Assembly: GCA_965242605.1 (NCBI GenBank) | Contig: CBDESS010000004.1 | Coordinates: 5,835 to 69,834, forward strand | DNA: 64,000 bases | DNA from: an uncultured Candidatus Binatia bacterium | GTDB lineage: Bacteria > Desulfobacterota > Binatia > Bin18 | Direction: 5' to 3' | Part shown: positions 1 to 64,000 of the stretch, piece after piece | Layout: every line of letters starts with the position of its first letter | How positions within the stretch are numbered: the stretch's first letter is position 1 | Translations under genes and position numbers: made by a program | Notes under the pieces: generated by a model | The model's input: only the letters and a program-made list of their open reading frames with translations | Databases searched by the model: none | Told to the model about the DNA's origin: nothing

Positions 1-2227
1 CAAGCACCTCAAAACCCTGCGACCGGTGGGCCGCGGCGAGCACGGCCGGGTCCCGCGGCCTGACGTGCAGAAAGAAGCCGGGGGCCGTGTCCGCCGGACG
101 ACACGGTGCCCGCAGGTAGGTCAACGTGGTCCCGTCAAGGTACAGAGCAAAGTGCGACCGGGCCACGGGGGCATCCGCCACCACCGCCCGGCAGGCCGTG
201 CGCACCAGGTCGATCGCGCTGGCACCGGGAGGCGACAGGGGGATAGCCACCCGCCACAGATCGGCACCCGTGGAAGGTACCATCTGGCCGGCTTCAATGG
301 CCCGGATCGGATAGGCCGGCAAGGGCAGCCGAATCAGACACCGCCCGTCCACTCGGACACCGTACCGGCCAAGCTCGAAGAACAGCCTCTCAAAGCCACG
401 CTTCCGACGACGCCGGGGTAGATCGGCCATGTCCACCGGGAAGACCCACACCGAGAAGAACCCGCGCATGTCCACCGGGCCGCAGGCTGCCTTCACCCAT
501 GTCAAGGTTGGGCCCTCCAGATACAGGTCAAAGACCGCCCGCCCGACCTGCACCCCGGCTGTCACGGCCCGATAGACGGCCCGATAGGCGGCCACGGTGG
601 CCGCGTCCACCCGGGTCAAGTTGGGGGCCGTCACCGTCAGGATGGGGTTGTGGTAAATCCGGCGGGTATAGAGGCTGGGTGCGAAGAGGGGGCCGCCGAG
701 GCCGAGCTGCAAGTAGCGCTGGTGATCGATCATCTGAAAGTCCCCCAGCAACGTCCTGGCCTCGGGGATGAAGCGGCGGCTCGCTTTGGGAAGAATGAGC
801 CGGTTGTGGCGTATATAGCTGCTATGCTGAATGCCCGTCCCCAACAAGACCGGTACGGCGGGATAGCGGTGGAGGAGATGTTCCAACCCCTCCCGGTGCG
901 CGGGTCCCCAGTGGTCCATATCATACTGGGTCCCCAGGTAGTCGGGCGTGCGCCGGTCCACCAGGGCGTTGAAATAGACCTGCTGATACGGATGAAGGGA
1001 GAGCATCTCGACGACCACCCCGACCAGGCCTGCTGCGGCCAGCGCGTGGACGCCTGCCCGCAGCCCCGGCCGGGGGCAGACCGCCGCCAGCCAGCGCAGC
1101 CCGAACACTGCCAGCAGACACACCGGTACATACAGAAAGTAGACCTGACGCCAGCCATCGTAGAGGTTGGTGTTGACGACGATGGCGGCGACGACCGGGA
1201 GCACCAGACAGGCGACGAGCAGCAACCCGAAGCGGGCGACGGGGTCGCCCAGCACGGTGCCGGGGGAGCGCAGGCCGCGATGCATCACGTATGCTGCCCC
1301 CACCAGACTCAGCAGCAGCACCCCCGGCGGGGTAGTGAGGGCGACCCAGGTCGGAATGTAGTCCGCGGGAATCCACGGCCAACGCACCGGCTCGCCCTGG
1401 AAGAGGGTCACAAGGTGAGACGGGTGCAGGGAGGAGACTGCCACAGCCTCGCCCAACGCCAAGGGGTCGCCCCACAGGTAAGGCGAAACCGCGTACAGCG
1501 TCAATGCACTGGCCACCACGAACACCGCCCCGGTGCTCAGAAGGTGCCAGCGTGCCGCCCGCCCCGCCGCCCCCACCAGGTCGCCCGCCCGCAGGACCAC
1601 CACCATAGCGAACAGCAGCACGCCTATGATACGCTGGTTGGTCGCTATCCCTACCCCCACCCCGCACAGTGCGAACGCCCCAAGACTCTCCCGCCGCCAC
1701 GCCCGGTGAATCAGGAACAGGACCAGCAGGAACATCACCAGGAAGGGGATATCCTTGGTGTTGACAAAGGAGTGGGCGTAGAGCCGGGGATGGAGCACGA
1801 ACAGCAGCAGGGCCACCAGAGCCAGCCAGCGGCTGTGGAAGAGGTGGTACACCAGCCGGGCACAGCAGTAGCCACCGGCCAGAAAGAAGAGGTGGGTCAG
1901 CAGATGACGGCTCAGGAAGACGGCTCGGCTGTCAGTGGGGTCCAGCAGCCGCTCAATGAGCGCCAGCGGCACCTCGAAGACAACGCCGTAGAACCGGTGG
2001 AAGGGAGGATAGGAGGGCAGCAGGGTTTCGGCGTCTCCCAGCATGTAGTCGACCGTCGCATGGCCGATGTAGTACTGGACTTGCTCGTCCACCCCTAAGC
2101 CGTAGTCGTCAAGGACGACCACGCCCACGACGGCCAAGCCTGCCAGGGCCAGGAGCGTGCCGCGGGCAAACACACCCGCGACTGCCCTCTGACCCCACTT
2201 CGGGAGGGACGCCGGGATACCGCTCAC
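1..2227 (-). CDS. GT-C-fold membrane glycosyltransferase paralog (PMT/ArnT-like). 3' end truncated by the window edge; whether it is intact was not verified.
   Basis: Sequence upstream of 2227 matches the N-termini of copies 2-5 (…LPKWGQRA…, GTG start overlapping the stop of the next copy). Frame relationships of its shadow ORFs (921..1700, 730..1158) match those in copies 2-4. No long ORF is listed, probably because no in-window stop exists. Confidence 0.5.
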   Translation of the reverse strand, partial: MSGIPASLPKWGQRAVAGVFARGTLLALAGLAVVGVVVLDDYGLGVDEQVQYYIGHATVDYMLGDAETLLPSYPPFHRFYGVVFEVPLALIERLLDPTDSRAVFLSRHLLTHLFFLAGGYCCARLVYHLFHSRWLALVALLLFVLHPRLYAHSFVNTKDIPFLVMFLLVLFLIHRAWRRESLGAFALCGVGVGIATNQRIIGVLLFAMVVVLRAGDLVGAAGRAARWHLLSTGAVFVVASALTLYAVSPYLWGDPLALGEAVAVSSLHPSHLVTLFQGEPVRWPWIPADYIPTWVALTTPPGVLLLSLVGAAYVMHRGLRSPGTVLGDPVARFGLLLVACLVLPVVAAIVVNTNLYDGWRQVYFLYVPVCLLAVFGLRWLAAVCPRPGLRAGVHALAAAGLVGVVVEMLSLHPYQQVYFNALVDRRTPDYLGTQYDMDHWGPAHREGLEHLLHRYPAVPVLLGTGIQHSSYIRHNRLILPKASRRFIPEARTLLGDFQMIDHQRYLQLGLGGPLFAPSLYTRRIYHNPILTVTAPNLTRVDAATVAAYRAVYRAVTAGVQVGRAVFDLYLEGPTLTWVKAACGPVDMRGFFSVWVFPVDMADLPRRRRKRGFERLFFELGRYGVRVDGRCLIRLPLPAYPIRAIEAGQMVPSTGADLWRVAIPLSPPGASAIDLVRTACRAVVADAPVARSHFALYLDGTTLTYLRAPCRPADTAPGFFLHVRPRDPAVLAAAHRSQGFEVL

Positions 2228-4665
2228 TTGGCCGCCTCCCTGCCCGCTTCGTCTGCCCGGGCCTCCACCCGGACCGCTACCTCCCAGACCCGCTCGGCCC
2301 CCCGGCCCTGCCCCGTCCGCAGCTCAGCGATGCGGTAGGCTGGCAGCCGAATGGACCCCAGACACCTGCCAGCGAAGTACGCCGCCTGCTGCATCTGCGG
2401 GGCGTGACCGGGGTGCCGCCAGAACGTGAAATCAAGGACCCGAAAGCCCTCGGATTGGCGGGCCCCGGCGAGCACGGCCGGATCCCGCGGCCTGACGTGC
2501 AGAAAGAAGCCGGGGGCCATGTCCGCCCGGCGACACGGAGCCCGCAGGTAGCTCAGCGTGGTCCCGGCCAGGTACACAGCAAAGTGCGACCGGGCTACGG
2601 GGGGACCCGCCACCGTCGCCCGGTAGGCCGTGCGCACGGCGTCGGTCGCGAGGGCCCCGGGCGGCGACACAGGGATGACCACCCGCCACAACTCGGCCCC
2701 CCCCCCCCTGCTCGCTACTTGGCTGGCTTCAATGGCCTGAATCAAATAGGCTGGCAAAGGCAGCCGGAGCAGACACCGCCCGTCCACCCGCACGCCGTAC
2801 CGCATAAGGGCGAAACGCAACTCCTCAAAGCCCCACTTCCGACGCCACTGGGACAGAGCGGCCACATCCACCGGGAAGACCCGCACCACGAAGGACCAGC
2901 CCCTGTGCAGGTCCGCTGGGCCGCAGGACATCTTCACCCCCATCAAAGTCCGGCTCTCCAGATACAGGCCAAAGTCCGCCCGCCCGACCGCCGGCCCGCC
3001 CGTCACGGCCCGGGCTACGGCCCGATAGGCGGCCGTGGTGGCCGCGTTGACCCGAGTCGGGTTGAGGGCCGTCACCGTCAGGAAGGTGTTGTGGTAAATC
3101 TTGCGGGCATAGAGGCGAGGCGCGAAGGGGGGACCGCCGAGGTCGCGCAGCAAGGAGTACAGGGAGGAACTGAGCACCTGAAAGTCCCCCGGTGGTGCCC
3201 CGCCCGCGGCGAAGGCGAGGCGGCGGCGCGCCGCTTTGGGAAGAATGAGCCGGTTTGGGGCCCCCTCAGCACTCATCTCCAGCGAGAGCGGTAGTGTGGG
3301 ATAGCGGTGGAGGAGATGTTCCAACCCCTCCCGGTACACAGTTCCCCAGCGGTCCATCTCATACTGGGTCCCCAGGTAGTCGGGCGTGCGCCGGTCCACC
3401 AGCGCATTGAAATAGACGATCTGATGGGGATGGAGGGCCACCAGTTCGACGACCACCCCGGCCAAGCCGGCTGCGGCCAGCGCGTAGACGCCGGGCCGCA
3501 GTCCCGGCCGGGGGCAGACCGCCACCAGCCAACGCAGCCCGAACACCGCCAGCAGACACAGCGGGGCGTACAGAAAGCAGACCTGACGCCAGCCGTCGTA
3601 GAGGTTGGCGTTGACGACGAGGACGGCGACGACCGGGAGGACCAGACAGGCGACGAGCAGCAGCCCGAAGCGGGCGACGGGATTGCGGAACACCTCGCCG
3701 GGGCGGCTCAGGCCGCGATGCATCACGGATACTGCTCCTGCCAGACCCAGCAGCAGCACCCCCGGCGGGGTGGTAATGGCGACCCAGGTCGGAAGGTAGT
3801 CCGCAGGAATATCAGGCCAGCGCACCGGCTCGCCCTGGAAGAGGGTCGGGGAGCGAGTCGGATGCTGGGCGAAGACTGCCACGGCCTCGCCCAACGCTAA
3901 GGGGTCGCCCCACAGGTAGGGCGAGACCGCGTACAGCGTCAATACACTGGCCACCACGAACACCCCACCAGTGCTCAAGACGTGCCAACGCGCCGCCCGC
4001 CCCGCCGCCCCCACCAGGTCGCCCGCCCGCAGGACCACCACCACGGCGAACAGCAGCACGCCCATGATGCGCTGGTTGGTCGCTACCCCCACCCCTACCC
4101 CGCACAGTGCGAACGCCCCAAGACTCCCCCGCCGCCACGCCCGGTGAATCAGGAACAGGACAACCAGGAACATCACCAGGAAGGGGATGTCCTTGGTGTT
4201 GACGAAGGAGTGGGCGTAGAGCCGGGGCTGGAGCACGAACAGCAGCAGGGCCACCAGAGCCAGCCAGCGGCTGTGGAAGAGCTGGTACACCAGCCGGGCA
4301 CAGCAGCCGCCGCCGGCCAGAAAGAAGAGGTGGGTCAGCAGATGACGGCTCAGGAAGACGGCCCGGCTGTCAGTGGGGGCCAGCAGCCGCTCAATGAGCG
4401 CCAGCGGCACCTCGAAGACAACGCCGTAGAACCGGTGGAAGGGAGCATAGGAGGGCAGCAGGGTTTCGGCGTCTCCCAGCATGTAGTCGACCGTCGCATG
4501 GCCGATGTAGCGCTGGACTTGCTCGTCCGCTCCTACGCCGTAGTCGTCAAGGACGGCCACGCCCACGCCGGCCAAGACCGCCAGGGCCAGGAGCGTGCCG
4601 CGGGCAAACACACCAGCGACTGCCCTCTGACCCCACTTCGGGAGGGACGCCGGGATACCGCTCAC
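2224..4665 (-). CDS. GT-C-fold (PMT_2/ArnT-like, GT39/GT83-type) polytopic membrane glycosyltransferase, 813 aa. N-terminal ~450 aa multi-TM domain, C-terminal ~350 aa soluble domain with an internal duplicated module.
   Basis: 813-aa ORF. Many hydrophobic helices. DDYG/DE-type loop motif after TM1 (VLDDYGVGADE) and HRFYGVVFEVPL as in PMT/ArnT. ~90% identical to copy 4662..7103. Confidence 0.8.
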   Translation of the reverse strand: MSGIPASLPKWGQRAVAGVFARGTLLALAVLAGVGVAVLDDYGVGADEQVQRYIGHATVDYMLGDAETLLPSYAPFHRFYGVVFEVPLALIERLLAPTDSRAVFLSRHLLTHLFFLAGGGCCARLVYQLFHSRWLALVALLLFVLQPRLYAHSFVNTKDIPFLVMFLVVLFLIHRAWRRGSLGAFALCGVGVGVATNQRIMGVLLFAVVVVLRAGDLVGAAGRAARWHVLSTGGVFVVASVLTLYAVSPYLWGDPLALGEAVAVFAQHPTRSPTLFQGEPVRWPDIPADYLPTWVAITTPPGVLLLGLAGAVSVMHRGLSRPGEVFRNPVARFGLLLVACLVLPVVAVLVVNANLYDGWRQVCFLYAPLCLLAVFGLRWLVAVCPRPGLRPGVYALAAAGLAGVVVELVALHPHQIVYFNALVDRRTPDYLGTQYEMDRWGTVYREGLEHLLHRYPTLPLSLEMSAEGAPNRLILPKAARRRLAFAAGGAPPGDFQVLSSSLYSLLRDLGGPPFAPRLYARKIYHNTFLTVTALNPTRVNAATTAAYRAVARAVTGGPAVGRADFGLYLESRTLMGVKMSCGPADLHRGWSFVVRVFPVDVAALSQWRRKWGFEELRFALMRYGVRVDGRCLLRLPLPAYLIQAIEASQVASRGGGAELWRVVIPVSPPGALATDAVRTAYRATVAGPPVARSHFAVYLAGTTLSYLRAPCRRADMAPGFFLHVRPRDPAVLAGARQSEGFRVLDFTFWRHPGHAPQMQQAAYFAGRCLGSIRLPAYRIAELRTGQGRGAERVWEVAVRVEARADEAGREAAK

Positions 4666-7103
4666 TCGACCGCCTCCGGGCCCCCTGAGGCGGCCCGGGC
4701 CTCCACCCGGACCGCTACCTCCCAGACCCGCTCGGCCCCCCGGCCCTGCCCCGTCCGCAGCTCAGCGATGCGGTAGGCTGGCAGCCGAATGGACCCCAGA
4801 CACCTGCCAGCGAACAACGCCGCCTGCTGCACCTGCGGGGCGTGACCGGGGTGCCGCCAGAACGTGAAATCAAGCACCCGAAAGCCCTCGGATTGGCGGA
4901 CCCCCACGAGCACGGCCGGGTCCCGCGGCCTGACGTGCAGAAAGAAGCCGGGTTCTGTGTCCGCCCGGCGACACGGAGCCCGCAGGTAGGTCAGCGTGGT
5001 CCCGGCGAGGTACACAGCGAAATGCGACCGGGCCACGGGGGGACCCGCCACCGTCGCCCGGTAGGCCGTGCGCACGGCGTCGGTCGCCGGGGCCCCGGGC
5101 GGCGACACAGGGATGGTCACCCGCCACAACTCGGCCCCCCCCTCCCTGCTCGCTACTTGGCTGGCTTCAATGGCCTGAATCAGATAGGCCGGCAAGGGCA
5201 GCCGAATCAGACACCACCCGTCCACCCGCACGCCGTACCGCCTAAGGGCGAAACGCAACTCCTCAAAGCCCCACTTCCGACGCCGCTGGGACAGAGCGGC
5301 CACATCCACCGGGAAGACCCGCACCACGAAGGGCCACCCCCTGTGCAGGTCCGCCGGGCCGCAGGACGTCTTCACCCACATCAAAGTCCGGCTCTCCAGA
5401 TACAGGGCAAAGTCCGCCCGCCCGACCGCCGGCCCGCCCGGCACGGCCCGGGCTACGGCCCGATAGGCGGCCGTGGTGGCCGCGTTGACCCGAGTCAGGT
5501 TGAGGGCCGTCACCGTCAGGAAGGTGTTGTGGTAAATCTTGCGGGCATAGAGGCGAGGCGCGAAGGGGGGACCGCCGAGGTCGCGCCGCAAGAAGTCCAG
5601 GGAGGAACTGAGCACCTGAAAGTCCCCCGGTGGTGCCCCGCCCGCGGCGAAGGCGAGGCGGTGGCGCGCCGCTTTGGGAAGAATGAGCCGGTTTGGGACC
5701 CCCAGAACATGCATCTCCAGCGAGATCGGTGAAGTGGGATAGCGATGGAGGACATGTTCCAACCCCTCCCGGTATATGGTTCCCCAGGAGTACATCTCGT
5801 ACTGGGTCCCCAGGGAGTCGGGCGTGTGCCGGTCAACCAGGGCGTTGAAATAGACCTGCTGATAGGGATGAATGGAAACCGTTGCGACGACCACCCCGGC
5901 CAAGCTCACTGCGGCCAGCGCGTAGACGCCGGGCCGCAGCCTCGGCCGGGGGCAGACCACCGCCAGCCAGCGCAGCCCGAACACCGCCAGCAGACACAGC
6001 GGGGCGTACAGAAAGTAGACCTGACGCCAGTCGTTGTAGAGATTGGCGTTGACGACAATGACGGCGACGACCGGGAGCACCAGACAGGCGACGAGCAGCA
6101 GGCCGAAGCGGGCGACGGGGTCGCCCGGCACGGCACCGGGAGAGCGCAGGCCACGATGTATCACGGACACTGCCCCCACCAGACCCAGCAGCAGCACCCC
6201 CGGCGGGGTGGTAATGGCGATCCAGGTTGGAAGGTAGTGTGCGGGAATATCCGGCCAGTGCACCAGCTCGCCCTGGAAGAGGGTCGAGGAGTGAGTCGGA
6301 TGCTGGGAGGAGACTGCCACAGCCTCGCCCAACAGCAAGGGGTCGCCCCACAGATAGGGCGAGACCGTGTACAGCGTCAATACACTGGCCACCACGAACA
6401 CCGCCCCAGTGCTCAGAACGTGCCAGCGTGCCGCCCGCCCCGCCGCCCCCGCCAGGTCGCCCGCCCGCAGGACCACCACCACGACGAACAGCAACGCGCC
6501 CATGATGCGCAGGTTGGTCGCTACCCCCACCCCCACCCCGCACAGTGCGAACGCCCCAAGGCTCTCCCGCCGCCACGCCCGGTAAATCAGGAACAGAGCG
6601 ACCAGGAACATCACCAGGAAGGGGATGTCCTTGGTGTTGACAAAGGAGTGGGCGTAAAGCCGGGGATGGAGCACGAACAGCAGCAGGGCCGCCAGGGCCA
6701 GCCACCGGCTGCGGAAGAGCTGGTACACCAGCCGGGCACAGCAGTAGCCACCGGCCAGAAAGAAGAGATGGGTCAGCAGATGGCGGCTCAGGTAGATGGC
6801 CCGGCTGTCGGTGAGGCCCAGCAGCCGCTCAACGAGTACCAGCGGCACCTCGAAGACAACGCCATAGAACCGGTGGAAGGGAGGATAGGAGGGCAGCAGG
6901 GTTTCGGCGTCTCCCAGCATGTAGTCGACCGTCGCATGGCCGATGTAGTACTGGACTGGATCGTCCGTCGTTATGCCGTAGTCGTCGAGGACGACCATGC
7001 CCATGACGGCCAAGACCGCCAGGGCCAGGAGCGTGCCGCGGGCAAACACGCCAGCGCCTGCCCTCTGACCCCACTTCGGGAGGGACGCCAGGATACCGCT
7101 CAC
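4662..7103 (-). CDS. GT-C-fold membrane glycosyltransferase paralog, 813 aa
   Basis: 813-aa ORF. GTG start at 7103 overlaps the TGA of the next copy. Same architecture as 2224..4665. Confidence 0.8.
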   Translation of the reverse strand: MSGILASLPKWGQRAGAGVFARGTLLALAVLAVMGMVVLDDYGITTDDPVQYYIGHATVDYMLGDAETLLPSYPPFHRFYGVVFEVPLVLVERLLGLTDSRAIYLSRHLLTHLFFLAGGYCCARLVYQLFRSRWLALAALLLFVLHPRLYAHSFVNTKDIPFLVMFLVALFLIYRAWRRESLGAFALCGVGVGVATNLRIMGALLFVVVVVLRAGDLAGAAGRAARWHVLSTGAVFVVASVLTLYTVSPYLWGDPLLLGEAVAVSSQHPTHSSTLFQGELVHWPDIPAHYLPTWIAITTPPGVLLLGLVGAVSVIHRGLRSPGAVPGDPVARFGLLLVACLVLPVVAVIVVNANLYNDWRQVYFLYAPLCLLAVFGLRWLAVVCPRPRLRPGVYALAAVSLAGVVVATVSIHPYQQVYFNALVDRHTPDSLGTQYEMYSWGTIYREGLEHVLHRYPTSPISLEMHVLGVPNRLILPKAARHRLAFAAGGAPPGDFQVLSSSLDFLRRDLGGPPFAPRLYARKIYHNTFLTVTALNLTRVNAATTAAYRAVARAVPGGPAVGRADFALYLESRTLMWVKTSCGPADLHRGWPFVVRVFPVDVAALSQRRRKWGFEELRFALRRYGVRVDGWCLIRLPLPAYLIQAIEASQVASREGGAELWRVTIPVSPPGAPATDAVRTAYRATVAGPPVARSHFAVYLAGTTLTYLRAPCRRADTEPGFFLHVRPRDPAVLVGVRQSEGFRVLDFTFWRHPGHAPQVQQAALFAGRCLGSIRLPAYRIAELRTGQGRGAERVWEVAVRVEARAASGGPEAVE

Positions 7104-9529
7104 CCGGCCTCCTCCGGGCCGGCTGAGGCGGCCCGGGCCTCCACCGGGACCGCCGCCGCCCAGACCCGCTCGGCCCCCCGGCCCTGCCCGGTCCGCAGCC
7201 TGGTGATGGGGTAAGCTGGCAGCCGAATGGACGCCAGACAGGTGCCGGCAAAGCGCGCCGCCTGGTCTACCTGCGGGGCATAACGGGGGTGCCGCCGGAA
7301 CGCGAAATCGAGCACCTCAAAGCCCCGGGACCGGCGGGCCGCCGCGAGCACAGCCGGGTCCCGGGGTCTGACGTGCAGAAAGAAGCCGGGGGCCGTGTCC
7401 GCTGGACGACAGGGGGCCCGCAGGTAGGTCAGCGTGGTCCCGGCGAGGTACAGGGCAAAGCGCGACCGGGCCACGGGGGCACCCGCCACCGCCACCCGGT
7501 AGGCTTCGCGCACCAGGTCGGTCCCGGTGGCACCGGGAGGCGACACAGGGATGGCCACCCGCCACAGATCGGTGCCCCCGAAAGGCAGCACTTGCCTGGC
7601 TTCAATGGCCCGGCTCGGATAGGCCGGCAAGGGCAGCCGAATCAGACACTGGCCGTCCACCAGGACACCGTACCGGCTGAAGTCGAAGTACCTCTCCTCA
7701 AATCCCCACTTCCGACGCCATCGGGGCAGGTCGGCCACATCCACCGGGAAGACCTGCACCGAGAAGGACCCGCGCAGGTCCGCCGGGCCGCAGGCCACCT
7801 TCACCCACATCAGGGTCTGGTCATCCAGATACAGGTCAAAGCCCACCCGACCGACCGGCACCCCGCCCGTCACGACCCGGACCACAGCCCGATAGGCGGC
7901 CGTGGTGGCTACATCCACCCTGGCCAAGTTGGGGGCCGTCACCGTCAGGACGGTGTTATGGTAAATCTGATGGTTATAGAGGTGAGGCGCGAAGAGAGGG
8001 CCGCTAAGGCCGCGCCGCAAGTTTGAGTGGTGATCGATCACCTGAAAGTCCCCAGACGGCACCCCGCCCTCGGCGAGGACGAGGCGGCGGCGCACCGCTT
8101 TGGGAAGAATGAGCCGATTCCGGACCCCCAGACCATGCATCTCCAGCGAGATCGGTGAAGTGGGATAGCGGCGGAGGAGATGTTCCAACCCCTCCCGGTG
8201 CGTGGTTCCCCAGCGGTCCATCTCGTACCAGGTCCCCAGGTAGTCGGGCGTGCACCGGTCCACCAGGGCATTGAAATAGGCTATCTGGTGGGGATGGAGG
8301 GCCACCAGCTCGACGACCACCCCGGCCAGGCCCGCCGCCGCCAGCCCATGCATGCCCTGCCGCAACACGGCCCAGCGACAGACCGCCGCCAGCCAGCGCA
8401 GCCCGAACACTGCCAGCAGACACACCGGGGCGTACAGAAAGTAGACCTGACGCCAGCCGTTGTAAAGGTTGGCATTGACAACGAGGACGGCGACAACCGG
8501 GAGGACCAGACAGGCGACGAGCAGCAGGCCGAAGCGGACGACGGGGGCACCCAGCACGGTGCCGGGGGAGATCAAACCGCGATGCATCACGGACACTGCC
8601 CCTACCAGACTCAGCAGCAGCACCCCCGGCGGGGTGGTGATGGCAATCCAGGTCGGAAGGTAGTCCGCAGGAAGCTCCGGCCAGCGTACCGGCTCGCCCT
8701 GGAAGAGGGTCACAGCGTGAATCGGGTGCTGGGAGAGGACTGCCACGGCCTCACCTAGCGCCAAGGGGTCACCCCACAGGTAGGGCGAGACCGCGTACAG
8801 CGTCAACACACTGACTGCCACGAACACCGCCCCCGTGCTCAGAACGTGCCAGCGTGCCGCCCGCCCTGCCGCCCCCACCAGGTCGCCCGCCCGCAGGACC
8901 ACCACCACAACGAACAGCAGCACGCCCATGATGCGCAGGTTGGTCGCTACCCCCACCCCGACCCCACACAGTGCGAACGCCCCAAGGCTCTCCCGCCGCC
9001 ATGCCCGGTGAATCAGGAACAGGGCAACCAGGAACAGCACCAGGAAGGGGATGTCCTTGGTATTAACGAAGGAGTAAGCGTAGAGCCGGGGATGGAGCAC
9101 GAACAGCAGCAGGGCGACCAGGGCCAGCCAGCGGCTGTGGAAGAGGTGGTACACCAGCCGGGCACAGCAGTACCCACCGGCCAGAAAGAAGAGGTGGGTC
9201 AGCAGATGGCGGCTCAGGTAGATGGCCCGGCTGTCGGTGAGACCCAGCAGCCGCTCAACGAGCACCAGCGGCACCTCGAAGACGACGCCATAGAACCGAT
9301 TGTGGGGAAGACCGGGGGGCAGCAGAACCTCAGCGTCCCCCAGCAGGTAGTTGACCGCCGCATGGCCGTGTCCGTACCGGAGCTCTTCGTCCCGCGAAAC
9401 GCCGTAGTCGTCAAGGACGGCCACGCCCATGACGGCCAAGACCGTCAGGGCCAGGAGTACGCTGCGGGCAAGCGCGACATCGCCTGCTCCCTGGCCCCGC
9501 TTCGGGGGGGACACCGGGATACCAGTCAC
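7100..9529 (-). CDS. GT-C-fold membrane glycosyltransferase paralog, 809 aa
   Basis: 809-aa ORF. Conserved N-terminal TM domain. C-terminal domain more diverged from copies 2/3 and closer to copy 5. Confidence 0.8.
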   Translation of the reverse strand: MTGIPVSPPKRGQGAGDVALARSVLLALTVLAVMGVAVLDDYGVSRDEELRYGHGHAAVNYLLGDAEVLLPPGLPHNRFYGVVFEVPLVLVERLLGLTDSRAIYLSRHLLTHLFFLAGGYCCARLVYHLFHSRWLALVALLLFVLHPRLYAYSFVNTKDIPFLVLFLVALFLIHRAWRRESLGAFALCGVGVGVATNLRIMGVLLFVVVVVLRAGDLVGAAGRAARWHVLSTGAVFVAVSVLTLYAVSPYLWGDPLALGEAVAVLSQHPIHAVTLFQGEPVRWPELPADYLPTWIAITTPPGVLLLSLVGAVSVMHRGLISPGTVLGAPVVRFGLLLVACLVLPVVAVLVVNANLYNGWRQVYFLYAPVCLLAVFGLRWLAAVCRWAVLRQGMHGLAAAGLAGVVVELVALHPHQIAYFNALVDRCTPDYLGTWYEMDRWGTTHREGLEHLLRRYPTSPISLEMHGLGVRNRLILPKAVRRRLVLAEGGVPSGDFQVIDHHSNLRRGLSGPLFAPHLYNHQIYHNTVLTVTAPNLARVDVATTAAYRAVVRVVTGGVPVGRVGFDLYLDDQTLMWVKVACGPADLRGSFSVQVFPVDVADLPRWRRKWGFEERYFDFSRYGVLVDGQCLIRLPLPAYPSRAIEARQVLPFGGTDLWRVAIPVSPPGATGTDLVREAYRVAVAGAPVARSRFALYLAGTTLTYLRAPCRPADTAPGFFLHVRPRDPAVLAAARRSRGFEVLDFAFRRHPRYAPQVDQAARFAGTCLASIRLPAYPITRLRTGQGRGAERVWAAAVPVEARAASAGPEEAG

Positions 9530-11997
9530 TCGGCCTCCTCCGGGCCGACTGAGGAGGCCCGGGCCTCCACCCGGGCCGCCGCCGCCCAGGCCCGCTCGGC
9601 CCCCTGGCCCTGCCCGGTCCGCAGCCCGGCGATGGGGTAAGCCGGCAGCCGAATGGCCGCCAGACAGGTACCAGCGAAGAACACCGCCTGGTCTACCTGC
9701 GGGGTGCGACGGGAGTGCCGCCGGAACGCGAAATCGAGCACCTCAAAGCCCCGGGGCCGGCGGGCCGCAGCGAGCACGGCCGGGTCCCGTGGCATGATGT
9801 GCAGAAAGAAGCCGGGGGCCGTGTCCGCCGGACGACAGGGGGCCCGCAGGTAGGTCAAGGCGGTCCCGTCAAGGTACAAGGCAAAGTGCGACCGGGCCAC
9901 GGGGGGACCCGCCACCGTCGCCCGGTAGGCCGTACGCACCAGGTCGGTCGCGGTGGCACCGGGGGGCGACACAGGAATGGCCACCCGCCACAGATCGGCA
10001 CCCGTGGAAGGAGCCACTTGACCGGCTTCGATGGCCCGGATCGGGTAGGCTGGCAAGGGCAGCCGGAGCAGACACCGGCCGTCCACCCGGACGCCGTACC
10101 GGCTGAAGTCGAAGTACCTCCCCTCAAAGCCCCACTTCCGACGCCACCGAGGCAGATCGGCCACGGCCGCCGGAAAGACCTGCACCGAGAAGGAGCGCCC
10201 GCGCGTGTCCGCTGGGCCGCAGGCCGCCTTCACCCACATCAAAGTCTGGCCATCCAGATACAGGTCAAAGCCCGACCGACCGACCGGCACCCCACCCGTC
10301 ACGACCCGGACCACGGCCCGATAGGCGGCCGTGGTGGCCGCGTCTACCCGGGCCGGGTTGAGGGCCGTCACCGTCAGGATGGTGTTGTGATAAATCTGGC
10401 GGGTATAGAGGCTGGGTGCGAAGAGGGGACCGCTAAGGCCGCGCCGCAAGTTTGAGTGGTGATCGATCACCCGAAAGTCCCCTGGCGGCGCACCGCCCTC
10501 GGCGAGGACGAGGAGGCGGCGCGCCGCTTTGGGAAGAATGAGCCAGTTTTGGCGCACCTGGCCGATATCCAGACCGCGTGTCTCCACCGAAACCGGTGAG
10601 GTGGGATAGCGGTGGAGGAGATGTTCCAACCCCTCTCGGTATGTGGTTCCCCAGCGCTCCATCTCGTACTGGGTCCCCAGGTATTCGGGCGTGCGCCGGT
10701 CCACCACGGCGTTGAAATAGGCCATCTGGTGAGGATGAAGGCCCACCAACTCGACGACCACCCCGGCCAGACCCGCTGCGGCCAGCGCGTGGACGCCCGG
10801 CCGCAGCCCCGGCCAGGGGCAGACCGCCGCCAGCCAGCGCAGCCCGAACACTGCCAGCAGACACAGCGGGGCGTACAGAAAGTAGACATGACGCCAGTCC
10901 ATGTAGAGGTTGGCATTGACGACGAGGACGGCGACAACCGGGAGCACCAGACAGGCGACGAACAGCAGCCCGAAGCGGGCGACGGGGTCGCCCAGCACGG
11001 TACCAGGGGAGCGCAGGCTGCGATGCATCACGGACACTGCCCCTGCCAGACTCAGCAGCAGCACCCCCGGCGGGGTGGTGATGGCAATCCAGGTCGGAAG
11101 GTAGTCCGCGGGGATATGCGGCCAGCGCACCGGCTCGCCCTGGAAGAGGGTCGCAAGGTGAATCGGGTGCTGGGAGAGGACTGCCACGGCCTCACCTAGC
11201 GCCAAGGGGTCACCCCACAGGTAGGGCGAGACCGCGTACAGCGTCAATACACTGGCCACCACGAACACCGCCCCCGTGCTCAGAACGTGCCAGCGCGCCG
11301 CCGCCCCCACCAGGTCGCCCGCCCGCAGGACCACCACCACAACGAACAGCAGCACGCCCATGATACGCAGGTTGGTCGCTACCCCCACCCCCACCCCGCA
11401 CAGTGCGAACGCCCCAAGGCTCTCCCGCCGCCACGCCCGGTGAATCAGGAACAGGGCACCCAGGAACATCACCAGGAAGGGGATGTCCTTGGTATTAACG
11501 AAGGAGTAAGCGTAGAGCCGGGGATGGAGCACGAACAGCAGCAGGGCGACCAGGGCCAGCCAGCGGCTGTGGAAGAGGTGGTACACCAGCCGGGCACAGC
11601 AGTAGCCACCGGCCAGAAAGAAGAGGTGGGTCAGCAGATGGCGGCTCAGGTAGATGGCCCGGCTGTCGGTGAGGCCCAGCAGCCGCTCAACGAGCACCAG
11701 CGGCACCTCGAAGACGATGCCGTAGAACCGGTTGGCGGGACCACCAGGGAGCAGCAGGACCTCGGCGTCTCCCAGCAGGTAGTTGACCGCCGCATGGCCG
11801 ATCCGGCGCTGAGGGGACTCCTCGTCCGCCCCTACGCCGTAGTCGTCAAGGACGGCCACGCCCACGACGGCAAAGACCGCCAGGGCCAGGAGCGCACTGC
11901 GGGCGAGCACGCCGGCGACTGCTCCCTGGCCCTGCTTCGGGGGGGACGGCGGGATACCATTCACTCGGCCCCCTCCTTGCCGGGGTCGGAAGACCAC
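9526..11997 (-). CDS. GT-C-fold membrane glycosyltransferase paralog, the last copy of the array. Likely true start GTG at 11964 rather than 11997.
   Basis: 823-aa ORF. The paralog-conserved N-terminus begins at …VNGIPPSPPKQGQ. GTG at 11964..11962 overlaps the TGA (11961-11963) of the upstream GT2-remnant ORF, the same GTGA junction as inside the array. Confidence 0.8.
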   Translation of the reverse strand: MVFRPRQGGGRVNGIPPSPPKQGQGAVAGVLARSALLALAVFAVVGVAVLDDYGVGADEESPQRRIGHAAVNYLLGDAEVLLLPGGPANRFYGIVFEVPLVLVERLLGLTDSRAIYLSRHLLTHLFFLAGGYCCARLVYHLFHSRWLALVALLLFVLHPRLYAYSFVNTKDIPFLVMFLGALFLIHRAWRRESLGAFALCGVGVGVATNLRIMGVLLFVVVVVLRAGDLVGAAARWHVLSTGAVFVVASVLTLYAVSPYLWGDPLALGEAVAVLSQHPIHLATLFQGEPVRWPHIPADYLPTWIAITTPPGVLLLSLAGAVSVMHRSLRSPGTVLGDPVARFGLLFVACLVLPVVAVLVVNANLYMDWRHVYFLYAPLCLLAVFGLRWLAAVCPWPGLRPGVHALAAAGLAGVVVELVGLHPHQMAYFNAVVDRRTPEYLGTQYEMERWGTTYREGLEHLLHRYPTSPVSVETRGLDIGQVRQNWLILPKAARRLLVLAEGGAPPGDFRVIDHHSNLRRGLSGPLFAPSLYTRQIYHNTILTVTALNPARVDAATTAAYRAVVRVVTGGVPVGRSGFDLYLDGQTLMWVKAACGPADTRGRSFSVQVFPAAVADLPRWRRKWGFEGRYFDFSRYGVRVDGRCLLRLPLPAYPIRAIEAGQVAPSTGADLWRVAIPVSPPGATATDLVRTAYRATVAGPPVARSHFALYLDGTALTYLRAPCRPADTAPGFFLHIMPRDPAVLAAARRPRGFEVLDFAFRRHSRRTPQVDQAVFFAGTCLAAIRLPAYPIAGLRTGQGQGAERAWAAAARVEARASSVGPEEAE

Positions 11998-12245
11998 AGG
12001 TCAAGACCGTAGCACCTGCCCGCCCGCCAACCCCTCCATCCCAGTTCGGGAAGTTGCTCAAGGGCAGCCACCAGACAGCGGTGCATCTCGGGCAGGACCG
12101 CTTCCTCATTGAAGCAGGGGACAACTACAGACAGGAGACTACAGTTTCTAACACTGAATCGGGGCGGCAGCAGGCGGTGAAGAGATCGTGCCATCAGCCC
12201 TATCAGTGCCGGGAAGTATACGTCTGGGAAATCTCTATGAGACAT
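11961..12245 (-). pseudogene. Remnant of a GT2 (Dpm1/ArnC-like polyprenyl-phosphate sugar synthase type) glycosyltransferase. Only the N-terminal ~67 aa remain, fused to a few codons resembling a GT-C 3' tail.
   Basis: 94-aa ORF contains the classic GT2 N-terminal motif LSVVVPCFNEEAVLPE…LEQLPE. It then lacks the expected (D)YEII.VDDGS motif in any frame. It terminates on the GTGA junction of the first array gene. Confidence 0.5.
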
Positions 12246-12925
12246 TCAAACAAGTGGCTGGCTTCGACCGTGGGGATAGGCTCTGGCACCGTCTGGTGTA
12301 TCAGTTCCTTGTCGAAGAACCCGTCAAGCGAACCGGCCAATCCAATGGAGCGAGCAAATGCGGTCAGGGGGGCAACAATGGTCCGATGGAACGCCTCCGG
12401 CCTCCAGTGCAGCACGGGGAACCGCAACTTTTCGTGCAAGAGAACAAGTTCGGTATTATACGCACACCACAGCCGCAGACCATCGTCCCTCTCGACCGTA
12501 AGCGAGCCGTGTCTAGCGGCGAGCGACCGGATGACCAGAGACGGGTGCCGAAATATCGCTATGGGGCGCGCACCGGGTACCAACCGCAGCCATCCCTCCA
12601 CGGTCCACATGGTGCGGGGATCCTTGAATCCCCAGGGACGTGCGGCTTCAAGATAGGGAAAAATCAGTGCCTTGCCTTGTCTTTCGCTCTTGTGATCCCA
12701 CTTGACTTGGCCACTTGGCGGGTCCCTCCAGGAGGCACCCGCCTTGGTCAACAGCGCATCGTTCAACTCCCGTATGGCTTCATTTTCCTTATTGCCCTTT
12801 TTGTTGAAAGGGGCTTGGTGATTAACATCGCCCAGATACAACCCTCCAGCCTCTAGGCTGCCGAGCAGAAGTGATGTTCCACTCCGGTGCATCCCCAAAA
12901 CGATCACACATGGAGACTGTGACAT
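12203..12925 (-). CDS. Sulfotransferase family protein (PAPS-dependent)
   Basis: 240 aa. N-terminal VIVLGMHRSGTSLL matches the 5'-phosphosulfate-binding loop of sulfotransferases. Plus-strand ORFs here are antisense shadows. Confidence 0.7.
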   Translation of the reverse strand: MSQSPCVIVLGMHRSGTSLLLGSLEAGGLYLGDVNHQAPFNKKGNKENEAIRELNDALLTKAGASWRDPPSGQVKWDHKSERQGKALIFPYLEAARPWGFKDPRTMWTVEGWLRLVPGARPIAIFRHPSLVIRSLAARHGSLTVERDDGLRLWCAYNTELVLLHEKLRFPVLHWRPEAFHRTIVAPLTAFARSIGLAGSLDGFFDKELIHQTVPEPIPTVEASHLFECLIEISQTYTSRH

Positions 12926-12966
12926 CTCACCCCCCCCTCTCCTCTCGGCGGAATCCGGGAATCGGT

Positions 12967-13857
12967 CTATTCTTCGCGCAAGAGAAACCGCCGGGCGGCA
13001 GGGTGCATATGTCCGACGAAAACGGGGTCTACGGATTCGTGAGCTTCATACGGCTTGCCGTATATTGTCTCATATTCCTCCTGGTAGAGCTCCCACGGGT
13101 GCTGACCCATGGGGACATTCGTTGCAAAACCGCCGTGGAATTGATGGAATGTTCCTTCGCCCAACAGACAGACAGGTGTCAAAGCGTCGTCCAGAACCGC
13201 ACGCTGGAAGAAATCATGAGTGGCCAAGCCGCCTGCCGGTCTCTGGAATGCTTCATTGAAACCACCCATGTAAAAAAAACGGTTACGGCCGATCGTGAGA
13301 CAACTGCTCTCCGCTATCGTCCCGAAATAGCCACCGCGGGATGAGAGGGCCAGGCAGGAGATCTTGAACAGCCGATAGCCGTCGCTTCGCCAATCAATAT
13401 CGTGAAGAAGCCTGTCCTCGGTATTCTGGTCATATCCCTTGAGCATGGAATCGTTCTGTATCTCGTCGCCCAGGTGGAATCCTGGGGTATAGATGAAAGG
13501 ATTTGTGAATCGTTCGGTACAGAAACGCATCCATCCAAGTATGCCGGGGCTGCAAATACGGGCCCCATCAATCAGGAGCATGACATAGGGGGATTTTGCC
13601 CGGCGCACGCCGTAATTCACGGCAGACACCGGGGATACCGACGAGGTCGGATAGGAGATGTACTGAAACTGCCGTCCGAAACGCTTGACCTCGGCTTTGG
13701 ACAGGGGGACCGAAGAACCGTTGTCTATGGCGATCACTTCGTAAGGAAAGCTCACCTGCTGATATTCGGCGGACAGGGAAAAGAGCGTCCTTGGCGCTTC
13801 GCGTCTCATATTGTAGAAGATCACCACGACGGAGAGCTTGGGTCTTTTGAAAATCAT
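12967..13857 (-). CDS. GT2 family glycosyltransferase. The ORF extends to 13956 but the likely start is the internal Met at 13857.
   Basis: MIFKRPKLSVVVIFYNMRREAPRTLFSL…YEVIAIDNGSS are GT2 N-terminal/DxD-type motifs. 4-nt gap to the sulfotransferase start region. Confidence 0.8.
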   Translation of the reverse strand: MIFKRPKLSVVVIFYNMRREAPRTLFSLSAEYQQVSFPYEVIAIDNGSSVPLSKAEVKRFGRQFQYISYPTSSVSPVSAVNYGVRRAKSPYVMLLIDGARICSPGILGWMRFCTERFTNPFIYTPGFHLGDEIQNDSMLKGYDQNTEDRLLHDIDWRSDGYRLFKISCLALSSRGGYFGTIAESSCLTIGRNRFFYMGGFNEAFQRPAGGLATHDFFQRAVLDDALTPVCLLGEGTFHQFHGGFATNVPMGQHPWELYQEEYETIYGKPYEAHESVDPVFVGHMHPAARRFLLREE

Positions 13858-13924
13858 GACGCACTCCCCTGTGACCGCAATAATCTGATAGCGGCGACAT
13901 CTCCCATTCCCATTTTTCTGCTCG

Positions 13925-15775
13925 TCAATCCAACTCAAACGCCTCTGCGTGTTCATGCCGGAGCGCCGGGTTCTGATCCTCTTTGCGCAAAAAACAGTTA
14001 CCGATGGCTAGACAATCAAGGTCGGTACCCATGAAACAGCGAAAGGCGTCCGCGGGGGTGCACACGATAGGCTCGCCGCGCACATTGAAGCTGGTGTTCA
14101 CGATGACCGGGCAGCCCGTTCTGGCCTTGAACGCTTCAAGCAGCGCGGAGTAGCGGGGGTTGGTCTCAGGATGGACGGTCTGCACGCGGGCGGAATAATC
14201 GACATGGGTTACCGCGGGAATGTCCGAGCGCGGGATGTGCAACAGATCAACGCCGAACAGGGCCCGCTGCGCCTCGGTCGTCGCCTTGCGTCGCTCTGGC
14301 TTCACGGCCGCGACCAGCAGCATATAGGGGCTGTCGCGGTCAAGCTCGAACCAGTCAGCCACATCGGCCCGCAGCACGCTCGGCGCAAAGGGGCGGAAGG
14401 ACTCGCGGTGTTTGACCTTGAGGTTGAGCGTCTTTTGCATGGCGGGCGAACGTGCGTCGGCCAGGATGGAACGGTTGCCCAGGGCACGCGGCCCAAACTC
14501 CATCCGCCCCTGAAACCAGCCCAGCGCTTTGCCGGCGGCCAGCGACTCGGCCGTAACGTTGATCAGCGCGTCGGTCGTCAAGGTCTCGTGGCACGCGCCG
14601 GCCGCGTCAAGCGCCGCGCAGATCTCCTTCGGGCTGAACTCGGGGCCGAGAAAAGCCCCGCGCATGGCATCGTCAGGTGCTCCGCCGCTGGTCTCGCCGC
14701 AATGGCGCGGCTCACCAAACAGACGATGGCTTGCCAACAGCGCCGCGCCCAATGCCCCTCCGGCGTCGCCCGCCGCCGGCTGCACCCAGATGTCCGCAAA
14801 CTTCCCGTCTCGCACCACCTTGCCGTTAGCCACGCAGTTGAGCGCCACGCCGCCGGCCAGACACAGATACGGGATGCCGGTCTCCGCCCGCAGCGAGCGG
14901 GTCAGCCGCAGCACCGCTTCCTCAACCACCGCCTGGGCCGAGGCCGCCAAGTCCATGTGCCGCTGCGTCACCGGCTCCTGCGGCGTCCGTGCTGGACCGC
15001 CGAACAGCGCGTCGAAGCGGCCGTTGGTCATCGTCAGCCCGGTGCAGTAGTCAAAGTAGTCAAGGTTGAGGCGGAAGGTACCGTCGGCCTTCAGGTCGAT
15101 CAGGTGGTCAAGAATAGTGCGGGCGTAGGTCGGCTCGCCATAGGGGGCCAGGCCCATCAGCTTGTATTCGCCGGAGTTGACCTTGAAGCCGGTGTACAGG
15201 GTGAAGGCCGAGTAGAGCAGCCCCAGGGAGTGCGGGAAGTGGAGCTCTCGGATGATCTCCAACTCGTTGCCGTGGCCGATGCCGACCGAGGTGGTGGCCC
15301 ATTCGCCCACCCCGTCCAGGGTCAGGACTACCGCGTCGCGGAACGGAGACGGATAGAACGCGCTCGCCGCATGCGCCTGGTGGTGCTCGGCGAACAGCAG
15401 CTTGGTGTTCCAGTCCACATCCGGGGCGAGTCCTTGCAGTTTCCGGCGCAGCAGGTTTTTCTGAAACAGCTTCTCTTTGATCCACAGCGGGGCGGCCATG
15501 CTGAAGGAGCGGAAGCCGCGCGGCGCAAAGGCCACACAGGTTTCGAGCAGCCGCTCGAACTTGAGGAAGGGTTTGTCGTAGAACGCCACCCGGTCAATGG
15601 CCGCGGGGGGAAGGCCAGCCTGAGCGAGACAGGAGGCAATGGCCTTGGCCGGATAGCCGGAATCGTGCTTCTTGCGGGTGAAGCGCTCCTCCTGGGCCGC
15701 GGCGACGATCCGCCCACCGTCCACCACAGCTGCGGCGCTGTCGTGATAGAAGGCTGAGATACCAAGAACGCGCAT
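13925..15775 (-). CDS. Carbamoyltransferase, NodU/CmcH/TobZ (HypF-like) family, 616 aa
   Basis: Full-length match to the carbamoyltransferase family: MRVLGISAFYHDSAAA…, YSARVQTVHPETNPRY, NTSFNVRGEPIV. Confidence 0.85.
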   Translation of the reverse strand: MRVLGISAFYHDSAAAVVDGGRIVAAAQEERFTRKKHDSGYPAKAIASCLAQAGLPPAAIDRVAFYDKPFLKFERLLETCVAFAPRGFRSFSMAAPLWIKEKLFQKNLLRRKLQGLAPDVDWNTKLLFAEHHQAHAASAFYPSPFRDAVVLTLDGVGEWATTSVGIGHGNELEIIRELHFPHSLGLLYSAFTLYTGFKVNSGEYKLMGLAPYGEPTYARTILDHLIDLKADGTFRLNLDYFDYCTGLTMTNGRFDALFGGPARTPQEPVTQRHMDLAASAQAVVEEAVLRLTRSLRAETGIPYLCLAGGVALNCVANGKVVRDGKFADIWVQPAAGDAGGALGAALLASHRLFGEPRHCGETSGGAPDDAMRGAFLGPEFSPKEICAALDAAGACHETLTTDALINVTAESLAAGKALGWFQGRMEFGPRALGNRSILADARSPAMQKTLNLKVKHRESFRPFAPSVLRADVADWFELDRDSPYMLLVAAVKPERRKATTEAQRALFGVDLLHIPRSDIPAVTHVDYSARVQTVHPETNPRYSALLEAFKARTGCPVIVNTSFNVRGEPIVCTPADAFRCFMGTDLDCLAIGNCFLRKEDQNPALRHEHAEAFELD

Positions 15776-15778
15776 GGT

Positions 15779-15928
15779 TCAAAAGAGCGTGTATATCATC
15801 GGCGCGACCGCGCTGGTCTGGGCCAGCACAATCAGCCAGCCCAGCACCAGCATGGTGACGATGGCCGGCAGCAGCCAGTATTTCTTGCGCACGCGCAAAA
15901 AGGTCCAGAGTTCGCACAGAAACGACAT
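15779..15928 (-). CDS. SxtK-like small membrane peptide (49 aa). Not in the supplied ORF track because it is below the length cut-off.
   Basis: Manual translation of the minus strand gives MSFLCELWTFLRVRKKYWLLPAIVTMLVLGWLIVLAQTSAVAPMIYTLF*. This matches the conserved small-peptide family found next to carbamoyltransferases (SxtK-like). ATG at 15928..15926, TGA at 15781..15779, 3 nt before the carbamoyltransferase start. Confidence 0.6.
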   Translation of the reverse strand: MSFLCELWTFLRVRKKYWLLPAIVTMLVLGWLIVLAQTSAVAPMIYTLF

Positions 15929-15936
15929 GACACACC

Positions 15937-16371
15937 TCAGAACTGGTTTTGCATGGACTCGGGTTCTGGCCCTGGCGGCTCGCGGTGGAGCCAGTAACTG
16001 GGCACGGTCGGGTCGGCGCGCAGACGCAGCGGGTCCTTGCCCAGGGCACGCATGATGAGGCCGGTCGGCGTCACCACCGCGAAGTAGATCATGGCCAGGA
16101 TGACCGGGCTGACGAGGCGGTGGAGGAGCAGGCCGAGCCTGAACCAGACCGTGTTGAACGGGGCCAGCGCCTCGGCCTTGACCAGCGTCACCGCCAGCAC
16201 CACACCGGCAACGGCCAGCGCCCAGCCGCGGGGCGGCCTGCCGCCGAGCAGCGGCAACAGACCGATCACGACAAACAGGGCGACAAGGACGGCACCAAAA
16301 CCGCGCTCTGAGCTCCTTGCAACCGCTTCTTCGTCTGTCAGTCGCTCGTGGGACTGCATCCGTTTCGGCAT
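15937..16371 (-). CDS. SxtJ-like small membrane protein (144 aa)
   Basis: 144-aa ORF with two hydrophobic segments. Size and position (directly upstream of the SxtK-like peptide and the carbamoyltransferase) match the sxtJ-sxtK-carbamoyltransferase triad. Confidence 0.55.
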   Translation of the reverse strand: MPKRMQSHERLTDEEAVARSSERGFGAVLVALFVVIGLLPLLGGRPPRGWALAVAGVVLAVTLVKAEALAPFNTVWFRLGLLLHRLVSPVILAMIYFAVVTPTGLIMRALGKDPLRLRADPTVPSYWLHREPPGPEPESMQNQF

Positions 16372-16620
16372 ATCAAAGGTCCTTCTCTTCTGGAGTCCAG
16401 CGGGTTGACATCCAGCGGTCGAACGCGCTACTCCCTGCCAGAGGCAGTAAGTCTATCAAGAACGCAGGTCTTAGCAAACCGGTCGTATGGTCATCCATGC
16501 GAACCGTCGTTTTTTTCATCTATTGACGATGGCGAACACAAGGCGAACACAAGGAAGAAGGCAGCTAAGCAGGTCATCTACCGCTACGGCGATAAGCGCA
16601 AGAACAACCCGCATGTCGGT

Positions 16621-17250
16621 ATGGTCGATACGGTCAGCGACGGGGTAGAAGGCCAGACAGCATGGGCCTGTGACCCGCACATTGACCCGACACTCAACTT
16701 TGACTCTGCCCGGGCCGGCATTGAGCGGCTGATTGATGACGCCCCGGTCATGCGTGAGGCCCTGGAGCGGATCAAACGCCTGCACGCGCCCTATCTCAAC
16801 TGGACTGGCAAGGCTGAGCGCACCAGCTTTGCGGTGGATACCGTGTCGCTGCATGTCCACGAGTGGATTGACCCGGCGACGATTCTGGCCACGATGCAGA
16901 AGCGCGATCGGAGGGCAAAGGGCAGCGGGGCTGGCGAGTTCCAACCCGACCTGTTTGCCGCCCCGTTTGAGAACCTGCCGCTACGCGAGGCGATTGACTT
17001 CTACCAGCATGAGCGCGACTGGGCCAACCGGCTGATTGCCAGCGATTCGCTGCTGGTGATGAACTCGCTCTTGCACAAAGAAAGCATGGCCGGCCAAGTG
17101 CGGATGATCTACATTGATCCGCCCTACGGCATCAGATACGGCTCGAACTTCCAGCCCTTCACCAACAAGCGGGATGTCGCGGATTCTGATCGGGACGAAG
17201 ATTTCACAAATGAACCTGAGACGACCGCGGCATCGAAAGCCTCAAAGTGA
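16621..17250 (+). pseudogene. Type III R-M Mod (beta-class N6-adenine MTase) N-terminal fragment. Contains motif IV DPPY but lacks the TRD and motif I.
   Basis: …LNWTGKAERT… and LIASDSLLVMNSLL…VRMIYIDPPYGIRYGSNFQPF align with the EcoP15I Mod N-terminus (SLNWLGKSYARLL…VKMIYIDPPYNTGKDGFVYND). The ORF stops ~20 aa after DPPY. The listed ORF start 16348 overlaps the SxtJ-like gene, so the start is probably ATG 16621. Confidence 0.6.
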
Positions 17251-17348
17251 TGGACCTCCCCGACTGAACCAGCCGCCTCTTTCCTCGTCTTTCCTCTCCA
17301 CCCGGGAGAGGGTCAAGGTGAGGGCAACACGCCAGTGGAGACACCGCC

Positions 17349-18752
17349 ATGAAATTCGTATTCAAACACCTCGGCCCTATCCACAACGCCGAACTGGAGC
17401 TCGGCGACCTGACCATCCTCGCCGGCCGCAACAACACCGGCAAGACCTATATGGCCTATACGCTGTACGGGTTTCTTAAATTATGGAGACACGGATCTGA
17501 GTTCTGGCGAATTATTCATAGCTTGACCGAAGAATCTCTCTTACCGGACTTCAGAGAGAAAAAAACGCGGCTCAAAACATTCATAGAGGAGGGACAGGTG
17601 AAATGGCGCGTAGACCGGGAGACGCTTCATTCGCAGCAGAAATCAATTATGCAAAAAGTGTCGCAGTCCTTCTCAAAAGAAGAACTGGCGAACATGTTTA
17701 GCGCTTCGGATGAGGATTTCGAGAGCGCGTCCATCGGGGTCGTGGTCAAAGACCAGTTTTCCGACCATACGTCCAAAACTCTTGAATTGTCTCATGGGGA
17801 CGAGCTCACAATCACATATAGCGGCGGTGAAATATGTATCTCCAGAAACGAACCGCTCAAGAAGCTTCCATCTAGTTCCGCTATCGGGTTCTCGCTCACA
17901 TATCTTTATCTCTCATTTCTTTTTCCAGAAATTCTTAGCCTCAGCCCCCTTATCCTCTCCGCGGAACGTTTCAGCATATCCCTTTTTTACAAGGAGCTGG
18001 ACTTCACAAAGAATCGCTTAGTAGAGATGCTTCAAGAGAACAGAAAAAAAGACTTCCCCCTTTCGCGCGTGATGATCGACAGGGTAGCGAGTCGGTACGC
18101 TCTGCCCATCAGGGACAACATTGACTACACCAGGAATATTCCTGAGCTTCAAAAGCGACGAAGTAAACTCTATGACTCGAAATTGTTTGAGGACATCAAG
18201 GATATGCTCGGAGGATACTACAGGAGCTCAGACGATGATATCCGGTTCATCTCAAAGGCTCGGAAAAAAAGACGTTTTGATATCCCCCTCCATATCGCTT
18301 CGTCTTCGGCCCGTGGCTTGTCCGACCTGTATTTCTTCCTGCGACATGTCGCCGAAAAGAATCAACTCCTCATCATTGACGAGCCGGAAAGTCATCTGGA
18401 CACGGCCAATCAGATTCAGTTCGCGCGTCTGCTGGCACGAGCCGTCCACGCCGGGCTGAAAGTCCTGATTACCACCCACAGCGACTACATCGTCAAGGAA
18501 ATCAACAACCTGCTCATGCTGAGCAGGGATTTCAAAGACAAACCCGAGGTACTCAAAAAATACGGCTACTCAGAGCACGACTTCCTGAATCCCGCTTCGG
18601 TCCGGGCCTATGTGGCGGAAAACAACAGCCTGACACGGTGTACGGTTGACCCCTTCGGCATTGACATGCCGGTCTTTGACATAACCATTGATGCGATCAA
18701 CCGTGTTACCAGGGAACTTGAGATCCGGCTGACGCACGAAGAAGAAGAGTGA
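17349..18752 (+). CDS. ABC-type/AAA_21-like (OLD/PtuA/AriA/RloA-like) ATPase, 467 aa
   Basis: Walker A GRNNTGKTY, Walker B/D-loop LLIIDEPESHLD, H-loop TTHSDY. GC drops to ~45% from ~17460. RBS GGAGA upstream of the ATG. Confidence 0.85.
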   Translation: MKFVFKHLGPIHNAELELGDLTILAGRNNTGKTYMAYTLYGFLKLWRHGSEFWRIIHSLTEESLLPDFREKKTRLKTFIEEGQVKWRVDRETLHSQQKSIMQKVSQSFSKEELANMFSASDEDFESASIGVVVKDQFSDHTSKTLELSHGDELTITYSGGEICISRNEPLKKLPSSSAIGFSLTYLYLSFLFPEILSLSPLILSAERFSISLFYKELDFTKNRLVEMLQENRKKDFPLSRVMIDRVASRYALPIRDNIDYTRNIPELQKRRSKLYDSKLFEDIKDMLGGYYRSSDDDIRFISKARKKRRFDIPLHIASSSARGLSDLYFFLRHVAEKNQLLIIDEPESHLDTANQIQFARLLARAVHAGLKVLITTHSDYIVKEINNLLMLSRDFKDKPEVLKKYGYSEHDFLNPASVRAYVAENNSLTRCTVDPFGIDMPVFDITIDAINRVTRELEIRLTHEEEE

Positions 18753-18753
18753 A

Positions 18754-19230
18754 GTGGAGTTGATCTCTCAATTGAAGGCCATCCTGAAGCCAGAATTAAT
18801 TCAAGAAGCAGAGTCAGATGATCCCTTCATCCTTGAGGAGTCTCCTAAAAACCAAGAAGGCACAAGGGTTGAGCTTCACGGTGTTTCAGCGCCTTTCCTG
18901 GCTGTGTGCGTGAAGAAGCTCAATCACCTGTCAGCTTTGCAGCAAGGCGCGTGGCGACAAATCTGTGACTATCTACTGATTGGGCAATCAGATGGCAACG
19001 ATTATGCTGTTTTTGTCGAGTTGAAGAAGACGCTGCGAGAAGACGAAAAGCCCCGGGAGCAGCTCAGACGCTCGCTGCCGCTTTTGGAATACCTGCTTTC
19101 TGTATGCGCGGTTGAGTACAGCAGCGGAAAATCCAACCTGACAATACGCTATGTCCATATTGCCGAACGATTGAACACCAGGTTTGCCAAGCAGGGAGGG
19201 AAAATTGAAATGACGCTATTGAAGCCGGGC
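18754..19230 (+). CDS. Small PD-(D/E)xK- or Toprim-like putative nuclease partner of the ATPase (RloB/AriB-like role). The 3' end is uncertain: the ORF reads on to 19491 into high-GC sequence.
   Basis: GTG start 1 nt after the ATPase TGA. Motifs ILEESPKNQEG … GQSDGNDYAVFVELKK (D…ExK / DxxD). Low GC continues to ~19215. No in-frame stop at the GC transition, so the gene may be 3'-disrupted. Confidence 0.5.
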
Positions 19231-20640
19231 TGGTCAAAACGCTTCGCGTGGTCGTGCGGGACGACGCCCTGGCCAACGCCCAGAGCTACACAAGCAAGCT
19301 CTACCACCTCTACAATGAAGCCGAGGTCAAAGAGGTCCTCAACCGCAGGGCCGAGCCGCACGAACCCCTGCCGGACCTGGTTCAGAAAGCCTATGCCCTG
19401 CTGGCCTACGACTGGCGGGAGACCGCCCGGCAATGGACCATTGAAAGCGCGGCCCGGGTGGAGCGCTTTTTTACAGCCGGAGACTGCTTGATCCCCGAAA
19501 CCCGCCAGCCCGACCGTACCCTGCAGGTAGACTCCCGGGTGCTGGAGAAAGCCGAACGGGGCGAATCTGCCGCAGCCAACAAGGACTACGCCCAACGCCG
19601 GCGCGCCGTTCTCATGGCCGCCGGTCCGGAGACGACAAGCGCGAAGCGCTGCTCAGGGCCAGCTAGGAAGAGCAACTGCGCAGCCTGGTCGATACAGTCG
19701 GCAAACGCGGTCAGGCCGGCCAGCGCCTCCAGAATGTGATCTCGGTCGCCATGCTGTCAGAGGGCTGGGACGCGGCCAATGTGACCCACATCATGGGCCG
19801 GCGGGCCTTTACCAGCCAGTTGTTATGCGAGCAGGTCATTGGCCGAGGGCTGCGCCGGGTGTCCTGTGAGGTGGACAAGGAAGGCCGCTTCCTGCCCGAA
19901 TATGTCAATATCTTTGGCATACCGCTGTCCATCTTCCAGGAGCTCGGCCAAGGTGGGGACGCCCCGCCACCACCCAAGCCCAGCGTACAGGGCGAGGTCG
20001 TGCCGGGCCGCAATCAGTTCAAGATCCGCTGGCCAAATGTGGCCCGAGTCGAAACAGCGCCGCGGCCAAGCCTGCTCCAAGCCTGCTTATGGACTGGGAG
20101 ACGGTAGAGCCGCTGACCCTGGACCCCATGCAGACGCCTATCTCGGCTGAACTCGTCCCGGCGCTGGCCGGCCAGACCGACCTGTCTGAAGTCAGCGCCA
20201 TTGAGTTGGAACGCGAGGTCGGGGAGCTTCAACTGAAAATCTGCTCTTCCGGGCCGCCGGCAAGCTGTATGTGCAGAGCGCCGACGCCTGCTCGGGCAAC
20301 TGCCAATACTTGGCAGTACAGATGTTGTCTTTGCCTCGGCACATATCCGGGATGTGGTCATGGGGCATGCGTCATTGCGGATCAGACAGAGAGATGCTCC
20401 ATGAACACGGCTCAACAAAAGATGCCGCTGAGCTTGCAGAACTTCCCGGCCTCAGTCCCGCCGACGGGGCTGAAGTCCAACTCCGTAGCGACCCGAACGA
20501 CGTAATCATTGAGGCCGGACACAAATCACCCATCAGCAGATCGCAAAACTGGCCCGCACCTCCCGACCACGGGTCACGGCGATTCTCAGCCGCAACACAA
20601 AGGACGCATCCACCGACCTGATGATCCGCGCATCATGGCC
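19209..20640 (+). pseudogene. Type III R-M Res (SF2 helicase-nuclease) C-terminal remnant, multiply frameshifted
   Basis: Helicase motif V …AMLSEGWDAANVT and motif VI QVIGRGLRRV. Coding continuity requires switching between the ORF frames 19248..19739, 19736..20107 and 20089..20505. No N-terminal helicase motifs I-III are present. Confidence 0.55.
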
Positions 20641-20648
20641 ACTTGAGG

Positions 20649-21545
20649 CTATCGGGCCACGCTGACGTTCTCAGCCGCAGCCTCTTCCTGAATGTCAAGC
20701 GTTGTCACCCGGCGCAGTTCGCGGGGGTATGTGGTGTCCTCAAAGGGCCGGGCGCGGTGCATGGTGGCCCGGTTGTCGTAGACGACCAGGTCGCCGACCC
20801 GCCACCTGTGCCGATAGACAAAGGCCGGCTGGGTGGCGTGCTCAATCAGCTCCAGCAGCAGCAGCCGGCCTTCGGGCAGCGGCCAGTCCATGATCTGCGA
20901 GGCGTGGGCGGCAATGTAGAGCGACTTGCGCCCTGAGCCTGGCAGGGTCCGAACCAGGGGGTGGACCGCGCCCCTCAGCATCTCCTGCTCTTGTGGCGAG
21001 AACGCAAAGCCCAGGACTTGGCGCGAGTGGGCGATTGAATGGTGGGCCCGCAGGCCCTCCAGCCGGGCTTTCAGCTCGGGTGAGAGGGCGTCGTAGGCCG
21101 CCCGCATATCGGCATATTCGGTATCGGCCCCGACCGGCGGGATGACCCGGGCGAACAGCATGGAATAGCGCCCGGGCGGGTCCTGGAAGGAGGCGTCGGT
21201 GTGCCACAGCCGGTTGCCCAGACCGTACATGCGCCGGCGGTCGTCGGCCGGCTGAATCTGACCGTCGTCGGTCAGGTTTGAGACATCGGCCAGAGCCTCG
21301 TTGCCGAAGCGGTTCTTTTTGAGGGCGCTGATGCCGGTCTTAGTGTGCAGCTCGCCGTCCAGCCGACGGGCAAAGGCCAGGTGCTCCTCATCGCTGAAGC
21401 GCTGGCCCCGGAAGACCAGCAGCGCGTATGCGTCCATGCCGGCCCGGAGTTCGGCCAGAGTTTGCCGGTCGTGAACCCGGCGGAGATCAAGCCCGGCCAC
21501 CTCAGCGGCAAAATGGGGGTGCAGTTTCCGAAATGTTACAGCCAT
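20649..21545 (-). CDS. TauD/TfdA family Fe(II)/2-oxoglutarate-dependent dioxygenase
   Basis: 298 aa. WHTDASF…HR motifs typical of TauD/TfdA. Confidence 0.85.
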   Translation of the reverse strand: MAVTFRKLHPHFAAEVAGLDLRRVHDRQTLAELRAGMDAYALLVFRGQRFSDEEHLAFARRLDGELHTKTGISALKKNRFGNEALADVSNLTDDGQIQPADDRRRMYGLGNRLWHTDASFQDPPGRYSMLFARVIPPVGADTEYADMRAAYDALSPELKARLEGLRAHHSIAHSRQVLGFAFSPQEQEMLRGAVHPLVRTLPGSGRKSLYIAAHASQIMDWPLPEGRLLLLELIEHATQPAFVYRHRWRVGDLVVYDNRATMHRARPFEDTTYPRELRRVTTLDIQEEAAAENVSVAR

Positions 21546-21703
21546 GCCGGCCCCTCCTTGTCATGCGGCCCGCTCAGGATGACAGAAACCTACGGTTTTC
21601 CAGGCCCGGGGTCAACGAAGACGGCTGCCGATTCTGACGGGCATAGCCCCGCCCGGCCTGAACCGCTATGCTCTGCTGTCAAAAGACTATACAGGAGGTC
21701 GGT

Positions 21704-22579
21704 ATGGATATCGGAAAAGTTGGCATCTGGTTTTTTCTGGACAGCATGAGCGCACCGGACAGCGCGGCCTTTGCCCAATCGGTCGAAAAAGCCGGCTATA
21801 AGACGCTGTGGATTCCTGAGGCGGTCGGGCGTGAGCCGTTTGCCCACACCGCCTATCTGCTGAGCAACACGGAAACCCTCAACCTGGCCACTGGGATTGC
21901 CAATATCTGGGCGCGGGACGCCTATACGATGGCCACGGCCACCAACACCGTCGCCGAGCTGTCGGGCGGCCGCTTTGTGCTGGGCATTGGCGTCAGCCAT
22001 AAACCGCTGGTCTCCAACCTGCGCGGCCACAGCTACGACAAGCCCTACAGCTATATGAAGGACTACCTGCCCAAACTCAAGGATGTCTTCTATCAGGCCC
22101 CCAAGCCGCCTGAGCCGGCCCCGATCCTCATCGCCGCCCTGCACCCCAAGATGCTGGCCCTGTCCGCGGAGCAGGCCCAGGGCACGCATACCTATTTTGT
22201 GCCGCCCGAGCATACGGCCAAGGTCCGGGCCCAGATTGGTCCCGAGCCGTGGATCTGCGCCGCCCAGGCCGTTATTCTGGAAACAGACGCGACCAAGGCA
22301 CGGGCTGCCGCCCGGCACTACATGAAGACCTATGTCCCCCGGCTGCCCAATTACACCAGGAACCTGAAAAATCTGGGCTGGCCGGACGAAGCCTTTGAAG
22401 ACGGCTGTAGCGACGCCCTCGTCGATGCCATTGTCGCCTGGGGGAGCGAGGAAAAAGTCCAGGATCGCATTGACGCCCATCTCAAAGCCGGCGCGACCCA
22501 TGTGTGCCTGCTGCCGATTCGAGCTAACGACGAAGCCCTGCCCGACCCGCGCGTTGTTGAAGCCTTCGCCCAGCGCTAA
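21704..22579 (+). CDS. LLM-class (luciferase-like) F420/flavin-dependent oxidoreductase
   Basis: MDIGKVGIWF… LLM fold. AGGAGG RBS 7 nt upstream of ATG 21704. The ORF track start 21668 is an upstream in-frame extension. Confidence 0.8.
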   Translation: MDIGKVGIWFFLDSMSAPDSAAFAQSVEKAGYKTLWIPEAVGREPFAHTAYLLSNTETLNLATGIANIWARDAYTMATATNTVAELSGGRFVLGIGVSHKPLVSNLRGHSYDKPYSYMKDYLPKLKDVFYQAPKPPEPAPILIAALHPKMLALSAEQAQGTHTYFVPPEHTAKVRAQIGPEPWICAAQAVILETDATKARAAARHYMKTYVPRLPNYTRNLKNLGWPDEAFEDGCSDALVDAIVAWGSEEKVQDRIDAHLKAGATHVCLLPIRANDEALPDPRVVEAFAQR

Positions 22580-22913
22580 ACGCGGCCAGATGGACCAGGA
22601 ACAGAGAAAGTTTACGCCAGGAGGTGTTTAGGATTCAGCCACAGACACAGGGGGGCAAGCAAGGCTGTCATACGACCTGCTGATCGGCAATGGGGTGGAG
22701 CCGCAGAACGGCTCGGCGTAGATATCGACCGGGCCGGGATGCTGCCATATCTCTGGCGAACTTATAGAAAACCGGGAAATTAATTGTCATGTTTTCCGGG
22801 GAAAGCCAGCGACAACCCTCCGCACAATCACCCCAACTCCAAACAGCCCAGCCCGTCATGAGTCCGGGCCAGACGTGTTTTTCCGGGACTGACAGGCCGC
22901 CGGCCGCCGAACC

Positions 22914-24026
22914 TCAGTCCAAGCCGTAGACGCTGGCCGCGGTGTCACGGACGATCTTGCGCAGATCGTCTGCCGGCAGACTGCCCAGCCGCTTGGTAAC
23001 AATCTCGTGCGAACGGGGAAAGGTGGCCGCGGTGTGGGGATAGTCTGATGACCACATGGTGTTGTCCGGCCCATAGCGGTGCAGCGAATCAACGAACACC
23101 GGGTCGGCAATAAAGGTGGCGTAGACCTGACGCTTGATATACTCGCTGGCCCGCATGGGTAGCTTCATATTGCCCAGCGAACCCAGGCGATGCTGGACCG
23201 TATCGAGCCGGTACATGAAATACGGCATCCAGCCGACATCATTCTCAGCCGAGACAATTTTCAGCTTGGGGAACTTCTCCAGCACCCCGCCGTATACCAG
23301 TACCGAAATTGAGCGCTCAATCTGGTGGTGCAGAGTCGCCAGCGACAGCAGAAAGGCGTTGCCGCCGGCCGGGTTCGCCCCGGTCCCGCTCCGGGCGGTC
23401 AGAATATGCAGCGACAGCGGCATGTTCAGGTCCTGGGCGGCGGCCCAGAATGGCTCATAATCGGGGTGGCTGTAGGGACGGTCATCGGGCGGCTCGGCCC
23501 AGACCATCGCCCCCCGCATGCCCAGCTTGGCGATACGCTGGAGTTCGGCCACCGCCGAAGGAATATCCTCAAGGGTGATCAGCCCCAGCGGAATCAGCCG
23601 CTTCAGGTCATAGCTGCAATACTCAGTGGCCCAGTCGTTAAACGCCTTGAAGCACGAGAGGCGCAGCTCGGCATCGTCTAGCCCGAACAGCGGCATGCCC
23701 ATTGAGGTGTAGATCACCTCGGCGTCCACGCCGTCGCGGTCCTGGTCAGCAATCCGGTAGGCCGGGTCCCAGACGCTCTTGGGGGCTTGGTCAAAGCCCT
23801 TCTTGTTGTGCTCCTTGAGTTCACCCGAGGGTACGCCGGCACCAAAGAAGCCGGCCACCGACATAGGGGTGATGTTCTCACACACAAACCACTCGCCCTG
23901 ACGGCCGCCTAACCCGACGACCGTCTTGGGAGCACGGTCACGAAACTTCTGGTCTATGCGCTCGGCCCACATGGTGGGCGGCTCAACAAAATGCGAATCT
24001 GCCGAGATCAGCTTATAGTCTGCCAT
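22914..24026 (-). CDS. Amidohydrolase family 2 (PF04909, ACMSD-like metal-dependent hydrolase), ~370 aa
   Basis: MADYKLISADSHFVEPP… The rest of the listed 885-aa ORF is an antisense shadow of the MlrC-like gene. Confidence 0.8.
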   Translation of the reverse strand: MADYKLISADSHFVEPPTMWAERIDQKFRDRAPKTVVGLGGRQGEWFVCENITPMSVAGFFGAGVPSGELKEHNKKGFDQAPKSVWDPAYRIADQDRDGVDAEVIYTSMGMPLFGLDDAELRLSCFKAFNDWATEYCSYDLKRLIPLGLITLEDIPSAVAELQRIAKLGMRGAMVWAEPPDDRPYSHPDYEPFWAAAQDLNMPLSLHILTARSGTGANPAGGNAFLLSLATLHHQIERSISVLVYGGVLEKFPKLKIVSAENDVGWMPYFMYRLDTVQHRLGSLGNMKLPMRASEYIKRQVYATFIADPVFVDSLHRYGPDNTMWSSDYPHTAATFPRSHEIVTKRLGSLPADDLRKIVRDTAASVYGLD

Positions 24027-24170
24027 ACTGCATTCCTCCTCAAAGTGTGTGTGCTGCTCCCTCTTGTACGCCACCTCAGCACGGTTTTCCAGGGCGGGCG
24101 CGTCTTCCCCGGCGCGCTTGGCGTGTGGTATAGCACACCAGAGGAACACGACACAGAGGAGGATAGGGTC

Positions 24171-25634
24171 ATGCGTGTTGCGGTCGGCGGCTACCTGCTT
24201 GCGGTCAATACCTTTGTTGAGCAGCGAATGGGTCTGGAGTTGTTTCAAAAATCGGTCGTGAGCGGGGATGCCTTGCTCAGTGCGGGGAGCGGGGACAGCG
24301 CCATCTATGGCTTTCTGGAAGGTGCCCGGGCTCGGCAGTGGGAGGCTGTGCCGCTCCAGTTCATGTTTCCGGGCATTGGTGGCAAAGCCACCCGGGACGC
24401 CCACGAATGGACCAAAGACGCTTTTGTGCGCCAGCTGCGCCAGGCCGGCCCGGTTGACGGCGTCTTTATCCAACTCCACGGCACCGGAGCGGCCGAGCAT
24501 GTGGACGACTGTGAGGGCGACCTGCTTGCCGCCATACGCGAAACGGTCGGCGACAAGGTCGTGGTCATAGCTTCCTTGGACGGCCACGCCAATGTCACCC
24601 CGCTGATGGTTGAACAGACCGACATGCTGCTCGGCGTCAAGACCAACCCGCACTACGACTTTGTGCCGCTTGGCCGTAAGGCGGCCCAGGTGATGTCCGG
24701 GATGTTTGACGGCAGTCTGTCGCCGACCGCGGTCTGCGCCCAACCGGCCATGGCCCCGGCCCTGCAAAAGCTCTATATTGCGCCCGGCTGGCCGATGGAA
24801 CATCTGATGCGCCAGGCCCAAAATCTGGCCGCCAGCGACCCGCGCGTGCTTGACGTGTCGCTGCTGGAAGGCTTTTTCTGCTCGGAGATTCCGCACACCG
24901 GCATGAGCGTGGTGGTCACCACAGACGAGGAGCCAGACCTGGCCCGGGATATTGCCGAGCAGGTCAAAGAGGCGTGTTGGGCCAAACGGCAGTCCTTTCA
25001 CACCGACATGGTATCGGTGGAAGAGGCCGTCCGCGAGGCGATAGCGACCGAGGGCGGTCCGGCCATCCTGGGTGACCTGGCCGACAGCGGTGGGGCGGGT
25101 ACGCCAGGAGACGGCACAGCCATTCTGGCCGAGTTCATCAAGCAGGGCGCGACAGGCGCGGTGGTCGGCAATATCGCCGACGCCGAGGCCGTCCAAGCCG
25201 CTATACAGGCCGGTATTGGCAAGACCGTCAGCCTCAGCGTCGGCGGCAAGGCGGATCGGTTTCACGGCGACCCGGTCGAGATTAGCGGCCGGGTGCGCTC
25301 CATCCATGAAGGCATCTTTACCACCGGGACGGCCTTCATCTCCATGACCTTTCGCCGCGGCCCGACGGTGGTGGTTGATTGTGGCGGGATTGAGGTCATT
25401 CTGACCTCGCGGCCGGTGCTGGTGTTTGAACCCAACCACTTTCGTAGCCTGGGAATTGAGCCAACCGAGCGCAAAATTCTGGCCTGTAAAGCCGAGATGC
25501 AGCACCGGGCCGGCTTTGCCGACATCGCCGCCAAAATTATCGACGTGGATACGCCCGGTCTGGCCACACAAATCCTCTCACGCCTGCCGTATGCAAAGAT
25601 TCGGCGGCCGGTGTTCCCCCTTGACGATATCTAG
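24171..25634 (+). CDS. MlrC-like (M81 family, DUF1485/DUF1446) protein
   Basis: MRVAVGGYLLAVNTF… full-length MlrC-type sequence. GAGGAGGA RBS before ATG 24171. Confidence 0.8.
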   Translation: MRVAVGGYLLAVNTFVEQRMGLELFQKSVVSGDALLSAGSGDSAIYGFLEGARARQWEAVPLQFMFPGIGGKATRDAHEWTKDAFVRQLRQAGPVDGVFIQLHGTGAAEHVDDCEGDLLAAIRETVGDKVVVIASLDGHANVTPLMVEQTDMLLGVKTNPHYDFVPLGRKAAQVMSGMFDGSLSPTAVCAQPAMAPALQKLYIAPGWPMEHLMRQAQNLAASDPRVLDVSLLEGFFCSEIPHTGMSVVVTTDEEPDLARDIAEQVKEACWAKRQSFHTDMVSVEEAVREAIATEGGPAILGDLADSGGAGTPGDGTAILAEFIKQGATGAVVGNIADAEAVQAAIQAGIGKTVSLSVGGKADRFHGDPVEISGRVRSIHEGIFTTGTAFISMTFRRGPTVVVDCGGIEVILTSRPVLVFEPNHFRSLGIEPTERKILACKAEMQHRAGFADIAAKIIDVDTPGLATQILSRLPYAKIRRPVFPLDDI

Positions 25635-25640
25635 GCGGGG

Positions 25641-26192
25641 CTAAAAGCCTTTGACCCCCGTATCGAGCTGGACACCAAACGTGTTGAGGGCCATTGACAC
25701 CAGATTGTACTGCCCGACGGTGAACACCACATCCATCAACTGCTGGGTGTTATAGCGCTCGCTCAGGGCCGCCCAGGTGGTATCGCTGATCAGTGCCTCA
25801 GCGTGCAGTTCGTCCGCGGCACGCAGCAGGCTGGCGTCAAACGGGGCCCAGGCCGGGTCGTCGGGGCCGTGTTTGATCCGAGCGATCTCTTCATCGCTGA
25901 GGCCCGCTTGGCGGCCGAACCGCACATGCTGGCCCCACTCATACTCGGCCTGACACAGCCAGCCGATCCGCAGAATCAGCAGTTCCCGTTCGCGGGGCGC
26001 GAGGGTCTGGGTATCACCCATGACGTGAAAAGCCCACACATTGAACTTCTTGGCCGCCTCCCAGTGCCGGGCCAGGGTACCGATCACATTGTAGACAATC
26101 CCCTCTGTGTAGCGGGGCTCCAAGGTCTCTCGCTGCTCATCGGTCCACTCCGCTTCGGCTAAGGGATCGATACGGGGGTGTGACAGTTTCAT
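25641..26192 (-). CDS. Carboxymuconolactone decarboxylase (CMD/AhpD-like) family protein
   Basis: CMD-like helical protein. Probable start MKLSHPRIDPL at 26192 rather than 26264. Confidence 0.7.
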   Translation of the reverse strand: MKLSHPRIDPLAEAEWTDEQRETLEPRYTEGIVYNVIGTLARHWEAAKKFNVWAFHVMGDTQTLAPRERELLILRIGWLCQAEYEWGQHVRFGRQAGLSDEEIARIKHGPDDPAWAPFDASLLRAADELHAEALISDTTWAALSERYNTQQLMDVVFTVGQYNLVSMALNTFGVQLDTGVKGF

Positions 26193-26498
26193 ATGTCTCT
26201 CTCCTGTTCTCTGTCTCGGCCAACCGGGCCGAGACGGTCTTTGCCAATCCCGCCTCTTCGACATCGGCTGTCATAAAGAATGAACACATCGGCTGTGGTA
26301 CCGGTCCATGCCCTATTGTGGCGTGTTCCCGTATGTATTTGTCAATCCGGTCACACTCAAGACCGCACAGAGTCACAGGTGAAGCAATCGCTGGCCGAGC
26401 CAAGCGCGTGCTCCCGCCTCAGCCCTCTTTGGCTTGACAAGGCCCAAAGGCATACACTAGCCTTGCGTCAGACGAACGCCACCACAGGAGGGACTGCT

Positions 26499-27209
26499 AT
26501 GGGCTTACCAAACGGAGTGCATCATCTGGCTATTTGTACCAGGGACATGAAGTCCCAGATCGAATTTTTTACCCAAGTGCTCGGGATGGAGTTGGTCGCT
26601 CTGTACTGGATGCACGGTGTCAAAAATACCTGCCACGGCTTTGTGAAAATGAACGACAGCTCGTCCATCGCCTTTGTCCAGGGACCGGAGAGTGGCGAGA
26701 TTCAGCCCCAGGCGGGCGTCTCTCACCCCAGTTGGACTGCGGGTCTAGTCGCCCCAGGCGTCATGCAACACTTGGCCCTCAACGTTGACACCGAGGAAGA
26801 ACTGCTGGCCATGCGCGACCGGCTGCGCACCCACGCCTGTTGGGTGATGGGGCCGCTCAATCATGGTTTTTGCATGTCAATTTACTTTGCCGGACCCGAG
26901 GGTCTGATGCTAGAGGTCTCAACCTCAGAGGGTCAGGCGATTGACCAGGAAGCCTGGATTGATCCTGAAGTCGTCAGGCTGAACGACATCAGCACACAAG
27001 AGTTGGAACGCTACAAACATCCCCCGGCGTTCGAGTCACGCCGCGGCACGGTCCAAAATCCGGCGGTTGATCCCGACAACCCGCCCATGCGTTTCCCGTC
27101 GGGCCAGGAAGTCATCTACCGCATGTCTGATGAGGATGTCACCGCAAAGCTGAGCGAGACGACACCACCGGTTCAGCCCACGGCGGACCCGCAGGGTAAG
27201 GCTGCGTAG
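26499..27209 (+). CDS. VOC (glyoxalase/bleomycin-resistance/extradiol dioxygenase) family protein
   Basis: MGLPNGVHHLAICTRD… VOC fold. RBS CAGGAGGGA before ATG 26499. Confidence 0.7.
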   Translation: MGLPNGVHHLAICTRDMKSQIEFFTQVLGMELVALYWMHGVKNTCHGFVKMNDSSSIAFVQGPESGEIQPQAGVSHPSWTAGLVAPGVMQHLALNVDTEEELLAMRDRLRTHACWVMGPLNHGFCMSIYFAGPEGLMLEVSTSEGQAIDQEAWIDPEVVRLNDISTQELERYKHPPAFESRRGTVQNPAVDPDNPPMRFPSGQEVIYRMSDEDVTAKLSETTPPVQPTADPQGKAA

Positions 27210-27311
27210 CGCCATCTCCGAATCACTTGTCAATCACATTCTGGGACGAGCCTCGGGGGAAAAGCGAGCCGGGCGCGTGGAACCCCCTGCCTGTGCCCAG
27301 GAGAAAACGGC

Positions 27312-28187
27312 ATGAAGCTCATCACATTTACCCAGGCCGGCTCAACCCGTATCGGCGTCCTTGACCAGGCTGGTGTTGTGGACCTCTCCCGCGCAGCGCC
27401 AGACCTGCCGACCGATATGTGCGCCTTTTTGGAGGCGGGCAAGGCGGCCCTGAAGACGGCCGAGCGGGCCGCCGCCCAGACCACGGCCAGACTGGCACTC
27501 AGCGAGGTCACACTTGCCGCGCCGATTCTCCGACCGCCTAAGATTCTGGCCGTCGGTCTCAACTACAAGGACCACATCGCCGAAACCGACCGGGATATGC
27601 CCCAGTTTCCGCTGATCTTCAACAAACAGTCAACCGCGGTGACCGGCCCGACCAACGCGGTCCACCTGCCTCGCGTTTCGGACAAACTGGACTACGAGGG
27701 AGAGTTGGCGGTGGTCATCGGGCGGCGCTGTCGCCATGTGCCAAAACAGCGGGCGGCTGAGGTCATCGTCGGCTACACCATCGCCAGCGACGTGAGTGTC
27801 CGGGACTGGCAGCGGCGTGTGCCAACCTTCACTATGGGCAAGTCGTTTGATACCCACTGTCCGCTCGGACCGTGTATTGTCAGCGCGGACGAAATCGGCG
27901 ACCCCCACGGCCTGGAGCTTCGGACCTGGGTCAACGGCGAGTCGCGCCAACACTCAAACACGCGTGAGTTGCTGTTCAACTGCTTCGATCTAGTCAAGCA
28001 TCTTTCCACCGCGTTTACGCTCGAGCCGGGCGATATTATTTCGACCGGAACGCCGGGTGGCGTGGGTGCGGCCATGAAGCCCCCCCGGTTTTTACAAGCC
28101 GGGGATGTGGTCACGATCTCGATTGCCAAAATCGGCAGGCTTGAGAATCGGGTCATTGTCGAGCCGGAAGGCACACCGAGAATATAA
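27312..28187 (+). CDS. Fumarylacetoacetate hydrolase (FAH) family protein
   Basis: 291 aa. FAH-family motifs (…DYEGELAVVIG…, GTPGGVG). Confidence 0.85.
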   Translation: MKLITFTQAGSTRIGVLDQAGVVDLSRAAPDLPTDMCAFLEAGKAALKTAERAAAQTTARLALSEVTLAAPILRPPKILAVGLNYKDHIAETDRDMPQFPLIFNKQSTAVTGPTNAVHLPRVSDKLDYEGELAVVIGRRCRHVPKQRAAEVIVGYTIASDVSVRDWQRRVPTFTMGKSFDTHCPLGPCIVSADEIGDPHGLELRTWVNGESRQHSNTRELLFNCFDLVKHLSTAFTLEPGDIISTGTPGGVGAAMKPPRFLQAGDVVTISIAKIGRLENRVIVEPEGTPRI

Positions 28188-28290
28188 CGTCAATAAGACG
28201 AGCGCGTTTCAGCAGCCGCTCAGCTCCGCGACCTCCAGACCGGGGCGTCCCGACAATCATCACTCTTGTCACCTCTCTTTGGGATTCAAG

Positions 28291-28404
28291 CCTCTCCCGC
28301 CAGGGGAGAGGGAACTTGGGCGCTCCCTGTAGCGCGCAGGTCGGACTAGCGGAGCGTAATCCGACAGGCCGATGTGTCGGCTTACGCCTGACGGCTAAGC
28401 CGAC
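28291..28404. other. Cluster of three GC-rich hairpins in a convergent intergenic region. Candidate bidirectional terminators or a REP-like element.
   Basis: cctctcc-cgccagg-ggagagg (28291-28311), gtcgga…tccgac (28340-28366), 9-bp perfect stem gtcggctta/taagccgac (28376-28404). A near-identical cctctcc…ggagag palindrome occurs at 17292-17310. Confidence 0.4.
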
Positions 28405-28542
28405 CTACCGCTGAGAGTATTTCCCGATGAAGGAATCGTAGCCCAAATCATCGGCCCGGACCGCAACTTCATGCGCCGCCCGTCGGGTGGCGAAGCTGGT
28501 GAGCCGGGGCATGTTGAAGCCAATTTTCATGTCCGTCTCCTC

Positions 28543-29001
28543 CTACGGCTGGACGGTTTCAACCAGTTCCAGTATCGTCCCGTCCGGGTCCTTGAAACAC
28601 ACGAAGCGCGCCGGTGGAGCATCGGGTGGACTGAGCAAAACGGGTTCAGACAGAAACTCCACCCCGCGCGCTTTGAGCGCTGCGACATCGGCGTCCATAT
28701 CAGACGTGAGCAGCGCGATCCGGGCAATCCCGAGGTGGTACAAGTGCGGATACGGCGCGGCACTGTCACGCGGCTCTTTCCACTCCAGCAGGTCTATCAA
28801 CGGGGTGGCGTGCGAGCCTTCCAACTGGAGCAGTGCCCCCCGGACATGATAGGGCGGCATACCCACCGAGGCCGCTACTTCGGGGGTGTTGCGCTCGGGC
28901 ACTTCCCACATCACCTTGAAGCCCAGAAACTCATAAAACTCGCGCGAGCGCTCATAATCGCTACAGTTCACATTGACGTGCATCATCCCGGTGACGTGCA
29001 T
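28543..29001 (-). CDS. VOC/glyoxalase family protein
   Basis: MHVNVNCSDYERSREFYEFLGFKV… typical glyoxalase-like N-terminus. Confidence 0.75.
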   Translation of the reverse strand: MHVTGMMHVNVNCSDYERSREFYEFLGFKVMWEVPERNTPEVAASVGMPPYHVRGALLQLEGSHATPLIDLLEWKEPRDSAAPYPHLYHLGIARIALLTSDMDADVAALKARGVEFLSEPVLLSPPDAPPARFVCFKDPDGTILELVETVQP

Positions 29002-29303
29002 CCCTTCCCCTCCTCACGACAGCTCTGGCCGCGTGTCGCTATGGTGTCGGTGTGGCCCCATGCGCGAAGTCGGTCCGCCTCCTCCTGCGCCTCACAACGC
29101 TCCCGCGACTGACGCCGGACACACCTGAGTTCCGGCCCACAGGCAAACAGGGCGACTGTGGTGGTAAAGGTCCGGGCGGCCCGGTACAGGGGGAAGAGAG
29201 GCGTCGCTTGTAGTTTTGTAGTGAAGCGCGTATATGACATGGTCGTTCTCCTGCCCGCGGCTAAGAAAATAGCATCCAACACCGACAATACAAGGAAACA
29301 CTT

Positions 29304-30242
29304 GTGGAAACCTCGCCTCCTCTGTACATCCCTTGCCTTCCGCTTCCCAGCCGCGGGTATATCCGCACCTTTGAAGCTGAGATTGACTATCTTGAAGACA
29401 CGACCCTGCGTATCCGGGGCGTCCAGGCCGATTATCAGCACACGCTTGAATATGACTGGCTGGTCCGCTTTCCCGACTACACAATCTTACGCGCCGCGGC
29501 GCGCCAGCCGGCCGGCGAGGTCGTATCGCCCCACCTGCTGAGCCGCTGCGCGGCTTTTCAGGGCGTGCAGACCGGCCAGGGCTTCACCAGAGCTGCGCGC
29601 GCAGCCCTCGGCGAGCTGCCGGGCCATCGGCACCACTTGGCACTGGCGGTTGATATGGCCCGGGTCAGCCTCCAGGCCCTCCCCGTCCCCAAGGACGACC
29701 ACGAGCGCTTTGTCGCGGCAGCCGCCGGGCTGCCCCCGGGCCCAAGCCAGGTGGCCCGCATGGCCTGGGAGCGGGACCGGGTTGACTGGTCTGGGCTCTG
29801 CAATTCGTGCTATGCCTACCGCGATGAGTCTGTAGCCCTGTTCGCGCAACGCCCGGTCAGGTGCTTCAACCTCGACCTGGCTTCCCCTAACCCCGGCCAA
29901 CAACGGTTTTTCTGGCGCACAAAGCGTCTGCGCATCGCCGAGCGTGAGGACGGCTCAGGCTTTTCGTGTCGCAACGACATGAACGACACCTTCCACCAGC
30001 TCGGGGTATCGTTTGACATTGAGGCCGACGGCACGATTGGCACCGCCACAAGCCACTGGCAACGGCTCGCCTATGAGGGTATCTGCGAGGATGCCCAGGC
30101 CCGGGTGCCGGGGCTGATCGGCAAGAAACTTGACAAAGGCTACGCCCGGCTGCTGGCCGACCATGTTGGCGGGCGGTCCGGCTGTAGCCATCTGTTTGAT
30201 CTGTCGGTCGATTGTGTGCGCTTCTTTGAGTGGCCGGACTGA
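29304..30242 (+). CDS. Hypothetical protein, DUF2889-like (conserved G..GC.HL..L motif)
   Basis: 312 aa. C-terminal GGRSGCSHLFDLS motif. Start codon choice uncertain. Confidence 0.45.
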   Translation: METSPPLYIPCLPLPSRGYIRTFEAEIDYLEDTTLRIRGVQADYQHTLEYDWLVRFPDYTILRAAARQPAGEVVSPHLLSRCAAFQGVQTGQGFTRAARAALGELPGHRHHLALAVDMARVSLQALPVPKDDHERFVAAAAGLPPGPSQVARMAWERDRVDWSGLCNSCYAYRDESVALFAQRPVRCFNLDLASPNPGQQRFFWRTKRLRIAEREDGSGFSCRNDMNDTFHQLGVSFDIEADGTIGTATSHWQRLAYEGICEDAQARVPGLIGKKLDKGYARLLADHVGGRSGCSHLFDLSVDCVRFFEWPD

Positions 30243-30398
30243 CAGGCCTCAGTCATGTATAGCAGATTGTTGCCCGGCATCAATCCGATGTCAGATGTGT
30301 CTCGCAGACGCCAGCGCTGTCTCGTTGCCGCTCCGCCGCCTCTTTCACCAACTCCCCCACAGTGCTAGAGTATCGCCCGACAAGGAAGGAGGGAGCGT

Positions 30399-31886
30399 AT
30401 GCCAATCCAGCGATTCGCCCCAATGACCAAGGACTTTCCCACCTTTGACTGTGATGCCCATGTCACCGAGCCGCCCTGGCTCTGGGAGCGGGCCAAGGAC
30501 TGGCTGAGCAAGGACGAACTCGAAGCCCTCAAGACCACCATGTGGTTTGACGCCGAGTCCAGACAGCTCATTGTCAACGGCACGGCCGGGGCCGGGCTGG
30601 GCTCCCAGAAGGTCGGGGGGACGCCCGGCATCGTCAACGTGCTCTCCCTGGCCGGCCCCGGGATCAAGCACGATATCCAGCGCGCCTTCAATGTCCGCAA
30701 CCTCAATCCCACGACCGCCCTGACCGCCGAGCAGGCCGACTACCTTGACCACAAAGGCTCCTACAGACCTGCCGAGCGGCTGCGCGATATGGACCTCCAG
30801 GGCATTGACCAGGTTATGATTATTCCCACCGATATCGACACCTACCCCTGGCTGCAAAGCGCCCTGGGGGCCAAGGCCATGTGTAAAGCCTATAACGAAT
30901 GGGCCTATGACTACTGCCAAGCCAACCCCCAGCGCCTCTTCTTTGCCGCCCTGCTGCCCATGCAAGACCCCAAGTTTGCCGCCGAGGAGGTCTACCGGAT
31001 AGCGGCCAAGGGCTGTCGTGTGGGCTTGGTCCGGCCGGTAGACGCACAGGGCAACTATCCCTTGCAACCCAAGTACGAGCCGGTGTGGCGCGCGATGGAA
31101 GAGACCGGCATGGTCTACGGCATGCACCCCTTCCCGGCCTTTGGCGCGCTCAAGCCGCCGGGCTATACCGAGCAGTATTCCGGGGCCGAACTCATCGCCA
31201 AGACGATCCTCTCCTCTGGGCTGCCGCATTTTTTTCTGACCAACGTCCAGAACTTCCAGGCCGAAGCCGCCCTGTGGGTGACCCTGGTGCTGCTATCAGG
31301 CTTCTTTGATCGCCATCCCAAGCTGCGCGCCGCGGTTTTTGAAGCCTCCTCCACCTGGCTCAGCTTCCTGCTTGACGAGTGCGACAAGTTCTACACCCTG
31401 TACCGCAACGAGCGGGCCTTACCGCCGCTCAGCCGCCTGCCCAGCCAGACCTTTTTTGAGCACTGTGTGACCGGCTTTGAGGGCGACGAGGCCCCGCCGT
31501 CCCGCCTGCCCGAGTTCTACCAGGACATCCTGGCTTGGTCCTCTGACGTGTATCATCACGACGGGGACGACGCTTGGCGAGCGCTTGAGACCATGCACGG
31601 GTGTGGCTTGCCGGTGTCGTATCAGGTCCAGTTTCTGGGGGCCAACGCCCGCAAGCTGTACAACATTGAGGCCCCGCGCGAGTTCATCCGGGAGCGGGTG
31701 ACGGAGTTGGAGCGGCCCGAGTGGTGGCCGACCGAGGCCGAGGTCACCCAAGCCCTGGAGCCCGAAGCCGCCCTGCTCCGGCCCTGCGGAGAGCGGGGCC
31801 GGTCGGCCACCAGCACAAACGGCCCCGCTCGGGCCACGGCCCGGCCCGAGCCGCCCCAAAGAGACCGGGAAGGAGCCCGGGCATGA
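30399..31886 (+). CDS. Amidohydrolase family 2 (PF04909) protein
   Basis: FDCDAHVTEPPWLW… GGAGGGA RBS. Stop overlaps the next gene start (ATGA). Confidence 0.8.
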   Translation: MPIQRFAPMTKDFPTFDCDAHVTEPPWLWERAKDWLSKDELEALKTTMWFDAESRQLIVNGTAGAGLGSQKVGGTPGIVNVLSLAGPGIKHDIQRAFNVRNLNPTTALTAEQADYLDHKGSYRPAERLRDMDLQGIDQVMIIPTDIDTYPWLQSALGAKAMCKAYNEWAYDYCQANPQRLFFAALLPMQDPKFAAEEVYRIAAKGCRVGLVRPVDAQGNYPLQPKYEPVWRAMEETGMVYGMHPFPAFGALKPPGYTEQYSGAELIAKTILSSGLPHFFLTNVQNFQAEAALWVTLVLLSGFFDRHPKLRAAVFEASSTWLSFLLDECDKFYTLYRNERALPPLSRLPSQTFFEHCVTGFEGDEAPPSRLPEFYQDILAWSSDVYHHDGDDAWRALETMHGCGLPVSYQVQFLGANARKLYNIEAPREFIRERVTELERPEWWPTEAEVTQALEPEAALLRPCGERGRSATSTNGPARATARPEPPQRDREGARA

Positions 31887-33154
31887 GCGCCGGCAAGCCC
31901 TTCCCGGTCTTTGACGCCACCTCGCACATCGTTGAGCCGCCGGCGGTGTGGGACACCTACCTGGAGGCCGAATACCGGGCGCTGGGCAAATCGGCCCTGT
32001 GGCGTGAGGAAGGCCGCTACGGCTCCTACCTCAAGGTCAACGGCAAGACATACCGTGACCCGATGAACCCCAACATCCCTCGGCACGCCATCTGGCGGCC
32101 GGGCCTGAGTTGGGAACAGATCGGCCAGCTTGACCCCCACACTCGCCACGCCATGACCGAGGGCGCGGCTGACCCCAAGGCCCGCCTGCGGGATATGGAC
32201 GCGATGGGCGTAGACCAGGCCCTCCTCTACCCCACCTGGTTTGCCGAGGGCTTTCCCCTGGTTGAAGACCCGGACATAGCCTATGCCCTGGCCCGGGCCT
32301 ACAACACCTGGATCGCCGACTTCTGTCAGGCCGCGCCCGAGCGGCTGTATGCGGCGGCCATGATTCCCCTGCAAAACATGGATTTTGCCTGTGAGGAGCT
32401 GCGGCAGGTCGCCGGCCTGGCCTGCTTCCGGGCGGTCTTTCTGCGGCCCATGTTCATTGAGGGGCGCTATTATACCCATCCCTACTATGACCCCTTGTGG
32501 GCCGAGGTAGAGCAGCTCGGGCTGACCCTGGCCGTCCATCCCACGGCCGGCCTGTGGAATCCAGAGTGGACCTCACACGGTCCATTTACGGAAAAGGTCA
32601 ACGGCCGTCTCAACCAGGTGTCGTTTGTCCGGGAATCCGGCGGTGGACCGTCCGCCGGCGGCGGCAACGGGACCAATTTTGCCTTCGTCGCCCAGCAGCC
32701 GATTGCCCAGATTCTGTCACCGTGGCTCGATAACCATATGTTCGTGGCCGCCACCCTGATCGGCTTTACCGTCATGCAGCGCTACCCGACCCTGAAAATT
32801 GTAATGGCCGGCGGCAAAGCCTCGTGGATGGAGGAAGTCCTGGAGAAAATGGAAGCCTCAACCCGGACCGTTCCCCTGCTGCACACCTACCCGGTGCGGA
32901 CCGATGTCGAAGCGATGTGGGAGGAAGGCCGGGTGTTGCTCGGCTTTGACGCCGAGGAGCGCCTGATCCAGAAGCTGCCCCACACCTTTGCCCATAAAAT
33001 TGTCTGGGGCTCCCGCTATCCCCAGCAGGACACGACCAGCGCCTATGAGGCGATTGCCCAGCTCAGCCGGGCGTCTGTTGACGAGGCGAGCATGGCGCGT
33101 ATGTTCGGTCGTAATGCCGCCGAGTTGTTCGGTGTGCAACTCCAAGCCGTATGA
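31883..33154 (+). CDS. Amidohydrolase family 2 (PF04909) protein. True start is the internal Met of ORF 31721..33154.
   Basis: MSAGKPFPVFDATSHIVEPPAVW… ATGA overlap with the upstream gene. Confidence 0.8.
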   Translation: MSAGKPFPVFDATSHIVEPPAVWDTYLEAEYRALGKSALWREEGRYGSYLKVNGKTYRDPMNPNIPRHAIWRPGLSWEQIGQLDPHTRHAMTEGAADPKARLRDMDAMGVDQALLYPTWFAEGFPLVEDPDIAYALARAYNTWIADFCQAAPERLYAAAMIPLQNMDFACEELRQVAGLACFRAVFLRPMFIEGRYYTHPYYDPLWAEVEQLGLTLAVHPTAGLWNPEWTSHGPFTEKVNGRLNQVSFVRESGGGPSAGGGNGTNFAFVAQQPIAQILSPWLDNHMFVAATLIGFTVMQRYPTLKIVMAGGKASWMEEVLEKMEASTRTVPLLHTYPVRTDVEAMWEEGRVLLGFDAEERLIQKLPHTFAHKIVWGSRYPQQDTTSAYEAIAQLSRASVDEASMARMFGRNAAELFGVQLQAV

Positions 33155-35133
33155 GCCACGGCAGACAGGCGGCCGCGGTCCGGCTGCGTCTGCCGGAAAA
33201 AGCCCTGCTACACGGCATCTGGACCGGCCTCGTCCTGCTCCTCCTGACCCCCTTCGTCATCACTCCCCAGACGATCTTCCCCTTTGTCGTTGGGAAGGCC
33301 CTGTATGCACGGGTCATTATTGAGCTCATCTTCGGTCTCTGGGTGCTGCTGGCCGTCTCACGCCCTGCCTACCGCCCCCCGCGCTCGCGTCTTCTCATCC
33401 TGTTTGGCCTTGTCCTCGGCGTATCGGCGATAGCGGCCTGCTCTGGCGTCAGCGTCCAGCGGAGTTTCTGGTCAACCTACGAACGGATGCAGGGCGTCGT
33501 TGACCTGGCCCACTGGTTGGCCTTCGCCATTGTTCTGACATCCGTGGTCCGCACCACCAAGGCTTGGGACATTCTTCTGAACCTCAATCTGGGCCTCAGC
33601 CTGATGATGGCCCTGCTGGCCGTCGCTCAGTCGTACTATTTCCCGGACGCGCGCCTGCTCAGTTGGGACCCCCCGACAACGCGGGTCGCTGCCACGCTCG
33701 GCAATCCGATCTATCTCTGCGCGTACTTGATGGTGAACATCGTCATCGCGTTGGGGTTCCTGGCCCGGTCGTTCGTCCCCGTCGCCGCCCCGAGCCCTTC
33801 CCCGGCCTCCGGGAGAAAACGGGCGAGACGCCGCCGGCGAAAACAGCCGCCAGCGCCGGTGATGAAGAGCCACCGCCGGCTGCTGTGGGCCCAGCGACTC
33901 TTCTGGGGGGGCGCGGTGGTGATCGAACTATGGGCGCTCGGCCTGGCCGGCAGCCGAGGGGTGTGGGCAGGACTCGTCGCCGCGCTCGGCTGCCTGGCCG
34001 TGATGGGCCTGTTTCTCGGACGCACTCAAACGGTCCGCTTTGCCGCGGTTGGACTGATGGGTCTGTGCGGGACAGCGCTCGTGCTGCTGTTGGCCGTGTT
34101 TTTCAGGCCGGGTATCCTCATGCCCGACCCATCGCTCTCAAATCCCTTCTTGCGCCACCTGACATCTTCCGGGACCATGCGAACGCGCCTGGCGGCTTGG
34201 GAGGCAGGGCTCAGAGGCTTCGCCGACAGGCCGATCCTCGGCTGGGGGCCAGAGAACTACATCGTGGTCTTCGGCCGGCAGGTCTCTGGAGTCGGGGGCC
34301 ACTCCAAGGTCCACGACAGTGCGCATAACAGGCTCGTTGAAGAGATGGCGACAAAGGGCCTGCTCGGTCTGTTGAGCTATCTCTCGGTGTGGGGGTTGAC
34401 CTTCTCGGCCGTGCTCCGGGCCGCCAGAGGGATGGACCCCAGGGAGCGAATGCTGACGCTGTGTGTTGGCGCTGCCCTGGCAGGGCATTTCGTTCAGAGC
34501 CAATTTGCGCCCGACGGCTCCTCGACCGGCTTCCTCCAGTATGTCCTGCTGTTTGCTTTTGTCGCCAGGCTTGAAGGGGGAGCCGGCGGGCGGCTGGCAG
34601 GGGGGCTCGGCCAACGGGTTTCCGCCGCCTTTGGGCGACTCGAGCGCCCGGCCTTCCTCGGCCGCAAGCTGACCAGCACTGCCGTGACCGCGGGCGTAAT
34701 AGCGTTGGTAGGGGCGAATCTCCTGGCCAACCAGGCGATCTACTCGGCGGCCAGCGCCACCCTCAGAACATCCGCGCCCCATAACACTCCCGCTCAACTC
34801 AGAGGCACTTTCCAGCAGGCCATTGGCGACTTCAGACCACTCGCAAACTATCCCCGACTCCTCCTGTTTGAGACAATGGTGGAACTCTGGGAGTTCCTCC
34901 GGGCCCAGTCCAGGCTTGAGACCGAACGCATGCTGGCGCTAGTCAATGCGGAGGCGGTCGCCGCCCTTGAAAACAACCCGTATGACTGGCGAATCTGCGT
35001 AGCGCTGGCAAAGCTGTATCGGGTGATACACGCCTCTGAGCCGGCCTACGAGGACAGGGCGAGACGCTACCTTGAGAGAGCCCTGGAGCTGGCCCCCCGG
35101 AGAAAAGAGGTCCTGGAGTTGGCCCCTTCGTAG
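33151..35133 (+). CDS. O-antigen ligase/Wzy_C-like polytopic membrane protein with C-terminal TPR-like region
   Basis: 660 aa with multiple TM segments. Wzy_C-like core, Pro/Arg-rich loop, helical repeat C-terminus. ATGA-coupled to the upstream amidohydrolase. Confidence 0.7.
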   Translation: MSHGRQAAAVRLRLPEKALLHGIWTGLVLLLLTPFVITPQTIFPFVVGKALYARVIIELIFGLWVLLAVSRPAYRPPRSRLLILFGLVLGVSAIAACSGVSVQRSFWSTYERMQGVVDLAHWLAFAIVLTSVVRTTKAWDILLNLNLGLSLMMALLAVAQSYYFPDARLLSWDPPTTRVAATLGNPIYLCAYLMVNIVIALGFLARSFVPVAAPSPSPASGRKRARRRRRKQPPAPVMKSHRRLLWAQRLFWGGAVVIELWALGLAGSRGVWAGLVAALGCLAVMGLFLGRTQTVRFAAVGLMGLCGTALVLLLAVFFRPGILMPDPSLSNPFLRHLTSSGTMRTRLAAWEAGLRGFADRPILGWGPENYIVVFGRQVSGVGGHSKVHDSAHNRLVEEMATKGLLGLLSYLSVWGLTFSAVLRAARGMDPRERMLTLCVGAALAGHFVQSQFAPDGSSTGFLQYVLLFAFVARLEGGAGGRLAGGLGQRVSAAFGRLERPAFLGRKLTSTAVTAGVIALVGANLLANQAIYSAASATLRTSAPHNTPAQLRGTFQQAIGDFRPLANYPRLLLFETMVELWEFLRAQSRLETERMLALVNAEAVAALENNPYDWRICVALAKLYRVIHASEPAYEDRARRYLERALELAPRRKEVLELAPS

Positions 35134-35192
35134 CAACACGACGGTCCGGCCAGCGGAGGCTGGGCCGCCTGCTGCACACGGCGCGGTAGACC

Positions 35193-36386
35193 TCAGGCCG
35201 CCAGGGCCAGCCCGCGCTTGGCCTCGTCCTGCGCGGTCGGCTCCTCAACCTTGTAGAGTTTCTGGCCGTTGTCCCACAGAATCTTGCGTCGCACCGCCTC
35301 TTCACAGTCGGACAGGCCGCCTTTGATGCGGCTGTGGACCTCGTCGCCGTACAGCGAGGTTGGGTGTGGAAAGTCGGTCTCAAACAGAATGTTGTCCGCC
35401 CCGACCTTGTCGATCAGCCGCCGGGGGGCGAGCTGCTCAAACCAGTAGCAGGCATAGACGTTGCGGGCGAAATACTCCGAAGGCAGCAGGTCAAACTCGG
35501 GGTGCTCGTCGGCCACATCGTTGCCGGAGAACTGATAGTCGAGGGCTTCAAGCGCAAACGGAATCCAGCCGATGCCGCTCTCGACCGAGATGAACTTGAT
35601 GTCCGGGTAGCGGGCCAACACCCCGGACATGATCAGGTCATTCAGCTGCATGGCGTTTTTCAGAAAGATATCGACCGACAGCTCGGTAAAGGCCGCCATC
35701 TTGCCGTAGGCGCGAATCCGGTCTTCAAGCAGGCCGAGTTCCATATTGCCTGAGCCGATGTGGAAGCTGATCGGCAGGTCAAGCTCGACCGCGACCTCCC
35801 ACAGCGGGTTCCAGTGGGTATCGCCCAGGAGCGGCTGGTCAAAAGCCTGCGGCTCGCCGGTGAACAGAATGCCCCGGTGGCCCAGGGCGGCACAGCGGCG
35901 GACCTCCTTGACCGCGGCCTCCACATCCCAGAAGGGCAGCGAGGTGATGGGCAGCAGCCGGCGCGAGTCAGCAGACGCCCACTCGGTCTGCCAGTCGTTG
36001 TATATCTGGACGCAGGTGAGCATCAGTTCGGAGTCGTTCAGCTTCAGGAACTCTTGGGCACCAAAGCCGCCGACATTGGGGTACATGACCATCGCCCAGA
36101 TGCCCATCTTGTCCATGTACTTCAGGCGTTCCTTGGCGTCGTAGGCCCCGGGGTGCATCTCGTCGTAGGTCTTGGGCGGGTTCTTGAAGTTGCCGACCCC
36201 GGCGGTGGCCGTCAGGCCCGGGCTGGCCAGCATCGGCTTGCCGCCCACAATCCAGGACAGGCCGCCGTCTGTGTTGGTCTCGATACGCGGCACGCGGTCG
36301 CGCAGCGAGTCCTGGGCTCGGCTCGTCCACAGGTCAGGCGTTTCGGTGACGTGGGTGTCAACGTCGATAATCGTATACGCGCTCAT
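35193..36386 (-). CDS. Amidohydrolase family 2 (PF04909) protein
   Basis: MSAYTIIDVDTHVTETPDLW… Start at 36386. Confidence 0.8.
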   Translation of the reverse strand: MSAYTIIDVDTHVTETPDLWTSRAQDSLRDRVPRIETNTDGGLSWIVGGKPMLASPGLTATAGVGNFKNPPKTYDEMHPGAYDAKERLKYMDKMGIWAMVMYPNVGGFGAQEFLKLNDSELMLTCVQIYNDWQTEWASADSRRLLPITSLPFWDVEAAVKEVRRCAALGHRGILFTGEPQAFDQPLLGDTHWNPLWEVAVELDLPISFHIGSGNMELGLLEDRIRAYGKMAAFTELSVDIFLKNAMQLNDLIMSGVLARYPDIKFISVESGIGWIPFALEALDYQFSGNDVADEHPEFDLLPSEYFARNVYACYWFEQLAPRRLIDKVGADNILFETDFPHPTSLYGDEVHSRIKGGLSDCEEAVRRKILWDNGQKLYKVEEPTAQDEAKRGLALAA

Positions 36387-36413
36387 ACTTCCCTCCTTCA
36401 CATAGTGACAGTC

Positions 36414-37175
36414 CTAGTGGGCAACATAGCCGCCATCGACCGCCATCGGGTGGCCGGTCACAAAAGAGGCCGCCTCAGAGCACAGCCAGACTACGGCTTC
36501 ACCAATCTCGGCCGGCTGGGCCAGACGCCCGACCGGCTCGGCGGCGACCGCAGCCTCCGCGGCCTGCGTGTTGTCGGCAAAGACCCGTTGGAGCATCGGC
36601 GTATCCACGCCGCCAGGACACACCGCGTTGACCCGGATGCCGGCCTTGGCGTATTCCAGGGCGGCAGTCTTGGTCAGGCCGACGACGCCGTGTTTGGACG
36701 CCACATAGGCCGACAGGTCGGGCACGGCGACGAGGCCGGCGGCAGAGGCGGTATTCACAATCGCCCCGCCGCCGTGGCCGAGCATGTGCCCGATTTCGGC
36801 CTTCATGCTCAGCCACACGCCCTTGAGGTTAATGGCCATGACCCGCTCCCAGGTCGCCTCGGCATAGTCCCGGGTGGACTGAAGTTCGCCTCCAATGCCG
36901 GCGTTGTTGAACGCGCAGTCCAGCCGGCCATAGGTCTGGGCCGCCTGCCTGACCATTGCCTCGGCGTCCGCGGCCTGCGACACATCGGCCCGGATGCAGA
37001 GCGCTTCGCCGCCGGCGTCGCGTATCAGGCGGACCGTCTCCTCAGCGCCCTCGACATTCACATCGGCCACCACCACCTGTGCCCCTTCCCGGGCAAAAAT
37101 CCGGGCGCTGGCCCGGCCAATCCCGGTGCTGCCGCCGGTAATCAGGGCGACTTTTCCTGCTACTAATCCTGCCAT
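36414..37175 (-). CDS. SDR family NAD(P)-dependent oxidoreductase
   Basis: TGGSTGIG (Rossmann motif), NNAGI, YxxxK. Confidence 0.85.
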   Translation of the reverse strand: MAGLVAGKVALITGGSTGIGRASARIFAREGAQVVVADVNVEGAEETVRLIRDAGGEALCIRADVSQAADAEAMVRQAAQTYGRLDCAFNNAGIGGELQSTRDYAEATWERVMAINLKGVWLSMKAEIGHMLGHGGGAIVNTASAAGLVAVPDLSAYVASKHGVVGLTKTAALEYAKAGIRVNAVCPGGVDTPMLQRVFADNTQAAEAAVAAEPVGRLAQPAEIGEAVVWLCSEAASFVTGHPMAVDGGYVAH

Positions 37176-37199
37176 ACCGCTTCTCCTTTCCGGGCCAGC

Positions 37200-38423
37200 C
37201 TAGCAGACCCGAGACAGACCAGAAAGACCGGACCGAGGCGAGGCACCGGCCGCAAACCGGAGCGGCAGGGTCTGCGGCCCGCGCACAATGATTGACACGA
37301 TCTGCTCAATGTCCGGTGTCGCACAGGCGAACGGTGGGCAGTCAAACAACAGCGCCTCCAGGGCCAGCCGCCCTTCGAGACGGCCGAGCGGTGCGCCTAA
37401 GCAATAGTGGATACCGTAGCCAAAGGCCAGATGGTCCGGGGGGTTACGGGCGATATCAAAACGGTCCGGCTCGGGGAAGTGGCGCTCGTCACGGTTGGCC
37501 GAGCCGAGTAGCAGAAACACATTCTGGCCGGCCGCCAGCGTGCCGCCTTCCAACTCCACATCCTGCGCGGTCCGGCGAAAAATCACCTGAACCGGGGACT
37601 CATAGCGCAGCACTTCTTCGACCAGGGCGGGGACAAGGGAGGGGTCGGCCCGGACCTTGGCCAGTTCCTCTGTATGCTTGAGCAGGGTCAGCACCGCATT
37701 GCCGATCAGGTTCGTCGTTGTCTCGTTGCCGGCCAGGAGCAGCAGGACAGCCAGGGCCAGAATCTCCTGCGAGGACAGTATGTCGCGCTCTTCTTCGGCT
37801 TTGACCAGGGCGGTAATCACGTCGTCGCCAGGTTCGGTCCGTCGCCGCTCAATGCTGTGCTCAAAGTAGGCCCTGAGCTCGGCTTGGCTCGTTCGGATCT
37901 GCGCCCGTTCGGCCTCATCGGCTGGCCGGCCGGTCGCCCTCACCACATCGTCAGACCAGACCTTGAAATCATCCCGCCGCTCAGGCTCAACCCCGAGCAT
38001 CTCGGCAATCACAGTCGTTGGCAGCGGGCCGGACAAGCTTGAAACCAGGTCACCCTCTGGTTGACTGCGCAGGACGCTGACCAAGTCTTGGGTAATGGCC
38101 CGGATCCGCGGCTCCAGGCCACGGATCAACCGCGGGGTAAAGCCCTTGTTGGCCAGCTTGCGCAGACGCGTATGCTCGGGCGGATTCATGTCAAGAATCC
38201 ACGGCGTCTCGGGCACGGGATTGAGGTCGCCCAGGGCTTCGGCGGTAAACACCGAGGACGAGAAGATGTGCGGATTGCGCAAGGCAAAATCCACGTCGGC
38301 ATAGCGGCTCAGCGCCCAGCACTGAAACGGGTCCAGCCACAGCACCGGGGCTGTGTCCCTGAGCTCGGCATAGTACGGGTAGGGGTTGGCATTCACTTCC
38401 GGGGAGAGCGGGTTGAAATCCAT
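37200..38423 (-). CDS. Cytochrome P450
   Basis: Heme-binding FGYGIHYCLGAPLG, EXXR (ETLRL), AGxET helix-I motif. Start MDFNPLSPEV at 38423 with AGGAGG RBS. Confidence 0.85.
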   Translation of the reverse strand: MDFNPLSPEVNANPYPYYAELRDTAPVLWLDPFQCWALSRYADVDFALRNPHIFSSSVFTAEALGDLNPVPETPWILDMNPPEHTRLRKLANKGFTPRLIRGLEPRIRAITQDLVSVLRSQPEGDLVSSLSGPLPTTVIAEMLGVEPERRDDFKVWSDDVVRATGRPADEAERAQIRTSQAELRAYFEHSIERRRTEPGDDVITALVKAEEERDILSSQEILALAVLLLLAGNETTTNLIGNAVLTLLKHTEELAKVRADPSLVPALVEEVLRYESPVQVIFRRTAQDVELEGGTLAAGQNVFLLLGSANRDERHFPEPDRFDIARNPPDHLAFGYGIHYCLGAPLGRLEGRLALEALLFDCPPFACATPDIEQIVSIIVRGPQTLPLRFAAGASPRSGLSGLSRVC

Positions 38424-38641
38424 CGGAACATCCTCCTTTGTCAAGAGTCTACCGCATGAAAACTTGCACAGTGCAAGTGTACAGTAAAGAGCGCCGCAGG
38501 AGTGAAGCGCCCGATTCGGGCCGTGAGAAGCGGGATGTCCTTGAGCAGGAGTAAGGCCGGGCGGTGCGTTTCAGCTTGTCAAAAGTAGACTACTGTGCAA
38601 GACTCTGCCCCAATCCAGACCATCGAGAAGGAGGGTGGACC

Positions 38642-40471
<1,830 letters not shown>

Positions 40472-40487
40472 GCATCCCGGCGGCGGT

Positions 40488-40513
40488 CCGGGCAGCCCCC
40501 TGTGGCTGCCCGG
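40488..40513. terminator. Perfect 10-bp GC hairpin between convergent BVMO genes. Candidate bidirectional terminator.
   Basis: ccgggcagcc-ccctgt-ggctgcccgg. Confidence 0.4.
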
Positions 40514-40532
40514 CCACATGGCCGGCGGCCGT

Positions 40533-42149
40533 CTATTGGAAGGTGAAGCCTTCGTAGCCCTTGGCCGCCACCTCCCGGCACTTCTGCCGATAGGCGGTCG
40601 CAGAGTTGGCATACAGGAGCAGGGCGCGTTTCTTGCCCGGGATGTTCGAGCCCATAAACCACGAGTCCCCATCACTCATGAGCGTCCGGGAGGCCAACTC
40701 GTTGGCGTGCTCCACCCAGGCTTGCTCGGCCTCCGGGCTCGGCACAACGCAGCGCAGCTTGTGCTCACGCATATGGCCGATACAGTCGGCGATCCACTCG
40801 ACAATCATCTCGGCACACACCGTGTAGTTGCAGAACGCCGAGTTGGTGGCAATAAAGAAATTGGGGAAACCGGCCGTCTGAAGCCCCAGGTAGCTGCGCG
40901 GCCCGTCGGCCCACTTATCCCGAAAGGTCTGCCCGCCCTCACCGCGGATATCGATACGGGTCAGCGGCCCGGACACTGCGTCGAAACCGGTCGCATAGAT
41001 GATGACGTCGAGTTCGTACTCGGCCTGCCGGGTCTGCACGCCCTTGGCAGTGATGCGCTCAATCGGGGCTTCGCGGACATCAACCAGCGAAACATTGTCC
41101 CGGTTGTAGGTCTCGTAATAGCCGCTCTCCAGGGGAATGCGCTTGGCCCCAAACGGGTGATCCTTGGGCACCAGCTTTTCTGCCACCACCGGGTCGTGGA
41201 CCCGCTCGCGAATCTTGCTGCGGACGAACTCAGCAAACGTCTCGTTGGCCTCCCGATTGGTCATAATGTCGTGGAAGTTGCCCAGCCATTTCTTGAAGCC
41301 GGGCAGCGCCCACAGCTCCTCGTAGAGCGCGGTGCGCTCTTCTGCTGAGACCTCAAGGGCCGAGCGCGGGTCAAAGTTATGCACAAAGCCGGCCGGGGTT
41401 TCACGACACCGCTTGTGGATTTCCGGGTAGTTGGCCTTCCACTCGTTCTGGGTCTGCGGGGCGACTGCCGAGTTTCGCAGCGGGGCGCAGTAGTTCGGGG
41501 TACGCTGAAAAACGGTCAGATGACCCGCCTCCTCGGCCACGATTGGAATGAGTTGCACCGCGGTGGCACCTGTGCCGATACAGCCCACCCGCTTGCCGCG
41601 AAAGTCCACCTTCTCCTTGGGCCAGCGCGAGGTGTGAAACGACTCGCCCCTGAAGCGGTCAATGCCCTCAAAGGGAGGCGTATATTGTGCCGACAGGATG
41701 CCGACCGCTCCAACCAGAAACTGCGCCCGCGCCCGCTCGCCGCTCTCAAGCCGCACCTCCCAGCGCTTCTCGGCCTCGTCATAGACCGCGGCGGCCACGC
41801 GGGAATTGAACTGAATGTCGGGCCGCAGCTTGAACTTGTCGGCCACATAATTGAGGTAGCGCTCGTTCTCCGGCTGGCCGGAAAAATGCTCTTTCCAGTC
41901 CCACTCTTGCAGGAGTTCCTCGGAGAATGAGTAGCCGTAGGTTTCACTCTCGGAATCAAAGCGACAGCCCGGGTAGCGGTTCCAATACCAGGTGCCGCCC
42001 ACCCCGGTGCCATCCTCGTAGACCCGCACCGACAGGCCCATCTTCCGCAGCCGGTACAGTTGATAGAGCCCCATCACCCCGGCACCGATGACGATCGCGT
42101 CAAATTCCCTGAGCTGCTCCGCGGCGAGTGTCTGCTGAGCGTTTGCCAT
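40533..42149 (-). CDS. Baeyer-Villiger monooxygenase (second, convergent paralog)
   Basis: FDAIVIGAGVMG…, FRGESFHTSRWP. Start MANAQQTL at 42149. Confidence 0.85.
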   Translation of the reverse strand: MANAQQTLAAEQLREFDAIVIGAGVMGLYQLYRLRKMGLSVRVYEDGTGVGGTWYWNRYPGCRFDSESETYGYSFSEELLQEWDWKEHFSGQPENERYLNYVADKFKLRPDIQFNSRVAAAVYDEAEKRWEVRLESGERARAQFLVGAVGILSAQYTPPFEGIDRFRGESFHTSRWPKEKVDFRGKRVGCIGTGATAVQLIPIVAEEAGHLTVFQRTPNYCAPLRNSAVAPQTQNEWKANYPEIHKRCRETPAGFVHNFDPRSALEVSAEERTALYEELWALPGFKKWLGNFHDIMTNREANETFAEFVRSKIRERVHDPVVAEKLVPKDHPFGAKRIPLESGYYETYNRDNVSLVDVREAPIERITAKGVQTRQAEYELDVIIYATGFDAVSGPLTRIDIRGEGGQTFRDKWADGPRSYLGLQTAGFPNFFIATNSAFCNYTVCAEMIVEWIADCIGHMREHKLRCVVPSPEAEQAWVEHANELASRTLMSDGDSWFMGSNIPGKKRALLLYANSATAYRQKCREVAAKGYEGFTFQ

Positions 42150-42201
42150 AGTCTTCCTCCTTGACAGGCGTGGTGTTCGCTGTATGCCGGCCGATGGGTC
42201 G

Positions 42202-42633
42202 TTATTCGGGCAGCACAACCCCGGAACCGCCCATGTCGGCCGGCACGTCCTGCTGTTTGGCAATGCCGTCATGGATACGCAGCACGGTTTCTGCGTAGAA
42301 GACATGGACTGCCGGCTCAAACGGCAGCTCGGGGATGACCGCGGCGTAGACATCGGTCAGGCCCATGCCGGGATGCTCGGTAAACACATGCCCGCCGCAG
42401 ACCGTACACCACTTGCGGTGGCTGTTGTCGGTCTTGGCGTAGCTGCCCAGTTTGTCGGCCCCCTCGGTGACAACAACCGCCTTCGGGTCCCACAGGGTGA
42501 AGGCGTTGACCGGGCCGGCCGACCAGTGGCGGCACGACTCGCAGGGGCAATAGCCCATCGCTACCGGCGCGCCGCTCACACTCGGCTTTACCGCTCCGCA
42601 AAAACAACTGCCGGTATATGTCTTGTCGCTCAT
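42202..42633 (-). CDS. GFA (glutathione-dependent formaldehyde-activating / CENP-V) family protein
   Basis: GSCFCGAV…CPCESC…CTVCGGH Cys-ligand pattern. Confidence 0.75.
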   Translation of the reverse strand: MSDKTYTGSCFCGAVKPSVSGAPVAMGYCPCESCRHWSAGPVNAFTLWDPKAVVVTEGADKLGSYAKTDNSHRKWCTVCGGHVFTEHPGMGLTDVYAAVIPELPFEPAVHVFYAETVLRIHDGIAKQQDVPADMGGSGVVLPE

Positions 42634-42679
42634 AGTCGCTGTCCTCCTGTCCCTCTTATGATCAAAATGTCGGGGGGGC

Positions 42680-43290
42680 GCAAGTCCGCGGAAGCTCAGA
42701 AGTCCCTCAGCCGCGCCGTTGTGTGGGGGTTGAGCACGCGCTTCATGGCTCGAGCCGCCAGCGCCGGCAGTGCGCTCAGTTTCTCGGCTACGCTTTGCGC
42801 CTCTGCCAACAGGCTCTCATCGGGCACAACCCGCTACGCCACCCCAAGCTCAAGGAGGGTTGGGGCGTCGTACTGCTCGCCGAAAAACAGCATTTCGCGG
42901 GCCTTGTTGAGCCCGACCAGGGCCGGTAACAGCGCGCTCACCCCGACGGTGACAAACGCGCCTGGCGACATCGGGGAAAAACCCCCTGGCGCTGGCCGCC
43001 CAGATGGGAAAATCGCAGTTGATCGCCAGCTCAAACCCGCCCTCAACCGCCCAGCCGTTGATCGCGCCAACCACCGGCACGTCACCAAAAACGATCTCTT
43101 GGGTGGCGCACTGTATGGCGTTGACAAACTCCCGCGCCTGGCTTGGCTCGTCCGGGTGGACAGGCTCCCTGCGGTCGTCGCCGGCGCAAAAAGCGCGGCC
43201 GGCACCGGTAAAAATGACCGCCCGGGTGGCGGGGTCGGCGTTGGCCTCGGCAAAGGCGTGGGCGAGGTCGTCCATCAGGCTGCGGTTCAT
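42680..43290 (-). pseudogene. Enoyl-CoA hydratase/isomerase (crotonase) family gene with at least two frameshifts
   Basis: N-terminal part in the frame of ORF 42850..43290 (AVIFTGAGRAFCAGDD…GAINGWAVEGGFELAINCD). The downstream part continues in the frame of 42834..43253 (…LVGLNKAREMLFFGEQYDAPTLLELGVA). The C-terminal part is in a third frame (RVVPDESLLAEAQSVAEKLSALPALAARAMKRVLN). Confidence 0.5.
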
Positions 43291-43400
43291 AGCGTTGAGA
43301 CACTCGGGCCGGTTGCAGGGCTATGGTCAGACCCCTGTATCGCCCAGCGTGCTCAGAACGGTTGAGTACGGCATCACACTGCCCTCCTCGGCTCGGGCGC

Positions 43401-44417
43401 TCAGGCCCGGATATCCGCAATCATGCGCTTCAGCCCGGCGTCGTTCTGGCCGGGACGGTAGGGGAAATACAGACTGACCCGGTCCAGCAGCCCGTCGTAG
43501 CGTGCCCGCAGCTTTGTGCCGATCTCGTCCAGCGGGCCGCTGATGCAGAACGCGTCCACCATCTCGTCGGTCACTTCCCGGGCCATGCCGTCCCAGTCGC
43601 CGGCCGCGGCCTTGGCGTTCAGCCGGCCGCTCAGCTCGGCCCAGCCGTGGGTGTCTAACACCGGCGCATAGGTGCGGGTCGAGGCGTAGAAGCCGATCTG
43701 ACGCCGAATCTCCTCACGCTGCTCGGCGATAGCCCGCGCACTGTCGCCGGTAGCGACCAAGGCTTGGGTTGACAGCGTGAGGTCTCGGCGCGAGCGGCCG
43801 GCACGGCGCGCCCCGACCTCAAGGGCCGGGATGAGTGATGCGCGCAGAAAGCGGGGCGAGTTGAGCGGGTGGACATGAAAGCCGTCGCACATCTCGCCGG
43901 CCATCTCGGCAATCCGGCGGTTGACCCCGGCAACATAGATGGGGATGTGGGGCTGGGCGATTTTTGACGGGCTGAAAAACGGCGTCATCATGCTCAGGCG
44001 GTAAAACTCACCCTCAAACCGCAGCCGGTCGCCGGTCTGCCAGCAGTCCCAGACCGCCCGCATGGCCAGAATCATCTCCCGCAGCTTCTTGACCGGGGAG
44101 ACAAACGGGACGCCAAAGCGGCGCTCGTTGTGGCCCTTGACCTGGGTGCCCAGCCCCAGGATAAAGCGGCCCGTGGAGTTGGCTTGCAGGTCCCAGCAGG
44201 TGTGGGCCAGCACGGTCGGGTTGCGCGGAAAGGCCACGGCAATGGCCGTACCCAGACTGAGCTTGCGGGTGACCGTGCTGGCAATCGCCAGCGGCATAAA
44301 CGGCTCGTGGGCAGTCTCAATAGACCACAGGCCGTCATGGCCGAGCTCCTCGGCCCAGCCGGCAAAGTCACGAATGCCGGAAAAATCGCTGGCCGCAATG
44401 ACGGTATCAAACTGCAT
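43401..44417 (-). CDS. LLM-class flavin/F420-dependent oxidoreductase
   Basis: 338 aa luciferase-like fold. Confidence 0.8.
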   Translation of the reverse strand: MQFDTVIAASDFSGIRDFAGWAEELGHDGLWSIETAHEPFMPLAIASTVTRKLSLGTAIAVAFPRNPTVLAHTCWDLQANSTGRFILGLGTQVKGHNERRFGVPFVSPVKKLREMILAMRAVWDCWQTGDRLRFEGEFYRLSMMTPFFSPSKIAQPHIPIYVAGVNRRIAEMAGEMCDGFHVHPLNSPRFLRASLIPALEVGARRAGRSRRDLTLSTQALVATGDSARAIAEQREEIRRQIGFYASTRTYAPVLDTHGWAELSGRLNAKAAAGDWDGMAREVTDEMVDAFCISGPLDEIGTKLRARYDGLLDRVSLYFPYRPGQNDAGLKRMIADIRA

Positions 44418-44447
44418 GGGTCGCCTCCCTCCGTATTCTCTGCCGGT

Positions 44448-45113
44448 CTAGGTCCTGGAGAACGGCGTTCCCCACGCATCGGCAAACGCCAACTCCTCAA
44501 CCGGGCGGCGCGAGATCGGGCCGTGGCCACGCAGCACCGGGTAGCCGACCGGCACCACCGCGGCCGTTCCCCACGGCTCGGGGATAGCCAGCAGGTGGCG
44601 CACCTCGGGCTCCTCCCTGCACAGCAGGGTGGTCAGCACGCAGCCCAGCCCCTCGGCCCGGCAGGCCAGCAGCAGGTTCTCGACCGCGGGGTAGATTGAG
44701 CCGCCGCCGACTACCGACACACGGTCCAGCTTGGCGTCCGTCACCGCCAGCCCGTCTGGATTAAAACAGAAGACCAGCAGGACCGGCGATTCCCCAAAAT
44801 GTTCGGCCAGATAGGTACTGGCGCGCATCACCCGTTCCGCCTTGGCCCGATCCTCCTCAGAGCGGTCGGCGAACTGTTTCAGGTAGGATTGGGTGTAGGG
44901 GATGGTGATTTTTTTGTACAGCTCGCCCAGGCGCTGTTTGCGGGCCGCGTCCTTGACCACAATAATCCGCCAGGCCTGGCGGTTGCCGCCGGTCGGTGCC
45001 CAGGTGGCAGCTTGCAGCACCCGGTAGAGCACGTCATCAGGAATGGGGTCGGGGCGCAGCCGCCGCACCGCCCGCAGGGTTCGCATCGCGTCGTACAGGT
45101 CAAGCGTCACCAT
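44448..45113 (-). CDS. Nitroreductase family protein
   Basis: 221 aa. Nitroreductase fold motifs (RRLRPDPIPDDVLYRVLQAA…PTGGNRQ). Confidence 0.8.
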   Translation of the reverse strand: MVTLDLYDAMRTLRAVRRLRPDPIPDDVLYRVLQAATWAPTGGNRQAWRIIVVKDAARKQRLGELYKKITIPYTQSYLKQFADRSEEDRAKAERVMRASTYLAEHFGESPVLLVFCFNPDGLAVTDAKLDRVSVVGGGSIYPAVENLLLACRAEGLGCVLTTLLCREEPEVRHLLAIPEPWGTAAVVPVGYPVLRGHGPISRRPVEELAFADAWGTPFSRT

Positions 45114-45301
45114 AGCATCCTCCTGCCTATGGCATAACGGTGTCCCGACGAGCCGTCAATCATGTGCCTCCTGTCCGGCGTCGTGCCGCTCAGCTCTCCT
45201 CCGGGCGTCTGCGCTGTTGCCGCCATTTGACAAAGCCGGAGCGACACAGGACAATCGCGGCGTACCATGAGGGAACAGCATCATTCAGGAGGAGCAAGCA
45301 C

Positions 45302-46210
45302 ATGAGTAGGTTTGAGAGCATTGAGTACGAAGTCGAGCGAGGCCGGGCGCGTATCACCCTCAACCGCCCGGAAAAGCTCAACGCCCTGTCCCTGAAGCTT
45401 CAGGCCGAGCTGAACGAAGCGCTGTGGGAGGCCGATAACAATACGGAGGTGCACTGCGTCATCCTGCGCGGGGCCGGGCGTGCCTTCTCAGCCGGCTATG
45501 ATCTATCCGGGGCCGATAGCAAGCTGGCGGTGTCGCGGCTGGAGTCCGACCAAAACCGCTATCGTGGCTCCCGCAGCATCGACGACGACGCCTGGCAGCT
45601 TGAGCGCGCCCAGCGCTACCGCATGGCCCTGTTTGACATGCACAAGCCGACCATCGCCCAGGTCCACGGCTATTGTCTGGCCGGCGGCACCGATGTCGCC
45701 CTGCTGTGCGATATGATTATTGCCGCCGAAGACGCGACCTTTGCCTTTCCGCCGGCCCGCGACCTTGGCGCTCTGCCGACCAACTTCTGGCTTTATCACG
45801 TCGGGCCGCAGTGGGCCAAACGGCTGATGCTGACCGGCGACTCGATCACCGGCACCGAGGCGCAGGACATTGGTCTGGTTCTGAAGGCCGTGCCGGCCGA
45901 GCGGTTGGCCGCCGAGGTTGAGCAGCTGGCCGACCGCCTGTGCCAGATTGACCCCGACCTGCTCAGCACCAACAAGCGCATCATCAACCTCGGCCTCGAA
46001 CTGATGGGTGCCCGCACCCTCCAGCGTCTGGCCGCGGAGAACGATGTACGCGGTCACAACACCCGGGCGGCACGAGACTATGTGCAGTCGGTCAAAGACA
46101 AGGGTCTGCGCGAAACGCTGCGCGCCCGGGACGCCAAGTTCGGCGACGGCCGGGCGCGTGTTCACGGTCCCGAAACTCGAGATGAGAAAGGCCGTCTGGT
46201 TGACCCCTAG
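45302..46210 (+). CDS. Enoyl-CoA hydratase/isomerase family protein
   Basis: MSRFESIEYEVERGRARITLNRPEKLNAL…GAGRAFSAGYDL. AGGAGG RBS before ATG 45302. Confidence 0.8.
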   Translation: MSRFESIEYEVERGRARITLNRPEKLNALSLKLQAELNEALWEADNNTEVHCVILRGAGRAFSAGYDLSGADSKLAVSRLESDQNRYRGSRSIDDDAWQLERAQRYRMALFDMHKPTIAQVHGYCLAGGTDVALLCDMIIAAEDATFAFPPARDLGALPTNFWLYHVGPQWAKRLMLTGDSITGTEAQDIGLVLKAVPAERLAAEVEQLADRLCQIDPDLLSTNKRIINLGLELMGARTLQRLAAENDVRGHNTRAARDYVQSVKDKGLRETLRARDAKFGDGRARVHGPETRDEKGRLVDP

Positions 46211-46216
46211 ACTACT

Positions 46217-46257
46217 CGGGCGGGCCTGGTACGTCCTGGCCCGCCCGGAAATTTTCG
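46217..46257 (+). terminator. Rho-independent terminator downstream of the crotonase gene
   Basis: 10-bp perfect stem cgggcgggcc/ggcccgcccg with a 10-nt loop, followed by T-rich gaaattttcgtccttt. Confidence 0.5.
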
Positions 46258-46330
46258 TCCTTTCGGCATCGCAGAAGGTTTTGAGTTGCTGGCGGAATCG
46301 GCGGGGTACCATCCAAGGGGAGGAAAGCAT

Positions 46331-46531
46331 ATGTCGAGGTTTGTCACGGGCTTGATCGTGGGCCTGTTCCTGGGCGCGGCCGTTCCGGTGCTCGCTTACT
46401 ACACCAGTTATACAAACGTATCAGAACTGACGGCTGGCGACCTGGAAAGAATCATGGAGAGCGCCATAGAAGACGCGCTAGGCTCCTGTTCCATACGGCT
46501 GTCTGGAGACCGGGGGCGCTTCTCCTGCTGA
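46331..46531 (+). CDS. Hypothetical small single-TM protein
   Basis: MSRFVTGLIVGLFLGAAVPVLAYY… Weak call. Confidence 0.25.
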   Translation: MSRFVTGLIVGLFLGAAVPVLAYYTSYTNVSELTAGDLERIMESAIEDALGSCSIRLSGDRGRFSC

Positions 46532-46633
46532 CGAGTCCGAAACAGGAACGAGCGAGAGAAGGCCGGTCTGTTCGCTCAGATTCCCGCACGGTTCTACACT
46601 CCGGCCGGCACCCCCCATGAACAGGAGGACCGT

Positions 46634-47062
46634 ATGACTGAGGCAAGCGCAATCGTTCAGGAAATTGAGGCCGCCTATCGCCACTATATTGCGGTCTTCA
46701 ACCGCGAGGATGCGGGCGCCTTGGTCGGCTGCTACGCCCACCCACACGTCATGCTCAGCGGCGGGCAGGGTCTGACCGGCGTCCAGACCGAGGCCGAGCA
46801 CCATACGGTCTATCACAACATTATGGCGGGTCTGCGTGCCAGCGAGTGGGGACGCAGCGATGTTGACGCGCTCCAGGTCTTTCCCTATTCCGAGTCGCTG
46901 GCCCAGATAGTGGCCGATGTGACCCGCTACAAACGGGACGGTTCGGTTCTGGAGAAACTGCGGGCCACATATATGTACCGTCGGGATGCGGAGAGCTGGA
47001 AGATTGTGTCGCTGGCCCTCATTGAAGCGCCGTTCTCAGGGCCGGGAGGAAAACCGCGATGA
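46634..47062 (+). CDS. NTF2-like/SnoaL-like (DUF4440-type) protein
   Basis: 142 aa. AYRHYIAVFNREDAGAL… AGGAGGA RBS. Confidence 0.6.
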   Translation: MTEASAIVQEIEAAYRHYIAVFNREDAGALVGCYAHPHVMLSGGQGLTGVQTEAEHHTVYHNIMAGLRASEWGRSDVDALQVFPYSESLAQIVADVTRYKRDGSVLEKLRATYMYRRDAESWKIVSLALIEAPFSGPGGKPR

Positions 47063-48279
47063 CTCAACCGAAGCATGTGCTGGAGGGCTATAAGGTCTTG
47101 GACTTCTCGCAGATTGTGGCAGGGCCGACCTGCACCTTGATGATGGCCGAAATGGGGGCCGAGGTCATCAAGGTTGAGCTGGCCCCAGCCGGCGACGGCG
47201 CGCGCCTCGGCCCGGTCGTGGTTAACGGCCGCAGCGGGTATTTTGTCCAGCATAACCGCGGCAAGAAGGACTTGTGCCTGGACGCCAAAACGCCCGAGGG
47301 GCTCCATATCCTCAAAGGGCTGGTCAAGAAGGTTGATGTCCTGGTGGAGAACTATGCCCCGGGCGTGATCGGCCGTCTGGGCCTCGCCTATGAGGTGGTC
47401 AGCGCGCTCAATCCGGGCCTGGTGATGTGTTCGATCTCGGCCTTTGGCCAGACCGGACCGCTTGCCCATGAACCGGGCTTTGACTGGGTAGGAGCGGCCT
47501 ACTCGGGCATTACCTCAATGGGGGGCGAACAAGACGGCTCGCCCATGTTCCCGATGGTGGCTATGGGCGACGTGTCAACCGGCGCACACGCCATGGGCGC
47601 AATCTGCTCCGCCCTGCTCTACCGGGAGCGCACAGGCCGCGGGCAGCACCTCGACCTGTCGCTGCTTGACACCTACGCCCATTACCACGAGGCCAGCTTC
47701 CAGATGTACAGTCTGAGCAAGGGCGCGATCAGTCCGACCCGCTCCGGGGCGCACTCGTGGTACGCCAGCCCGGCGGGGGTCTTCAGGGGCCGCGAGCGCT
47801 ACCTGATCCTCATTGCCCCCCTGGAGCAGCACTGGTCGAAGTTGTGCGAGGCAATGGGCCGAGCGGACTTGGCCCGCGACCCACGCTTTACCGATAACGC
47901 GGCCCGGATGAACAATCTGGAGGCCCTGGTGGAGATCATTGAGGGCTGGATTCGCTCCCAGCCAAGCGACGACGCGGCGATTGAGATACTGAAGGCGCAT
48001 CATGTACCGGTCGCGCCGATTCTGTCCGTGCCCGAGGCACTCCAGCATCCCCACCTGCGTCAGCGCGGAACCGTGCGGACGGTACATGACCGGCTGCTCG
48101 GCGGCCTCGAAGTGCCGGGATTTGCCCTGCGCTTTTCGGACTTTCCGACGCCTCTGGAGCTCCAAGCCCCGCTGCTGGGCGAGCATAACGCCGAACTCCT
48201 GACCGAGTGGCTCGGCTATACCCCGGATGAGGTCCGGGCCCTGGAGCGCAGAGGCATTCTGCACAGCGGCCCGGCCTGA
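47059..48279 (+). CDS. CoA-transferase family III (CaiB/BaiF) protein
   Basis: VLDFSQIVAGPTCTLMMAEMGAEVIKVE. Confidence 0.85.
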   Translation: MTQPKHVLEGYKVLDFSQIVAGPTCTLMMAEMGAEVIKVELAPAGDGARLGPVVVNGRSGYFVQHNRGKKDLCLDAKTPEGLHILKGLVKKVDVLVENYAPGVIGRLGLAYEVVSALNPGLVMCSISAFGQTGPLAHEPGFDWVGAAYSGITSMGGEQDGSPMFPMVAMGDVSTGAHAMGAICSALLYRERTGRGQHLDLSLLDTYAHYHEASFQMYSLSKGAISPTRSGAHSWYASPAGVFRGRERYLILIAPLEQHWSKLCEAMGRADLARDPRFTDNAARMNNLEALVEIIEGWIRSQPSDDAAIEILKAHHVPVAPILSVPEALQHPHLRQRGTVRTVHDRLLGGLEVPGFALRFSDFPTPLELQAPLLGEHNAELLTEWLGYTPDEVRALERRGILHSGPA

Positions 48280-48499
48280 GCCTGGGAAGACCAGCCCAGG
48301 CCCGAAGGTCTCGCGCTGTCTCCCAGCTTGTCTGCCAGTCGCACGCCGCGGCTTCGGCCTGGAAATCTTTGAAGCGGCCTGCACTCTCTCCTTTGCGGCT
48401 CGCCGCCACGGCAGCTCTTGTCCACCAGACACCGAGCCGGAGGCGCTTGCCTGACAGCAGCTTTCAGTGTAGCCAGAGAAGAGGCCAGAGCGAGCCAGC

Positions 48500-48928
48500 A
48501 TGGAGGGAGAGATGTCGGAACTGAACAAGTATAATCAGCAGGTGATTGCAGAGTTTCGGGCCAACCAGGGCAAGGTCGGCGGCCAGATGGAGAATATGCC
48601 GGTGGTGCTGCTGACCATGACCGGGGCCAAGAGCGGCAGAACGATCACCAAGCCGCTGGTGTATACGACCGACAGGGAGCGCATTGTCGTCATCGCCTCC
48701 TTCGCCGGAGCGCCCCATCACCCTGCCTGGTATCATAACCTGGTCGCTAACCCCGAGGTCACGCTTGAGATCGGCAGCGAGCGCTTTCGGGCCAGGGCAG
48801 AGGTGACGATCGGCGAAGAGCGCCAGCGGCTGTTTGACCGCCAAGCCGAGCACATGCCGATTTTTCACGACTACCAGAAAAAAACCACCCGCCAGATTCC
48901 GGTCGTGGTGTTCAAGCGGCTTGACTGA
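48500..48928 (+). CDS. Deazaflavin (F420)-dependent nitroreductase-family protein (DUF385/PNPOx-like)
   Basis: 142 aa, typical DUF385 length and motifs (…VLLTMTGAKSGR…). Confidence 0.7.
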   Translation: MEGEMSELNKYNQQVIAEFRANQGKVGGQMENMPVVLLTMTGAKSGRTITKPLVYTTDRERIVVIASFAGAPHHPAWYHNLVANPEVTLEIGSERFRARAEVTIGEERQRLFDRQAEHMPIFHDYQKKTTRQIPVVVFKRLD

Positions 48929-48957
48929 CCCGAGCCGTGCGTTGGGACTGCTGAGGC

Positions 48958-50706
48958 TCAGTCGAAGAGGGGCCGCTGCCGGCTTCGCTTCGCACCGCTC
49001 CGGTCTGCGGTCCGGTTCTCGGTCATGCCGGTTGTGCGGGCGGCGGCGCACACCTCTCCCCAGCCGATGAAATAGTCATCAAAGTAGTGGATCGGATAGC
49101 GGCTGAGGCGTTTGACCTCGGCCCGGGTTGGAAGCCGGCCCAAGTGCCGGGCAATGTTCCTGACCTCTAATTGCAAGACTTTCTTTGAGACCTGGTAATC
49201 AATAGCGCCGATCCGACGGACCCGGCTGTTCTTCGCCTGAAGGTTTCGGGTCGCCTTGGCAAAAGGGTCTTCCCCTTGTCGCAAGGTTTCGTGTCGGCTC
49301 AGGGCGAGTTGGTGATAATTCTCCGATACCTCAATGCCGATAAACTTCCGTCCCAACTGCTCAGCGCACAGCGAGGTCGTACCAGCCCCGTTAAACGGGT
49401 CCAGCACGCTTTCCCCCTCAAAGGTGAGCAGGGCTATGAGGCGGCGCATCAGAGCAGGTGGGAGCTGGCAGGGATGGTCAACCCGGCGGGCATTATGCTT
49501 AAGCCGGTGAATATCCCACCACAGGTCGCTTATGTTCTCCCGGTCGGCGAGGCGGAGCCGGCGGCGATCCTTCACACAGTTGGCGCGCAGGCAGTACCAT
49601 TCCTTAAGAGAGCTCAGCGCCGTCTGGGTCTTCTGCTCATTGTTTTGCAGTCCAGGCAGAGGTCGGGGCGGTCCCTTTGAGCAGCACAGGATGGCGTAGT
49701 GAGCCGGCATGATCTTACGCACCGGCAGGCTGAGCCCCTCCCAGGCGATCCAATTCTGAAAGGCGAGACGATTCTTGAGATACAGAAAATGCCGAACCGC
49801 CCACTGGGGGATATTCAGGATGGCACAAGTCCTTCCCGGCTTCAGCACCCGCGCCAATTCGGCCAGCCAGCGGTCGCACCAGGCAAAATACTCCCGCGCA
49901 TCGTCCCAGGTATCGTACCGCTTGGCGATATTGTAGGGAGGATCAGCAAAGCAGAAATCAATGCTGTTCGACGCTATGGACGCCAAGAGGTCTAGGCTGT
50001 CTCCGTTGATCAGGCTTGACGACTGGAGCGAGGGGCCGGCACCGTCGTCGCTGAGCAATTGAACGGCTGATCTTGTGGAGCGGAGGCTTTGGACCGCTGT
50101 GAGGTCAAGGACATGCAGGCTTGTGTAGGGGGCAAGCCCAAAGACATCGCTCAGTCGGCCTGCAATCTGGTCCGCCTCAGCGTCGGGAGCCCAGTCAATA
50201 TCCCGCCAGACATCCGACATGAGCGTCCCGTACTCGTGGTAGGTGTGCTTTTTCCCGCCATAGTCCTTTGTCGTCTTGTCACACGCCGGGTAGTAGGTGT
50301 AGGCGATGCGCGTCTTGGTGTGCCGCAGGGGTGTGGGGTACTTCGTCAGGACGAGCAGGGCTGCGTGATGCTCTGGGAGCCGGCCGGGGTTGGCGACAGG
50401 CTCTCCGAGCTTTATGGCGACCCATAACTGAAAATGCAGCACATCCGTCACCTGCATCAGAGTGGTGGCGGCATCCACTGGTGTCGTGAGGAGACACAGC
50501 ACGGAATCATCGGGCAGCAGGCCGGCAAACCTGTGGAGATGCTTGAACCAAGCCCTGTCAGTTTCGCTGTCGGCCAGCGAGCGTCCATACGGCAGGATGA
50601 ATAGCCATACAGCGGGGTGTCTGTCGGGGGCGGGGAGTTGGCCGAGGTCCTGCAAGGACAGCCTGACGACGCACAGCGGCCTCACTCCTTCGGACTGGTG
50701 GGCCAT
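48958..50706 (-). CDS. DNA N4/N6 methyltransferase (beta-class, N6_N4_Mtase) with a ~235-aa N-terminal domain of unknown function and a C-terminal DNA-binding-like tail
   Basis: Motif IV FADPPYNI, motif I LDPFNGAGTT. N-terminal 235 aa lack recognisable motifs. C-terminal GRLPTRAEV…YFIGWGEV module. GC ~58%, lower than the surroundings. Start MAHQSEG at 50706, 1 nt after the stop of the upstream gene. Confidence 0.8.
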   Translation of the reverse strand: MAHQSEGVRPLCVVRLSLQDLGQLPAPDRHPAVWLFILPYGRSLADSETDRAWFKHLHRFAGLLPDDSVLCLLTTPVDAATTLMQVTDVLHFQLWVAIKLGEPVANPGRLPEHHAALLVLTKYPTPLRHTKTRIAYTYYPACDKTTKDYGGKKHTYHEYGTLMSDVWRDIDWAPDAEADQIAGRLSDVFGLAPYTSLHVLDLTAVQSLRSTRSAVQLLSDDGAGPSLQSSSLINGDSLDLLASIASNSIDFCFADPPYNIAKRYDTWDDAREYFAWCDRWLAELARVLKPGRTCAILNIPQWAVRHFLYLKNRLAFQNWIAWEGLSLPVRKIMPAHYAILCCSKGPPRPLPGLQNNEQKTQTALSSLKEWYCLRANCVKDRRRLRLADRENISDLWWDIHRLKHNARRVDHPCQLPPALMRRLIALLTFEGESVLDPFNGAGTTSLCAEQLGRKFIGIEVSENYHQLALSRHETLRQGEDPFAKATRNLQAKNSRVRRIGAIDYQVSKKVLQLEVRNIARHLGRLPTRAEVKRLSRYPIHYFDDYFIGWGEVCAAARTTGMTENRTADRSGAKRSRQRPLFD

Positions 50707-50707
50707 G

Positions 50708-51559
50708 TCAGTGCCCCGCTCCAAACTCTCGCAGATATTCGGCCAGAGCGTCAAGTTCGGTGTCACGGAATGTCACCACGTTCTGGCTGATACCAGAAAT
50801 CCTTGTCCGGGAGAAATCCCACCCGTGAAGACAGCACTTGAGACATTCGCGCACATAAGACTGGGCCAATTGATCCATAGTGTTGGCAGTGGCCCCGCCG
50901 GTAATCTCGGTGTCTGCCTGGCGTATCCGCCGGGCCAATTGGCCCATAGTGTTGGCAGTGGCCCCGCCGGTAATCCTGCTCACATGAATATAGCGTTGCC
51001 GCACAAAGGTGTCTAACTCGCTCTTATTCCCAAGCATCGTACCAATGCAGCACCTCTGGAATACGTCGTCTGGTCTGTCGAGATTTGTCGCAGCACCCCC
51101 GTGCAGAAGGACCATAGCCACATCCTGCATTTCCCGTGTGAGTTGTTCAGCGTTTACGAGCCTCGTCCCATCAACTGCCAGATTACGATTTGTCCATTTC
51201 ATATCCGTACTGAGCGACTGGAACCGATAGGAACATCTGCTGCCGCGCCAGATGAAACTCATGACTCGCTCAGGAAAAAAATTCTCAATTTCCCTCCCTA
51301 TACACTGTAAGAGTTCGCCTCCAATGTCTGTGAGCACCATGAGATGCTTGAGAAAAAGATTCCCCGCCATCCCCGATGTAGCGTCTAGTACCGATATCCA
51401 CGAAGTAGGCGACGAATCGGCTACATACAGGATGCCTATGAATTTCTCCTGGCTGTCAATGAGGCGTGGTATGACGCTGCTCTGCTGAGACCGATCTGTA
51501 AGGCTGTCAGGCCAGAATTTGACGGCCCTTGCCTCAAGATCACCCAAAGAGCGCGACAT
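50708..51559 (-). CDS. Hypothetical 283-aa protein translationally coupled to the MTase (candidate restriction/effector component). Contains an in-frame 23-aa tandem duplication.
   Basis: Lower-GC ORF with plausible protein composition. Internal repeat ITGGATANTMGQLARRIRQADTE / ITGGATANTMDQLAQSYVRECLK. Confidence 0.5.
   Translation of the reverse strand: MSRSLGDLEARAVKFWPDSLTDRSQQSSVIPRLIDSQEKFIGILYVADSSPTSWISVLDATSGMAGNLFLKHLMVLTDIGGELLQCIGREIENFFPERVMSFIWRGSRCSYRFQSLSTDMKWTNRNLAVDGTRLVNAEQLTREMQDVAMVLLHGGAATNLDRPDDVFQRCCIGTMLGNKSELDTFVRQRYIHVSRITGGATANTMGQLARRIRQADTEITGGATANTMDQLAQSYVRECLKCCLHGWDFSRTRISGISQNVVTFRDTELDALAEYLREFGAGH
50862..50976. repeat. 46-bp near-perfect direct repeat x2 with a 23-bp spacer (69-bp period, in-frame) inside the 283-aa gene
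   Basis: gggccaattgatccatagtgttggcagtggccccgccggtaatctc … gggccaattggcccatagtgttggcagtggccccgccggtaatcct. Confidence 0.8.
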
Positions 51560-51610
51560 GGATATTCAGCCTGGCAAAACCCCACGCTCCTGTGGAGCGT
51601 GGTCATGTGC

Positions 51611-52393
51611 CTATCTGCGATCGATAAACACCCGCTCTTTGGCGACCCACATGGCCGAGCGCGGAAAGTCGATGAAGTGGGACTCGTCCTCAACCGCAAC
51701 TTGCATGGCCTGCCGACCCTCCGGCGTGGTCCCGACCGCGGTCAGGTCAACCCGGTCAAACCAGGCCTCGGCATGGCCGGTGTAGGGCGCAACCGTCGTC
51801 CCCCGGCTGACCCGGAGTTGATCTTCAATCTCATCCTCGAAGCGGTGGACTTGCAGGTAGCGTTTCATCCGCATCCCCGATGCCACGCCCCGAATCAGCG
51901 GACCGTGGTTGGTGCGCCAGTAGAGCTGGGCTTCGTCAAGACTGAGGGTGTCCTGGTGACGCAGACAGAAGAACAGCTTTAGCAAACCGCTGTTTTCCCG
52001 CGCGACTACCTCTTCTGGAATCGGGTTGACCTGGGGATATTCATAGGCCAGCCACAGCGGGGATTGGGCCAAGTCGATGAACCGCGCCTCGTCCTTGACC
52101 AACTCCTGAGCCGCGGCGCGGCCCGCCTCGGTCCTGGAGGCGTTGACCAGGGTCTCACGGTTAGTCCACCACACTTCCGCCACTCCGTCATAGACCGGCT
52201 CCATACCGCCCCGCGCTTCTGCCAGCTGGTCGTTTATCGGATCGTTGAGCGTGTGGACCTGTACATAGCGGTGTATGGCCAAGTCGGTGGCGCGCCTGGC
52301 TACCAAGGGACCATGCACCTCACGCCAGTAGCGTTGAAATTCGGCGCGCGACATGTTGGGTTTGCGATGGAGGACAAACGTTAAACGAATCAT
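51611..52393 (-). CDS. Tandem EthD-domain protein
   Basis: MIRLTFVLHRKPNMSRAEFQRYWREVHGPL and a second repeat LLKLFFCLRHQDTLSLDEAQLYWRTNHGPL. GGAGG RBS. Confidence 0.7.
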   Translation of the reverse strand: MIRLTFVLHRKPNMSRAEFQRYWREVHGPLVARRATDLAIHRYVQVHTLNDPINDQLAEARGGMEPVYDGVAEVWWTNRETLVNASRTEAGRAAAQELVKDEARFIDLAQSPLWLAYEYPQVNPIPEEVVARENSGLLKLFFCLRHQDTLSLDEAQLYWRTNHGPLIRGVASGMRMKRYLQVHRFEDEIEDQLRVSRGTTVAPYTGHAEAWFDRVDLTAVGTTPEGRQAMQVAVEDESHFIDFPRSAMWVAKERVFIDRR

Positions 52394-52550
52394 GCTAAGC
52401 CTCCTTCTCCTGGGCGATCTTGCTGGGCACAATCAGGTCGATGCCGTATGGCTTGCCATCAAGTGTGATTGTCAATCCGGCGCAACGCTTCTTCCACACG
52501 GTCGAGCCACCGCGCCAAAGACCCCCATGCCGCGGATGTCTCTCCGTATC

Positions 52551-53402
52551 TTAGACAAACCTGCGCGACCTGCGGGGCCGACGGCCGAGCGCAAATTCCG
52601 GCGGTCGCAGACCAATCTCTTGGTCGGCCGCAACCGGTGGTGTGAAGTAGCCCAGGGCATAATTCATCATCGTATAGCCGAGCAGCTCTTGGAGTTCCGG
52701 GGAGAAATCTTTGGCCAGTTCCGGCGGACAAGACAGGTACTGGTTTTCTTCTTGCCGCAGCCAGCCCAGAGAATAGGTGATGTTCAGCCCCACCCGGTCG
52801 GCGGGGCTGGTATTTGCGCCGCCAGCGTGAATGACCGTCCCGGAATACACCAGGACTGAGCCTGGTGACATTTCGGCATAGGTAATTTCAGCGGGGGTCG
52901 CCTCGCGCTCCTTGGGCCAGCCGGCGCTGCCCGGCACAAGCTGGGTCGCTCCGTTCTCTCGGGTGAACTCGGTCAGCGCCCACAGGGTGTTGAGCTGTGG
53001 CTCAAGGCCCTGCAAATACTCGCCCCACACCAGCCGGTCGCGGTGTAACAACTGTTTGGGCTGGCCCGGCATGAGGCGGATGACCTGGGCCAGATGGAGC
53101 TGATAGCGATTGCAGTTGGGCAACAGAAACTCATCACACACGCCCAGAATCGTGTCCTGGGTGACGAGCGCACGACACGCCGCGGAGCGGGCAATCAGCG
53201 CCCCGGTCCGCGTGGTCTGGTGGCCGGAGAATTCGTCCCGACCAACCGGAGTGCCCGCGATAAAGGGCATCAGTTCATCAAGTGTGGCTTGGGCCTGCTG
53301 GCGACCGATCGCACTTTCAACGATCACCGCGCCGTCACGGACTAGCGACGCAGTGATATCCTGGGGGGAAGCCGCGGCGGGTAAGCGAGTCAGGGCTTGC
53401 AT
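52551..53402 (-). CDS. Phytanoyl-CoA dioxygenase (PhyH) family Fe(II)/2OG oxygenase
   Basis: ~284 aa. PhyH-family HxD…H pattern. Alternative upstream start at 53450. Confidence 0.7.
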   Translation of the reverse strand: MQALTRLPAAASPQDITASLVRDGAVIVESAIGRQQAQATLDELMPFIAGTPVGRDEFSGHQTTRTGALIARSAACRALVTQDTILGVCDEFLLPNCNRYQLHLAQVIRLMPGQPKQLLHRDRLVWGEYLQGLEPQLNTLWALTEFTRENGATQLVPGSAGWPKEREATPAEITYAEMSPGSVLVYSGTVIHAGGANTSPADRVGLNITYSLGWLRQEENQYLSCPPELAKDFSPELQELLGYTMMNYALGYFTPPVAADQEIGLRPPEFALGRRPRRSRRFV

Positions 53403-53831
53403 GGCAATGTTCTCCTCTTCTGCGATCCTTCCACTTTGTGCCGTTTGCAACTCCGAGGTTCCTCGCGGCGTCTGGAGTCAAGATATAGGCCGGTGCCAGC
53501 ACCAAAAGGGCGAGGGTGACGACGTTGCCCATTTTGCCGAGCAGGGCTGGGGGACAGGTCAAGGTAGTACATATCAGACTTGAGTTCGTCGCGTTTGTCG
53601 TCTACAAGGATAGCAAAGTTCGCTAGGTGCAGACATACAGTCCACACGCAGAGGAGGCAATAGGCTGCGACTCGGACTCGTCAGCGGCTACTCAGGCCCA
53701 AAGATGTACGAAACCCTGGGAGGTTATCCTCAGGGGCCGAACGGCTGGGCTTTGACTCGGGCTGGACTGGCGAGGTGTGGAGGAAAGCCGCATGAAGCAT
53801 CCACGGGTCAACCATCCCCCGCTGCCCACCT

Positions 53832-56004
53832 ATGTCGGAGGACGGCGTGAAACTGAAACGCGAAGGCGGAAAGATATGGAGCCGCGTTCGCCGAAAATGG
53901 CTTGTCGAAACGCCGGAAGAGTCTGTCCGTCAGCAATACCTCCTCGTCCTGCTCTACGAATACGGCTACGGTCTGGAGCAGATTGCCGAAGAAGGAGCAG
54001 CTTGCGGACAATCCGCTTGAAGACTTATTTCGAAGGACAAAGGAGCACTACCGGGAAGATCGTATCTTCGCTGAAAACGAATGTCTGAACCTGAAGCCCA
54101 CGACCGGCATTGAGATCGTGCGACTTCTCGAACGCTATAACCTCTCCGACACGAGCGAGGACATCAAGGGTATTGCCTTCGAGCGCTTCCTGGGCAGGAC
54201 CTTCCGGGGTGAGATTGGTCAGTTCTTTACGCCACGTCCGATTGTCGAGTTCATGGTTCGTATGCTGGCCCCGAAGGAAGGCGAGGTCATTTGCGACCCG
54301 GCCAGCGGCTCCGGCGGCTTCTTGATCCGCTTTTTTGAGATCGTCCGGGAGCGAATTCTTGCTGACGTGGACCGGCAATACCAGGAGTTCCGCAGCGAAG
54401 TCAAAAGCAATAAGCAGCAGACTCAGGAGGAAAAAGCCGAAGCGCTCCGCACCAAGTACGCCGAATTGCAAAAGACTCTCGATAACGGCACCTGTGGCTC
54501 CCGGCTCTGGAACTTGGCGAACCGCTGCATCTATGGCACGGACGCGAACGACCGCATGGCCCGCACCAGCAAGATGAACATGATTATGCACGGCGATGGC
54601 CATGGCGGTGTGCATCACCATGACGGCTTTCTGAACGTAAACGGCATCTTTGAAGGCCGTTTCGACATCATCCTGACCAACCCGCCCTTTGGTTCGAGCG
54701 TTGAACCTTCGGACACGGTTCTTGAAGAACAAGTCACACTCCCCGACGAACTCGAACACCACTATGCCAACATCTACGGCGACCATTACCGCGCCGCGCT
54801 CAGCCGTCTCCGTGCCGCCACGGGTAAGCCTATCGCCAGCCTGTTCGCGTTGCCGACTATAAAGAGAAATCGCAGGGGCGGCAAGGTCAAGACCGGGCTT
54901 CTTTTTCAGGAAACCCGAGAGAAATACGCCCCTGAGATTGCCGAGCGAACCGGAACATTCGAAGCGTCCATTGCCGAGGCCAAGAAAGATAAGGCTACTG
55001 ACCGACGCAAGGCTCTGCAAGCCGCACTCAAGCAATATCAACGCGAGACTGAAGCGAAAATCCGAGCCGAAACCCGCGCCCTGCTCAAGTCCCGCTTCCC
55101 CTATCCTGTCTTTCTCTACGAAGCCAAGCATGTCGGCATCACCGCCACCGGTGAAACTGACCGCGTACCGAATGAGCTTGTGCCCGGTGATTCCACGCCA
55201 GCGGGAATAGAAAAGACTACTCTCGAATTCTACCAAGAGTTTAGGACAAGCCCGGAAGCCTTGTCATTGTGGCGGTCGCGAGTAATAGGCGTTAGCCCTT
55301 TCCCTGCCTGCTTTCGCATATCATTCTCCGACACGCATCGCTGGGACCCCGGCAGTTTTTGCCTTTTGGACTGGCACTGGGAGCCGAGCGTACTAAATCC
55401 AATTGGCAGTGTTTTGAAGCCGCGTAGAGAAAAAGTTGACAGAAACCGCCATAGTTTTACGAGTCTGCAACCCATTACGATCCATTTCGACGGTTCACTA
55501 GACAAGCGAAGTGTCAAGCCTGATAAAGAATACTCAATGGATCTCTTTTTTGCTCGTTCCGGTGATTTGGTCGTTGCGAAGATAGACCTCAAGAATGGAG
55601 CGGTTGGCGTCGTTCCAGAAGGCTGGGAGAACGTAGCTGTTACCGGACATTTTGCTGTTTATGAAGTTGATTCAGAGAAAGTCCTTGTTCAGTGGTTACA
55701 TCGTATTATTCAGCAACCAGATTTTAAGGAGTATCTGTGGCGCAATAAAGTTGGTGCCGAAGGTCGGAAAGAGGTCAAGTTGGATTTCTTCGAGTCAATT
55801 CCAATTCCGCTTCCGGACATCGCCACACAAGAGGCTATCCTAATGGAGCGTGACCTAATCCGATCGGAAATTGATCGCTTGACTCAACTTCTAACAGAAT
55901 CCGAATTCCATCTGACTGAGATGGTTCATGGACGCATTCCTCCTCGTCGAAAACAGAATATTTTGCGGCCGATAAAGAACGCTATCCGCGAGGAAGAACC
56001 TTGA
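53832..56004 (+). pseudogene. Single-chain N6-adenine DNA methyltransferase (gamma-class, HsdM-like) fused to a C-terminal HsdS-type TRD. The N-terminal HSDR_N-like segment lies in a different frame (frameshift near 53993-54005).
   Basis: Motif X FTPRPIVEFMVRML, motif I GEVICDPASGSGGFL, motif IV ILTNPPFG. C-terminal TRD plus the conserved HsdS helix IPIPLPDIATQEAILMERDLIRSEIDRLTQLL. Upstream ORF 53832..54020 encodes PEESVRQQYLLVLLYEYGYGLEQIAEE (HSDR_N_2-like) and joins the main frame only via a 1-nt shift in gccgaagaaggagcag. Confidence 0.65.
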
Positions 56005-56041
56005 TTGGTCCAATATTCTTCGGCCGCCGAGCCACGGGCTG

Positions 56042-56068
56042 AAAAAAGGGCGGCCTGACAGGCCGCCC
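56042..56068 (-). terminator. Rho-independent terminator for the minus-strand hydrolase gene
   Basis: gggcggcct-gac-aggccgccc 9-bp stem. On the minus strand it is followed by TTTTTT (plus-strand aaaaaa at 56042-56047). Confidence 0.55.
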
Positions 56069-56080
56069 CATCTGAGACCA

Positions 56081-56965
56081 CTAGGCGGTGTGGGTCTTGA
56101 AGAAGGTACCGATCTGGTCAATCGCCCGCTGCCCTTCGGGCAGAATCGGGGCGAACATATGCCAGACATGGGGCATTTCGTCCCATACCTTGAGGGTCAC
56201 GTCCACATCGGACTTACGCGCCCGCTCGGCAAACCGGGTAGAATCGTCCAGCAGGGTCTCGGCGTCGCCGACCTGGAGCAGCAGCGGCGGCAGGCCGGCC
56301 AGATTGGCGTGCAGCGGCGCGGCCAGCGGGTCCTTAGGGTCAGCCCCGCCCAGATACAGCTTGGCCATGCCCAGCAGCCCTTCTTTCTGGACAACCGGGT
56401 CTGCCGCGGCCCGGGTGGTCATCGACTCGCCGGTCCCCTCCATATCGACCCACGGGGAAATCCCAACGCCGGCCGCGGGCAGAGGCTTCCCCGCATCCCG
56501 AATGGCTAACAGGCTGGCCAAGGCCAGCCCGCCACCGGCCGAATCGCCGGCAATCGCAATGTTTGCAGGGCTGATGCTTTGGTCAAGCAACCAGCCATAG
56601 GCTGCCACGGCATCATTAACCGGGGCCGGAAACGGATGCTCGGGAGCCAGGCGATAGTTGAGCGACAGCACCCGCGCACCGGCTGCCTTTGACAAACGCC
56701 CGGTCATATCGCGGTGGGAGCCGGCCGAGCCCATGACATAGCCGCCGCCGTGGACGTACAGAATGACCTTGTTCCCGTCCACGCCCTCGGCGACATGCCA
56801 TTCGGCCGACACCCCGCCGGCCTCAACCGGGCTGCACGACACGCCGCTGGGAATCGGCGTGTCGATCATAATCGCCCGCATGGCGTTGATATCCTTTGCC
56901 GCGCCCATCTTCTCGCCCATCTCTTTGAACATGCCTAGGACCTGTTGCAGTTGTACGCTGGCCAT
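56081..56965 (-). CDS. Alpha/beta hydrolase (HSL-type esterase/lipase)
   Basis: HGGGY oxyanion motif, GDSAGG nucleophile elbow. Start MASVQLQQV at 56965 with AGGAGG RBS. Confidence 0.8.
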   Translation of the reverse strand: MASVQLQQVLGMFKEMGEKMGAAKDINAMRAIMIDTPIPSGVSCSPVEAGGVSAEWHVAEGVDGNKVILYVHGGGYVMGSAGSHRDMTGRLSKAAGARVLSLNYRLAPEHPFPAPVNDAVAAYGWLLDQSISPANIAIAGDSAGGGLALASLLAIRDAGKPLPAAGVGISPWVDMEGTGESMTTRAAADPVVQKEGLLGMAKLYLGGADPKDPLAAPLHANLAGLPPLLLQVGDAETLLDDSTRFAERARKSDVDVTLKVWDEMPHVWHMFAPILPEGQRAIDQIGTFFKTHTA

Positions 56966-57141
56966 ACCGAGCCTCCTTTGTGGTATTGAACTGTACTGTG
57001 TCTCTCCCGTATTACTCAGATGCACCCTTGTCAACTCAAGACACCGGATTTTAAGCCGGCATCGCACCGCCCGGGCCGCGAGCTGACGTGCTGGAACGGC
57101 CTGGGGCCAGATGCGCTGAGGCCGAGCGGTCCTGCGGTCTC

Positions 57142-57915
57142 TCAGGCCAGGGGCTCGGGCGCGTGTGGAATCTCCTTCCACTGGTCGGGGTCGTGGCCAT
57201 AGATAATGGTTGCCCCCTCTCTGTCCCGCAGCGCGCGCAGCCGGCTGAGAGACTGGTACATCTCTGACTCATCCACCGCTACCGACGGCAAGAGGTCGTA
57301 ATCCATATTGCCCCGGGCATAGCACGCATCCCCGGTCAGCACGAGTTCTGTGCCCTTGCTGACCTTGACCCGCAGCGACTGATGGCCGGGGGTGTGGCCG
57401 TGGGTGGGAATGATCACCAGGCTGCCATCGCCAAAAATATCGTGTTCGCCGTCCACCGCCTGGTAGTTGAGCGGATGGTCATAGTCCTGGGGGTCAAACA
57501 GAGCTTTGGCCCGCAGCTCGGGGTCCTTGGCAGCGTCGAGTTCCTTTTTCTGGACCAGGAAGGTCGAAGTGGGAAAAAACTCGTTGCCGCCGGCGTGGTC
57601 AAAATGAAAGTGGGAGTTGACGACATGGCTGATATCGTCCGGGGTAAGTTTGAACTTGGATAGTTGGGTGACAATCTCCTGGCCCGGTTTGGTCCGCGAC
57701 ACGATCAGCTTGGACACCTCCGGGCCGAGCCGGCCAACCGGGTCGTCCATCACCGTGCAGTGGACGCCGGTGTCAAACAGGACATTGCCCTGGGGATGGG
57801 TGAGCAGATAACACGGCACCGGCACGACGAGCAGAACGCCGGTTTCCTGGTCGGGGAAGAACAGCTTGCTGTCGAGTTCAAGAAATCCGCACGGTATGGA
57901 AAAGACTTGCAGCAT
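57142..57915 (-). CDS. MBL-fold metallo-hydrolase, N-acyl-homoserine-lactonase (AiiA)-like
   Basis: HFHFDHAGG (HxHxDH) zinc-binding motif. Start MLQVFSIPCG at 57915 with GGAGGG RBS. Confidence 0.75.
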   Translation of the reverse strand: MLQVFSIPCGFLELDSKLFFPDQETGVLLVVPVPCYLLTHPQGNVLFDTGVHCTVMDDPVGRLGPEVSKLIVSRTKPGQEIVTQLSKFKLTPDDISHVVNSHFHFDHAGGNEFFPTSTFLVQKKELDAAKDPELRAKALFDPQDYDHPLNYQAVDGEHDIFGDGSLVIIPTHGHTPGHQSLRVKVSKGTELVLTGDACYARGNMDYDLLPSVAVDESEMYQSLSRLRALRDREGATIIYGHDPDQWKEIPHAPEPLA

Positions 57916-58039
57916 CAGGATACCCTCCTTGCCCTCCATCACGGCACGAATCGCCGGCAAGGTCCAGGCACGCCAGCCCGTATTGAACTCGCGGGGCATC
58001 TGGCATAGGATAGCTGCTCTTCAGACCTGGAGGTGACAG

Positions 58040-59656
58040 ATGCGCCATTGGAAGTACTGCAACAGAGTGGCCGATTTTCTTCGCTGTTCAGCCCGGACAG
58101 GAGTGCTGGGGCGGATACTGCCGTGTGTCATCGGCCTCCTGCTCGCCGCCCAACCCCTCCAGGCCAGCCAGCTCGGCGTGCCGGCCAGCAGCCCGAGCGA
58201 CGGAGGGCTGGGTGGCAATACGGTCGCGATGCCGATAAACGCCAGCACCGCCCTGTTCAATAACCCGGCCCAACTCATCCTGCTGCCCCCCTCTTTCTCG
58301 AATGGCCTGATGGCCCTGCGTTTTCACCCCAGCTATACAAGCCCGTCCGGCTATGACAGTACCAGCCGAGAACTGCCGTTGGCACCCAATTTTGGCTATG
58401 TGACAGACGCCTTTGGGCCGTTTCGGTTCGCCATCGGTGCCTACGGTTCGCTGGGCTTTATGTTCAACCATCGGGCCGACCCGGCCCGCGGCGTGCTGAA
58501 TAACTTCTTTACCGAGCTGGCCTCTGCGTCCCTGGCTCCGTCAATCGCCTACTCGGTAGGGCCGAATCTGCACCTCGGCGTATCCCTCAACCCGACCTAT
58601 GGCCGGCTGAAATTCAAGACCCCCAGCCCGGTCGGCCGCCTGGACGTCGACGCCCGTGGACCCGGGGTCTTTGGCACGCTCGGCCTGCTCTACCAGCCGA
58701 CCGATACACTGAATCTGGGCCTCACCTATAAGACGCCGGGCAATATCTGGATGTTTGGCAACGCCCGCGTCGCCGGCAGGGGCGATGACAGCACGGTGTC
58801 GTTCAAAATCCCCCAGAATGTGAAGCTCGGCTTTACCTATCGGCTGACCGACCGGGTAACGTTGACCGGCCAGGGGAGTTGGACCCAGTACTCGGTGTTT
58901 GAAGACAGCAACCTGCGTTTTCGCAAGCGCTCGTTTCTGAACAGCCCCGCGGTCAGGGACGCCAAAGACCGCTGGCGGCTCGGGGCCGGTGTGCAGGTCG
59001 AAATCATGCGCGGGGTCAAATTCCGGGTCGGCTTCTCATATGAACCCTGGGCGATCAAGGACGCTGCCCTGACCCCGACCCTGGCCGATACGACCGACTA
59101 TCTGTTTCCTATGGGCCTGGCGATTGAGCGGGGCGGCTGGCAGATTGATCTCGGCGGCGGCCTTTCACATACCGAGCCACGCAGGGCGGACCAGAAGGAG
59201 AATCCGTTTTTTGCCGGCCGCTATTCGCTGGACCTAGTGGTCTTTGGTATTCAGGTGACCCGCCTCTTTGACGGCCCGCCGATTATTCCAGGGACGGAGA
59301 GCCGGCGGGCTGCCCCGGCACGCTACGCCGGCGTCCCGGACATCTACGCCACGATTTCTGAGGGCCGGGCCGAGACGGTGCTAGGCACGCTCATCGGCCG
59401 CCTGTCGGCAGACCAGTGTCACGATCTCAGCCCACTCTACCGGGCTGTGCCGGGCTGTACCTTCGGCATTGAAGTCGTCGGTTTTGTCGGAAACCACCCG
59501 CCGCAATACGCGGCACTGGATGACGGCTTGACACACAACGGGCAACTCCCACCTGCCGCCAGCGAGGCGACTCTCGACAGCCTGCTCAAACGCCTGACCG
59601 CCATACAGTGCCGTAATCGGGCCACCGGCCAGCCGCCTCTTCCCGGCTGCGGCTAA
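58040..59656 (+). CDS. FadL/OmpP1/TodX-family outer-membrane transporter with a ~110-aa Cys-containing C-terminal extension
   Basis: Signal peptide, beta-strand-rich sequence with alternating aromatic residues. Extension carries C…C pairs (DQCHD…PGCTFG…IQCRN…PGCG). Confidence 0.7.
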   Translation: MRHWKYCNRVADFLRCSARTGVLGRILPCVIGLLLAAQPLQASQLGVPASSPSDGGLGGNTVAMPINASTALFNNPAQLILLPPSFSNGLMALRFHPSYTSPSGYDSTSRELPLAPNFGYVTDAFGPFRFAIGAYGSLGFMFNHRADPARGVLNNFFTELASASLAPSIAYSVGPNLHLGVSLNPTYGRLKFKTPSPVGRLDVDARGPGVFGTLGLLYQPTDTLNLGLTYKTPGNIWMFGNARVAGRGDDSTVSFKIPQNVKLGFTYRLTDRVTLTGQGSWTQYSVFEDSNLRFRKRSFLNSPAVRDAKDRWRLGAGVQVEIMRGVKFRVGFSYEPWAIKDAALTPTLADTTDYLFPMGLAIERGGWQIDLGGGLSHTEPRRADQKENPFFAGRYSLDLVVFGIQVTRLFDGPPIIPGTESRRAAPARYAGVPDIYATISEGRAETVLGTLIGRLSADQCHDLSPLYRAVPGCTFGIEVVGFVGNHPPQYAALDDGLTHNGQLPPAASEATLDSLLKRLTAIQCRNRATGQPPLPGCG

Positions 59657-59736
59657 TTCCACCTGCGGCTCCGTATCCTGTCAAACAGGGGTTCATAAAG
59701 AGGGAGACTTGAAGTCACCCGATACCAATCAACACA

Positions 59737-60276
59737 ATGAACACCCAAGAAATCCTACAGTCTGCAACGAAATACCTCGTCGCCCTCCCCGGTCACGTCT
59801 TTGATCTCTTAACAATATCCAAGCCCATTTCACCGGAAGCTGCTATCAATCTCGCTAAAGTCATCTCTAAATTATCTCCGCTTCTTGGCAATCTTATTGA
59901 ATTCCATACTGTAGAATTTCTCAACGATCGGGATGAATACCGAGGCCTAGGAAAATGGAAGAGACAAGACCCTGGATTTCCAGATGCAGTATTTGTCAGT
60001 TCAGTCTCTCCATCGCCAGGTTTTGAGATCAAGGCATGGTTTCCGCTGGCCACGGAGATTACCGCTCGTTTCAAGGATAGCCAAAACCGTTTCGCGGACG
60101 ATCAAACATACATCTGTTTGCTGGCTTGGCTACCCCAAAGGCTCATTTATGGAAAACCCCATATCTTTGCTTCTGAGGGCAGGACGATCCCAAACATTGG
60201 TAAAGCCGTGCGGGCAATTGAATTTAGAGCGCAGCCGTCCCCACTCCGCTGTTGTAGCAGGCAGCTTCCCGTCTAA
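59737..60276 (+). CDS. PD-(D/E)xK nuclease-like protein (candidate Type II restriction endonuclease) in a low-GC (~45%) island. 3' end overlaps a convergent ORF, so the true stop is uncertain.
   Basis: E…FPD…(14 aa)…EIK spacing (IEFHTVEF, GFPDAVFVSSVSPSPGFEIKAW). Confidence 0.4.
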   Translation: MNTQEILQSATKYLVALPGHVFDLLTISKPISPEAAINLAKVISKLSPLLGNLIEFHTVEFLNDRDEYRGLGKWKRQDPGFPDAVFVSSVSPSPGFEIKAWFPLATEITARFKDSQNRFADDQTYICLLAWLPQRLIYGKPHIFASEGRTIPNIGKAVRAIEFRAQPSPLRCCSRQLPV

Positions 60277-60751
60277 CGAAAAATACGGCCTCCCCTCTGG
60301 ATTCCCCTGAACGTTTGCATACTCCTGAAGATGTTCAAACATTTTGGGAGGCGGGTAATACCAAAGGTGACCCTGATCAAAATATTTGCGGGTGACGGCA
60401 TCCTTCACGCCACAGGCTTCATTTTTCGGAATTCCAGAACCATAATGTGGTCTCAGGGGTCGCCTTTCTGGCCCACGAGGCAATATGGGCCTCAGACCAT
60501 TTCGGTAGACCTAAATGGTCTGATGTATCTCCTTCGAAGCCAAGCACTCCATAGCCGCCATCCGAGATAATCACTGTAGGAGGTGACCAATCTTTATAAC
60601 AAGACAGGCTATCGCCCAAGCGAATGTCAACAAATTCGTCTTTCCAGTGCGTCGTAGGGGGAATTTTGACTTCCTTGACCGCTCGGCCCCGCCCAACCGT
60701 GCTGGTCGGTGGCAATTTTTTAGCAGAGGGAATTGAGGAAGAGGAAGTCAA
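60130..60751 (-). pseudogene. DNA methyltransferase-like remnant, frameshifted and 3'-truncated
   Basis: Two minus-strand ORFs (60419..60751 and 60130..60483) in different frames. The second contains FTNVWDRPALRSK, resembling the conserved xVWxx region of N6_N4 MTases. No motif I is present. Low GC. Confidence 0.3.
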
Positions 60752-60866
60752 ACGTGTTTACCCGTATGAATTTGTTTACTGCCTCGCCAAACCATTATTG
60801 GGATATTTGTCAAGTACCAAGAAGGCTTAGAGACTCTTCCTCTTCGGACGCTGGCCTGCTTCCCAA

Positions 60867-60990
60867 TCAGGTCTGATAGCCGAAGGCGGTCCAGCCGCCA
60901 TTGCTGACCAGCACTTCTCCGGTCATGAAACCGGCGTCTTGGCCGACTACAAAACGCACCGCCTTGCCTCGATGGGACACTCCCGACCAA
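60867..60990 (-). pseudogene. SDR-family gene C-terminal remnant at the island edge
   Basis: …AVRFVVGQDAGFMTGEVLVSNGGWTAFGYQT* matches the SDR C-terminal motif (…ASDeAsfiTGq.l.VdGG…). No upstream Rossmann/YxxxK region is present. Confidence 0.35.
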
Positions 60991-61166
60991 CCTTGGGAAT
61001 CACTCCGAGCAAAGTTTGAGCGGACTATATCAAAACCGTTCCGGGGCGGCCAGGGACGGACCAAAAGATTATTGAAGCGCCCGGCATGGACGCCGCCTGT
61101 GCTTCCGATTATACTGACTGGGGTGACCGACCGCGAGCCTGACCGCCACACAACAAGGGGGACGCT

Positions 61167-61813
61167 ATGTTGAAGATACTCGCTACGGTAATCCGCCGCG
61201 CCACCGTCTCGCACGACGAACTGGTCAAGGTGTGGGAAACGGTCCACGCCCCACATGTGGTCAAGATCGCCAAGCCGGAACGCTATCGGATCACCTTTTT
61301 CGATCAACGCGAGGCCGACAATCATGGTCTGGACGGCATGGCCGAGTTGTGGTTCCGCGATACCCGGCACTACGATACGGCCATAGGCCGCAACGCTCCG
61401 CCCGAAATTATGGACGACCGTTTTAGCGACTACGCCGATATCACCAAAGGGAGCTGGCTGACGGCGACCGAACACCTCAACGTCGATGGTCCGACCAGCC
61501 GGGCAACGACCAAGTTCAGTTTTTTGTCAAGCGTCGGGCCGGGGTTGAGCGCGCCACCCTGGACCAGTACTGGCTTGAGACCCATGCGCCCAAGGTGGCG
61601 GCCGCGGTTCGGCGCACGCCAAACGCCAGGCGCTACACCGTCAACCTGGTCGATCCGGCCAAAGAGCGGGAGTATGACGGTATCGCCCAAATCTGGCTGG
61701 ACGCCGACAGTCCGAGCGCGGTCGAGCTGCTTGACCTTGAGCCGGACAACTTTACCGAGCTGGTGCAAGTGCCAGTCATGGCCCGGGGCCACGAGATTCG
61801 GATTGTGGACTGA
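61167..61813 (+). pseudogene. Tandem EthD-domain gene with one frameshift (~61520-61545). Paralog of 51611..52393.
   Basis: First domain MLKILATVIRRATVSHDELVKVWETVHAPHV… in the frame of 61167. Second domain …VQFFVKRRAGVERATLDQYWLETHAPKVAAAV…HEIRIVD* in the frame of 61595..61813. The remainder of the listed 426-aa ORF is read-through. Confidence 0.55.
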
Positions 61814-61836
61814 AACTCAGAAAGGAAGGTGCTGCT

Positions 61837-62601
61837 ATGGATTACAAAACTGTTACCGAGGCCAAAGACCTGCCCGGCCTGCGGCTGGCGCTGACCATTG
61901 GCGGGCCGGCCCCGTGGAGCCAAGCGGCCAAGAGCATACTGGAGGTCAAAAACATCCCTTATGTCCCGGTTGCCCAACACGGAGGCGAGGCCAACGCAGA
62001 TCTGGTGGCCTGGACCGGACACCGCAACGCCCCGGTCGCCGTGTACGACGACGAGCCACCCCGGACCGGCTGGTACGAAATCCTCCTCCTGGCCGAGCGG
62101 CTCGCCCCTGCCCCGTCGCTCATTCCGTCCGAGGTCAAAGACCGGGCCCTGATGATCGGCCTGTCCAACGAGCTGTGCGGCGAGCTAGGTTTTACCTGGC
62201 AGGCGCGCCATATCATGTTCGATGCCGTCCTGAAAACTCAGGGCGAGACGTTCAAGAAGTCGCCGATGTTTTCGGCCTACGGCTACTCGGCCGACAACGC
62301 GACCGCCGCGCCGGCAAAAATCACGCCCATCCTCTACGCTCTGTCGGACCGGCTGCATGCCCAAAATCGGGCCGGCAGCCGCTATTTTATCGGTACGCGG
62401 CTGACCGCGCTCGATCTCTACTGGGCCAATATGTCGCAGGTCATTGACCCCTACCCGCCCGACACGAACCCCATGCCGGATTTTTTTCGGACCCTGTGGG
62501 CACCGGTCCGTGCCGCGGTCGAGTCGGCGATTGATCCAGTTCTCATTGAGCACCGAGACTTCATCTTTGAGCAGCACCTCAGCCTGCCACTCGACTTCTG
62601 A
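61837..62601 (+). CDS. GST-like (glutathione S-transferase fold) protein, divergent
   Basis: 254 aa. C-terminal helical LTALDLYWANM… pattern. Weak family assignment. Confidence 0.45.
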   Translation: MDYKTVTEAKDLPGLRLALTIGGPAPWSQAAKSILEVKNIPYVPVAQHGGEANADLVAWTGHRNAPVAVYDDEPPRTGWYEILLLAERLAPAPSLIPSEVKDRALMIGLSNELCGELGFTWQARHIMFDAVLKTQGETFKKSPMFSAYGYSADNATAAPAKITPILYALSDRLHAQNRAGSRYFIGTRLTALDLYWANMSQVIDPYPPDTNPMPDFFRTLWAPVRAAVESAIDPVLIEHRDFIFEQHLSLPLDF

Positions 62602-62628
62602 CCCAGCCTGCTACAGAAAGGACACCGC

Positions 62629-63627
62629 ATGGCCGACCAGTATCGTATCTTTGGTGCCGAACTCTCGCCCTACTCGGTCAAGGTCCGTTCGTACTGCCGC
62701 TATAAAGATATCCCCCACCAATGGATTATCCGCAGTGCAGCGGTACAGGACGAGTACAACACCTACGCCAAGCTCCCGATCATTCCGCTGCTTGTCACCC
62801 CCCAGGACACGGGCATTCAGGACTCAACCCCGATCATCGAACAGATCGAAGCCCTCTACCCCCAGCCTGCCATCCACCCCCCCGACCCCGTCACCAGCTT
62901 TCTCTCGGTCCTGATTGAAGAGTTTGGCGACGAATGGGGCAACAAATGGATGTTTCACTACCGCTGGGCGCGTGAGGTCGATCAGCTCAGCTCGGCCGGT
63001 CGGATCGCCCGCATGATGCTGCCTACGGCAGACGCTACACAGCACGCCCAGATGGTCGCCCAAGTCCGAGACCGCATGGTCAAGCGGGTCTGGTTTGTGG
63101 GCTCGAACGCGCAGACAGCACCCCAGATTGAGGAGTCCTTTTGCGAGGCGATTGAGCAACTTGAAGCCCATCTCAGCCGACGCTCCTACCTGTTCGGGGG
63201 CCGGCCGTCGTTCGGCGACCTCGGCCTGTGGGGGCAGCTCTATAACGCCTGGACCGATCCGACCCCGGGCGCGTTTGTGGAGGGCCGCGCCCCGCATGTC
63301 CTGACCTGGGTGCAGCGCATGCTGTGGCCGCGGGCCGAGGGCGACTTTGAGCCCTGGTCAAGCCTGGAGCCAACGCTGCTGCCGTTTCTGGAACGGCAGG
63401 TCGGTGCCCGATTTCTGCCCTGGACCCTGGCCAACGCCCGGGCGCTCGCCACCGGCCAGGAGGAGTTCAGCGTCGAGCTGAACGGTCGCACCTGGACCCA
63501 GAAGCCCCAGAAATATCACGCCAAATCCTTCCAAGCGCTGCGTGACAAATACGCTGCGGTAGCCGACACAAGCGAGCTGAACCCGATCCTGAAGCGGGCC
63601 GGCTGCCTGACCGGCCTGCAAGGCTAA
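62629..63627 (+). CDS. Glutathione S-transferase family protein
   Basis: [18 protein letters not shown]… thioredoxin-fold N-terminus. [21 protein letters not shown]-terminal motif. Confidence 0.7.
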
Positions 63628-63643
63628 TGAGGAGAAGCCGGCC

Positions 63644-64000
63644 ATGATAGACCTCTACACCGCCCCCACCCCCAACGGCCATAAAGCCTCGGTCACGCTG
63701 GAAGAACTCAGCTTGGCCTACACCGTCCACCCGGTCAATCTGGGCGACAACGAGCAGAAGCAGAAGTGGTTCCTGAAGCTGAACCCCAACGGTCGGATTC
63801 CGGTCATCGTCGATCACGCCGCGGCCGGCGGGGCCGACCTCACCGTCTTTGAGACCGGGGCGATCATGATCTACTTGGCCGAAAAAACCGGCCGCCTACT
63901 GCCCACCGAGCCCAAAGCCCGGGCCGAGGTGCTCCAGTGGATCATGTTCCAGATGGGCGGCATCGGTCCGATGATGGGCCAGGCCAATGTCTTTTTCCGC
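63644..64000 (+). CDS. Glutathione S-transferase (YfcG/YghU-like), 3' partial at the window end
   Basis: [22 protein letters not shown]…[13 protein letters not shown]…. Confidence 0.7.

Follow-up and report, generated by a model that had tools for sequence, protein, structure and literature searches.

In GtrB/GtrC- and ArnC/ArnT-type glycosylation, a GT2 enzyme makes a polyprenyl-phosphate-sugar and a GT-C enzyme transfers the sugar outside the membrane. Sulfated polysaccharide or O-antigen-type clusters with ABC-2 (Wzm/Wzt-like) export contain a sulfotransferase for which we take the rhizobial enzymes LpsS and NodH to be functional analogues. O-Carbamoyltransferases, among them the tailoring enzymes TobZ, NovN, GdmN and NodU, share a two-domain architecture. 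In saxitoxin clusters, and also in that of suomilide, an O-carbamoyltransferase gene belongs to the block sxtI-sxtJ-sxtK(-sxtL), in which saxitoxin reviews describe sxtJ and sxtK as uncharacterised.

Parts of these systems have counterparts in the window, the whole 64-kb stretch of DNA analysed here. The initial annotation had read six of its minus-strand genes as a tight operon for a carbamoylated and sulfated glycan. All six are present where they had been placed, and profile and fold searches back every family assignment. The genes are co-oriented and may be co-transcribed, with no convincing terminator between them (six terminator-like sites against 4.2 expected, that is, at background); a scan for minus-strand promoter-like sites found none. 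Gaps of 1-10 nt, as had been claimed, occur within the triad of SxtJ, DUF5989 and carbamoyltransferase genes only (8 and 3 nt), and beyond it they widen to 67 and 41 nt. Judged by comparative genomics, the "operon" resolves into four units of differing history. Somewhat more probably than not, the region is a composite cell-envelope glycan-modification locus, built by accretion, and not a single co-evolved pathway.

The triad module (13925-16371) opens with the gene for a 144-aa SxtJ-family small membrane protein (15937-16371, minus strand; PF19588, 34.2 bits against a GA of 24.4) with three TM segments predicted from hydropathy. The gene 8 nt downstream (15779-15928, minus strand) encodes a 49-aa DUF5989 peptide with one predicted TM segment, matched by PF19451 over residues 1-49 of 49 (83.7 bits); it is SxtK-like by size and position, the actual SxtK sequence not entering into the comparison. 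After 3 nt follows a 616-aa O-carbamoyltransferase of the NodU/CmcH/TobZ superfamily (13925-15775, minus strand). Both Pfam domains are full length (Carbam_trans_N, 350 bits; Carbam_trans_C, 250 bits), the protein aligns over its whole length with the NovN, GdmN and TobZ structures (E 1e-82 to 3e-93), and it shares their metal-site His and Asp; the HHxxH, D154 and D337 columns are invariant across 12 homologues. No TM segment is predicted from its hydropathy. By family it presumably converts carbamoyl phosphate and ATP to carbamoyl-AMP and then to an O-carbamate. Assignment as a NodU orthologue was rejected (NCBIfam NF041651, 140 bits against a cutoff of 1000). Like the sxt block, the window thus combines an O-carbamoyltransferase with two short genes of matching size, the SxtJ and DUF5989 Pfam families both scoring above threshold. 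Unlike that block, it has no other sxt genes, and its context is one of envelope-glycan enzymes instead of alkaloid biosynthesis.

The same gene order is kept in about 80 genomes of several phyla, including SAR11, as seen in an incomplete sample, the best 80 of 600 GTDB stretches. The taxa comprise Alphaproteobacteria (including Pelagibacteraceae, Bradyrhizobium and Methylocystis), Acidobacteriota, Gemmatimonadales, Nitrospira and Chloroflexota. Among 87 carbamoyltransferase loci, SxtJ homologues lie upstream on the same strand in 81, DUF5989 is present in 82, and the full arrangement is kept in at least 73. The enzyme is 91% identical to its nearest relative and 59-79% identical to homologues in GTDB genomes; in this conservation across phyla (59-91%), and in its pairing with SxtJ and DUF5989, it differs from the tailoring enzymes TobZ, NovN, GdmN and NodU. 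The triad thus reads, from its distribution, as an ancient, self-contained and widespread module, and its description as conserved and uncharacterised stands, given the reviews cited above; no mention of DUF5989 was found in the literature searched. Upstream of the triad a conserved leader (16372-16471, minus strand), recognised by BLASTN homology to the closest relative, L002, matches no Rfam family. The homology stops at 16471.

Only one neighbour of the triad is recurrent in other genomes. An SGNH/GDSL-like protein, corresponding to the SxtL class, was found by iterated HMM search in 53 of 87 loci, mostly directly flanking; there is no SGNH/SxtL homologue within the 64-kb window. In a Pfam census that listed the top 25 families per flanking position, Lipase_GDSL_2 accounted for 14 of 78 genes immediately downstream of the carbamoyltransferase, 3 of 71 one position further on, and 9 of 74 immediately upstream of SxtJ. 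GT2, PMT_2 and sulfotransferase families were each found at fewer than two loci at the three nearest flanking positions among the families so listed. The usual SGNH partner is AlgX-like, with weak Pfam ALGX matches, and is predicted to be membrane-anchored and to face the periplasm. By analogy only, this recalls the AlgI/AlgJ/AlgF/AlgX and PatA/PatB O-acetylation relays, in which a membrane component likewise accompanies such a protein. Unlike these relays, the triad has no MBOAT protein, and its donor group would be carbamoyl instead of acetyl.

A different history is indicated for the next two genes. The first encodes a 296-aa GT2-like glycosyltransferase of GT-A type (12967-13857, minus strand). 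Its reading frame extends to 13956, overlapping the 3' end of the carbamoyltransferase gene; ATG 13857 is most likely the start, since homologues align from that point, and this start leaves the 67-nt gap behind the carbamoyltransferase. Glycos_transf_2 (PF00535) matches the N-terminal half only (31.5 bits, GA 23.3), the family profile matches only GT-A glycosyltransferases in the PDB, and these weakly (6p61, E 4e-4), and the motif IDGAR occupies the DxD position. The second gene, 41 nt downstream, encodes a 240-aa PAPS-type sulfotransferase (12203-12925, minus strand). Its Sulfotransfer_3 (PF13469) score is borderline (28.0 bits, GA 27.0); the call is upheld by an AF2 model (pLDDT 89) whose top 22 Foldseek matches in the PDB are all sulfotransferases (best E 7.8e-6). 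The HRSGTS and RHP..V..S motifs are invariant, and the nearest of 1,642 homologues are 64-67% identical. Neither protein has a TM segment predicted from hydropathy.

The pair recurs in the same order, adjacent or overlapping, in L087, L088 and L089, where the ~300-aa genes directly upstream of the sulfotransferase homologues are 34-38% identical to the GT2-like gene. Neighbours there include GT1-sulfotransferase fusions, ABC2/ABC transporter genes and a sulfatase. In L087 and L089, clusters of the exporting type introduced above, sulfotransferase identity is 64-65%; the window pair, in contrast, stands without ABC transporter, fusion or sulfatase genes. The cassette is absent from L001-L004, whose carbamoyltransferase is 91% identical. 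Window 16471-13884 aligns by BLASTN with L002 9305-11886 (90.6% identity), and alignment resumes from 12138 to 12061 with L002 11976-12053 (92%), so that where the window has the 1,745-nt segment 12139-13883, the closest relative has 89 nt. In L002 the carbamoyltransferase gene is followed within 90 nt by a GtrB relic and then a GT-C gene. Segment GC is 0.52-0.59, compared with 0.63-0.70 in the flanks, and GC3 of the cassette is 0.64 against 0.81-0.84 for neighbouring genes. On these comparisons the pair is a conserved two-gene cassette of sulfated-glycan clusters, recently acquired and compositionally foreign here; as a portable unit it would have inserted between the carbamoyltransferase and its next gene.

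That next gene is now a relic. The short ORF that had been called a GT2 remnant (11961-12245, minus strand) overlaps the sulfotransferase gene, as had been reported, only if an upstream ATG is used; the relic's own ATG, at 12194, lies 8 nt past the sulfotransferase stop. By homology it is a pseudogene of a GtrB/ArnC-type polyprenyl-phosphate glycosyltransferase (12040-12194, minus strand), of which about the first 50 codons remain (including LSVVVPCFNEEAVLPEMHRCLVAAL), fused to the sequence immediately upstream of GT-C copy 5. In L002 the counterpart gene carries a frameshift and lacks the catalytic middle. There the adjacent 123-aa ORF matches GtrB residues 189-295 (PDB 5EKP, E 4.4e-19) and also ArnC structures and NCBIfam PgfS. 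Its stop overlaps the GT-C start, which suggests translational coupling. The polyprenyl-linked donor proposed for the GT-C enzymes fits this relic. The synthase would formerly have supplied their lipid-linked donor and is now dead, so that the donor must come from elsewhere: a search of the 64-kb window for an intact GtrB-like gene found none, and the GT2-like protein was rejected as a GtrB substitute as it lacks a TM segment.

GT-C copy 5 (9526-11964, minus strand; 812 aa) is the first of at least five tandem paralogues. Aligning it with the junctions of the other copies puts its start at GTG 11964, not at 11997. Copies 1-4 occupy 1-9529 on the same strand, copy 1 being cut by the window edge, and the copies are 84-92% identical pairwise in DNA. 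The family matches PMT_2 (34 bits, GA 26.1), and all copies have an acidic LDDYG in the first loop; both features are shared with GtrB/GtrC and ArnC/ArnT systems, as is a GtrB/ArnC-type gene immediately upstream. Unlike in those systems, that gene is a pseudogene in both the window and its relative, no GtrA-like flippase was identified, and the GT-C gene is amplified and carries a repeated domain outside Pfam. Copy 5 has at least ten TM segments predicted from hydropathy, followed by two copies of an unannotated domain of about 115 residues, here called domain X (9970-10335 and 9568-9951); by HMM, every GT-C copy has two.

Domain X has no Pfam model and is seldom met with: of 1.84 billion cluster representatives, 2,234 have it. 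It has two invariant Cys, and its AF2 model is a predicted β-sandwich (pLDDT 84.5) for which no PDB entry scored below E 0.017 in Foldseek. Its commonest fusions are to PMT and PMT_2 (12/60 and 8/60). In the clade whose carbamoyltransferases are at least 80% identical, the gene directly downstream of the carbamoyltransferase carries domain X in four of five independent loci. Single C-terminal copies occur in that position on an SGNH protein (L005), a 6-TM protein (L006) and an SGNH fragment (L090), on the same strand and 19-146 nt away; L090 also has the domain on a PMT_2-like 1,038-aa protein and on a 761-aa protein. GT-C-like genes lie within 10 kb in three of the five loci. Domain X is absent at all 80 GTDB triad loci (best 80 of 600 stretches); the triad/GT-C link is therefore specific to this clade and rests on four of five independent loci.

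That the genes form one dedicated operon with a linear pathway, in which the GT2 adds a sugar, carbamoylation assisted by SxtJ and SxtK and then O-sulfation follow, and GT-C enzymes move the product off its polyprenyl carrier and onto a periplasmic acceptor, we consider quite unlikely. It would be consistent with the co-orientation, the gaps of 3-67 nt and the background level of terminators, with the confirmed enzyme families, with the relic adjoining the GT-C genes, and with domain X connecting them to the triad neighbourhood. There may also be a second contig with both activities: P0092 (a carbamoyltransferase homologue) and P0364 (a sulfotransferase homologue) each list a longest contig of 20,449 nt, and should both lie on a single contig, an older cassette, or one that recurs next to the triad, would become possible in place of a one-off insertion. 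One coherent pathway is nevertheless unsupported, because the cassette is missing in the closest relative and foreign in composition, the triad and the cassette occur apart elsewhere, and the lipid-sugar synthase is dead, with no substitute in the GT2-like protein. The triad is absent from all three cassette contexts examined (L087, L088 and L089), and homologues of the window's GT-C, GT2-like and sulfotransferase genes lie beside the triad in none of the best 80 of 600 GTDB stretches. What survives of the proposed pathway is its gene identities and, plausibly, a shared envelope target; a conserved carbamoyl/sulfo pathway does not.

The genes could instead be unrelated neighbours. The triad would then modify some conserved substrate other than a glycan, either a small metabolite or a lipid of the membrane, much as SxtI modifies a saxitoxin precursor, and would simply lie at a recombination or insertion hotspot in which the cassette, the GT-C array and a defence island have collected. 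Relative to L002, insertions are indeed present on both triad flanks (16472-20690, the defence island, and 12139-13883), the triad sits amid unrelated housekeeping genes in most genomes, and sxtJ/K(/L)-type genes, adjacent to sxtI in the saxitoxin cluster, serve small-molecule pathways there and in the suomilide cluster. We regard this as rather unlikely, since chance would hardly place a protein with so rare a domain as X immediately behind the carbamoyltransferase, in the same orientation, in four of five independent clade loci; the AlgX-like partner facing the periplasm points to an envelope polymer, and GT-C-like genes are close by in three of the five loci.

In a composite locus assembled by accretion, the carbamoyltransferase would be a soluble TobZ-like enzyme, its translation coupled to that of two small membrane proteins; these, SxtJ and DUF5989, would keep it on the inner membrane, and there it would carbamoylate a membrane-associated acceptor, either lipid-linked or part of the envelope. 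The cassette would probably add and sulfate a sugar in the cytoplasm. The amplified GT-C enzymes would take their sugar from a polyprenyl-phosphate donor and attach it to a periplasmic acceptor, which their two C-terminal, disulfide-containing domain X repeats would recognise. Within this carbamoyltransferase clade domain X is also fused to the triad's usual SGNH-like partner, or to other membrane proteins whose genes come next after the carbamoyltransferase, which makes a single envelope polymer the most likely target of both the triad and the GT-C array.

The minus-strand locus at 11961-16371 contains every gene that the initial annotation had listed for it, and each has a Pfam match, so that the family assignments, including those of the carbamoyltransferase and the sulfotransferase, were upheld in profile searches. 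The SxtJ-like protein matches PF19588 (34.2 bits, GA 24.4), and the 49-residue peptide beside it matches DUF5989 over the full length of the model (positions 1-49 of 49; 83.7 bits, GA 27). The carbamoyltransferase (13925-15775) matches both Carbam_trans_N (350.4 bits, positions 1-346 of 346, GA 24) and Carbam_trans_C (250.5 bits, positions 1-170 of 170, GA 27). The GT2-like protein (12967-13857) is matched by Glycos_transf_2, PF00535 (31.5 bits, GA 23.3), the sulfotransferase (12203-12925) by Sulfotransfer_3, PF13469 (a borderline 28.0 bits, GA 27.0), and the GT-C proteins by PMT_2 (34 bits, GA 26.1). By hydropathy, SxtJ has three transmembrane segments and the DUF5989 peptide one; the carbamoyltransferase, the GT2-like protein and the sulfotransferase have none; and the GT-C proteins have at least 10, followed by about 400 soluble residues.

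Gaps of 1-10 nt had been reported throughout. They are found within the triad of SxtJ, DUF5989 peptide and carbamoyltransferase (8 and 3 nt) but not around the GT2-like gene, which would start 67 nt beyond the carbamoyltransferase and ends 41 nt before the sulfotransferase. Its start is most likely the ATG at 13857, because homologues align from that point. The sulfotransferase had also been described as overlapping the "GT2 remnant" (12040-12194), whose ATG at 12194 in fact lies 8 nt past it. Scans for promoters and terminators gave counts at background level, and an Rfam scan of 11500-21000 returned no match.

Solved structures of NovN, GdmN and TobZ align with the carbamoyltransferase over its whole length (E 3e-93 to 1e-82), and the stretch "hh aha s" is conserved between it and NovN. 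H131, H132, H135, D154 and D337 are invariant across 12 homologues; the HxxxH motif and two aspartates of the N-domain are presumably metal-binding ligands as in TobZ, with Carbam_trans_N taken to be Kae1/ASKHA-like and Carbam_trans_C YrdC-like. Domains and motif identify the protein as an O-carbamoyltransferase of the NodU/CmcH/TobZ type, with its activity predicted. It was rejected as a NodU orthologue, scoring 140.2 bits with NCBIfam NF041651 against a cutoff of 1000. Carbamoyltransferases of the close clade (proteins P0017-P0120) range from 610 to 749 residues because an insert of variable size lies where the N-terminal domain gives way to the C-terminal one, near residue 357 in the window numbering; the short form is the one encoded in the window and in its nearest relatives.

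Across 87 carbamoyltransferase loci, SxtJ is found in 81 and DUF5989 in 82, and the order SxtJ-DUF5989-carbamoyltransferase is kept in at least 73. The GTDB loci in this set are the best 80 of at least 600 matching stretches, with carbamoyltransferase identities of 59-79%, an unusual degree of conservation across phyla. Hosts among these 80 include Alphaproteobacteria (Pelagibacteraceae, Bradyrhizobium, Methylocystis, Ensifer, Mesorhizobium) as well as Acidobacteriota, Gemmatimonadales, Nitrospira, Caldilineaceae and others. Even the streamlined genomes of Pelagibacteraceae (SAR11) carry the triad. The nearest named carbamoyltransferase among the matches listed comes from a Vicinamibacterales MAG (79% identity). 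SxtJ, SxtK and carbamoyltransferase genes entered the literature with the saxitoxin cluster, where sxtJ and sxtK are still described as uncharacterised. DUF5989 is not mentioned in the literature searched; the 49-residue peptide is called SxtK-like here for its size and position.

The habitual partner of the triad is a periplasm-facing SGNH protein. A Pfam census covered the first two genes downstream of the carbamoyltransferase and the first upstream of SxtJ, and among the matches listed at these three positions GDSL/SGNH was the only recurrent family, with some AlgX-like matches. An iterated HMM detected an SGNH-like protein in 53 of the 87 loci, mostly directly flanking the triad and with a single N-terminal anchor by hydropathy. 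Triad and SGNH/GDSL-like partner are a widespread self-contained module, highly conserved across phyla. The triad and SGNH-like gene of other genomes mirror sxtI-J-K-L of saxitoxin clusters and sxtJ,K,L of the suomilide cluster. The window differs in that the GDSL/SGNH neighbor of the sxtI-J-K-L module is missing; no SGNH homologue was found within its 64 kb.

The other genes at the locus do not usually accompany the triad. Homologues of the GT2-like protein and sulfotransferase are absent from all the rest of the 87 loci (the GTDB part being the best 80 of at least 600), and within the same set homologues of the window GT-C are confined to four metagenome contigs of the closest relative (L001-L004), whose carbamoyltransferase is 91% identical to that of the window. 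A BLASTN comparison of the window with one of these, L002, gave colinear blocks interrupted by two window-specific segments. The first, 4.2 kb between TauD and SxtJ (16472-20690), is replaced by 122 nt in L002. The second, 1,745 nt from the carbamoyltransferase to the "GT2 remnant" (12139-13883), corresponds to 89 nt in L002 and contains exactly the GT2-like and sulfotransferase pair. The GC3 of this pair (0.64) supports a foreign origin: it is 0.81-0.84 in the triad, GT-C and TauD genes, and 0.60-0.62 in the defence island.

That island, at 16472-20690, holds a PD-T4-4 anti-phage system embedded in what is left of a type III restriction-modification system. PD-T4-4_A (17349-18752, 352 bits) is followed by a weak match to a PDC-M47B-like partner (18754-19491), and the restriction-modification remains are an N-terminal fragment of Mod (16348-17250) and a fragment of Res (19736-20107). 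Several other open reading frames in the window are misleading. Those read from the plus strand across the GT-C and carbamoyltransferase genes (650-2098, 2404-3294, 5745-7214, 14171-15757 and similar, up to 528 codons) are mirror-frame artefacts of high GC3 and not genes. An 885-codon frame at 22914-25571 corresponds to an Amidohydro_2 gene (370 residues in L002); its upstream extension is spurious and runs over an MlrC-like gene encoded on the opposite strand.

The inserted pair is a portable cassette of sulfated-glycan clusters. Since its profile score was borderline, the structure of the sulfotransferase was modelled; the AF2 model (built with 23 homologues, pLDDT 89.1) has only sulfotransferases among its top 22 Foldseek matches in the PDB, the best being 4gox (E 7.8e-6). 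PF13469 is annotated on most of the homologues, and the 5'-PSB motif (H13-R14-S15-G16-T17-S18) and 3'-PB motif (R126-H127-P128…S134), both of which align with the PAPS-binding motifs of Stf9, are invariant in 24 homologues. The GT2-like protein is a candidate GT-A glycosyltransferase. Its PF00535 match spans model positions 1-85 of 168 only, PF10111 falls under its cutoff, and the family profile matches GT-A enzymes weakly (E 4e-4 to 0.46). At the DxD site it reads I-D-G-A-R, and the first Asp alone is kept in all four family members. The nearest sulfotransferase homologues are merely 64-67% identical. On all three contigs examined for them (L087-L089), a GT2-like homologue of about 300 residues (34-38% identity) directly precedes the sulfotransferase homologue, and it is this pairing that points to a portable unit. 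In L087 and L089 the pair is accompanied by ABC-2 transporter genes and by fusions of GT1 with a sulfotransferase, and in L089 by a sulfatase gene as well. A second case of this sulfotransferase near the triad may exist. P0092, a homologue of the carbamoyltransferase (about 82% identity, and an insertion of about 135 residues in the inter-domain linker), and P0364, an incomplete homologue of the sulfotransferase (68% identity across 175 residues, divergent beyond them), are both listed with a longest contig of 20,449 nt and may share it.

The "GT2 remnant" is what is left of a donor synthase. Window positions 12061-12138 are 92% identical to 11976-12053 of L002 and encode the N-terminus …LSVVVPCFNEE…; the next L002 reading frame (12094-12465) aligns to residues 189-295 of GtrB (5EKP, E 4.4e-19) and also matches ArnC (E 1e-4) and PgfS. 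From these alignments it is assigned as the juxtamembrane and transmembrane part of a polyprenyl-phosphate glycosyltransferase. The stop codon of this frame overlaps the start of GT-C, and in L002 the gene carries a frameshift besides lacking its catalytic middle. In the window only the N-terminal piece survives, all beyond about codon 50 being gone, and no intact GtrB-like gene was found there. The relics imply an ancestral order of triad, GtrB-type synthase and GT-C, and the synthase has since decayed independently in the two lineages. The GT2-like protein was considered as a replacement for GtrB and rejected, as it has no transmembrane segment and its family is another one, linked to the cassette.

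Downstream of the relic lies a tandem array (1-11964) of at least five GT-C copies of about 2.44 kb. The copies are 84-92% identical in DNA, with the closest pairs being 2/3 (92%) and 4/5 (90%), and adjoining copies overlap by a GTGA stop/start. Copy 5 starts at the GTG at 11964, as fixed by alignment to the other copy junctions, and copy 1 runs past the window edge. An acidic first loop, LDDYG, follows TM1 in all five, and the proteins are classed by sequence as GT-C glycosyltransferases, PMT_2/ArnT-like. The three long contigs of the relative (L001-L003) all end within the GT-C gene that they reach first, which is what breakage of short-read assemblies at repeats would produce. At the relic/GT-C junction, resemblance to an inter-copy junction is limited to about the final 22 nt (19 of 22 identical), a likeness that could reflect a shared RBS and start context and not the tail of a deleted sixth copy. 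A metagenome scan with the GT-C protein gave only relatives of 28-31% identity, none of which had a triad, GtrB, cassette or domain X in its vicinity, and did not recover an intact GtrB-GT-C ancestor.

What the array does share with the surroundings of the triad in related genomes is a C-terminal domain of about 115 residues, here called domain X. Each GT-C copy ends in two of them, at the same positions in every copy (9568-9951 and 9970-10335 in copy 5). Four further loci with carbamoyltransferases at least 80% identical to that of the window were examined. In L005 the gene directly after the carbamoyltransferase encodes an SGNH-like protein with a domain X extension (about 13280-13621), and in L006 a protein of six transmembrane segments with the same extension (about 13100-13472). 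In L090 an SGNH fragment with domain X (11957-12952) is followed by a GT2, a PMT_2-like protein of 1,038 residues (15185-18337) and a protein of 761 residues (18316-20712), the latter two again with domain X. L091 has a plain SGNH-like protein at this position, without the extension. Domain X thus stands directly after the carbamoyltransferase in four of five independent loci of the clade; in the window it is borne by the GT-C. It was absent from all 80 GTDB triad loci (the best 80 of at least 600 stretches).

The domain reads F·LYL…Y·K·PC··AD…FFLHV·P·D··LP…GF··LDF·F…G·C…LP·Y·I…TGQ…W, with two invariant cysteines predicted to form a disulfide, and has no Pfam model. A word-indexed search with its alignment gave four proteins; a full HMMER search of 1.84 billion cluster representatives matched 2,234, so that the domain is rare, and a single protein may carry as many as 10 tandem repeats. 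The fusions are mostly to PMT/PMT_2 GT-C enzymes, once to Wzy_C, and also to SGNH proteins. Its AF2 model (pLDDT 84.5) is a helix plus β-sandwich with no significant neighbor in the PDB.

The conservation of the triad, its periplasm-facing SGNH partner, and the sharing of domain X, in one clade, by that partner with GT-C and other envelope enzymes make an envelope polymer the likely target. The carbamoyltransferase would act as TobZ does, converting carbamoyl phosphate and ATP to carbamoyl-AMP and then to an O-carbamate, and SxtJ and DUF5989 may dock it at the membrane. The cassette enzymes would add and sulfate a sugar in the cytoplasm, while the GT-C paralogues, with a lipid-linked donor made elsewhere, would glycosylate a periplasmic acceptor recognised by domain X. 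One envelope polymer could then be the target of both triad and array. This account, in which the gene identities and mosaic history are joined to such a mechanism, is considered probable, if only just.

The initial annotation had placed all of these genes in one operon and one candidate pathway to a carbamoylated and sulfated glycan. Its families and gene set stand; the histories of the cassette, relic and array differ from that of the triad, and a single pathway is now distinctly unlikely. The opposite view, that the units are functionally unrelated neighbors, agrees with the mixed company of the triad and leaves the sharing of domain X unaccounted for; it too is unlikely. Genes that are closely packed and share an orientation may form a recent mosaic, in this case one with a cassette that was inserted, a donor synthase that has died and a transferase that was amplified, so that prediction of a pathway from adjacency alone overreaches. 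The sxtIJK-like module, two-step glycosylation by GtrB and GT-C, and the sulfated-glycan cassette are all of known kinds. The combination of units, the signs of recent and partly decayed assembly, and the connection through domain X are new.

A broader and much more speculative extension of the envelope-polymer account is that the triad and its periplasm-facing partners form a widespread O-carbamoylation system of the envelope, from SAR11 to rhizobia, a carbamoyl counterpart of the AlgI/J/X and PatA/B relays of O-acetylation. The carbamate would be activated at the membrane by the cytoplasmic enzyme, and the two small membrane proteins would carry the carbamate, or a lipid-linked sugar bearing it, over to a periplasmic partner that installs or trims carbamate on a glycan recognised by domain X. 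The partners proposed, with equally slight confidence, are SGNH/AlgX-like proteins in most genomes, and SGNH, GT-C and other membrane proteins bearing domain X in the clade of the window. With the acquired sulfotransferase, the result might be a sulfated glycan decoration, possibly N-sulfocarbamoyl and saxitoxin-like. Culturable carriers of the triad in which an envelope target could be tested, from the best 80 of at least 600 stretches, include Bradyrhizobium, Ensifer adhaerens L18, Methylocapsa acidiphila B2 and Reyranella aquatilis. If the relay exists, it would be a very widespread carbamoylation system that had escaped earlier recognition.

What the first reader, a model, noticed from the sequence alone, without database searches (positions are those of the whole stretch)
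16621..20640. Degraded Type III restriction-modification locus: Mod N-terminal fragment and frameshifted Res C-terminal fragments flank the inserted cassette
16621-17250 encodes a Mod N-terminus that aligns with EcoP15I through motif IV (…VRMIYIDPPYG…) and then stops. 19209-20640 encodes Res helicase motifs V/VI (AMLSEGWDAANV, QVIGRGLRR) spread over three frames. The Mod TRD/motif I and Res motifs I-III are absent. This is the signature of a defence-island turnover event: cassette replacement inside an R-M operon.
Basis: partly seen in the sequence, partly recalled or inferred. Interest (0 to 1): 0.55.

Follow-up and report, generated by a model that had tools for sequence, protein, structure and literature searches.

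The report
Decaying restriction operon with embedded defence pair
This is the wreck of a four-gene anti-virus operon, a Type III restriction-modification pair with a second two-gene defence system built in between its genes, now being eroded by many separate deletions and frameshifts; the inner pair did not knock out the outer genes, so it is an ordinary case of gene decay.

Summary
Window 16531-17232 is the first ~240 codons of a Type III Mod, through DPPY motif IV. Window 19209-20371 is Res-derived DNA with helicase motifs V/VI, spread over three frames. Between them lie a full-length PD-T4-4_A ATPase gene and a truncated PD-T4-4_B nuclease gene.

The interpretation, cassette replacement inside the operon, is not supported. 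Related Candidatus Binatia genomes carry intact mod - PD-T4-4A - PD-T4-4B - res operons, with the pair sitting exactly between the mod stop and the res start.

The window still keeps Mod's last 15 codons and stop (17220-17267) and Res's last 16 codons (20324-20371). Two ~98-99% identical metagenome contigs keep the B stop, the spacer and the Res start. So the missing parts went in independent internal deletions after embedding:
- about 2.1-2.3 kb in mod;
- 481 bp across the B/res junction, specific to this strain;
- 48 bp in Res motif IV;
- about 0.55 kb in the Res nuclease domain;
- two 11-bp tandem duplications, a nonsense codon and further frameshifts.

The R-M is dead, B is truncated, and only A is intact.

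Side result: in this Res family (NCBIfam BPTD_3080) the mod|res junction carries varied defence cargo in 18 of 73 loci. Interest is low to moderate.

The parts
16529..16552 (+). Native mod start codon (ATG, 16529-16531), followed by an 11-bp tandem duplication (GGCGAACACAA x2, 16531-16552). The duplication puts the start out of frame with the rest of mod.
   Evidence: Alignment with five relatives and sequence check. The duplication is shared with L097, an independent contig 99% identical to the window.
16555..17227 (+). Mod N-terminal remnant, about codons 9-240, running through motif IV (IYIDPPYG) to ...NEPE. A 3-bp in-frame deletion lies near 16580.
   Evidence: tblastn: 78% identity to L004 Mod residues 1-240. 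PADLOC MTase_III E 4e-26. Alignment.
17220..17267 (+). Mod's last 15 codons (DDRGIESLKVMDLPD) plus the TGA stop, in a different frame from the N-terminal remnant. The junction of an out-of-frame internal deletion of about 2.1-2.3 kb (L004 codons 241-1018) lies at about 17227/17228.
   Evidence: tblastn: L004 Mod residues 1019-1033, 14 of 15 identical. DNA match to the mod 3' ends of L002-L005.
17285..17348 (+). Conserved mod-to-A spacer. It holds a short hairpin-like element (CCTCTCC-N5-GGAGAGG followed by GTCAAGGTGAGGG) and then GGAGACACCGCC before the A start.
   Evidence: Similar hairpin elements lie after the mod stop in L002-L005 (closest in L003/L004), including the cassette-free L002; the GGAGACACCGCC stretch before the A start recurs in L003 and L004. 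Only one copy exists in the 64-kb window. The predicted fold is not better than shuffled sequence.
17349..18752 (+). PD-T4-4_A-type ABC/OLD-family ATPase, 467 aa, full length. It has Walker A (GRNNTGKT), Walker B (LLIIDEPESHLD) and an H-loop (ITTHSD).
   Evidence: PADLOC PD-T4-4_A E 1.4e-105 over profile 1-454 of 460, and PDC-M47A E 1e-89. Pfam AAA_15 and AAA_21. 63% identity to L005 A over its full length.
18754..19208 (+). PD-T4-4_B-type PD-(D/E)xK nuclease gene, first 151 codons only (D72, E89 and K91 retained). The ORF then runs on to 19491 through out-of-frame Res DNA, adding a 94-aa junk tail.
   Evidence: PADLOC PDC-M47B E 7e-5 and PD-T4-4_B E 0.007. tblastn to L005 B residues 2-165. 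P0001, a full-length homologue at 97% identity, is 177 aa. Structure model.
19208..19210 (.). Junction of a strain-specific 481-bp deletion. It removed B's last 32 codons and stop, the B-res spacer, the res start and the Res 5' remnant including motif III (SAT).
   Evidence: L001 (ENA) and L098 (Logan) are ~98-99% identical to the window on both sides and carry the extra DNA.
19209..19625 (+). Res remnant, codons 352-506 (frame 0). A 48-bp in-frame deletion at 19439/19440 removed helicase motif IV (EAGHDIPPVLLTVCNR).
   Evidence: tblastn 76% identity. L001 carries the extra 48 bp.
19631..20077 (+). Res remnant, codons 509-657 (frame 2), with motifs V (AMLSEGWDAANV) and VI (QVIGRGLRR). There is a TAG nonsense codon at 19664-19666 and a frameshift at about 19626-19630.
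   Evidence: tblastn 81% identity. PADLOC REase_III E 1e-6. The TAG is shared with L001.
20068..20089 (+). 11-bp tandem duplication (CCAAGCCTGCT x2) that causes a Res frameshift.
   Evidence: Direct reading of the sequence. Removing one copy restores ...RPSLLMDWETVEPL..., matching intact Res. Shared with L001.
20077..20333 (+). Res remnant, codons 654-707 (frame 1, 20077-20238) and codons 707-739 (frame 0, 20235-20333).
   Evidence: tblastn 76% and 70% identity.
20324..20371 (+). Res's last 16 codons (VVFASAHIRDVVMGHA). Codons 740-921, including the PD-(D/E)xK nuclease motif (PDYLIR...LEIKG in relatives), are deleted.
   Evidence: tblastn to L004 Res residues 922-937, 12 of 16 identical, E 1.4e-4.

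Best explanation
The locus is the in-situ wreck of a four-gene composite defence operon: mod - PD-T4-4A - PD-T4-4B - res.

The intact form (shown in relatives):
- The outer genes are a Type III restriction-modification pair. Mod is a large N6_N4-type methyltransferase of about 950-1030 aa. Res is a BPTD_3080-family SF2-helicase/PD-(D/E)xK endonuclease of about 930 aa.
- The inner pair is a PD-T4-4-type nuclease-NTPase system: an ABC/OLD-type ATPase sensor and a small PD-(D/E)xK nuclease effector. It sits exactly between the mod stop and the res start, on the same strand.
- The pair's lower GC indicates that it was acquired horizontally and became embedded. That step is inferred.

In this genome's lineage, selection on the operon lapsed (inferred) and it accumulated independent lesions (shown):
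- in mod, an 11-bp duplication after the start codon and an internal out-of-frame deletion of about 2.1-2.3 kb that removed the TRD and the AdoMet motifs;
- in res, loss of motifs I-II (seen in sister contig L001), a 48-bp deletion of motif IV, a nonsense codon, three frameshifts (one from an 11-bp duplication) and a deletion of about 0.55 kb that removed the nuclease domain;
- most recently, and only in this strain, a 481-bp deletion. It removed the last 32 codons of the nuclease gene B, the spacer and the res 5' end, and fused B to out-of-frame Res DNA.

Consequence (inferred): there is no methylation and no restriction. The PD-T4-4 effector is probably crippled, because it has lost three C-terminal beta-strands and a helix of its fold. 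Only the ATPase gene A is still intact, most likely because it has not yet been hit.
For: 1. Intact four-gene operons occur in related Candidatus Binatia-type contigs.
- L003, L005 and L100 have all four genes; L100 is 958/473/180/928 aa, with Pfam N6_N4_Mtase, AAA_15/21 and ResIII.
- L004, L099 and L101 show the same order with gene breaks: A is broken in L004, L099 is a 3x-coverage assembly with frameshifts, and L101's Res is split.

2. The window retains the mod 5' and 3' ends and the res 3' end. Sister contigs L001 and L098, 98-99% identical to the window, retain the B 3' end, the spacer and the res 5' end.

3. Divergence from the relatives is similar for all parts (Mod 77-79%, cassette 72-74%, Res 69-76% nucleotide identity). 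This fits co-inheritance as one unit.

4. All close B homologues (55% identity or more) are embedded in this operon type. Distant ones (49% or less) stand alone.

5. The lesions are real rather than assembly errors. The 11-bp duplications, the TAG and the frameshifts are shared with independent assemblies L001 and L097.

6. Constraint looks relaxed. Between window and L001, substitution density is 1.5% in the Res remnant against 0.33% in the adjacent TauD gene, whose protein is identical.

7. Identities of the parts:
- A: PADLOC PD-T4-4_A E 1e-105.
- Res: NF046055, 1181 bits for an intact relative and E 5e-104 for the frame-corrected remnant.
- B: invariant D...ExK in 75 homologues and a confident model, pLDDT 81 and pTM 0.82.
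- Published work describes PD-T4-4 as an anti-T4 system made of a P-loop ATPase plus a PD-(D/E)xK nuclease (PMC9519451; bioRxiv 10.1101/2025.07.10.664194; PMC12137116).
Against: - No close relative (more than 95% identity) covering the mod deletion was found, so that deletion cannot be dated relative to the others.
- L002 shares the right-hand flank (TauD, LLM oxidoreductase) with the window but has mod-res with no cassette. Gain or loss of the pair at this chromosomal site is therefore unresolved.
- The B match to the PADLOC PD-T4-4_B model is weak (E 0.007 in the window, 9e-5 in L005). The fold search in the PDB gave no significant hit (best E 0.01).
- Between window and L098, substitutions in A and B total 5 nonsynonymous to 5 synonymous. 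This is too few to show whether A is still under selection.
- Loss of function of the truncated B and of the whole locus is inferred, not measured.
Confidence: 0.87

Rival explanations
1. A defence cassette inserted into a two-gene mod-res operon and, in the same event, replaced the 3' two-thirds of mod and the 5' half of res (cassette replacement, or defence-island turnover).
For: The cassette has a distinctly lower GC than the flanks. At first sight the missing Mod and Res parts face the cassette.
Against: Mod's last 15 codons, its stop and the conserved spacer are still present upstream of A. L001 and L098 keep the B stop, the spacer and Res codons 7-58. Intact relatives have the cassette between complete mod and res genes. 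The deletions have separate internal junctions, and one of them also removes part of B.
Confidence: 0.04
2. The frameshifts and deletions are assembly or sequencing artefacts, and the real genome carries an intact operon.
For: Related long-read MAGs (L002, L004, L099, L101) show gene breaks or frameshifts that may be errors.
Against: Independent assemblies from other samples share the lesions. L097 has the 11-bp mod duplication. L001 has the TAG, the 11-bp res duplication, the frameshifts, and its own loss of Res codons 59-283. Deletions of kilobase size with retained gene ends are not typical consensus errors.
Confidence: 0.03
3. The remnant is still a working stand-alone defence unit. Intact ATPase A acts with the truncated nuclease B, or alone, after the R-M host was lost. 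In other words, the embedded system outlived its host.
For: A is full length with all ATPase motifs. B keeps the D72/E89/K91 catalytic residues. Distant PD-T4-4-like pairs function or occur without R-M (PMC9519451). In L001 and L098, B is complete while Res is already broken.
Against: In this strain B has lost 32 C-terminal residues, which form three strands and a helix modelled at pLDDT about 90 and include a nearly invariant Tyr. It has gained a 94-aa out-of-frame tail. No promoter-like site lies upstream of A, and the mod reading frame that would lead into it is broken.
Confidence: 0.12

Closest known systems
Type III restriction-modification systems (EcoP15I-like); specifically the NCBIfam NF046055 'BPTD_3080 family restriction endonuclease' with its large N6_N4 Mod partner
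   Same: Gene order is mod then res on one strand. Mod has DPPY motif IV ahead of the AdoMet motif I (Pfam N6_N4_Mtase in relatives). Res has SF2 helicase motifs (Pfam ResIII) and a C-terminal PD-ExK motif in relatives. The PADLOC MTase_III and REase_III models match.
   Different: The window copy is a pseudogene pair, lacking the TRD, motif I, Res motifs I-IV and the nuclease. The family is remote from EcoP15I itself: Mod scores E 0.49 over 41 aa, and Res has no PDB sequence hit. Mod is about 300-400 aa longer than EcoP15I Mod, with extra N- and C-terminal regions. In a quarter of the loci, other genes sit between mod and res.
PD-T4-4 (Vassallo et al. 2022, PMC9519451) / PADLOC candidate PDC-M47 / WonAB-like OLD-ABC ATPase + REase-fold nuclease pairs (PMC12137116)
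   Same: A two-gene A-B order with adjacent or overlapping genes. A matches the PD-T4-4_A model end to end (E 1e-105). B is a 180-200-aa protein with an invariant D...ExK motif.
   Different: E. coli PD-T4-4 lies in an ICE-like element, not inside an R-M operon. Here B matches the B models only weakly and is C-terminally truncated. Activity has not been tested.
Defence systems embedded within other defence systems ('guilt-by-embedding', Payne et al. 2024 bioRxiv 10.1101/2024.01.29.577857; PrrC in EcoprrI; BrxU in BREX)
   Same: The cargo sits between the genes of a DNA-modification-based host system, in the same orientation. At the same slot in other genomes the cargo types are the very HEC/PDC families defined by that approach (HEC-01, PDC-M56, PDC-S23, PDC-M24B).
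   Different: That study analysed Hma, BREX, DISARM and Type I R-M hosts. Here the host is a Type III mod-res pair. In this window both host and cargo are decaying.

Membership tests
Type III R-M, Mod subunit | Complete beta-class N6/N4 methyltransferase domain: motif IV (DPPY), then the target-recognition domain, then AdoMet motif I (FxGxG) | tested here: not met
   The window ORF has no Pfam hit. Only profile positions 65-230 of 983 of PADLOC MTase_III are covered. Codons 241-1018 are deleted. The intact relative L005 meets the feature (PF01555 E 6e-30).
Type III R-M, Mod subunit | Homology of the retained part to Type III Mod proteins | tested here: met
   PADLOC MTase_III E 4e-26. 78-83% identity to the Mod N-termini of 80 genome loci. 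EcoP15I Mod itself is only marginal, E 0.49.
Type III R-M, Res subunit (NF046055 BPTD_3080 family) | SF2 helicase motifs I-VI plus a C-terminal PD-(D/E)xK nuclease in one open reading frame | tested here: not met
   Only codons 352-739 and the last 16 codons remain, spread over three frames, with a TAG codon and a 48-bp loss of motif IV. The remnant scores 349 bits against a cut-off of 800. The intact relative scores 1181 bits.
Type III R-M, Res subunit (NF046055 BPTD_3080 family) | Homology of the fragments over their length | tested here: met
   Four collinear tblastn segments at 70-81% identity. NF046055 E 4.6e-104 over profile 378-773.
Type III R-M | Methylation of a specific site and ATP-dependent cleavage of unmodified DNA | not testable with these tools
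   Needs methylome sequencing and restriction assays. From the lesions, both activities are predicted to be absent.
PD-T4-4 | Component A: ABC/OLD-type ATPase matching the PD-T4-4_A model over its full length | tested here: met
   E 1.4e-105, residues 1-457 against profile 1-454 of 460. Walker A, Walker B and H-loop are readable in the sequence.
PD-T4-4 | Component B: complete small PD-(D/E)xK nuclease encoded directly downstream of A | tested here: not met
   The window keeps 151 codons with D72/E89/K91. It lacks the last 32 residues and the stop, which are present in L001, L098 and P0001. The model matches are weak: PDC-M47B E 7e-5 and PD-T4-4_B E 0.007.
PD-T4-4 | B adopts a restriction-endonuclease (PD-(D/E)xK) fold | tested here: inconclusive
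PD-T4-4 | Protection against phage | not testable with these tools
   Shown only for the E. coli system in the literature (PMC9519451).
Embedded defence systems | Cargo located between the genes of a host defence system, on the same strand, with host genes otherwise contiguous in relatives | tested here: met
   Of 73 loci, 53 have mod and res 10-42 bp apart and 18 have 0.8-3.1 kb of cargo at that junction. The cassette lies between complete mod and res genes in L003, L005 and L100.

The most novel reading that the evidence does not exclude
In the BPTD_3080-family Type III R-M, the mod|res junction may be a dedicated, recurrent slot for accessory defence modules. At least six cargo kinds are seen there:
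- PD-T4-4-like pairs;
- PDC-M56;
- HEC-01 (ATPase plus DUF4276);
- RhuM/Fic (PDC-S23);
- an SLFN-AlbA_2/HATPase protein;
- a DUF1828 pair.

In the Binatia-type lineage, a PD-T4-4 clade may have become functionally coupled to the R-M, as PrrC is to EcoprrI, rather than merely co-located. That would extend 'guilt-by-embedding' to Type III hosts and make the uncharacterised cargoes candidate defence genes.
Probability: 0.2. Interest if true: 0.5.

Novelty: new member of a known kind. Interest (0 to 1): 0.3.

Why it matters
For this window it matters little. It is a pseudogenised defence locus, and annotation should mark mod, res and PD-T4-4B as pseudogenes rather than calling the long ORFs 16348-17250 and 18754-19491 as genes.

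The case shows that fragments flanking a cassette need not mean insertion with replacement. Retained gene ends and intact relatives distinguish embedding followed by decay from replacement.

More broadly, the survey suggests that Type III mod-res pairs of this family host embedded defence cargo in about a quarter of loci. The published embedding screen that I read did not use this host class. It could therefore yield further candidate systems.

Tried and rejected
- Boundary repeats: no direct or inverted repeats, target-site duplications or tRNA-like landmarks mark cassette boundaries. This argues against a transposon-like insertion.
- EcoP15I comparison: only a marginal 41-residue match for Mod, and no PDB sequence hit for Res. 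I dropped EcoP15I as the reference and used profile models and intact relatives.
- Exact-protein look-up of A: no record, so there is no population-level data on A.
- Left-flank look-up: L097 stops at window 16719, short of the mod deletion.
- Promoter and terminator scan: nothing above the shuffled expectation.
- Post-mod hairpin: its folding energy is no better than shuffled sequence (z = 0.02), and it occurs once in the window. I did not pursue it as a REP element or an attenuator.
- Metagenome scan with A: it found only 31-64% identical relatives, mostly stand-alone pairs.
- dN/dS of the remnants against intact relatives: dS is saturated (1.2-2.1). Ratios of 0.07-0.2 show only that most divergence predates the decay.
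- Possible HTH remnant at 20519-20662: only a sub-threshold HTH_Crp_2 hit (E 0.003) and no NCBIfam hit.


Full report
**What is in the sequence**

On the plus strand, the ORF and family scans give four parts.
1. ORF 16348-17250. Its C-terminal two-thirds match the PADLOC Type III methyltransferase model PDLC03632 (E 4e-26), covering only profile positions 65-230 of 983. The match ends just after VRMIYIDPPYG.
2. ORF 17349-18752, 467 aa. It matches PD-T4-4_A end to end (E 1.4e-105) and Pfam AAA_15 and AAA_21.
3. ORF 18754-19491. Its first ~140 residues match PDC-M47B and PD-T4-4_B weakly (E 7e-5 and 0.007).
4. A fragment at 19736-20107 that matches REase_III (E 1e-6).

GC falls to 46-52% between about 17400 and 19200, against 60-65% on either side.

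**Intact relatives change the reading**

A genome-collection scan with the Mod fragment returned 80 loci. The closest, at 79-83% amino-acid identity, are Candidatus Binatia MAGs.
- L003 and L005 have a four-gene plus-strand operon. It consists of mod (948-956 aa), a PD-T4-4A-like ATPase, a 200-aa PD-T4-4B-like protein and res (929-942 aa). The pair lies exactly between the mod stop and the res start.
- L004 has the same order, but its A gene is broken.
- Look-ups of close B homologues added three more operons. L100 is a 4.4-Mb contig with all four genes intact (958/473/180/928 aa; Pfam N6_N4_Mtase, AAA_15/21, ResIII). L099 has Mod and Res about 91-98% identical to L004's, with frameshifts in a 3x-coverage assembly. 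L101 has a split Res.
- The intact Res is a member of NCBIfam NF046055, 'BPTD_3080 family restriction endonuclease' (1181 bits, cut-off 800).
- L002, a Binatia chromosome, shares the window's right flank: TauD at 78% and the LLM oxidoreductase at 80% nucleotide identity. It has mod followed directly by res, with no cassette.

**Map of the window against the intact proteins**

| Gene | Codons retained (L004/L005 numbering) | Window coordinates | Note |
|---|---|---|---|
| Mod | 1-240 | 16531-17232 | 78% identity |
| Mod | last 15 (DDRGIESLKVMDLPD) + TGA | 17220-17267 | different frame |
| A | full length | 17349-18752 | 63% identity to L005 A |
| B | 2-165 of 201 | 18736-19194 | C-terminus missing |
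| Res | 352-506 | 19209-19625 | frame 0 |
| Res | 509-657 | 19631-20077 | frame 2; motifs V and VI |
| Res | 654-707 | 20077-20238 | frame 1 |
| Res | 707-739 | 20235-20333 | frame 0 |
| Res | last 16 (VVFASAHIRDVVMGHA) | 20324-20371 | |

- Mod therefore suffered an internal, out-of-frame deletion of about 2.1-2.3 kb. It was not truncated by an insertion.
- The PD-ExK nuclease region of Res (codons 740-921) was lost in another internal deletion.
- The frame-corrected 387-aa Res remnant hits NF046055 at E 4.6e-104, profile 378-773 of 970.

**Population evidence**

An exact-sequence look-up of the neighbouring TauD protein found L001, a 3.5-kb contig from another metagenome assembly.
- L001 is 98.9% identical to window 18987-21991.
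- It has 481 extra bases between window positions 19208 and 19210, and 48 extra bases between 19439 and 19440.
- The 481 bp encode the true C-terminus and stop of B, a ~50-bp spacer, the Res start (MVPTSLIINTPYDMPQQHW...) and a Res 5' remnant. In that remnant codons 59-283, which hold motifs I and II, are already deleted, while motif III (SAT) is present.
- The 48 bp encode helicase motif IV.

L098 is a Logan contig from a third sample. It is 98.4% identical to the window and 98.8% identical to L001. It also carries the undeleted B end, the spacer and Res codons 7-53.

The 481-bp and 48-bp deletions are therefore derived and specific to the window's strain. The first of them damages the cassette itself.

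Other lesions are shared between assemblies, so they are real rather than assembly errors:
- an 11-bp tandem duplication (GGCGAACACAA) right after the native mod ATG, also in L097;
- a TAG codon at 19664-19666, also in L001;
- an 11-bp tandem duplication (CCAAGCCTGCT) at 20068-20089, also in L001;
- the frameshift near 20235, also in L001.

Between window and L001, substitution density is 1.5% in the Res remnant and 0.33% in TauD, where all changes are synonymous. This fits neutral drift of the remnant.

**Why replacement is rejected**

A single insertion-with-deletion event would have removed the inner ends of mod and res. Those ends are retained:
- the mod 3' end, its stop and the spacer upstream of A, of which the mod 3' end aligns in all four loci and the rest of the spacer is recognisably conserved in L003 and L004, are in the window;
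- the res 5' end is in the sister contigs.

Each missing segment has its own junction inside one gene. Divergence from the relatives is similar for Mod (77-79%), the cassette (72-74%) and Res (69-76%) at the nucleotide level, which fits inheritance as one unit. The cassette has lower GC than mod and res in every one of the four loci compared (47-49% against 54-63%). Its foreign origin therefore predates the split of these lineages.

**What the cassette is**

- PD-T4-4 was found by functional selection against T4 in E. coli, within an ICE-like element (PMC9519451).
- It is classed among nuclease-NTPase systems, with a P-loop ATPase and a PD-(D/E)xK nuclease (bioRxiv 10.1101/2025.07.10.664194).
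- It is described as similar to WonAB and to pairs of an OLD-ABC ATPase with a novel restriction-enzyme fold (PMC12137116).

A search with the window's B fragment found 154 homologues. In an alignment of 75 of them, D66, E83 and K85 (P0001 numbering) are invariant; these correspond to D72, E89 and K91 in the window. The AlphaFold model of P0001, which is 97% identical to the window's B, is confident (pLDDT 81, pTM 0.82). The residues lost in the window form three strands and a terminal helix modelled at pLDDT about 90. Foldseek against the PDB gave no significant hit, with a best E of 0.01. The top of the list is nevertheless mostly PD-(D/E)xK restriction enzymes: Bse634I, Upx, McrC and FokI. 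I treat the fold assignment as suggestive only.

Close B homologues (55% identity or more) all lie in mod-A-B-res operons. More distant pairs (49% or less) stand alone.

**Side result: a recurrent embedding site**

Both the Mod C-terminus and the Res N-terminus were found in 73 of the genome loci.
- 53 have mod and res 10-42 bp apart.
- 18 have 0.8-3.1 kb of cargo exactly at that junction.
- 2 are ambiguous.

The cargo is as follows.

| Cargo | Loci |
|---|---|
| PD-T4-4-like pairs | 3 |
| 630-650-aa SLFN-AlbA_2/HATPase_c_4 protein (one internally truncated) | 10 |
| RhuM/Fic (PDC-S23) | 1 |
| PDC-M56 A/B | 1 |
| HEC-01 ATPase + DUF4276 | 2 |
| 153-aa + DUF1828 (PDC-M24B) pair | 2 (one locus also holds HEC-01) |

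Several of these families are the ones defined by 'guilt-by-embedding' in Hma, BREX, DISARM and Type I R-M (bioRxiv 10.1101/2024.01.29.577857). That preprint does not treat Type III hosts. No paper in the searchable library mentions BPTD_3080.

**Verdict**

This is a degraded R-M locus with a foreign cassette. It is embedding followed by piecemeal decay of the whole four-gene unit, not cassette replacement, and it does not lie in a defence island.
- Functionally the R-M is dead, the nuclease effector is truncated and only the ATPase gene is intact. These functional statements are inferences from the sequence.
- The source organism is probably a Binatia-class bacterium. This is inferred from the nearest relatives and from flank synteny with OZ241351.1.
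- Novelty is low: a new, pseudogenised member of known kinds. The Type III embedding slot is a modest lead.

Noticed in passing
L006, L008-L010, L013-L018, L022, L049, L064, L067, L069 (between the mod stop and the res start in each): The mod|res junction of this Type III family carries varied cargo in 18 of 73 loci: an SLFN-AlbA_2/HATPase_c_4 protein, RhuM/Fic (PDC-S23), PDC-M56 A/B, HEC-01 (ATPase + DUF4276) and a 153-aa + DUF1828 (PDC-M24B) pair. The embedding preprint that I read does not cover Type III hosts.
   Followed up: partly
window 16531-16552 and 20068-20089: Two of the frameshifts, one in mod and one in res, are 11-bp perfect tandem duplications (GGCGAACACAA x2 and CCAAGCCTGCT x2). 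Both are shared with independent sister contigs. The same size and type of lesion occurring twice in one decaying operon is curious.
   Followed up: partly
window 17285-17324; L002 ~12870-12905; L003 ~8170-8205; L004 ~13060-13100; L005 ~12840-12875: Short hairpin-like elements of the type CCTCTCC-N-GGAGAGG (followed by an (A/T)AGGGTGAGGG-like tail in the window, L003 and L004) follow the mod stop in all Binatia-type loci, including the cassette-free one. It occurs only once in the 64-kb window. Its folding energy is not better than shuffled sequence, and its role is unknown.
   Followed up: partly
L087:1353-1460 (metagenome contig Ga0255432_1233, GC 37%): In a very different, low-GC organism, a PD-T4-4-like A-B pair (48-50% identical) is preceded by a 36-codon remnant of this Mod family's C-terminus with an internal stop. 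Upstream of that are fragments that, by eye, resemble a BrxL/Lon-like protein. This looks like another decayed embedding.
   Followed up: partly
window 20519-20662 (+), overlapping the 3' end of the TauD gene (20649-21545, minus strand): A frame reads ITHQQIAKLARTSRPRVTAILSRNTKDASTDLMIRASWPLEAIGPR, which resembles the helix-turn-helix region of an Xre/HigA-type regulator. The only support is a sub-threshold HTH_Crp_2 hit (E 0.003). It may be a remnant of another gene downstream of res.
   Followed up: partly
L002:9689-12862: The cassette-free syntenic relative (OZ241351.1) has its mod split into at least three ORFs. This could be real pseudogenisation or long-read indel error.
   Followed up: no
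L003:8232-9350 compared with L005:12881-14299: The A ATPase of L003 is 381 aa against 472 aa in L005. It lacks about 100 residues in the middle insert region, while both ends are conserved. The WonAB paper notes that insert regions vary in this ATPase family.
   Followed up: no
L010:12971-13768: Here the SLFN-AlbA_2/HATPase cargo is only 265 aa against about 640 aa elsewhere. It is an internal deletion that joins the N- and C-terminal parts, so embedded cargo decays in other genomes too.
   Followed up: no
L011, L072, L075 (10 kb of flank downstream of the Mod N-terminus match): These loci have the Mod N-terminal region but no detectable Mod C-terminus or Res N-terminus downstream. Either the arrangement differs there or these are further degraded copies.
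   Followed up: no
L101:11593-14667: Downstream of the four-gene operon in this relative lie a CAP12-PCTIR TIR-domain protein, an HTH protein, a BamHI-like endonuclease and a second N6_N4 methyltransferase. That copy sits in a true defence island, unlike the window's copy.
   Followed up: no
window 13925-16371 (minus strand): The left flank holds a NodU/CmcH-type carbamoyltransferase (616 aa), a 49-aa DUF5989 protein and an SxtJ-family membrane protein. This small conserved cluster is unrelated to defence. The long antisense ORF 14171-15757 is a high-GC artefact.
   Followed up: no

Follow-up and report, generated by a model that had tools for sequence, protein, structure and literature searches.

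The closest described systems pair an ABC ATPase with a small nuclease of the PD-(D/E)xK type. PD-T4-4, from an ICE of E. coli ECOR58 (Vassallo et al. 2022), was experimentally validated as an anti-phage defence in E. coli in 2022 (PMC9519451); an ABC ATPase of ~460 amino acids is closely followed by a PD-(D/E)xK protein of ~180-200 amino acids, and one classification describes the system as a P-loop NTPase paired with a PD-(D/E)xK nuclease and assembling into higher-order complexes (bioRxiv 10.1101/2025.07.10.664194). The only mechanistic data in this group come from WonAB, a system of the Vibrio cholerae WASA-1 prophage that its authors group with PD-T4-4 (PMC12137116); mutants in the ATPase or the nuclease abolish defence, which works by abortive infection via translation shut-down (PMC12137116). 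By description WonAB likewise has a sensor that is an ABC ATPase and, as its partner, a small nuclease of a variant PD-(D/E)xK type, and an “OLD-ABC ATPase + novel REase” operon (Krishnan et al. 2020) is listed beside it as a near relative, again by description. PDC-M47, a computational candidate in PADLOC rather than an experimentally validated system, was defined by the embedding of such a pair in other defence operons (Payne et al. 2024 preprint). Embedding of this sort has a precedent in PrrC of EcoprrI, an ABC-type ATPase-linked nuclease whose gene lies on the same strand between those for modification and restriction in an RM system, where PrrC provides a second line of defence that guards the RM system. 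PARIS (AriA/AriB), Septu (PtuA/PtuB), Gabija and OLD draw on a common ABC ATPase clade, with effectors that are Toprim/DUF4435 or HNH proteins.

The window, by which we mean the whole 64-kb stretch of DNA analysed, carries a pair of this kind (genes A and B), arranged in the gene order of PD-T4-4, in another setting. Whereas PD-T4-4 is found on an ICE or plasmid and WonAB is borne by a prophage and not embedded in an RM operon, the pair in the window lies in a Type III-like RM operon of uncultured, apparently sponge-associated bacteria; its host is of the BPTD_3080-type mod-res kind, whereas PDC-M47 was derived from BREX, DISARM and Type I RM hosts. We put at about 80% the probability that the window holds a PD-T4-4/PDC-M47-type module in its native position between mod and res, and that the whole four-gene locus is decaying.

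Gene A (17349-18752, + strand, 467 amino acids) belongs, by PADLOC, Pfam and alignment, to the OLD-type ABC ATPases of the PD-T4-4_A/PDC-M47A family. It matches the PADLOC model PD-T4-4_A (PDLC04033) over almost its whole length (E 1.4e-105, residues 1-457 against model positions 1-454 of 460), a score close to that of the E. coli plasmid copy against the same HMM (3e-109), and it also matches PDC-M47A strongly (E 1.2e-89). Pfam AAA_15 and AAA_21 are matched too, while the PADLOC matches to other ABC ATPase families, AriA (3e-22), PtuA (3.7e-9) and GajA (5e-10), are partial and much weaker than the one to PD-T4-4_A. A PDB sequence search returned only generic ABC matches for A and none for B. 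The ATPase motifs named in an initial annotation of this DNA are real: Walker A (G26-T33, with K32), Walker B (D344/E345) and the H-loop (H377) are all present, and A keeps every residue that is invariant in an alignment of 27 family members (51 columns). Judged by these residues A is intact, with no sign of decay; the truncation of B described below could be recent, or A could still be under selection. Compared with contig L081, which has 98.6% DNA identity up to 19208, A differs by 2 synonymous and 2 non-synonymous substitutions and B by 3 and 3, too few in either gene for a selection test.

Gene B follows A on the same strand after a spacer of 1 nt. Its open reading frame (18754-19491, + strand) begins with GTG and encodes 245 amino acids, of which the first ~152 codons (18754..19208) specify a truncated PD-(D/E)xK nuclease that would be ~177-190 amino acids long if complete. 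B is a divergent protein of the restriction-endonuclease fold within the PD-T4-4_B/PDC-M47B superfamily. The best HMM match of the window copy is to PDC-M47B (E 6.9e-5), followed by PD-T4-4_B (E 0.0068); an intact relative of 96% identity, P0001, gives 2.2e-6 and 2.6e-4 respectively, and the B homologue at locus L015 reaches 4e-11 against PDC-M47B. Aligned with the bona fide E. coli PD-T4-4_B, a profile of the B family gave an hhalign probability of 93.7% (E 1.9e-7), and the CD...(E/D)LK motifs of the two line up; the catalytic core of B aligns by profile. The conserved signature is D72 (in ICDYLL) together with E89-L-K91 (in VELKK), and not the “ILEE” that had been put forward as a nuclease motif. 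An AF2 model of B has a pLDDT of 83 and a pTM of 0.84; a Foldseek search with it gave no PDB match at E <= 1e-3. The HMM and Foldseek scores for B are individually weak.

Of the fold that had been proposed for this partner, PD-(D/E)xK/Toprim-like, the first part stands, on the REase fold and the D...ExK core, and the Toprim part falls. Unlike the effectors of PARIS, Septu, Gabija and OLD, B is neither a Toprim/DUF4435 nor an HNH protein: the AriB partner that defines PARIS is absent, with no Pfam or PADLOC match of B to AriB or Toprim, and so is the PtuB partner of Septu, with no HNH match in Pfam or PADLOC, as had been expected of a partner that did not look like HNH. Toprim, HNH, DUF4276 and DUF4435 were each considered for B, and none had support from Pfam, NCBIfam or PADLOC. 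The initial annotation was right to see an ABC ATPase plus small nuclease defence pair, as the family HMMs and the co-occurrence given below show, and it went too far in suggesting a distinct or undescribed variant. With a full-length PD-T4-4_A/PDC-M47A match for A and a place in the matching superfamily for B, the pair is, on its profile matches, a distant member of the known PD-T4-4/PDC-M47 defence family; identity to the E. coli plasmid PD-T4-4 pair is only ~30% for A and ~19% for B, and it is in the truncation of B that the window departs further from PD-T4-4.

Intact members of the B family are ~177-200 amino acids long and run through conserved C-terminal strands, of which window B falls short. 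Family homology stops at codon ~152-154, position 19208, and the identity to L081 stops at the same position; the C-terminal ~25-30 residues have been replaced by out-of-frame res sequence. It had been suspected that B was disrupted at its 3' end and that its frame read on to 19491, and both points hold. The read-through tail (19209..19491, + strand) adds 92 codons whose product has a high content of Pro, Thr, Ser and Arg and is without family homology, and as read from the DNA the 245-amino-acid ORF is a chimera of truncated B and out-of-frame res. In the AF2 model the lost segment comprises strands 150-156, 159-165 and 168-170 and helix 171-176; with it go the conserved residues E154 (67/81 sequences), Y156 (74/81), I159, F164 and L174.

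It is conceivable, in line with the initial annotation apart from its suggestion of novelty, that A and the chimeric B still make up a working abortive-infection system, but we consider this unlikely. A has all its invariant residues, B retains D72, E89, K91, Q103 and R106/S107 in a frame that stays open, and two syntenic Binatia loci (L006 and L033) have kept A and B after the loss of res, so the pair can persist without RM genes. Against this, B is without three confidently modelled beta-strands and a helix, and the missing part has been exchanged for the out-of-frame tail, whereas nearly all of the best 150 representatives of the 692 B-family clusters are full length, reaching profile position ~178-180 of 181. 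B also carries R52C, where 63/81 sequences have Arg. An effector lacking the strands and helix that bear these conserved residues would leave the module in the window most likely non-functional, a relic. The survival of the D...ExK core in the chimera may leave room for residual activity.

The genes on either side of the pair have decayed further. The 5' remnant of mod runs from 16540 to about 17219-17232 (+ strand), inside an ORF at 16348..17250, and covers amino acids ~103-338 including the DPPY motif; in tblastn it is 63% identical to the Mod of Sphingobium pSF1 over amino acids 103-338 (of 1080 in that reference) and 78% identical to the Mod of the related locus L076 over amino acids 1-240, and PADLOC MTase_III matches it at E 4e-26. 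The 3' end of mod is also still present, at 17220..17267 (+ strand), as the final 15 codons and the stop codon (DDRGIESLKVMDLPD), in a different frame from the 5' remnant. It was recognised by translation against the C-termini of the L076 Mod (which ends in DDRGIESLKVMDIPD and a stop) and the pSF1 Mod, and is 93% identical to amino acids 1019-1033 of Mod76 in tblastn. Between the two parts ~2.4 kb has gone from within mod, with a breakpoint at 17220 +/- 2 and GA microhomology. The mod 3' end is followed by what blastn against L076 identifies as the native mod-A intergenic spacer (17268..17348, + strand), the alignment running unbroken from the mod 3' end through the spacer into A. This spacer contains a REP-like hairpin (CCTCTCC at 17293-17299, GGAGAGG at 17305-17311) and then GGTGAGGG; the hairpin element occurs again, inverted, elsewhere in L076.

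Downstream of B lies a res pseudogene remnant (19209..20333, + strand), traced by tblastn with the Res proteins of L076 and pSF1. The second deletion, of ~1.1 kb, runs from codon ~154 of B through codon 343 of res; its breakpoint is at 19208/19209, with TGA microhomology. What is left corresponds to amino acids 344-731 of the 929-amino-acid L076 Res, the first 343 and last ~200 codons being gone, and it is split by three frameshifts into four segments: amino acids 344-498 (19209-19625, frame +3), 501-649 (19631-20077, frame +2), 646-699 (20077-20238, frame +1) and 699-731 (20235-20333, frame +3). The remnant matches the NCBIfam BPTD_3080 family restriction endonuclease (E 1e-15), scoring 56.5 bits against NF046055 where the cutoff is 800; a literature search on BPTD_3080 found no papers. 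Mod, which at full length has a catalytic and an AdoMet-binding domain, is thus down to two fragments, mutually out of frame, and a full-length Res in one frame, with helicase motifs I-VI and an endonuclease domain, is likewise absent. From its deletions and frameshifts this Type III-like (BPTD_3080-type) RM locus is dead, as the initial annotation had it. A promoter and terminator scan of 16200-20700 showed no excess over shuffled sequence.

The deletions are known from one assembly, and it could be argued that one or both junctions are chimeric joins, masking a four-gene operon that is intact in the real genome; the contig apparently comes from a metagenome assembly, and the intact allele of 98.6% identity occurs in another sample. 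This is very improbable. Both junctions are simple deletions at 2-4 nt of microhomology, and assemblers do not join across overlaps of 2-4 nt; moreover, res also has three frameshifts of independent origin and lacks its 3' end, and decay is recurrent in related loci. L001 has an independent internal deletion of mod, from amino acid 362 to 1038, together with a frameshifted res, and in the L006 and L033 loci mentioned above res is wholly lost.

Comparison across the family places the decayed locus in its context. In 76/80 related loci B is the gene immediately downstream of A; a pair that never co-occurred in other genomes would have spoken against a defence module, and the opposite is found. 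Mod and/or res occur in the flanks of 22/80 loci, and in 15 of the 80, from several bacterial phyla, full-length mod, A, B and full-length res stand in that order. The window locus itself shows 77-86% DNA synteny with Binatia loci, and in L081 an intact B is followed by the start of res; on viral contigs only relatives of A of 26-33% identity are present. Judging from this gene order, mod-A-B-res is the conserved native arrangement. Pairs of the PD-T4-4/PDC-M47 type lie natively between BPTD_3080-type mod and res in at least six bacterial lineages, which adds a Type III-like host to those covered by “guilt-by-embedding”.

The GC content of A (0.494) and B (0.495) is below that of the mod remnant (0.596), the res remnant (0.64) and the whole window (0.624). 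A fall from ~67% to ~45% had been reported; the dip is real and milder than that, the lowest 300-bp windows having a GC of ~0.46 and the flanks 0.60-0.70. Since the cassette is lower in GC than mod and res in 13/13 loci measured, the dip belongs to the family as a whole and is not evidence of a recent insertion here. The least probable reading, and one that we reject, goes back to the description of the cassette as occupying a gap in the centre of the operon. It holds that a low-GC A-B cassette was inserted horizontally and replaced the middle of mod-res in one event: the GC step at both ends and the greater divergence of the cassette from L076 (49-79% by segment for A and ~56% for B, against 76-80% for mod and res) would fit a past cassette exchange, but the last 15 codons of mod and the native spacer still precede A, the near-identical L081 has B intact and res beginning after it, full-length flanks and lower cassette GC recur across phyla, and both junctions are simple microhomology deletions, one of which cuts into B.

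A natively embedded module in a decaying locus can be set out as follows. Gene B is probably coupled in translation to A. One microhomology-mediated deletion took the ~2.4 kb from the interior of mod, and another, of ~1.1 kb, fused the truncated B to out-of-frame res DNA; three frameshifts and the loss of its 3' end have broken res further, leaving A as the sole intact gene. In intact relatives, by analogy with WonAB, PD-T4-4 and PARIS, a dimer of A would hold and control B, and sensing of infection would lead to an ATP-dependent activation in which B cleaves nucleic acid and the infection is aborted. This mechanism is carried over from relatives at the low identities given above, ~30% for A and ~19% for B. 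The window copy should be annotated as neither a new system nor an active one; as a degraded copy of a validated family it is of little import in itself, and the comparative embedding result is the more useful one.

A wider proposal, which we offer tentatively and by analogy, is that the four genes mod-A-B-res may work as one functional unit, rather than just being neighbours, in which A-B acts as a PrrC-like guard, the junction of mod 3' and res 5' perhaps being a hotspot of cassette exchange. As a guard, A-B would fire when phage anti-restriction proteins disable the Type III-like restriction enzyme, and this gives a testable hypothesis for the trigger of the PD-T4-4/WonAB family. The likeness to PrrC is one of embedding logic only; in PrrC the ATPase and a different (anticodon) nuclease domain are fused in one polypeptide, within a Type Ic RM host, whereas the window has two genes and an effector of the REase fold. 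As a hotspot, the junction would rely on repeats of the mod 3' end as homology arms. If true, this would explain both why the cassette is consistently lower in GC and why it occurs in many phyla of apparently sponge-associated bacteria, and the window would be a snapshot of a compound system falling apart. Locus L061 carries three different defence cassettes with repeats of the mod 3' end between them; such repeats, delimiting a cassette array in at least one locus, suggest a concrete recombination mechanism for cassette swapping. In six loci a TIR gene lies between mod and A.

The ATPase gene A (17349-18752, + strand, 467 aa) and its partner B (18754-19491, + strand; an open frame of 245 aa from a GTG start) are separated by 1 nt, and A carries Walker A (G26-T33, with K32), Walker B (D344/E345) and H-loop (H377) motifs, all as the initial annotation had described. 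In an alignment of 27 family sequences, including E. coli and Bernardetia plasmid homologues, A keeps 51 of the 51 invariant columns; its Pfam domains are AAA_15 and AAA_21. Among the PADLOC models A had a full-length match to PD-T4-4_A (E 1.4e-105) and a match to PDC-M47A (E 1.2e-89), the matches to AriA, PtuA, GajA and Old being partial and far weaker. Searches of Pfam and NCBIfam with B gave no match; its PADLOC matches were PDC-M47B (E 6.9e-5) and PD-T4-4_B (E 0.0068), and P0001, an intact relative 96% identical to B, matched the same two models at 2.2e-6 and 2.6e-4. A profile of 81 B homologues aligned with the E. coli PD-T4-4 B protein (hhalign probability 93.7%, E 1.9e-7, 19% identity) with the CD...(E/D)LK motifs in register; the E. 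coli pair used for comparison is that of plasmid pSCU-105-5, whose own HMM matches are 3e-123 for A and 1e-43 for B. B lies directly 3' of A in 76/80 loci (recovered using A), and 692 clusters at 50% identity (E <= 1e-3) make up the B family. The anti-phage activity of PD-T4-4 has been validated experimentally (PMC9519451) and its class, a PD-(D/E)xK nuclease with a P-loop NTPase, forms higher-order complexes (bioRxiv 10.1101/2025.07.10.664194), while PDC-M47 is a candidate from 'guilt-by-embedding' (bioRxiv 10.1101/2024.01.29.577857, supplementary file 8). From the HMM matches, the hhalign alignment, the co-occurrence and this literature it is clear that A-B is a member of a known family; the proposed pairing of an ATPase with a nuclease is borne out, and the partner is not the distinct or undescribed variant it was thought to be. 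In Enterobacteriaceae, bona fide PD-T4-4 pairs occur as the principal cargo of Col-type plasmids of very small size, pSCU-105-5 being a 4.8 kb Col plasmid and related E. coli and Klebsiella plasmids measuring 4.2-4.5 kb.

These comparisons establish the identity, architecture, fold, catalytic motif and two-gene co-occurrence of the pair; its working mode when intact would be that of WonAB, PD-T4-4 and PARIS, by analogy. A dimer of A would bind and control B, infection- and ATP-dependent activation would release the nuclease activity of B, and the released activity would abort the infection. The authors of the WonAB study place PD-T4-4 together with WonAB, where defence is lost in ATPase and in nuclease mutants and activation leads to abortive infection via translation shut-down (PMC12137116).

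B in the window is, as had been suspected, disrupted at its 3' end. Its homologues are 177-196 aa long, their alignment to the 245-aa ORF covers only ~60% of it, and the last residue with family homology is ~153 (...KQGGKIEMT). The DNA identity of ~98.6% between window 18472-19208 and L081 (Logan SRR18681978), the closest relative, ends abruptly after 19208; beyond that point, frame +3 (from 19209) encodes NDAIEAGLVKTLRVVVRDD, the sequence of BPTD_3080-family Res from residue 343/344 on, and the final 92 codons of ORF B are out-of-frame res DNA, with many Pro, Thr, Ser and Arg codons. The lost segment comprises predicted strands at 150-156, 159-165 and 168-170 and a helix at 171-176 (model pLDDT 84-92), with residues conserved among 81 sequences (E154 in 67, Y156 in 74, I159 in 68, F164 in 67 and L174 in 72); nearly all of the 150 best B-family representatives reach profile position ~178-180 of 181. 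The surviving part carries R52C at a site where 63/81 sequences have Arg. The catalytic core of B and the whole of A are intact, and the chimeric B might on that account still function, but with conserved structural elements gone this is improbable.

The flanking modification and restriction genes, mod and res, bear out the description of a dead Type III R-M locus: mod is internally deleted, and res is shortened at both ends and frameshifted. The Mod C-terminus DDRGIESLKVMDLPD* is found at 17220-17267, out of frame with the Mod N-terminal remnant and matching the conserved C-termini of the related locus L076 (...DDRGIESLKVMDIPD*) and of the Sphingobium plasmid pSF1 (...DDRGIESIKIMNLE*); the native mod-A spacer follows at 17268-17348, as aligned with that of L076. 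Since these are retained upstream and L081 has an intact B followed by the start of res, the window carries two deletions: one of ~2.4 kb in mod (aa ~339 to ~1065; breakpoint 17220 +/- 2, GA microhomology) and one of ~1.1 kb that begins at B codon ~154 and ends at res codon 343 (breakpoint 19208/9, TGA microhomology). The res remnant also has three frameshifts and a 16-aa internal gap relative to pSF1, and its last ~200 codons are absent. Because B is without part of its fold and mod and res are destroyed, we infer that the locus is a relic, in which A alone might still be expressed; promoter and terminator signals at the locus did not exceed shuffled expectation. The spacer contains, at 17293-17324, a REP-like palindrome, CCTCTCC-n5-GGAGAGG then GGTGAGGG, which also occurs in L076 (~7932-7965 and, inverted, ~6593-6624).

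Six Binatia loci (L001, L003, L006, L014, L033 and L079) were compared with window 20387-22581; they have the same TauD and LLM-oxidoreductase genes downstream, at 77-86% DNA identity, and so correspond to one site in the chromosome. In L001 mod has lost an internal segment (aa 362 to 1038) by an independent deletion and res is frameshifted, in L006 and L033 A-B is kept and abuts the TauD region with res wholly gone, and A is fragmented in L076, L079 and L075. Decay is thus recurrent at this site, and the window is one stage of a series. This parallel decay in relatives, together with junctions of 2-4 nt and independent frameshifts, makes it unlikely that the broken genes are an artefact of assembly.

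Mod and Res were mapped onto the 80 loci with two reference pairs, that of pSF1 (annotated as a site-specific DNA-methyltransferase and a BPTD_3080 family restriction endonuclease) and that of L076, which is closer. The gene order mod, A, B, res was found in 15/80, usually with full-length flanking genes; A starts within ~0-90 bp of the end of mod or after an intervening TIR gene, and res usually starts ~20-100 bp past B, with 1.5-4 kb of extra DNA separating the two in L042, L061, L066 and L069. One or both flanking genes of this family lie within 8 kb in 22/80 loci, and the diverse housekeeping neighbours in the remaining 58 indicate that A-B is also a free-standing module. In L081 an intact B is followed, from ~60 bp on, by Res residues 4-43. 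The arrangement mod-A-B-res is therefore the native embedding of the pair, and the cassette does not, as first proposed, occupy the place of a missing operon middle: the mod 3' end and spacer are kept, B is intact and followed by res in L081, and the operon order is conserved, which leaves a one-step cassette replacement scarcely credible. Hosts of embedded or neighbouring loci are MAGs labelled Binatia, Caldilineaceae, Nitrospirales, several Gammaproteobacteria (e.g. Ca. Spongiihabitans), Ca. Poriferihabitaceae and others, and many of these names point to sponge-associated lineages. Relatives of A at 37-79% identity (L001-L080) come almost all from MAGs with sponge-indicating lineage names in many phyla (Poribacteria, Poriferisodalis, Spongiihabitans, Porisulfidus, Poriferihabitaceae, Binatia, Caldilineaceae, Latescibacterota and others), which suggests extensive horizontal spread of the A clade within one habitat.

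The GC content of A is 0.494 and that of the family-homologous part of B 0.495, against 0.596 in the mod remnant, 0.64 in the res remnant and 0.624 in the whole window; the reported dip is real, but lies nearer 49% than the ~45% given for it. Cassette GC was below that of both flanking genes, by 2-20 points, in 13/13 embedded loci measured, regardless of host phylum (e.g. L002, L029, L076, L015, L022 and L064), and GC3 was lower too in 12/13, the exception being L027, where GC3 of A is at least that of mod and res. Since all 13 show it, the GC step is a family trait and no mark of recent insertion in the window. Divergence of the window from L076 is greater in A and B than in mod and res; this and the lower GC are compatible with cassette swapping or with compositional constraint.

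Tentatively, and as something possible rather than probable, mod-A-B-res may be a functional compound system in which A-B guards the Type III-like RM enzyme, much as PrrC does for its own, with the mod 3' end/res 5' junction a hotspot of cassette exchange. This is supported by an array in a Ca. Poriferihabitaceae MAG (L061:5530-16218, CBDBJR010000002.1) and by six loci with a TIR gene. The array, which lies downstream of a full-length mod, contains three different defence cassettes, and behind each of them the mod 3' end is repeated (~95 codons, aa ~984-1079). The cassettes are a PD-T4-4-like A with a 175-aa partner (an A-B-like pair), IetA/IetS (E 6e-138 and 4e-256), and an ORF of 161 aa with a DUF1828/PDC-M24B-like protein; res is present only as a short 5' fragment (13987-14229) inside the array. 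The repeats suggest that the mod 3' end acts as a homology arm for exchange. The TIR gene lies between mod and A in L015, L016, L025, L027, L022 and L028 (in L015 at 7119-7946; PADLOC PDC-S35, E 5e-81; Pfam CAP12-PCTIR_TIR, E 1e-40), so that at least two defence modules are embedded in these RM operons. The systems covered by the 2024 embedding study were Hma, BREX, DISARM and Type I RM, the BPTD_3080-type host system being outside that set (bioRxiv 10.1101/2024.01.29.577857). Elsewhere in the window (48961-51559, - strand) there is an apparently intact Type II RM pair, in which a 283-aa REase_II (E 2e-44, the match covering profile positions 4-214 of 345) lies upstream of a 602-aa MTase_II (E 2e-49), both genes being on that strand.
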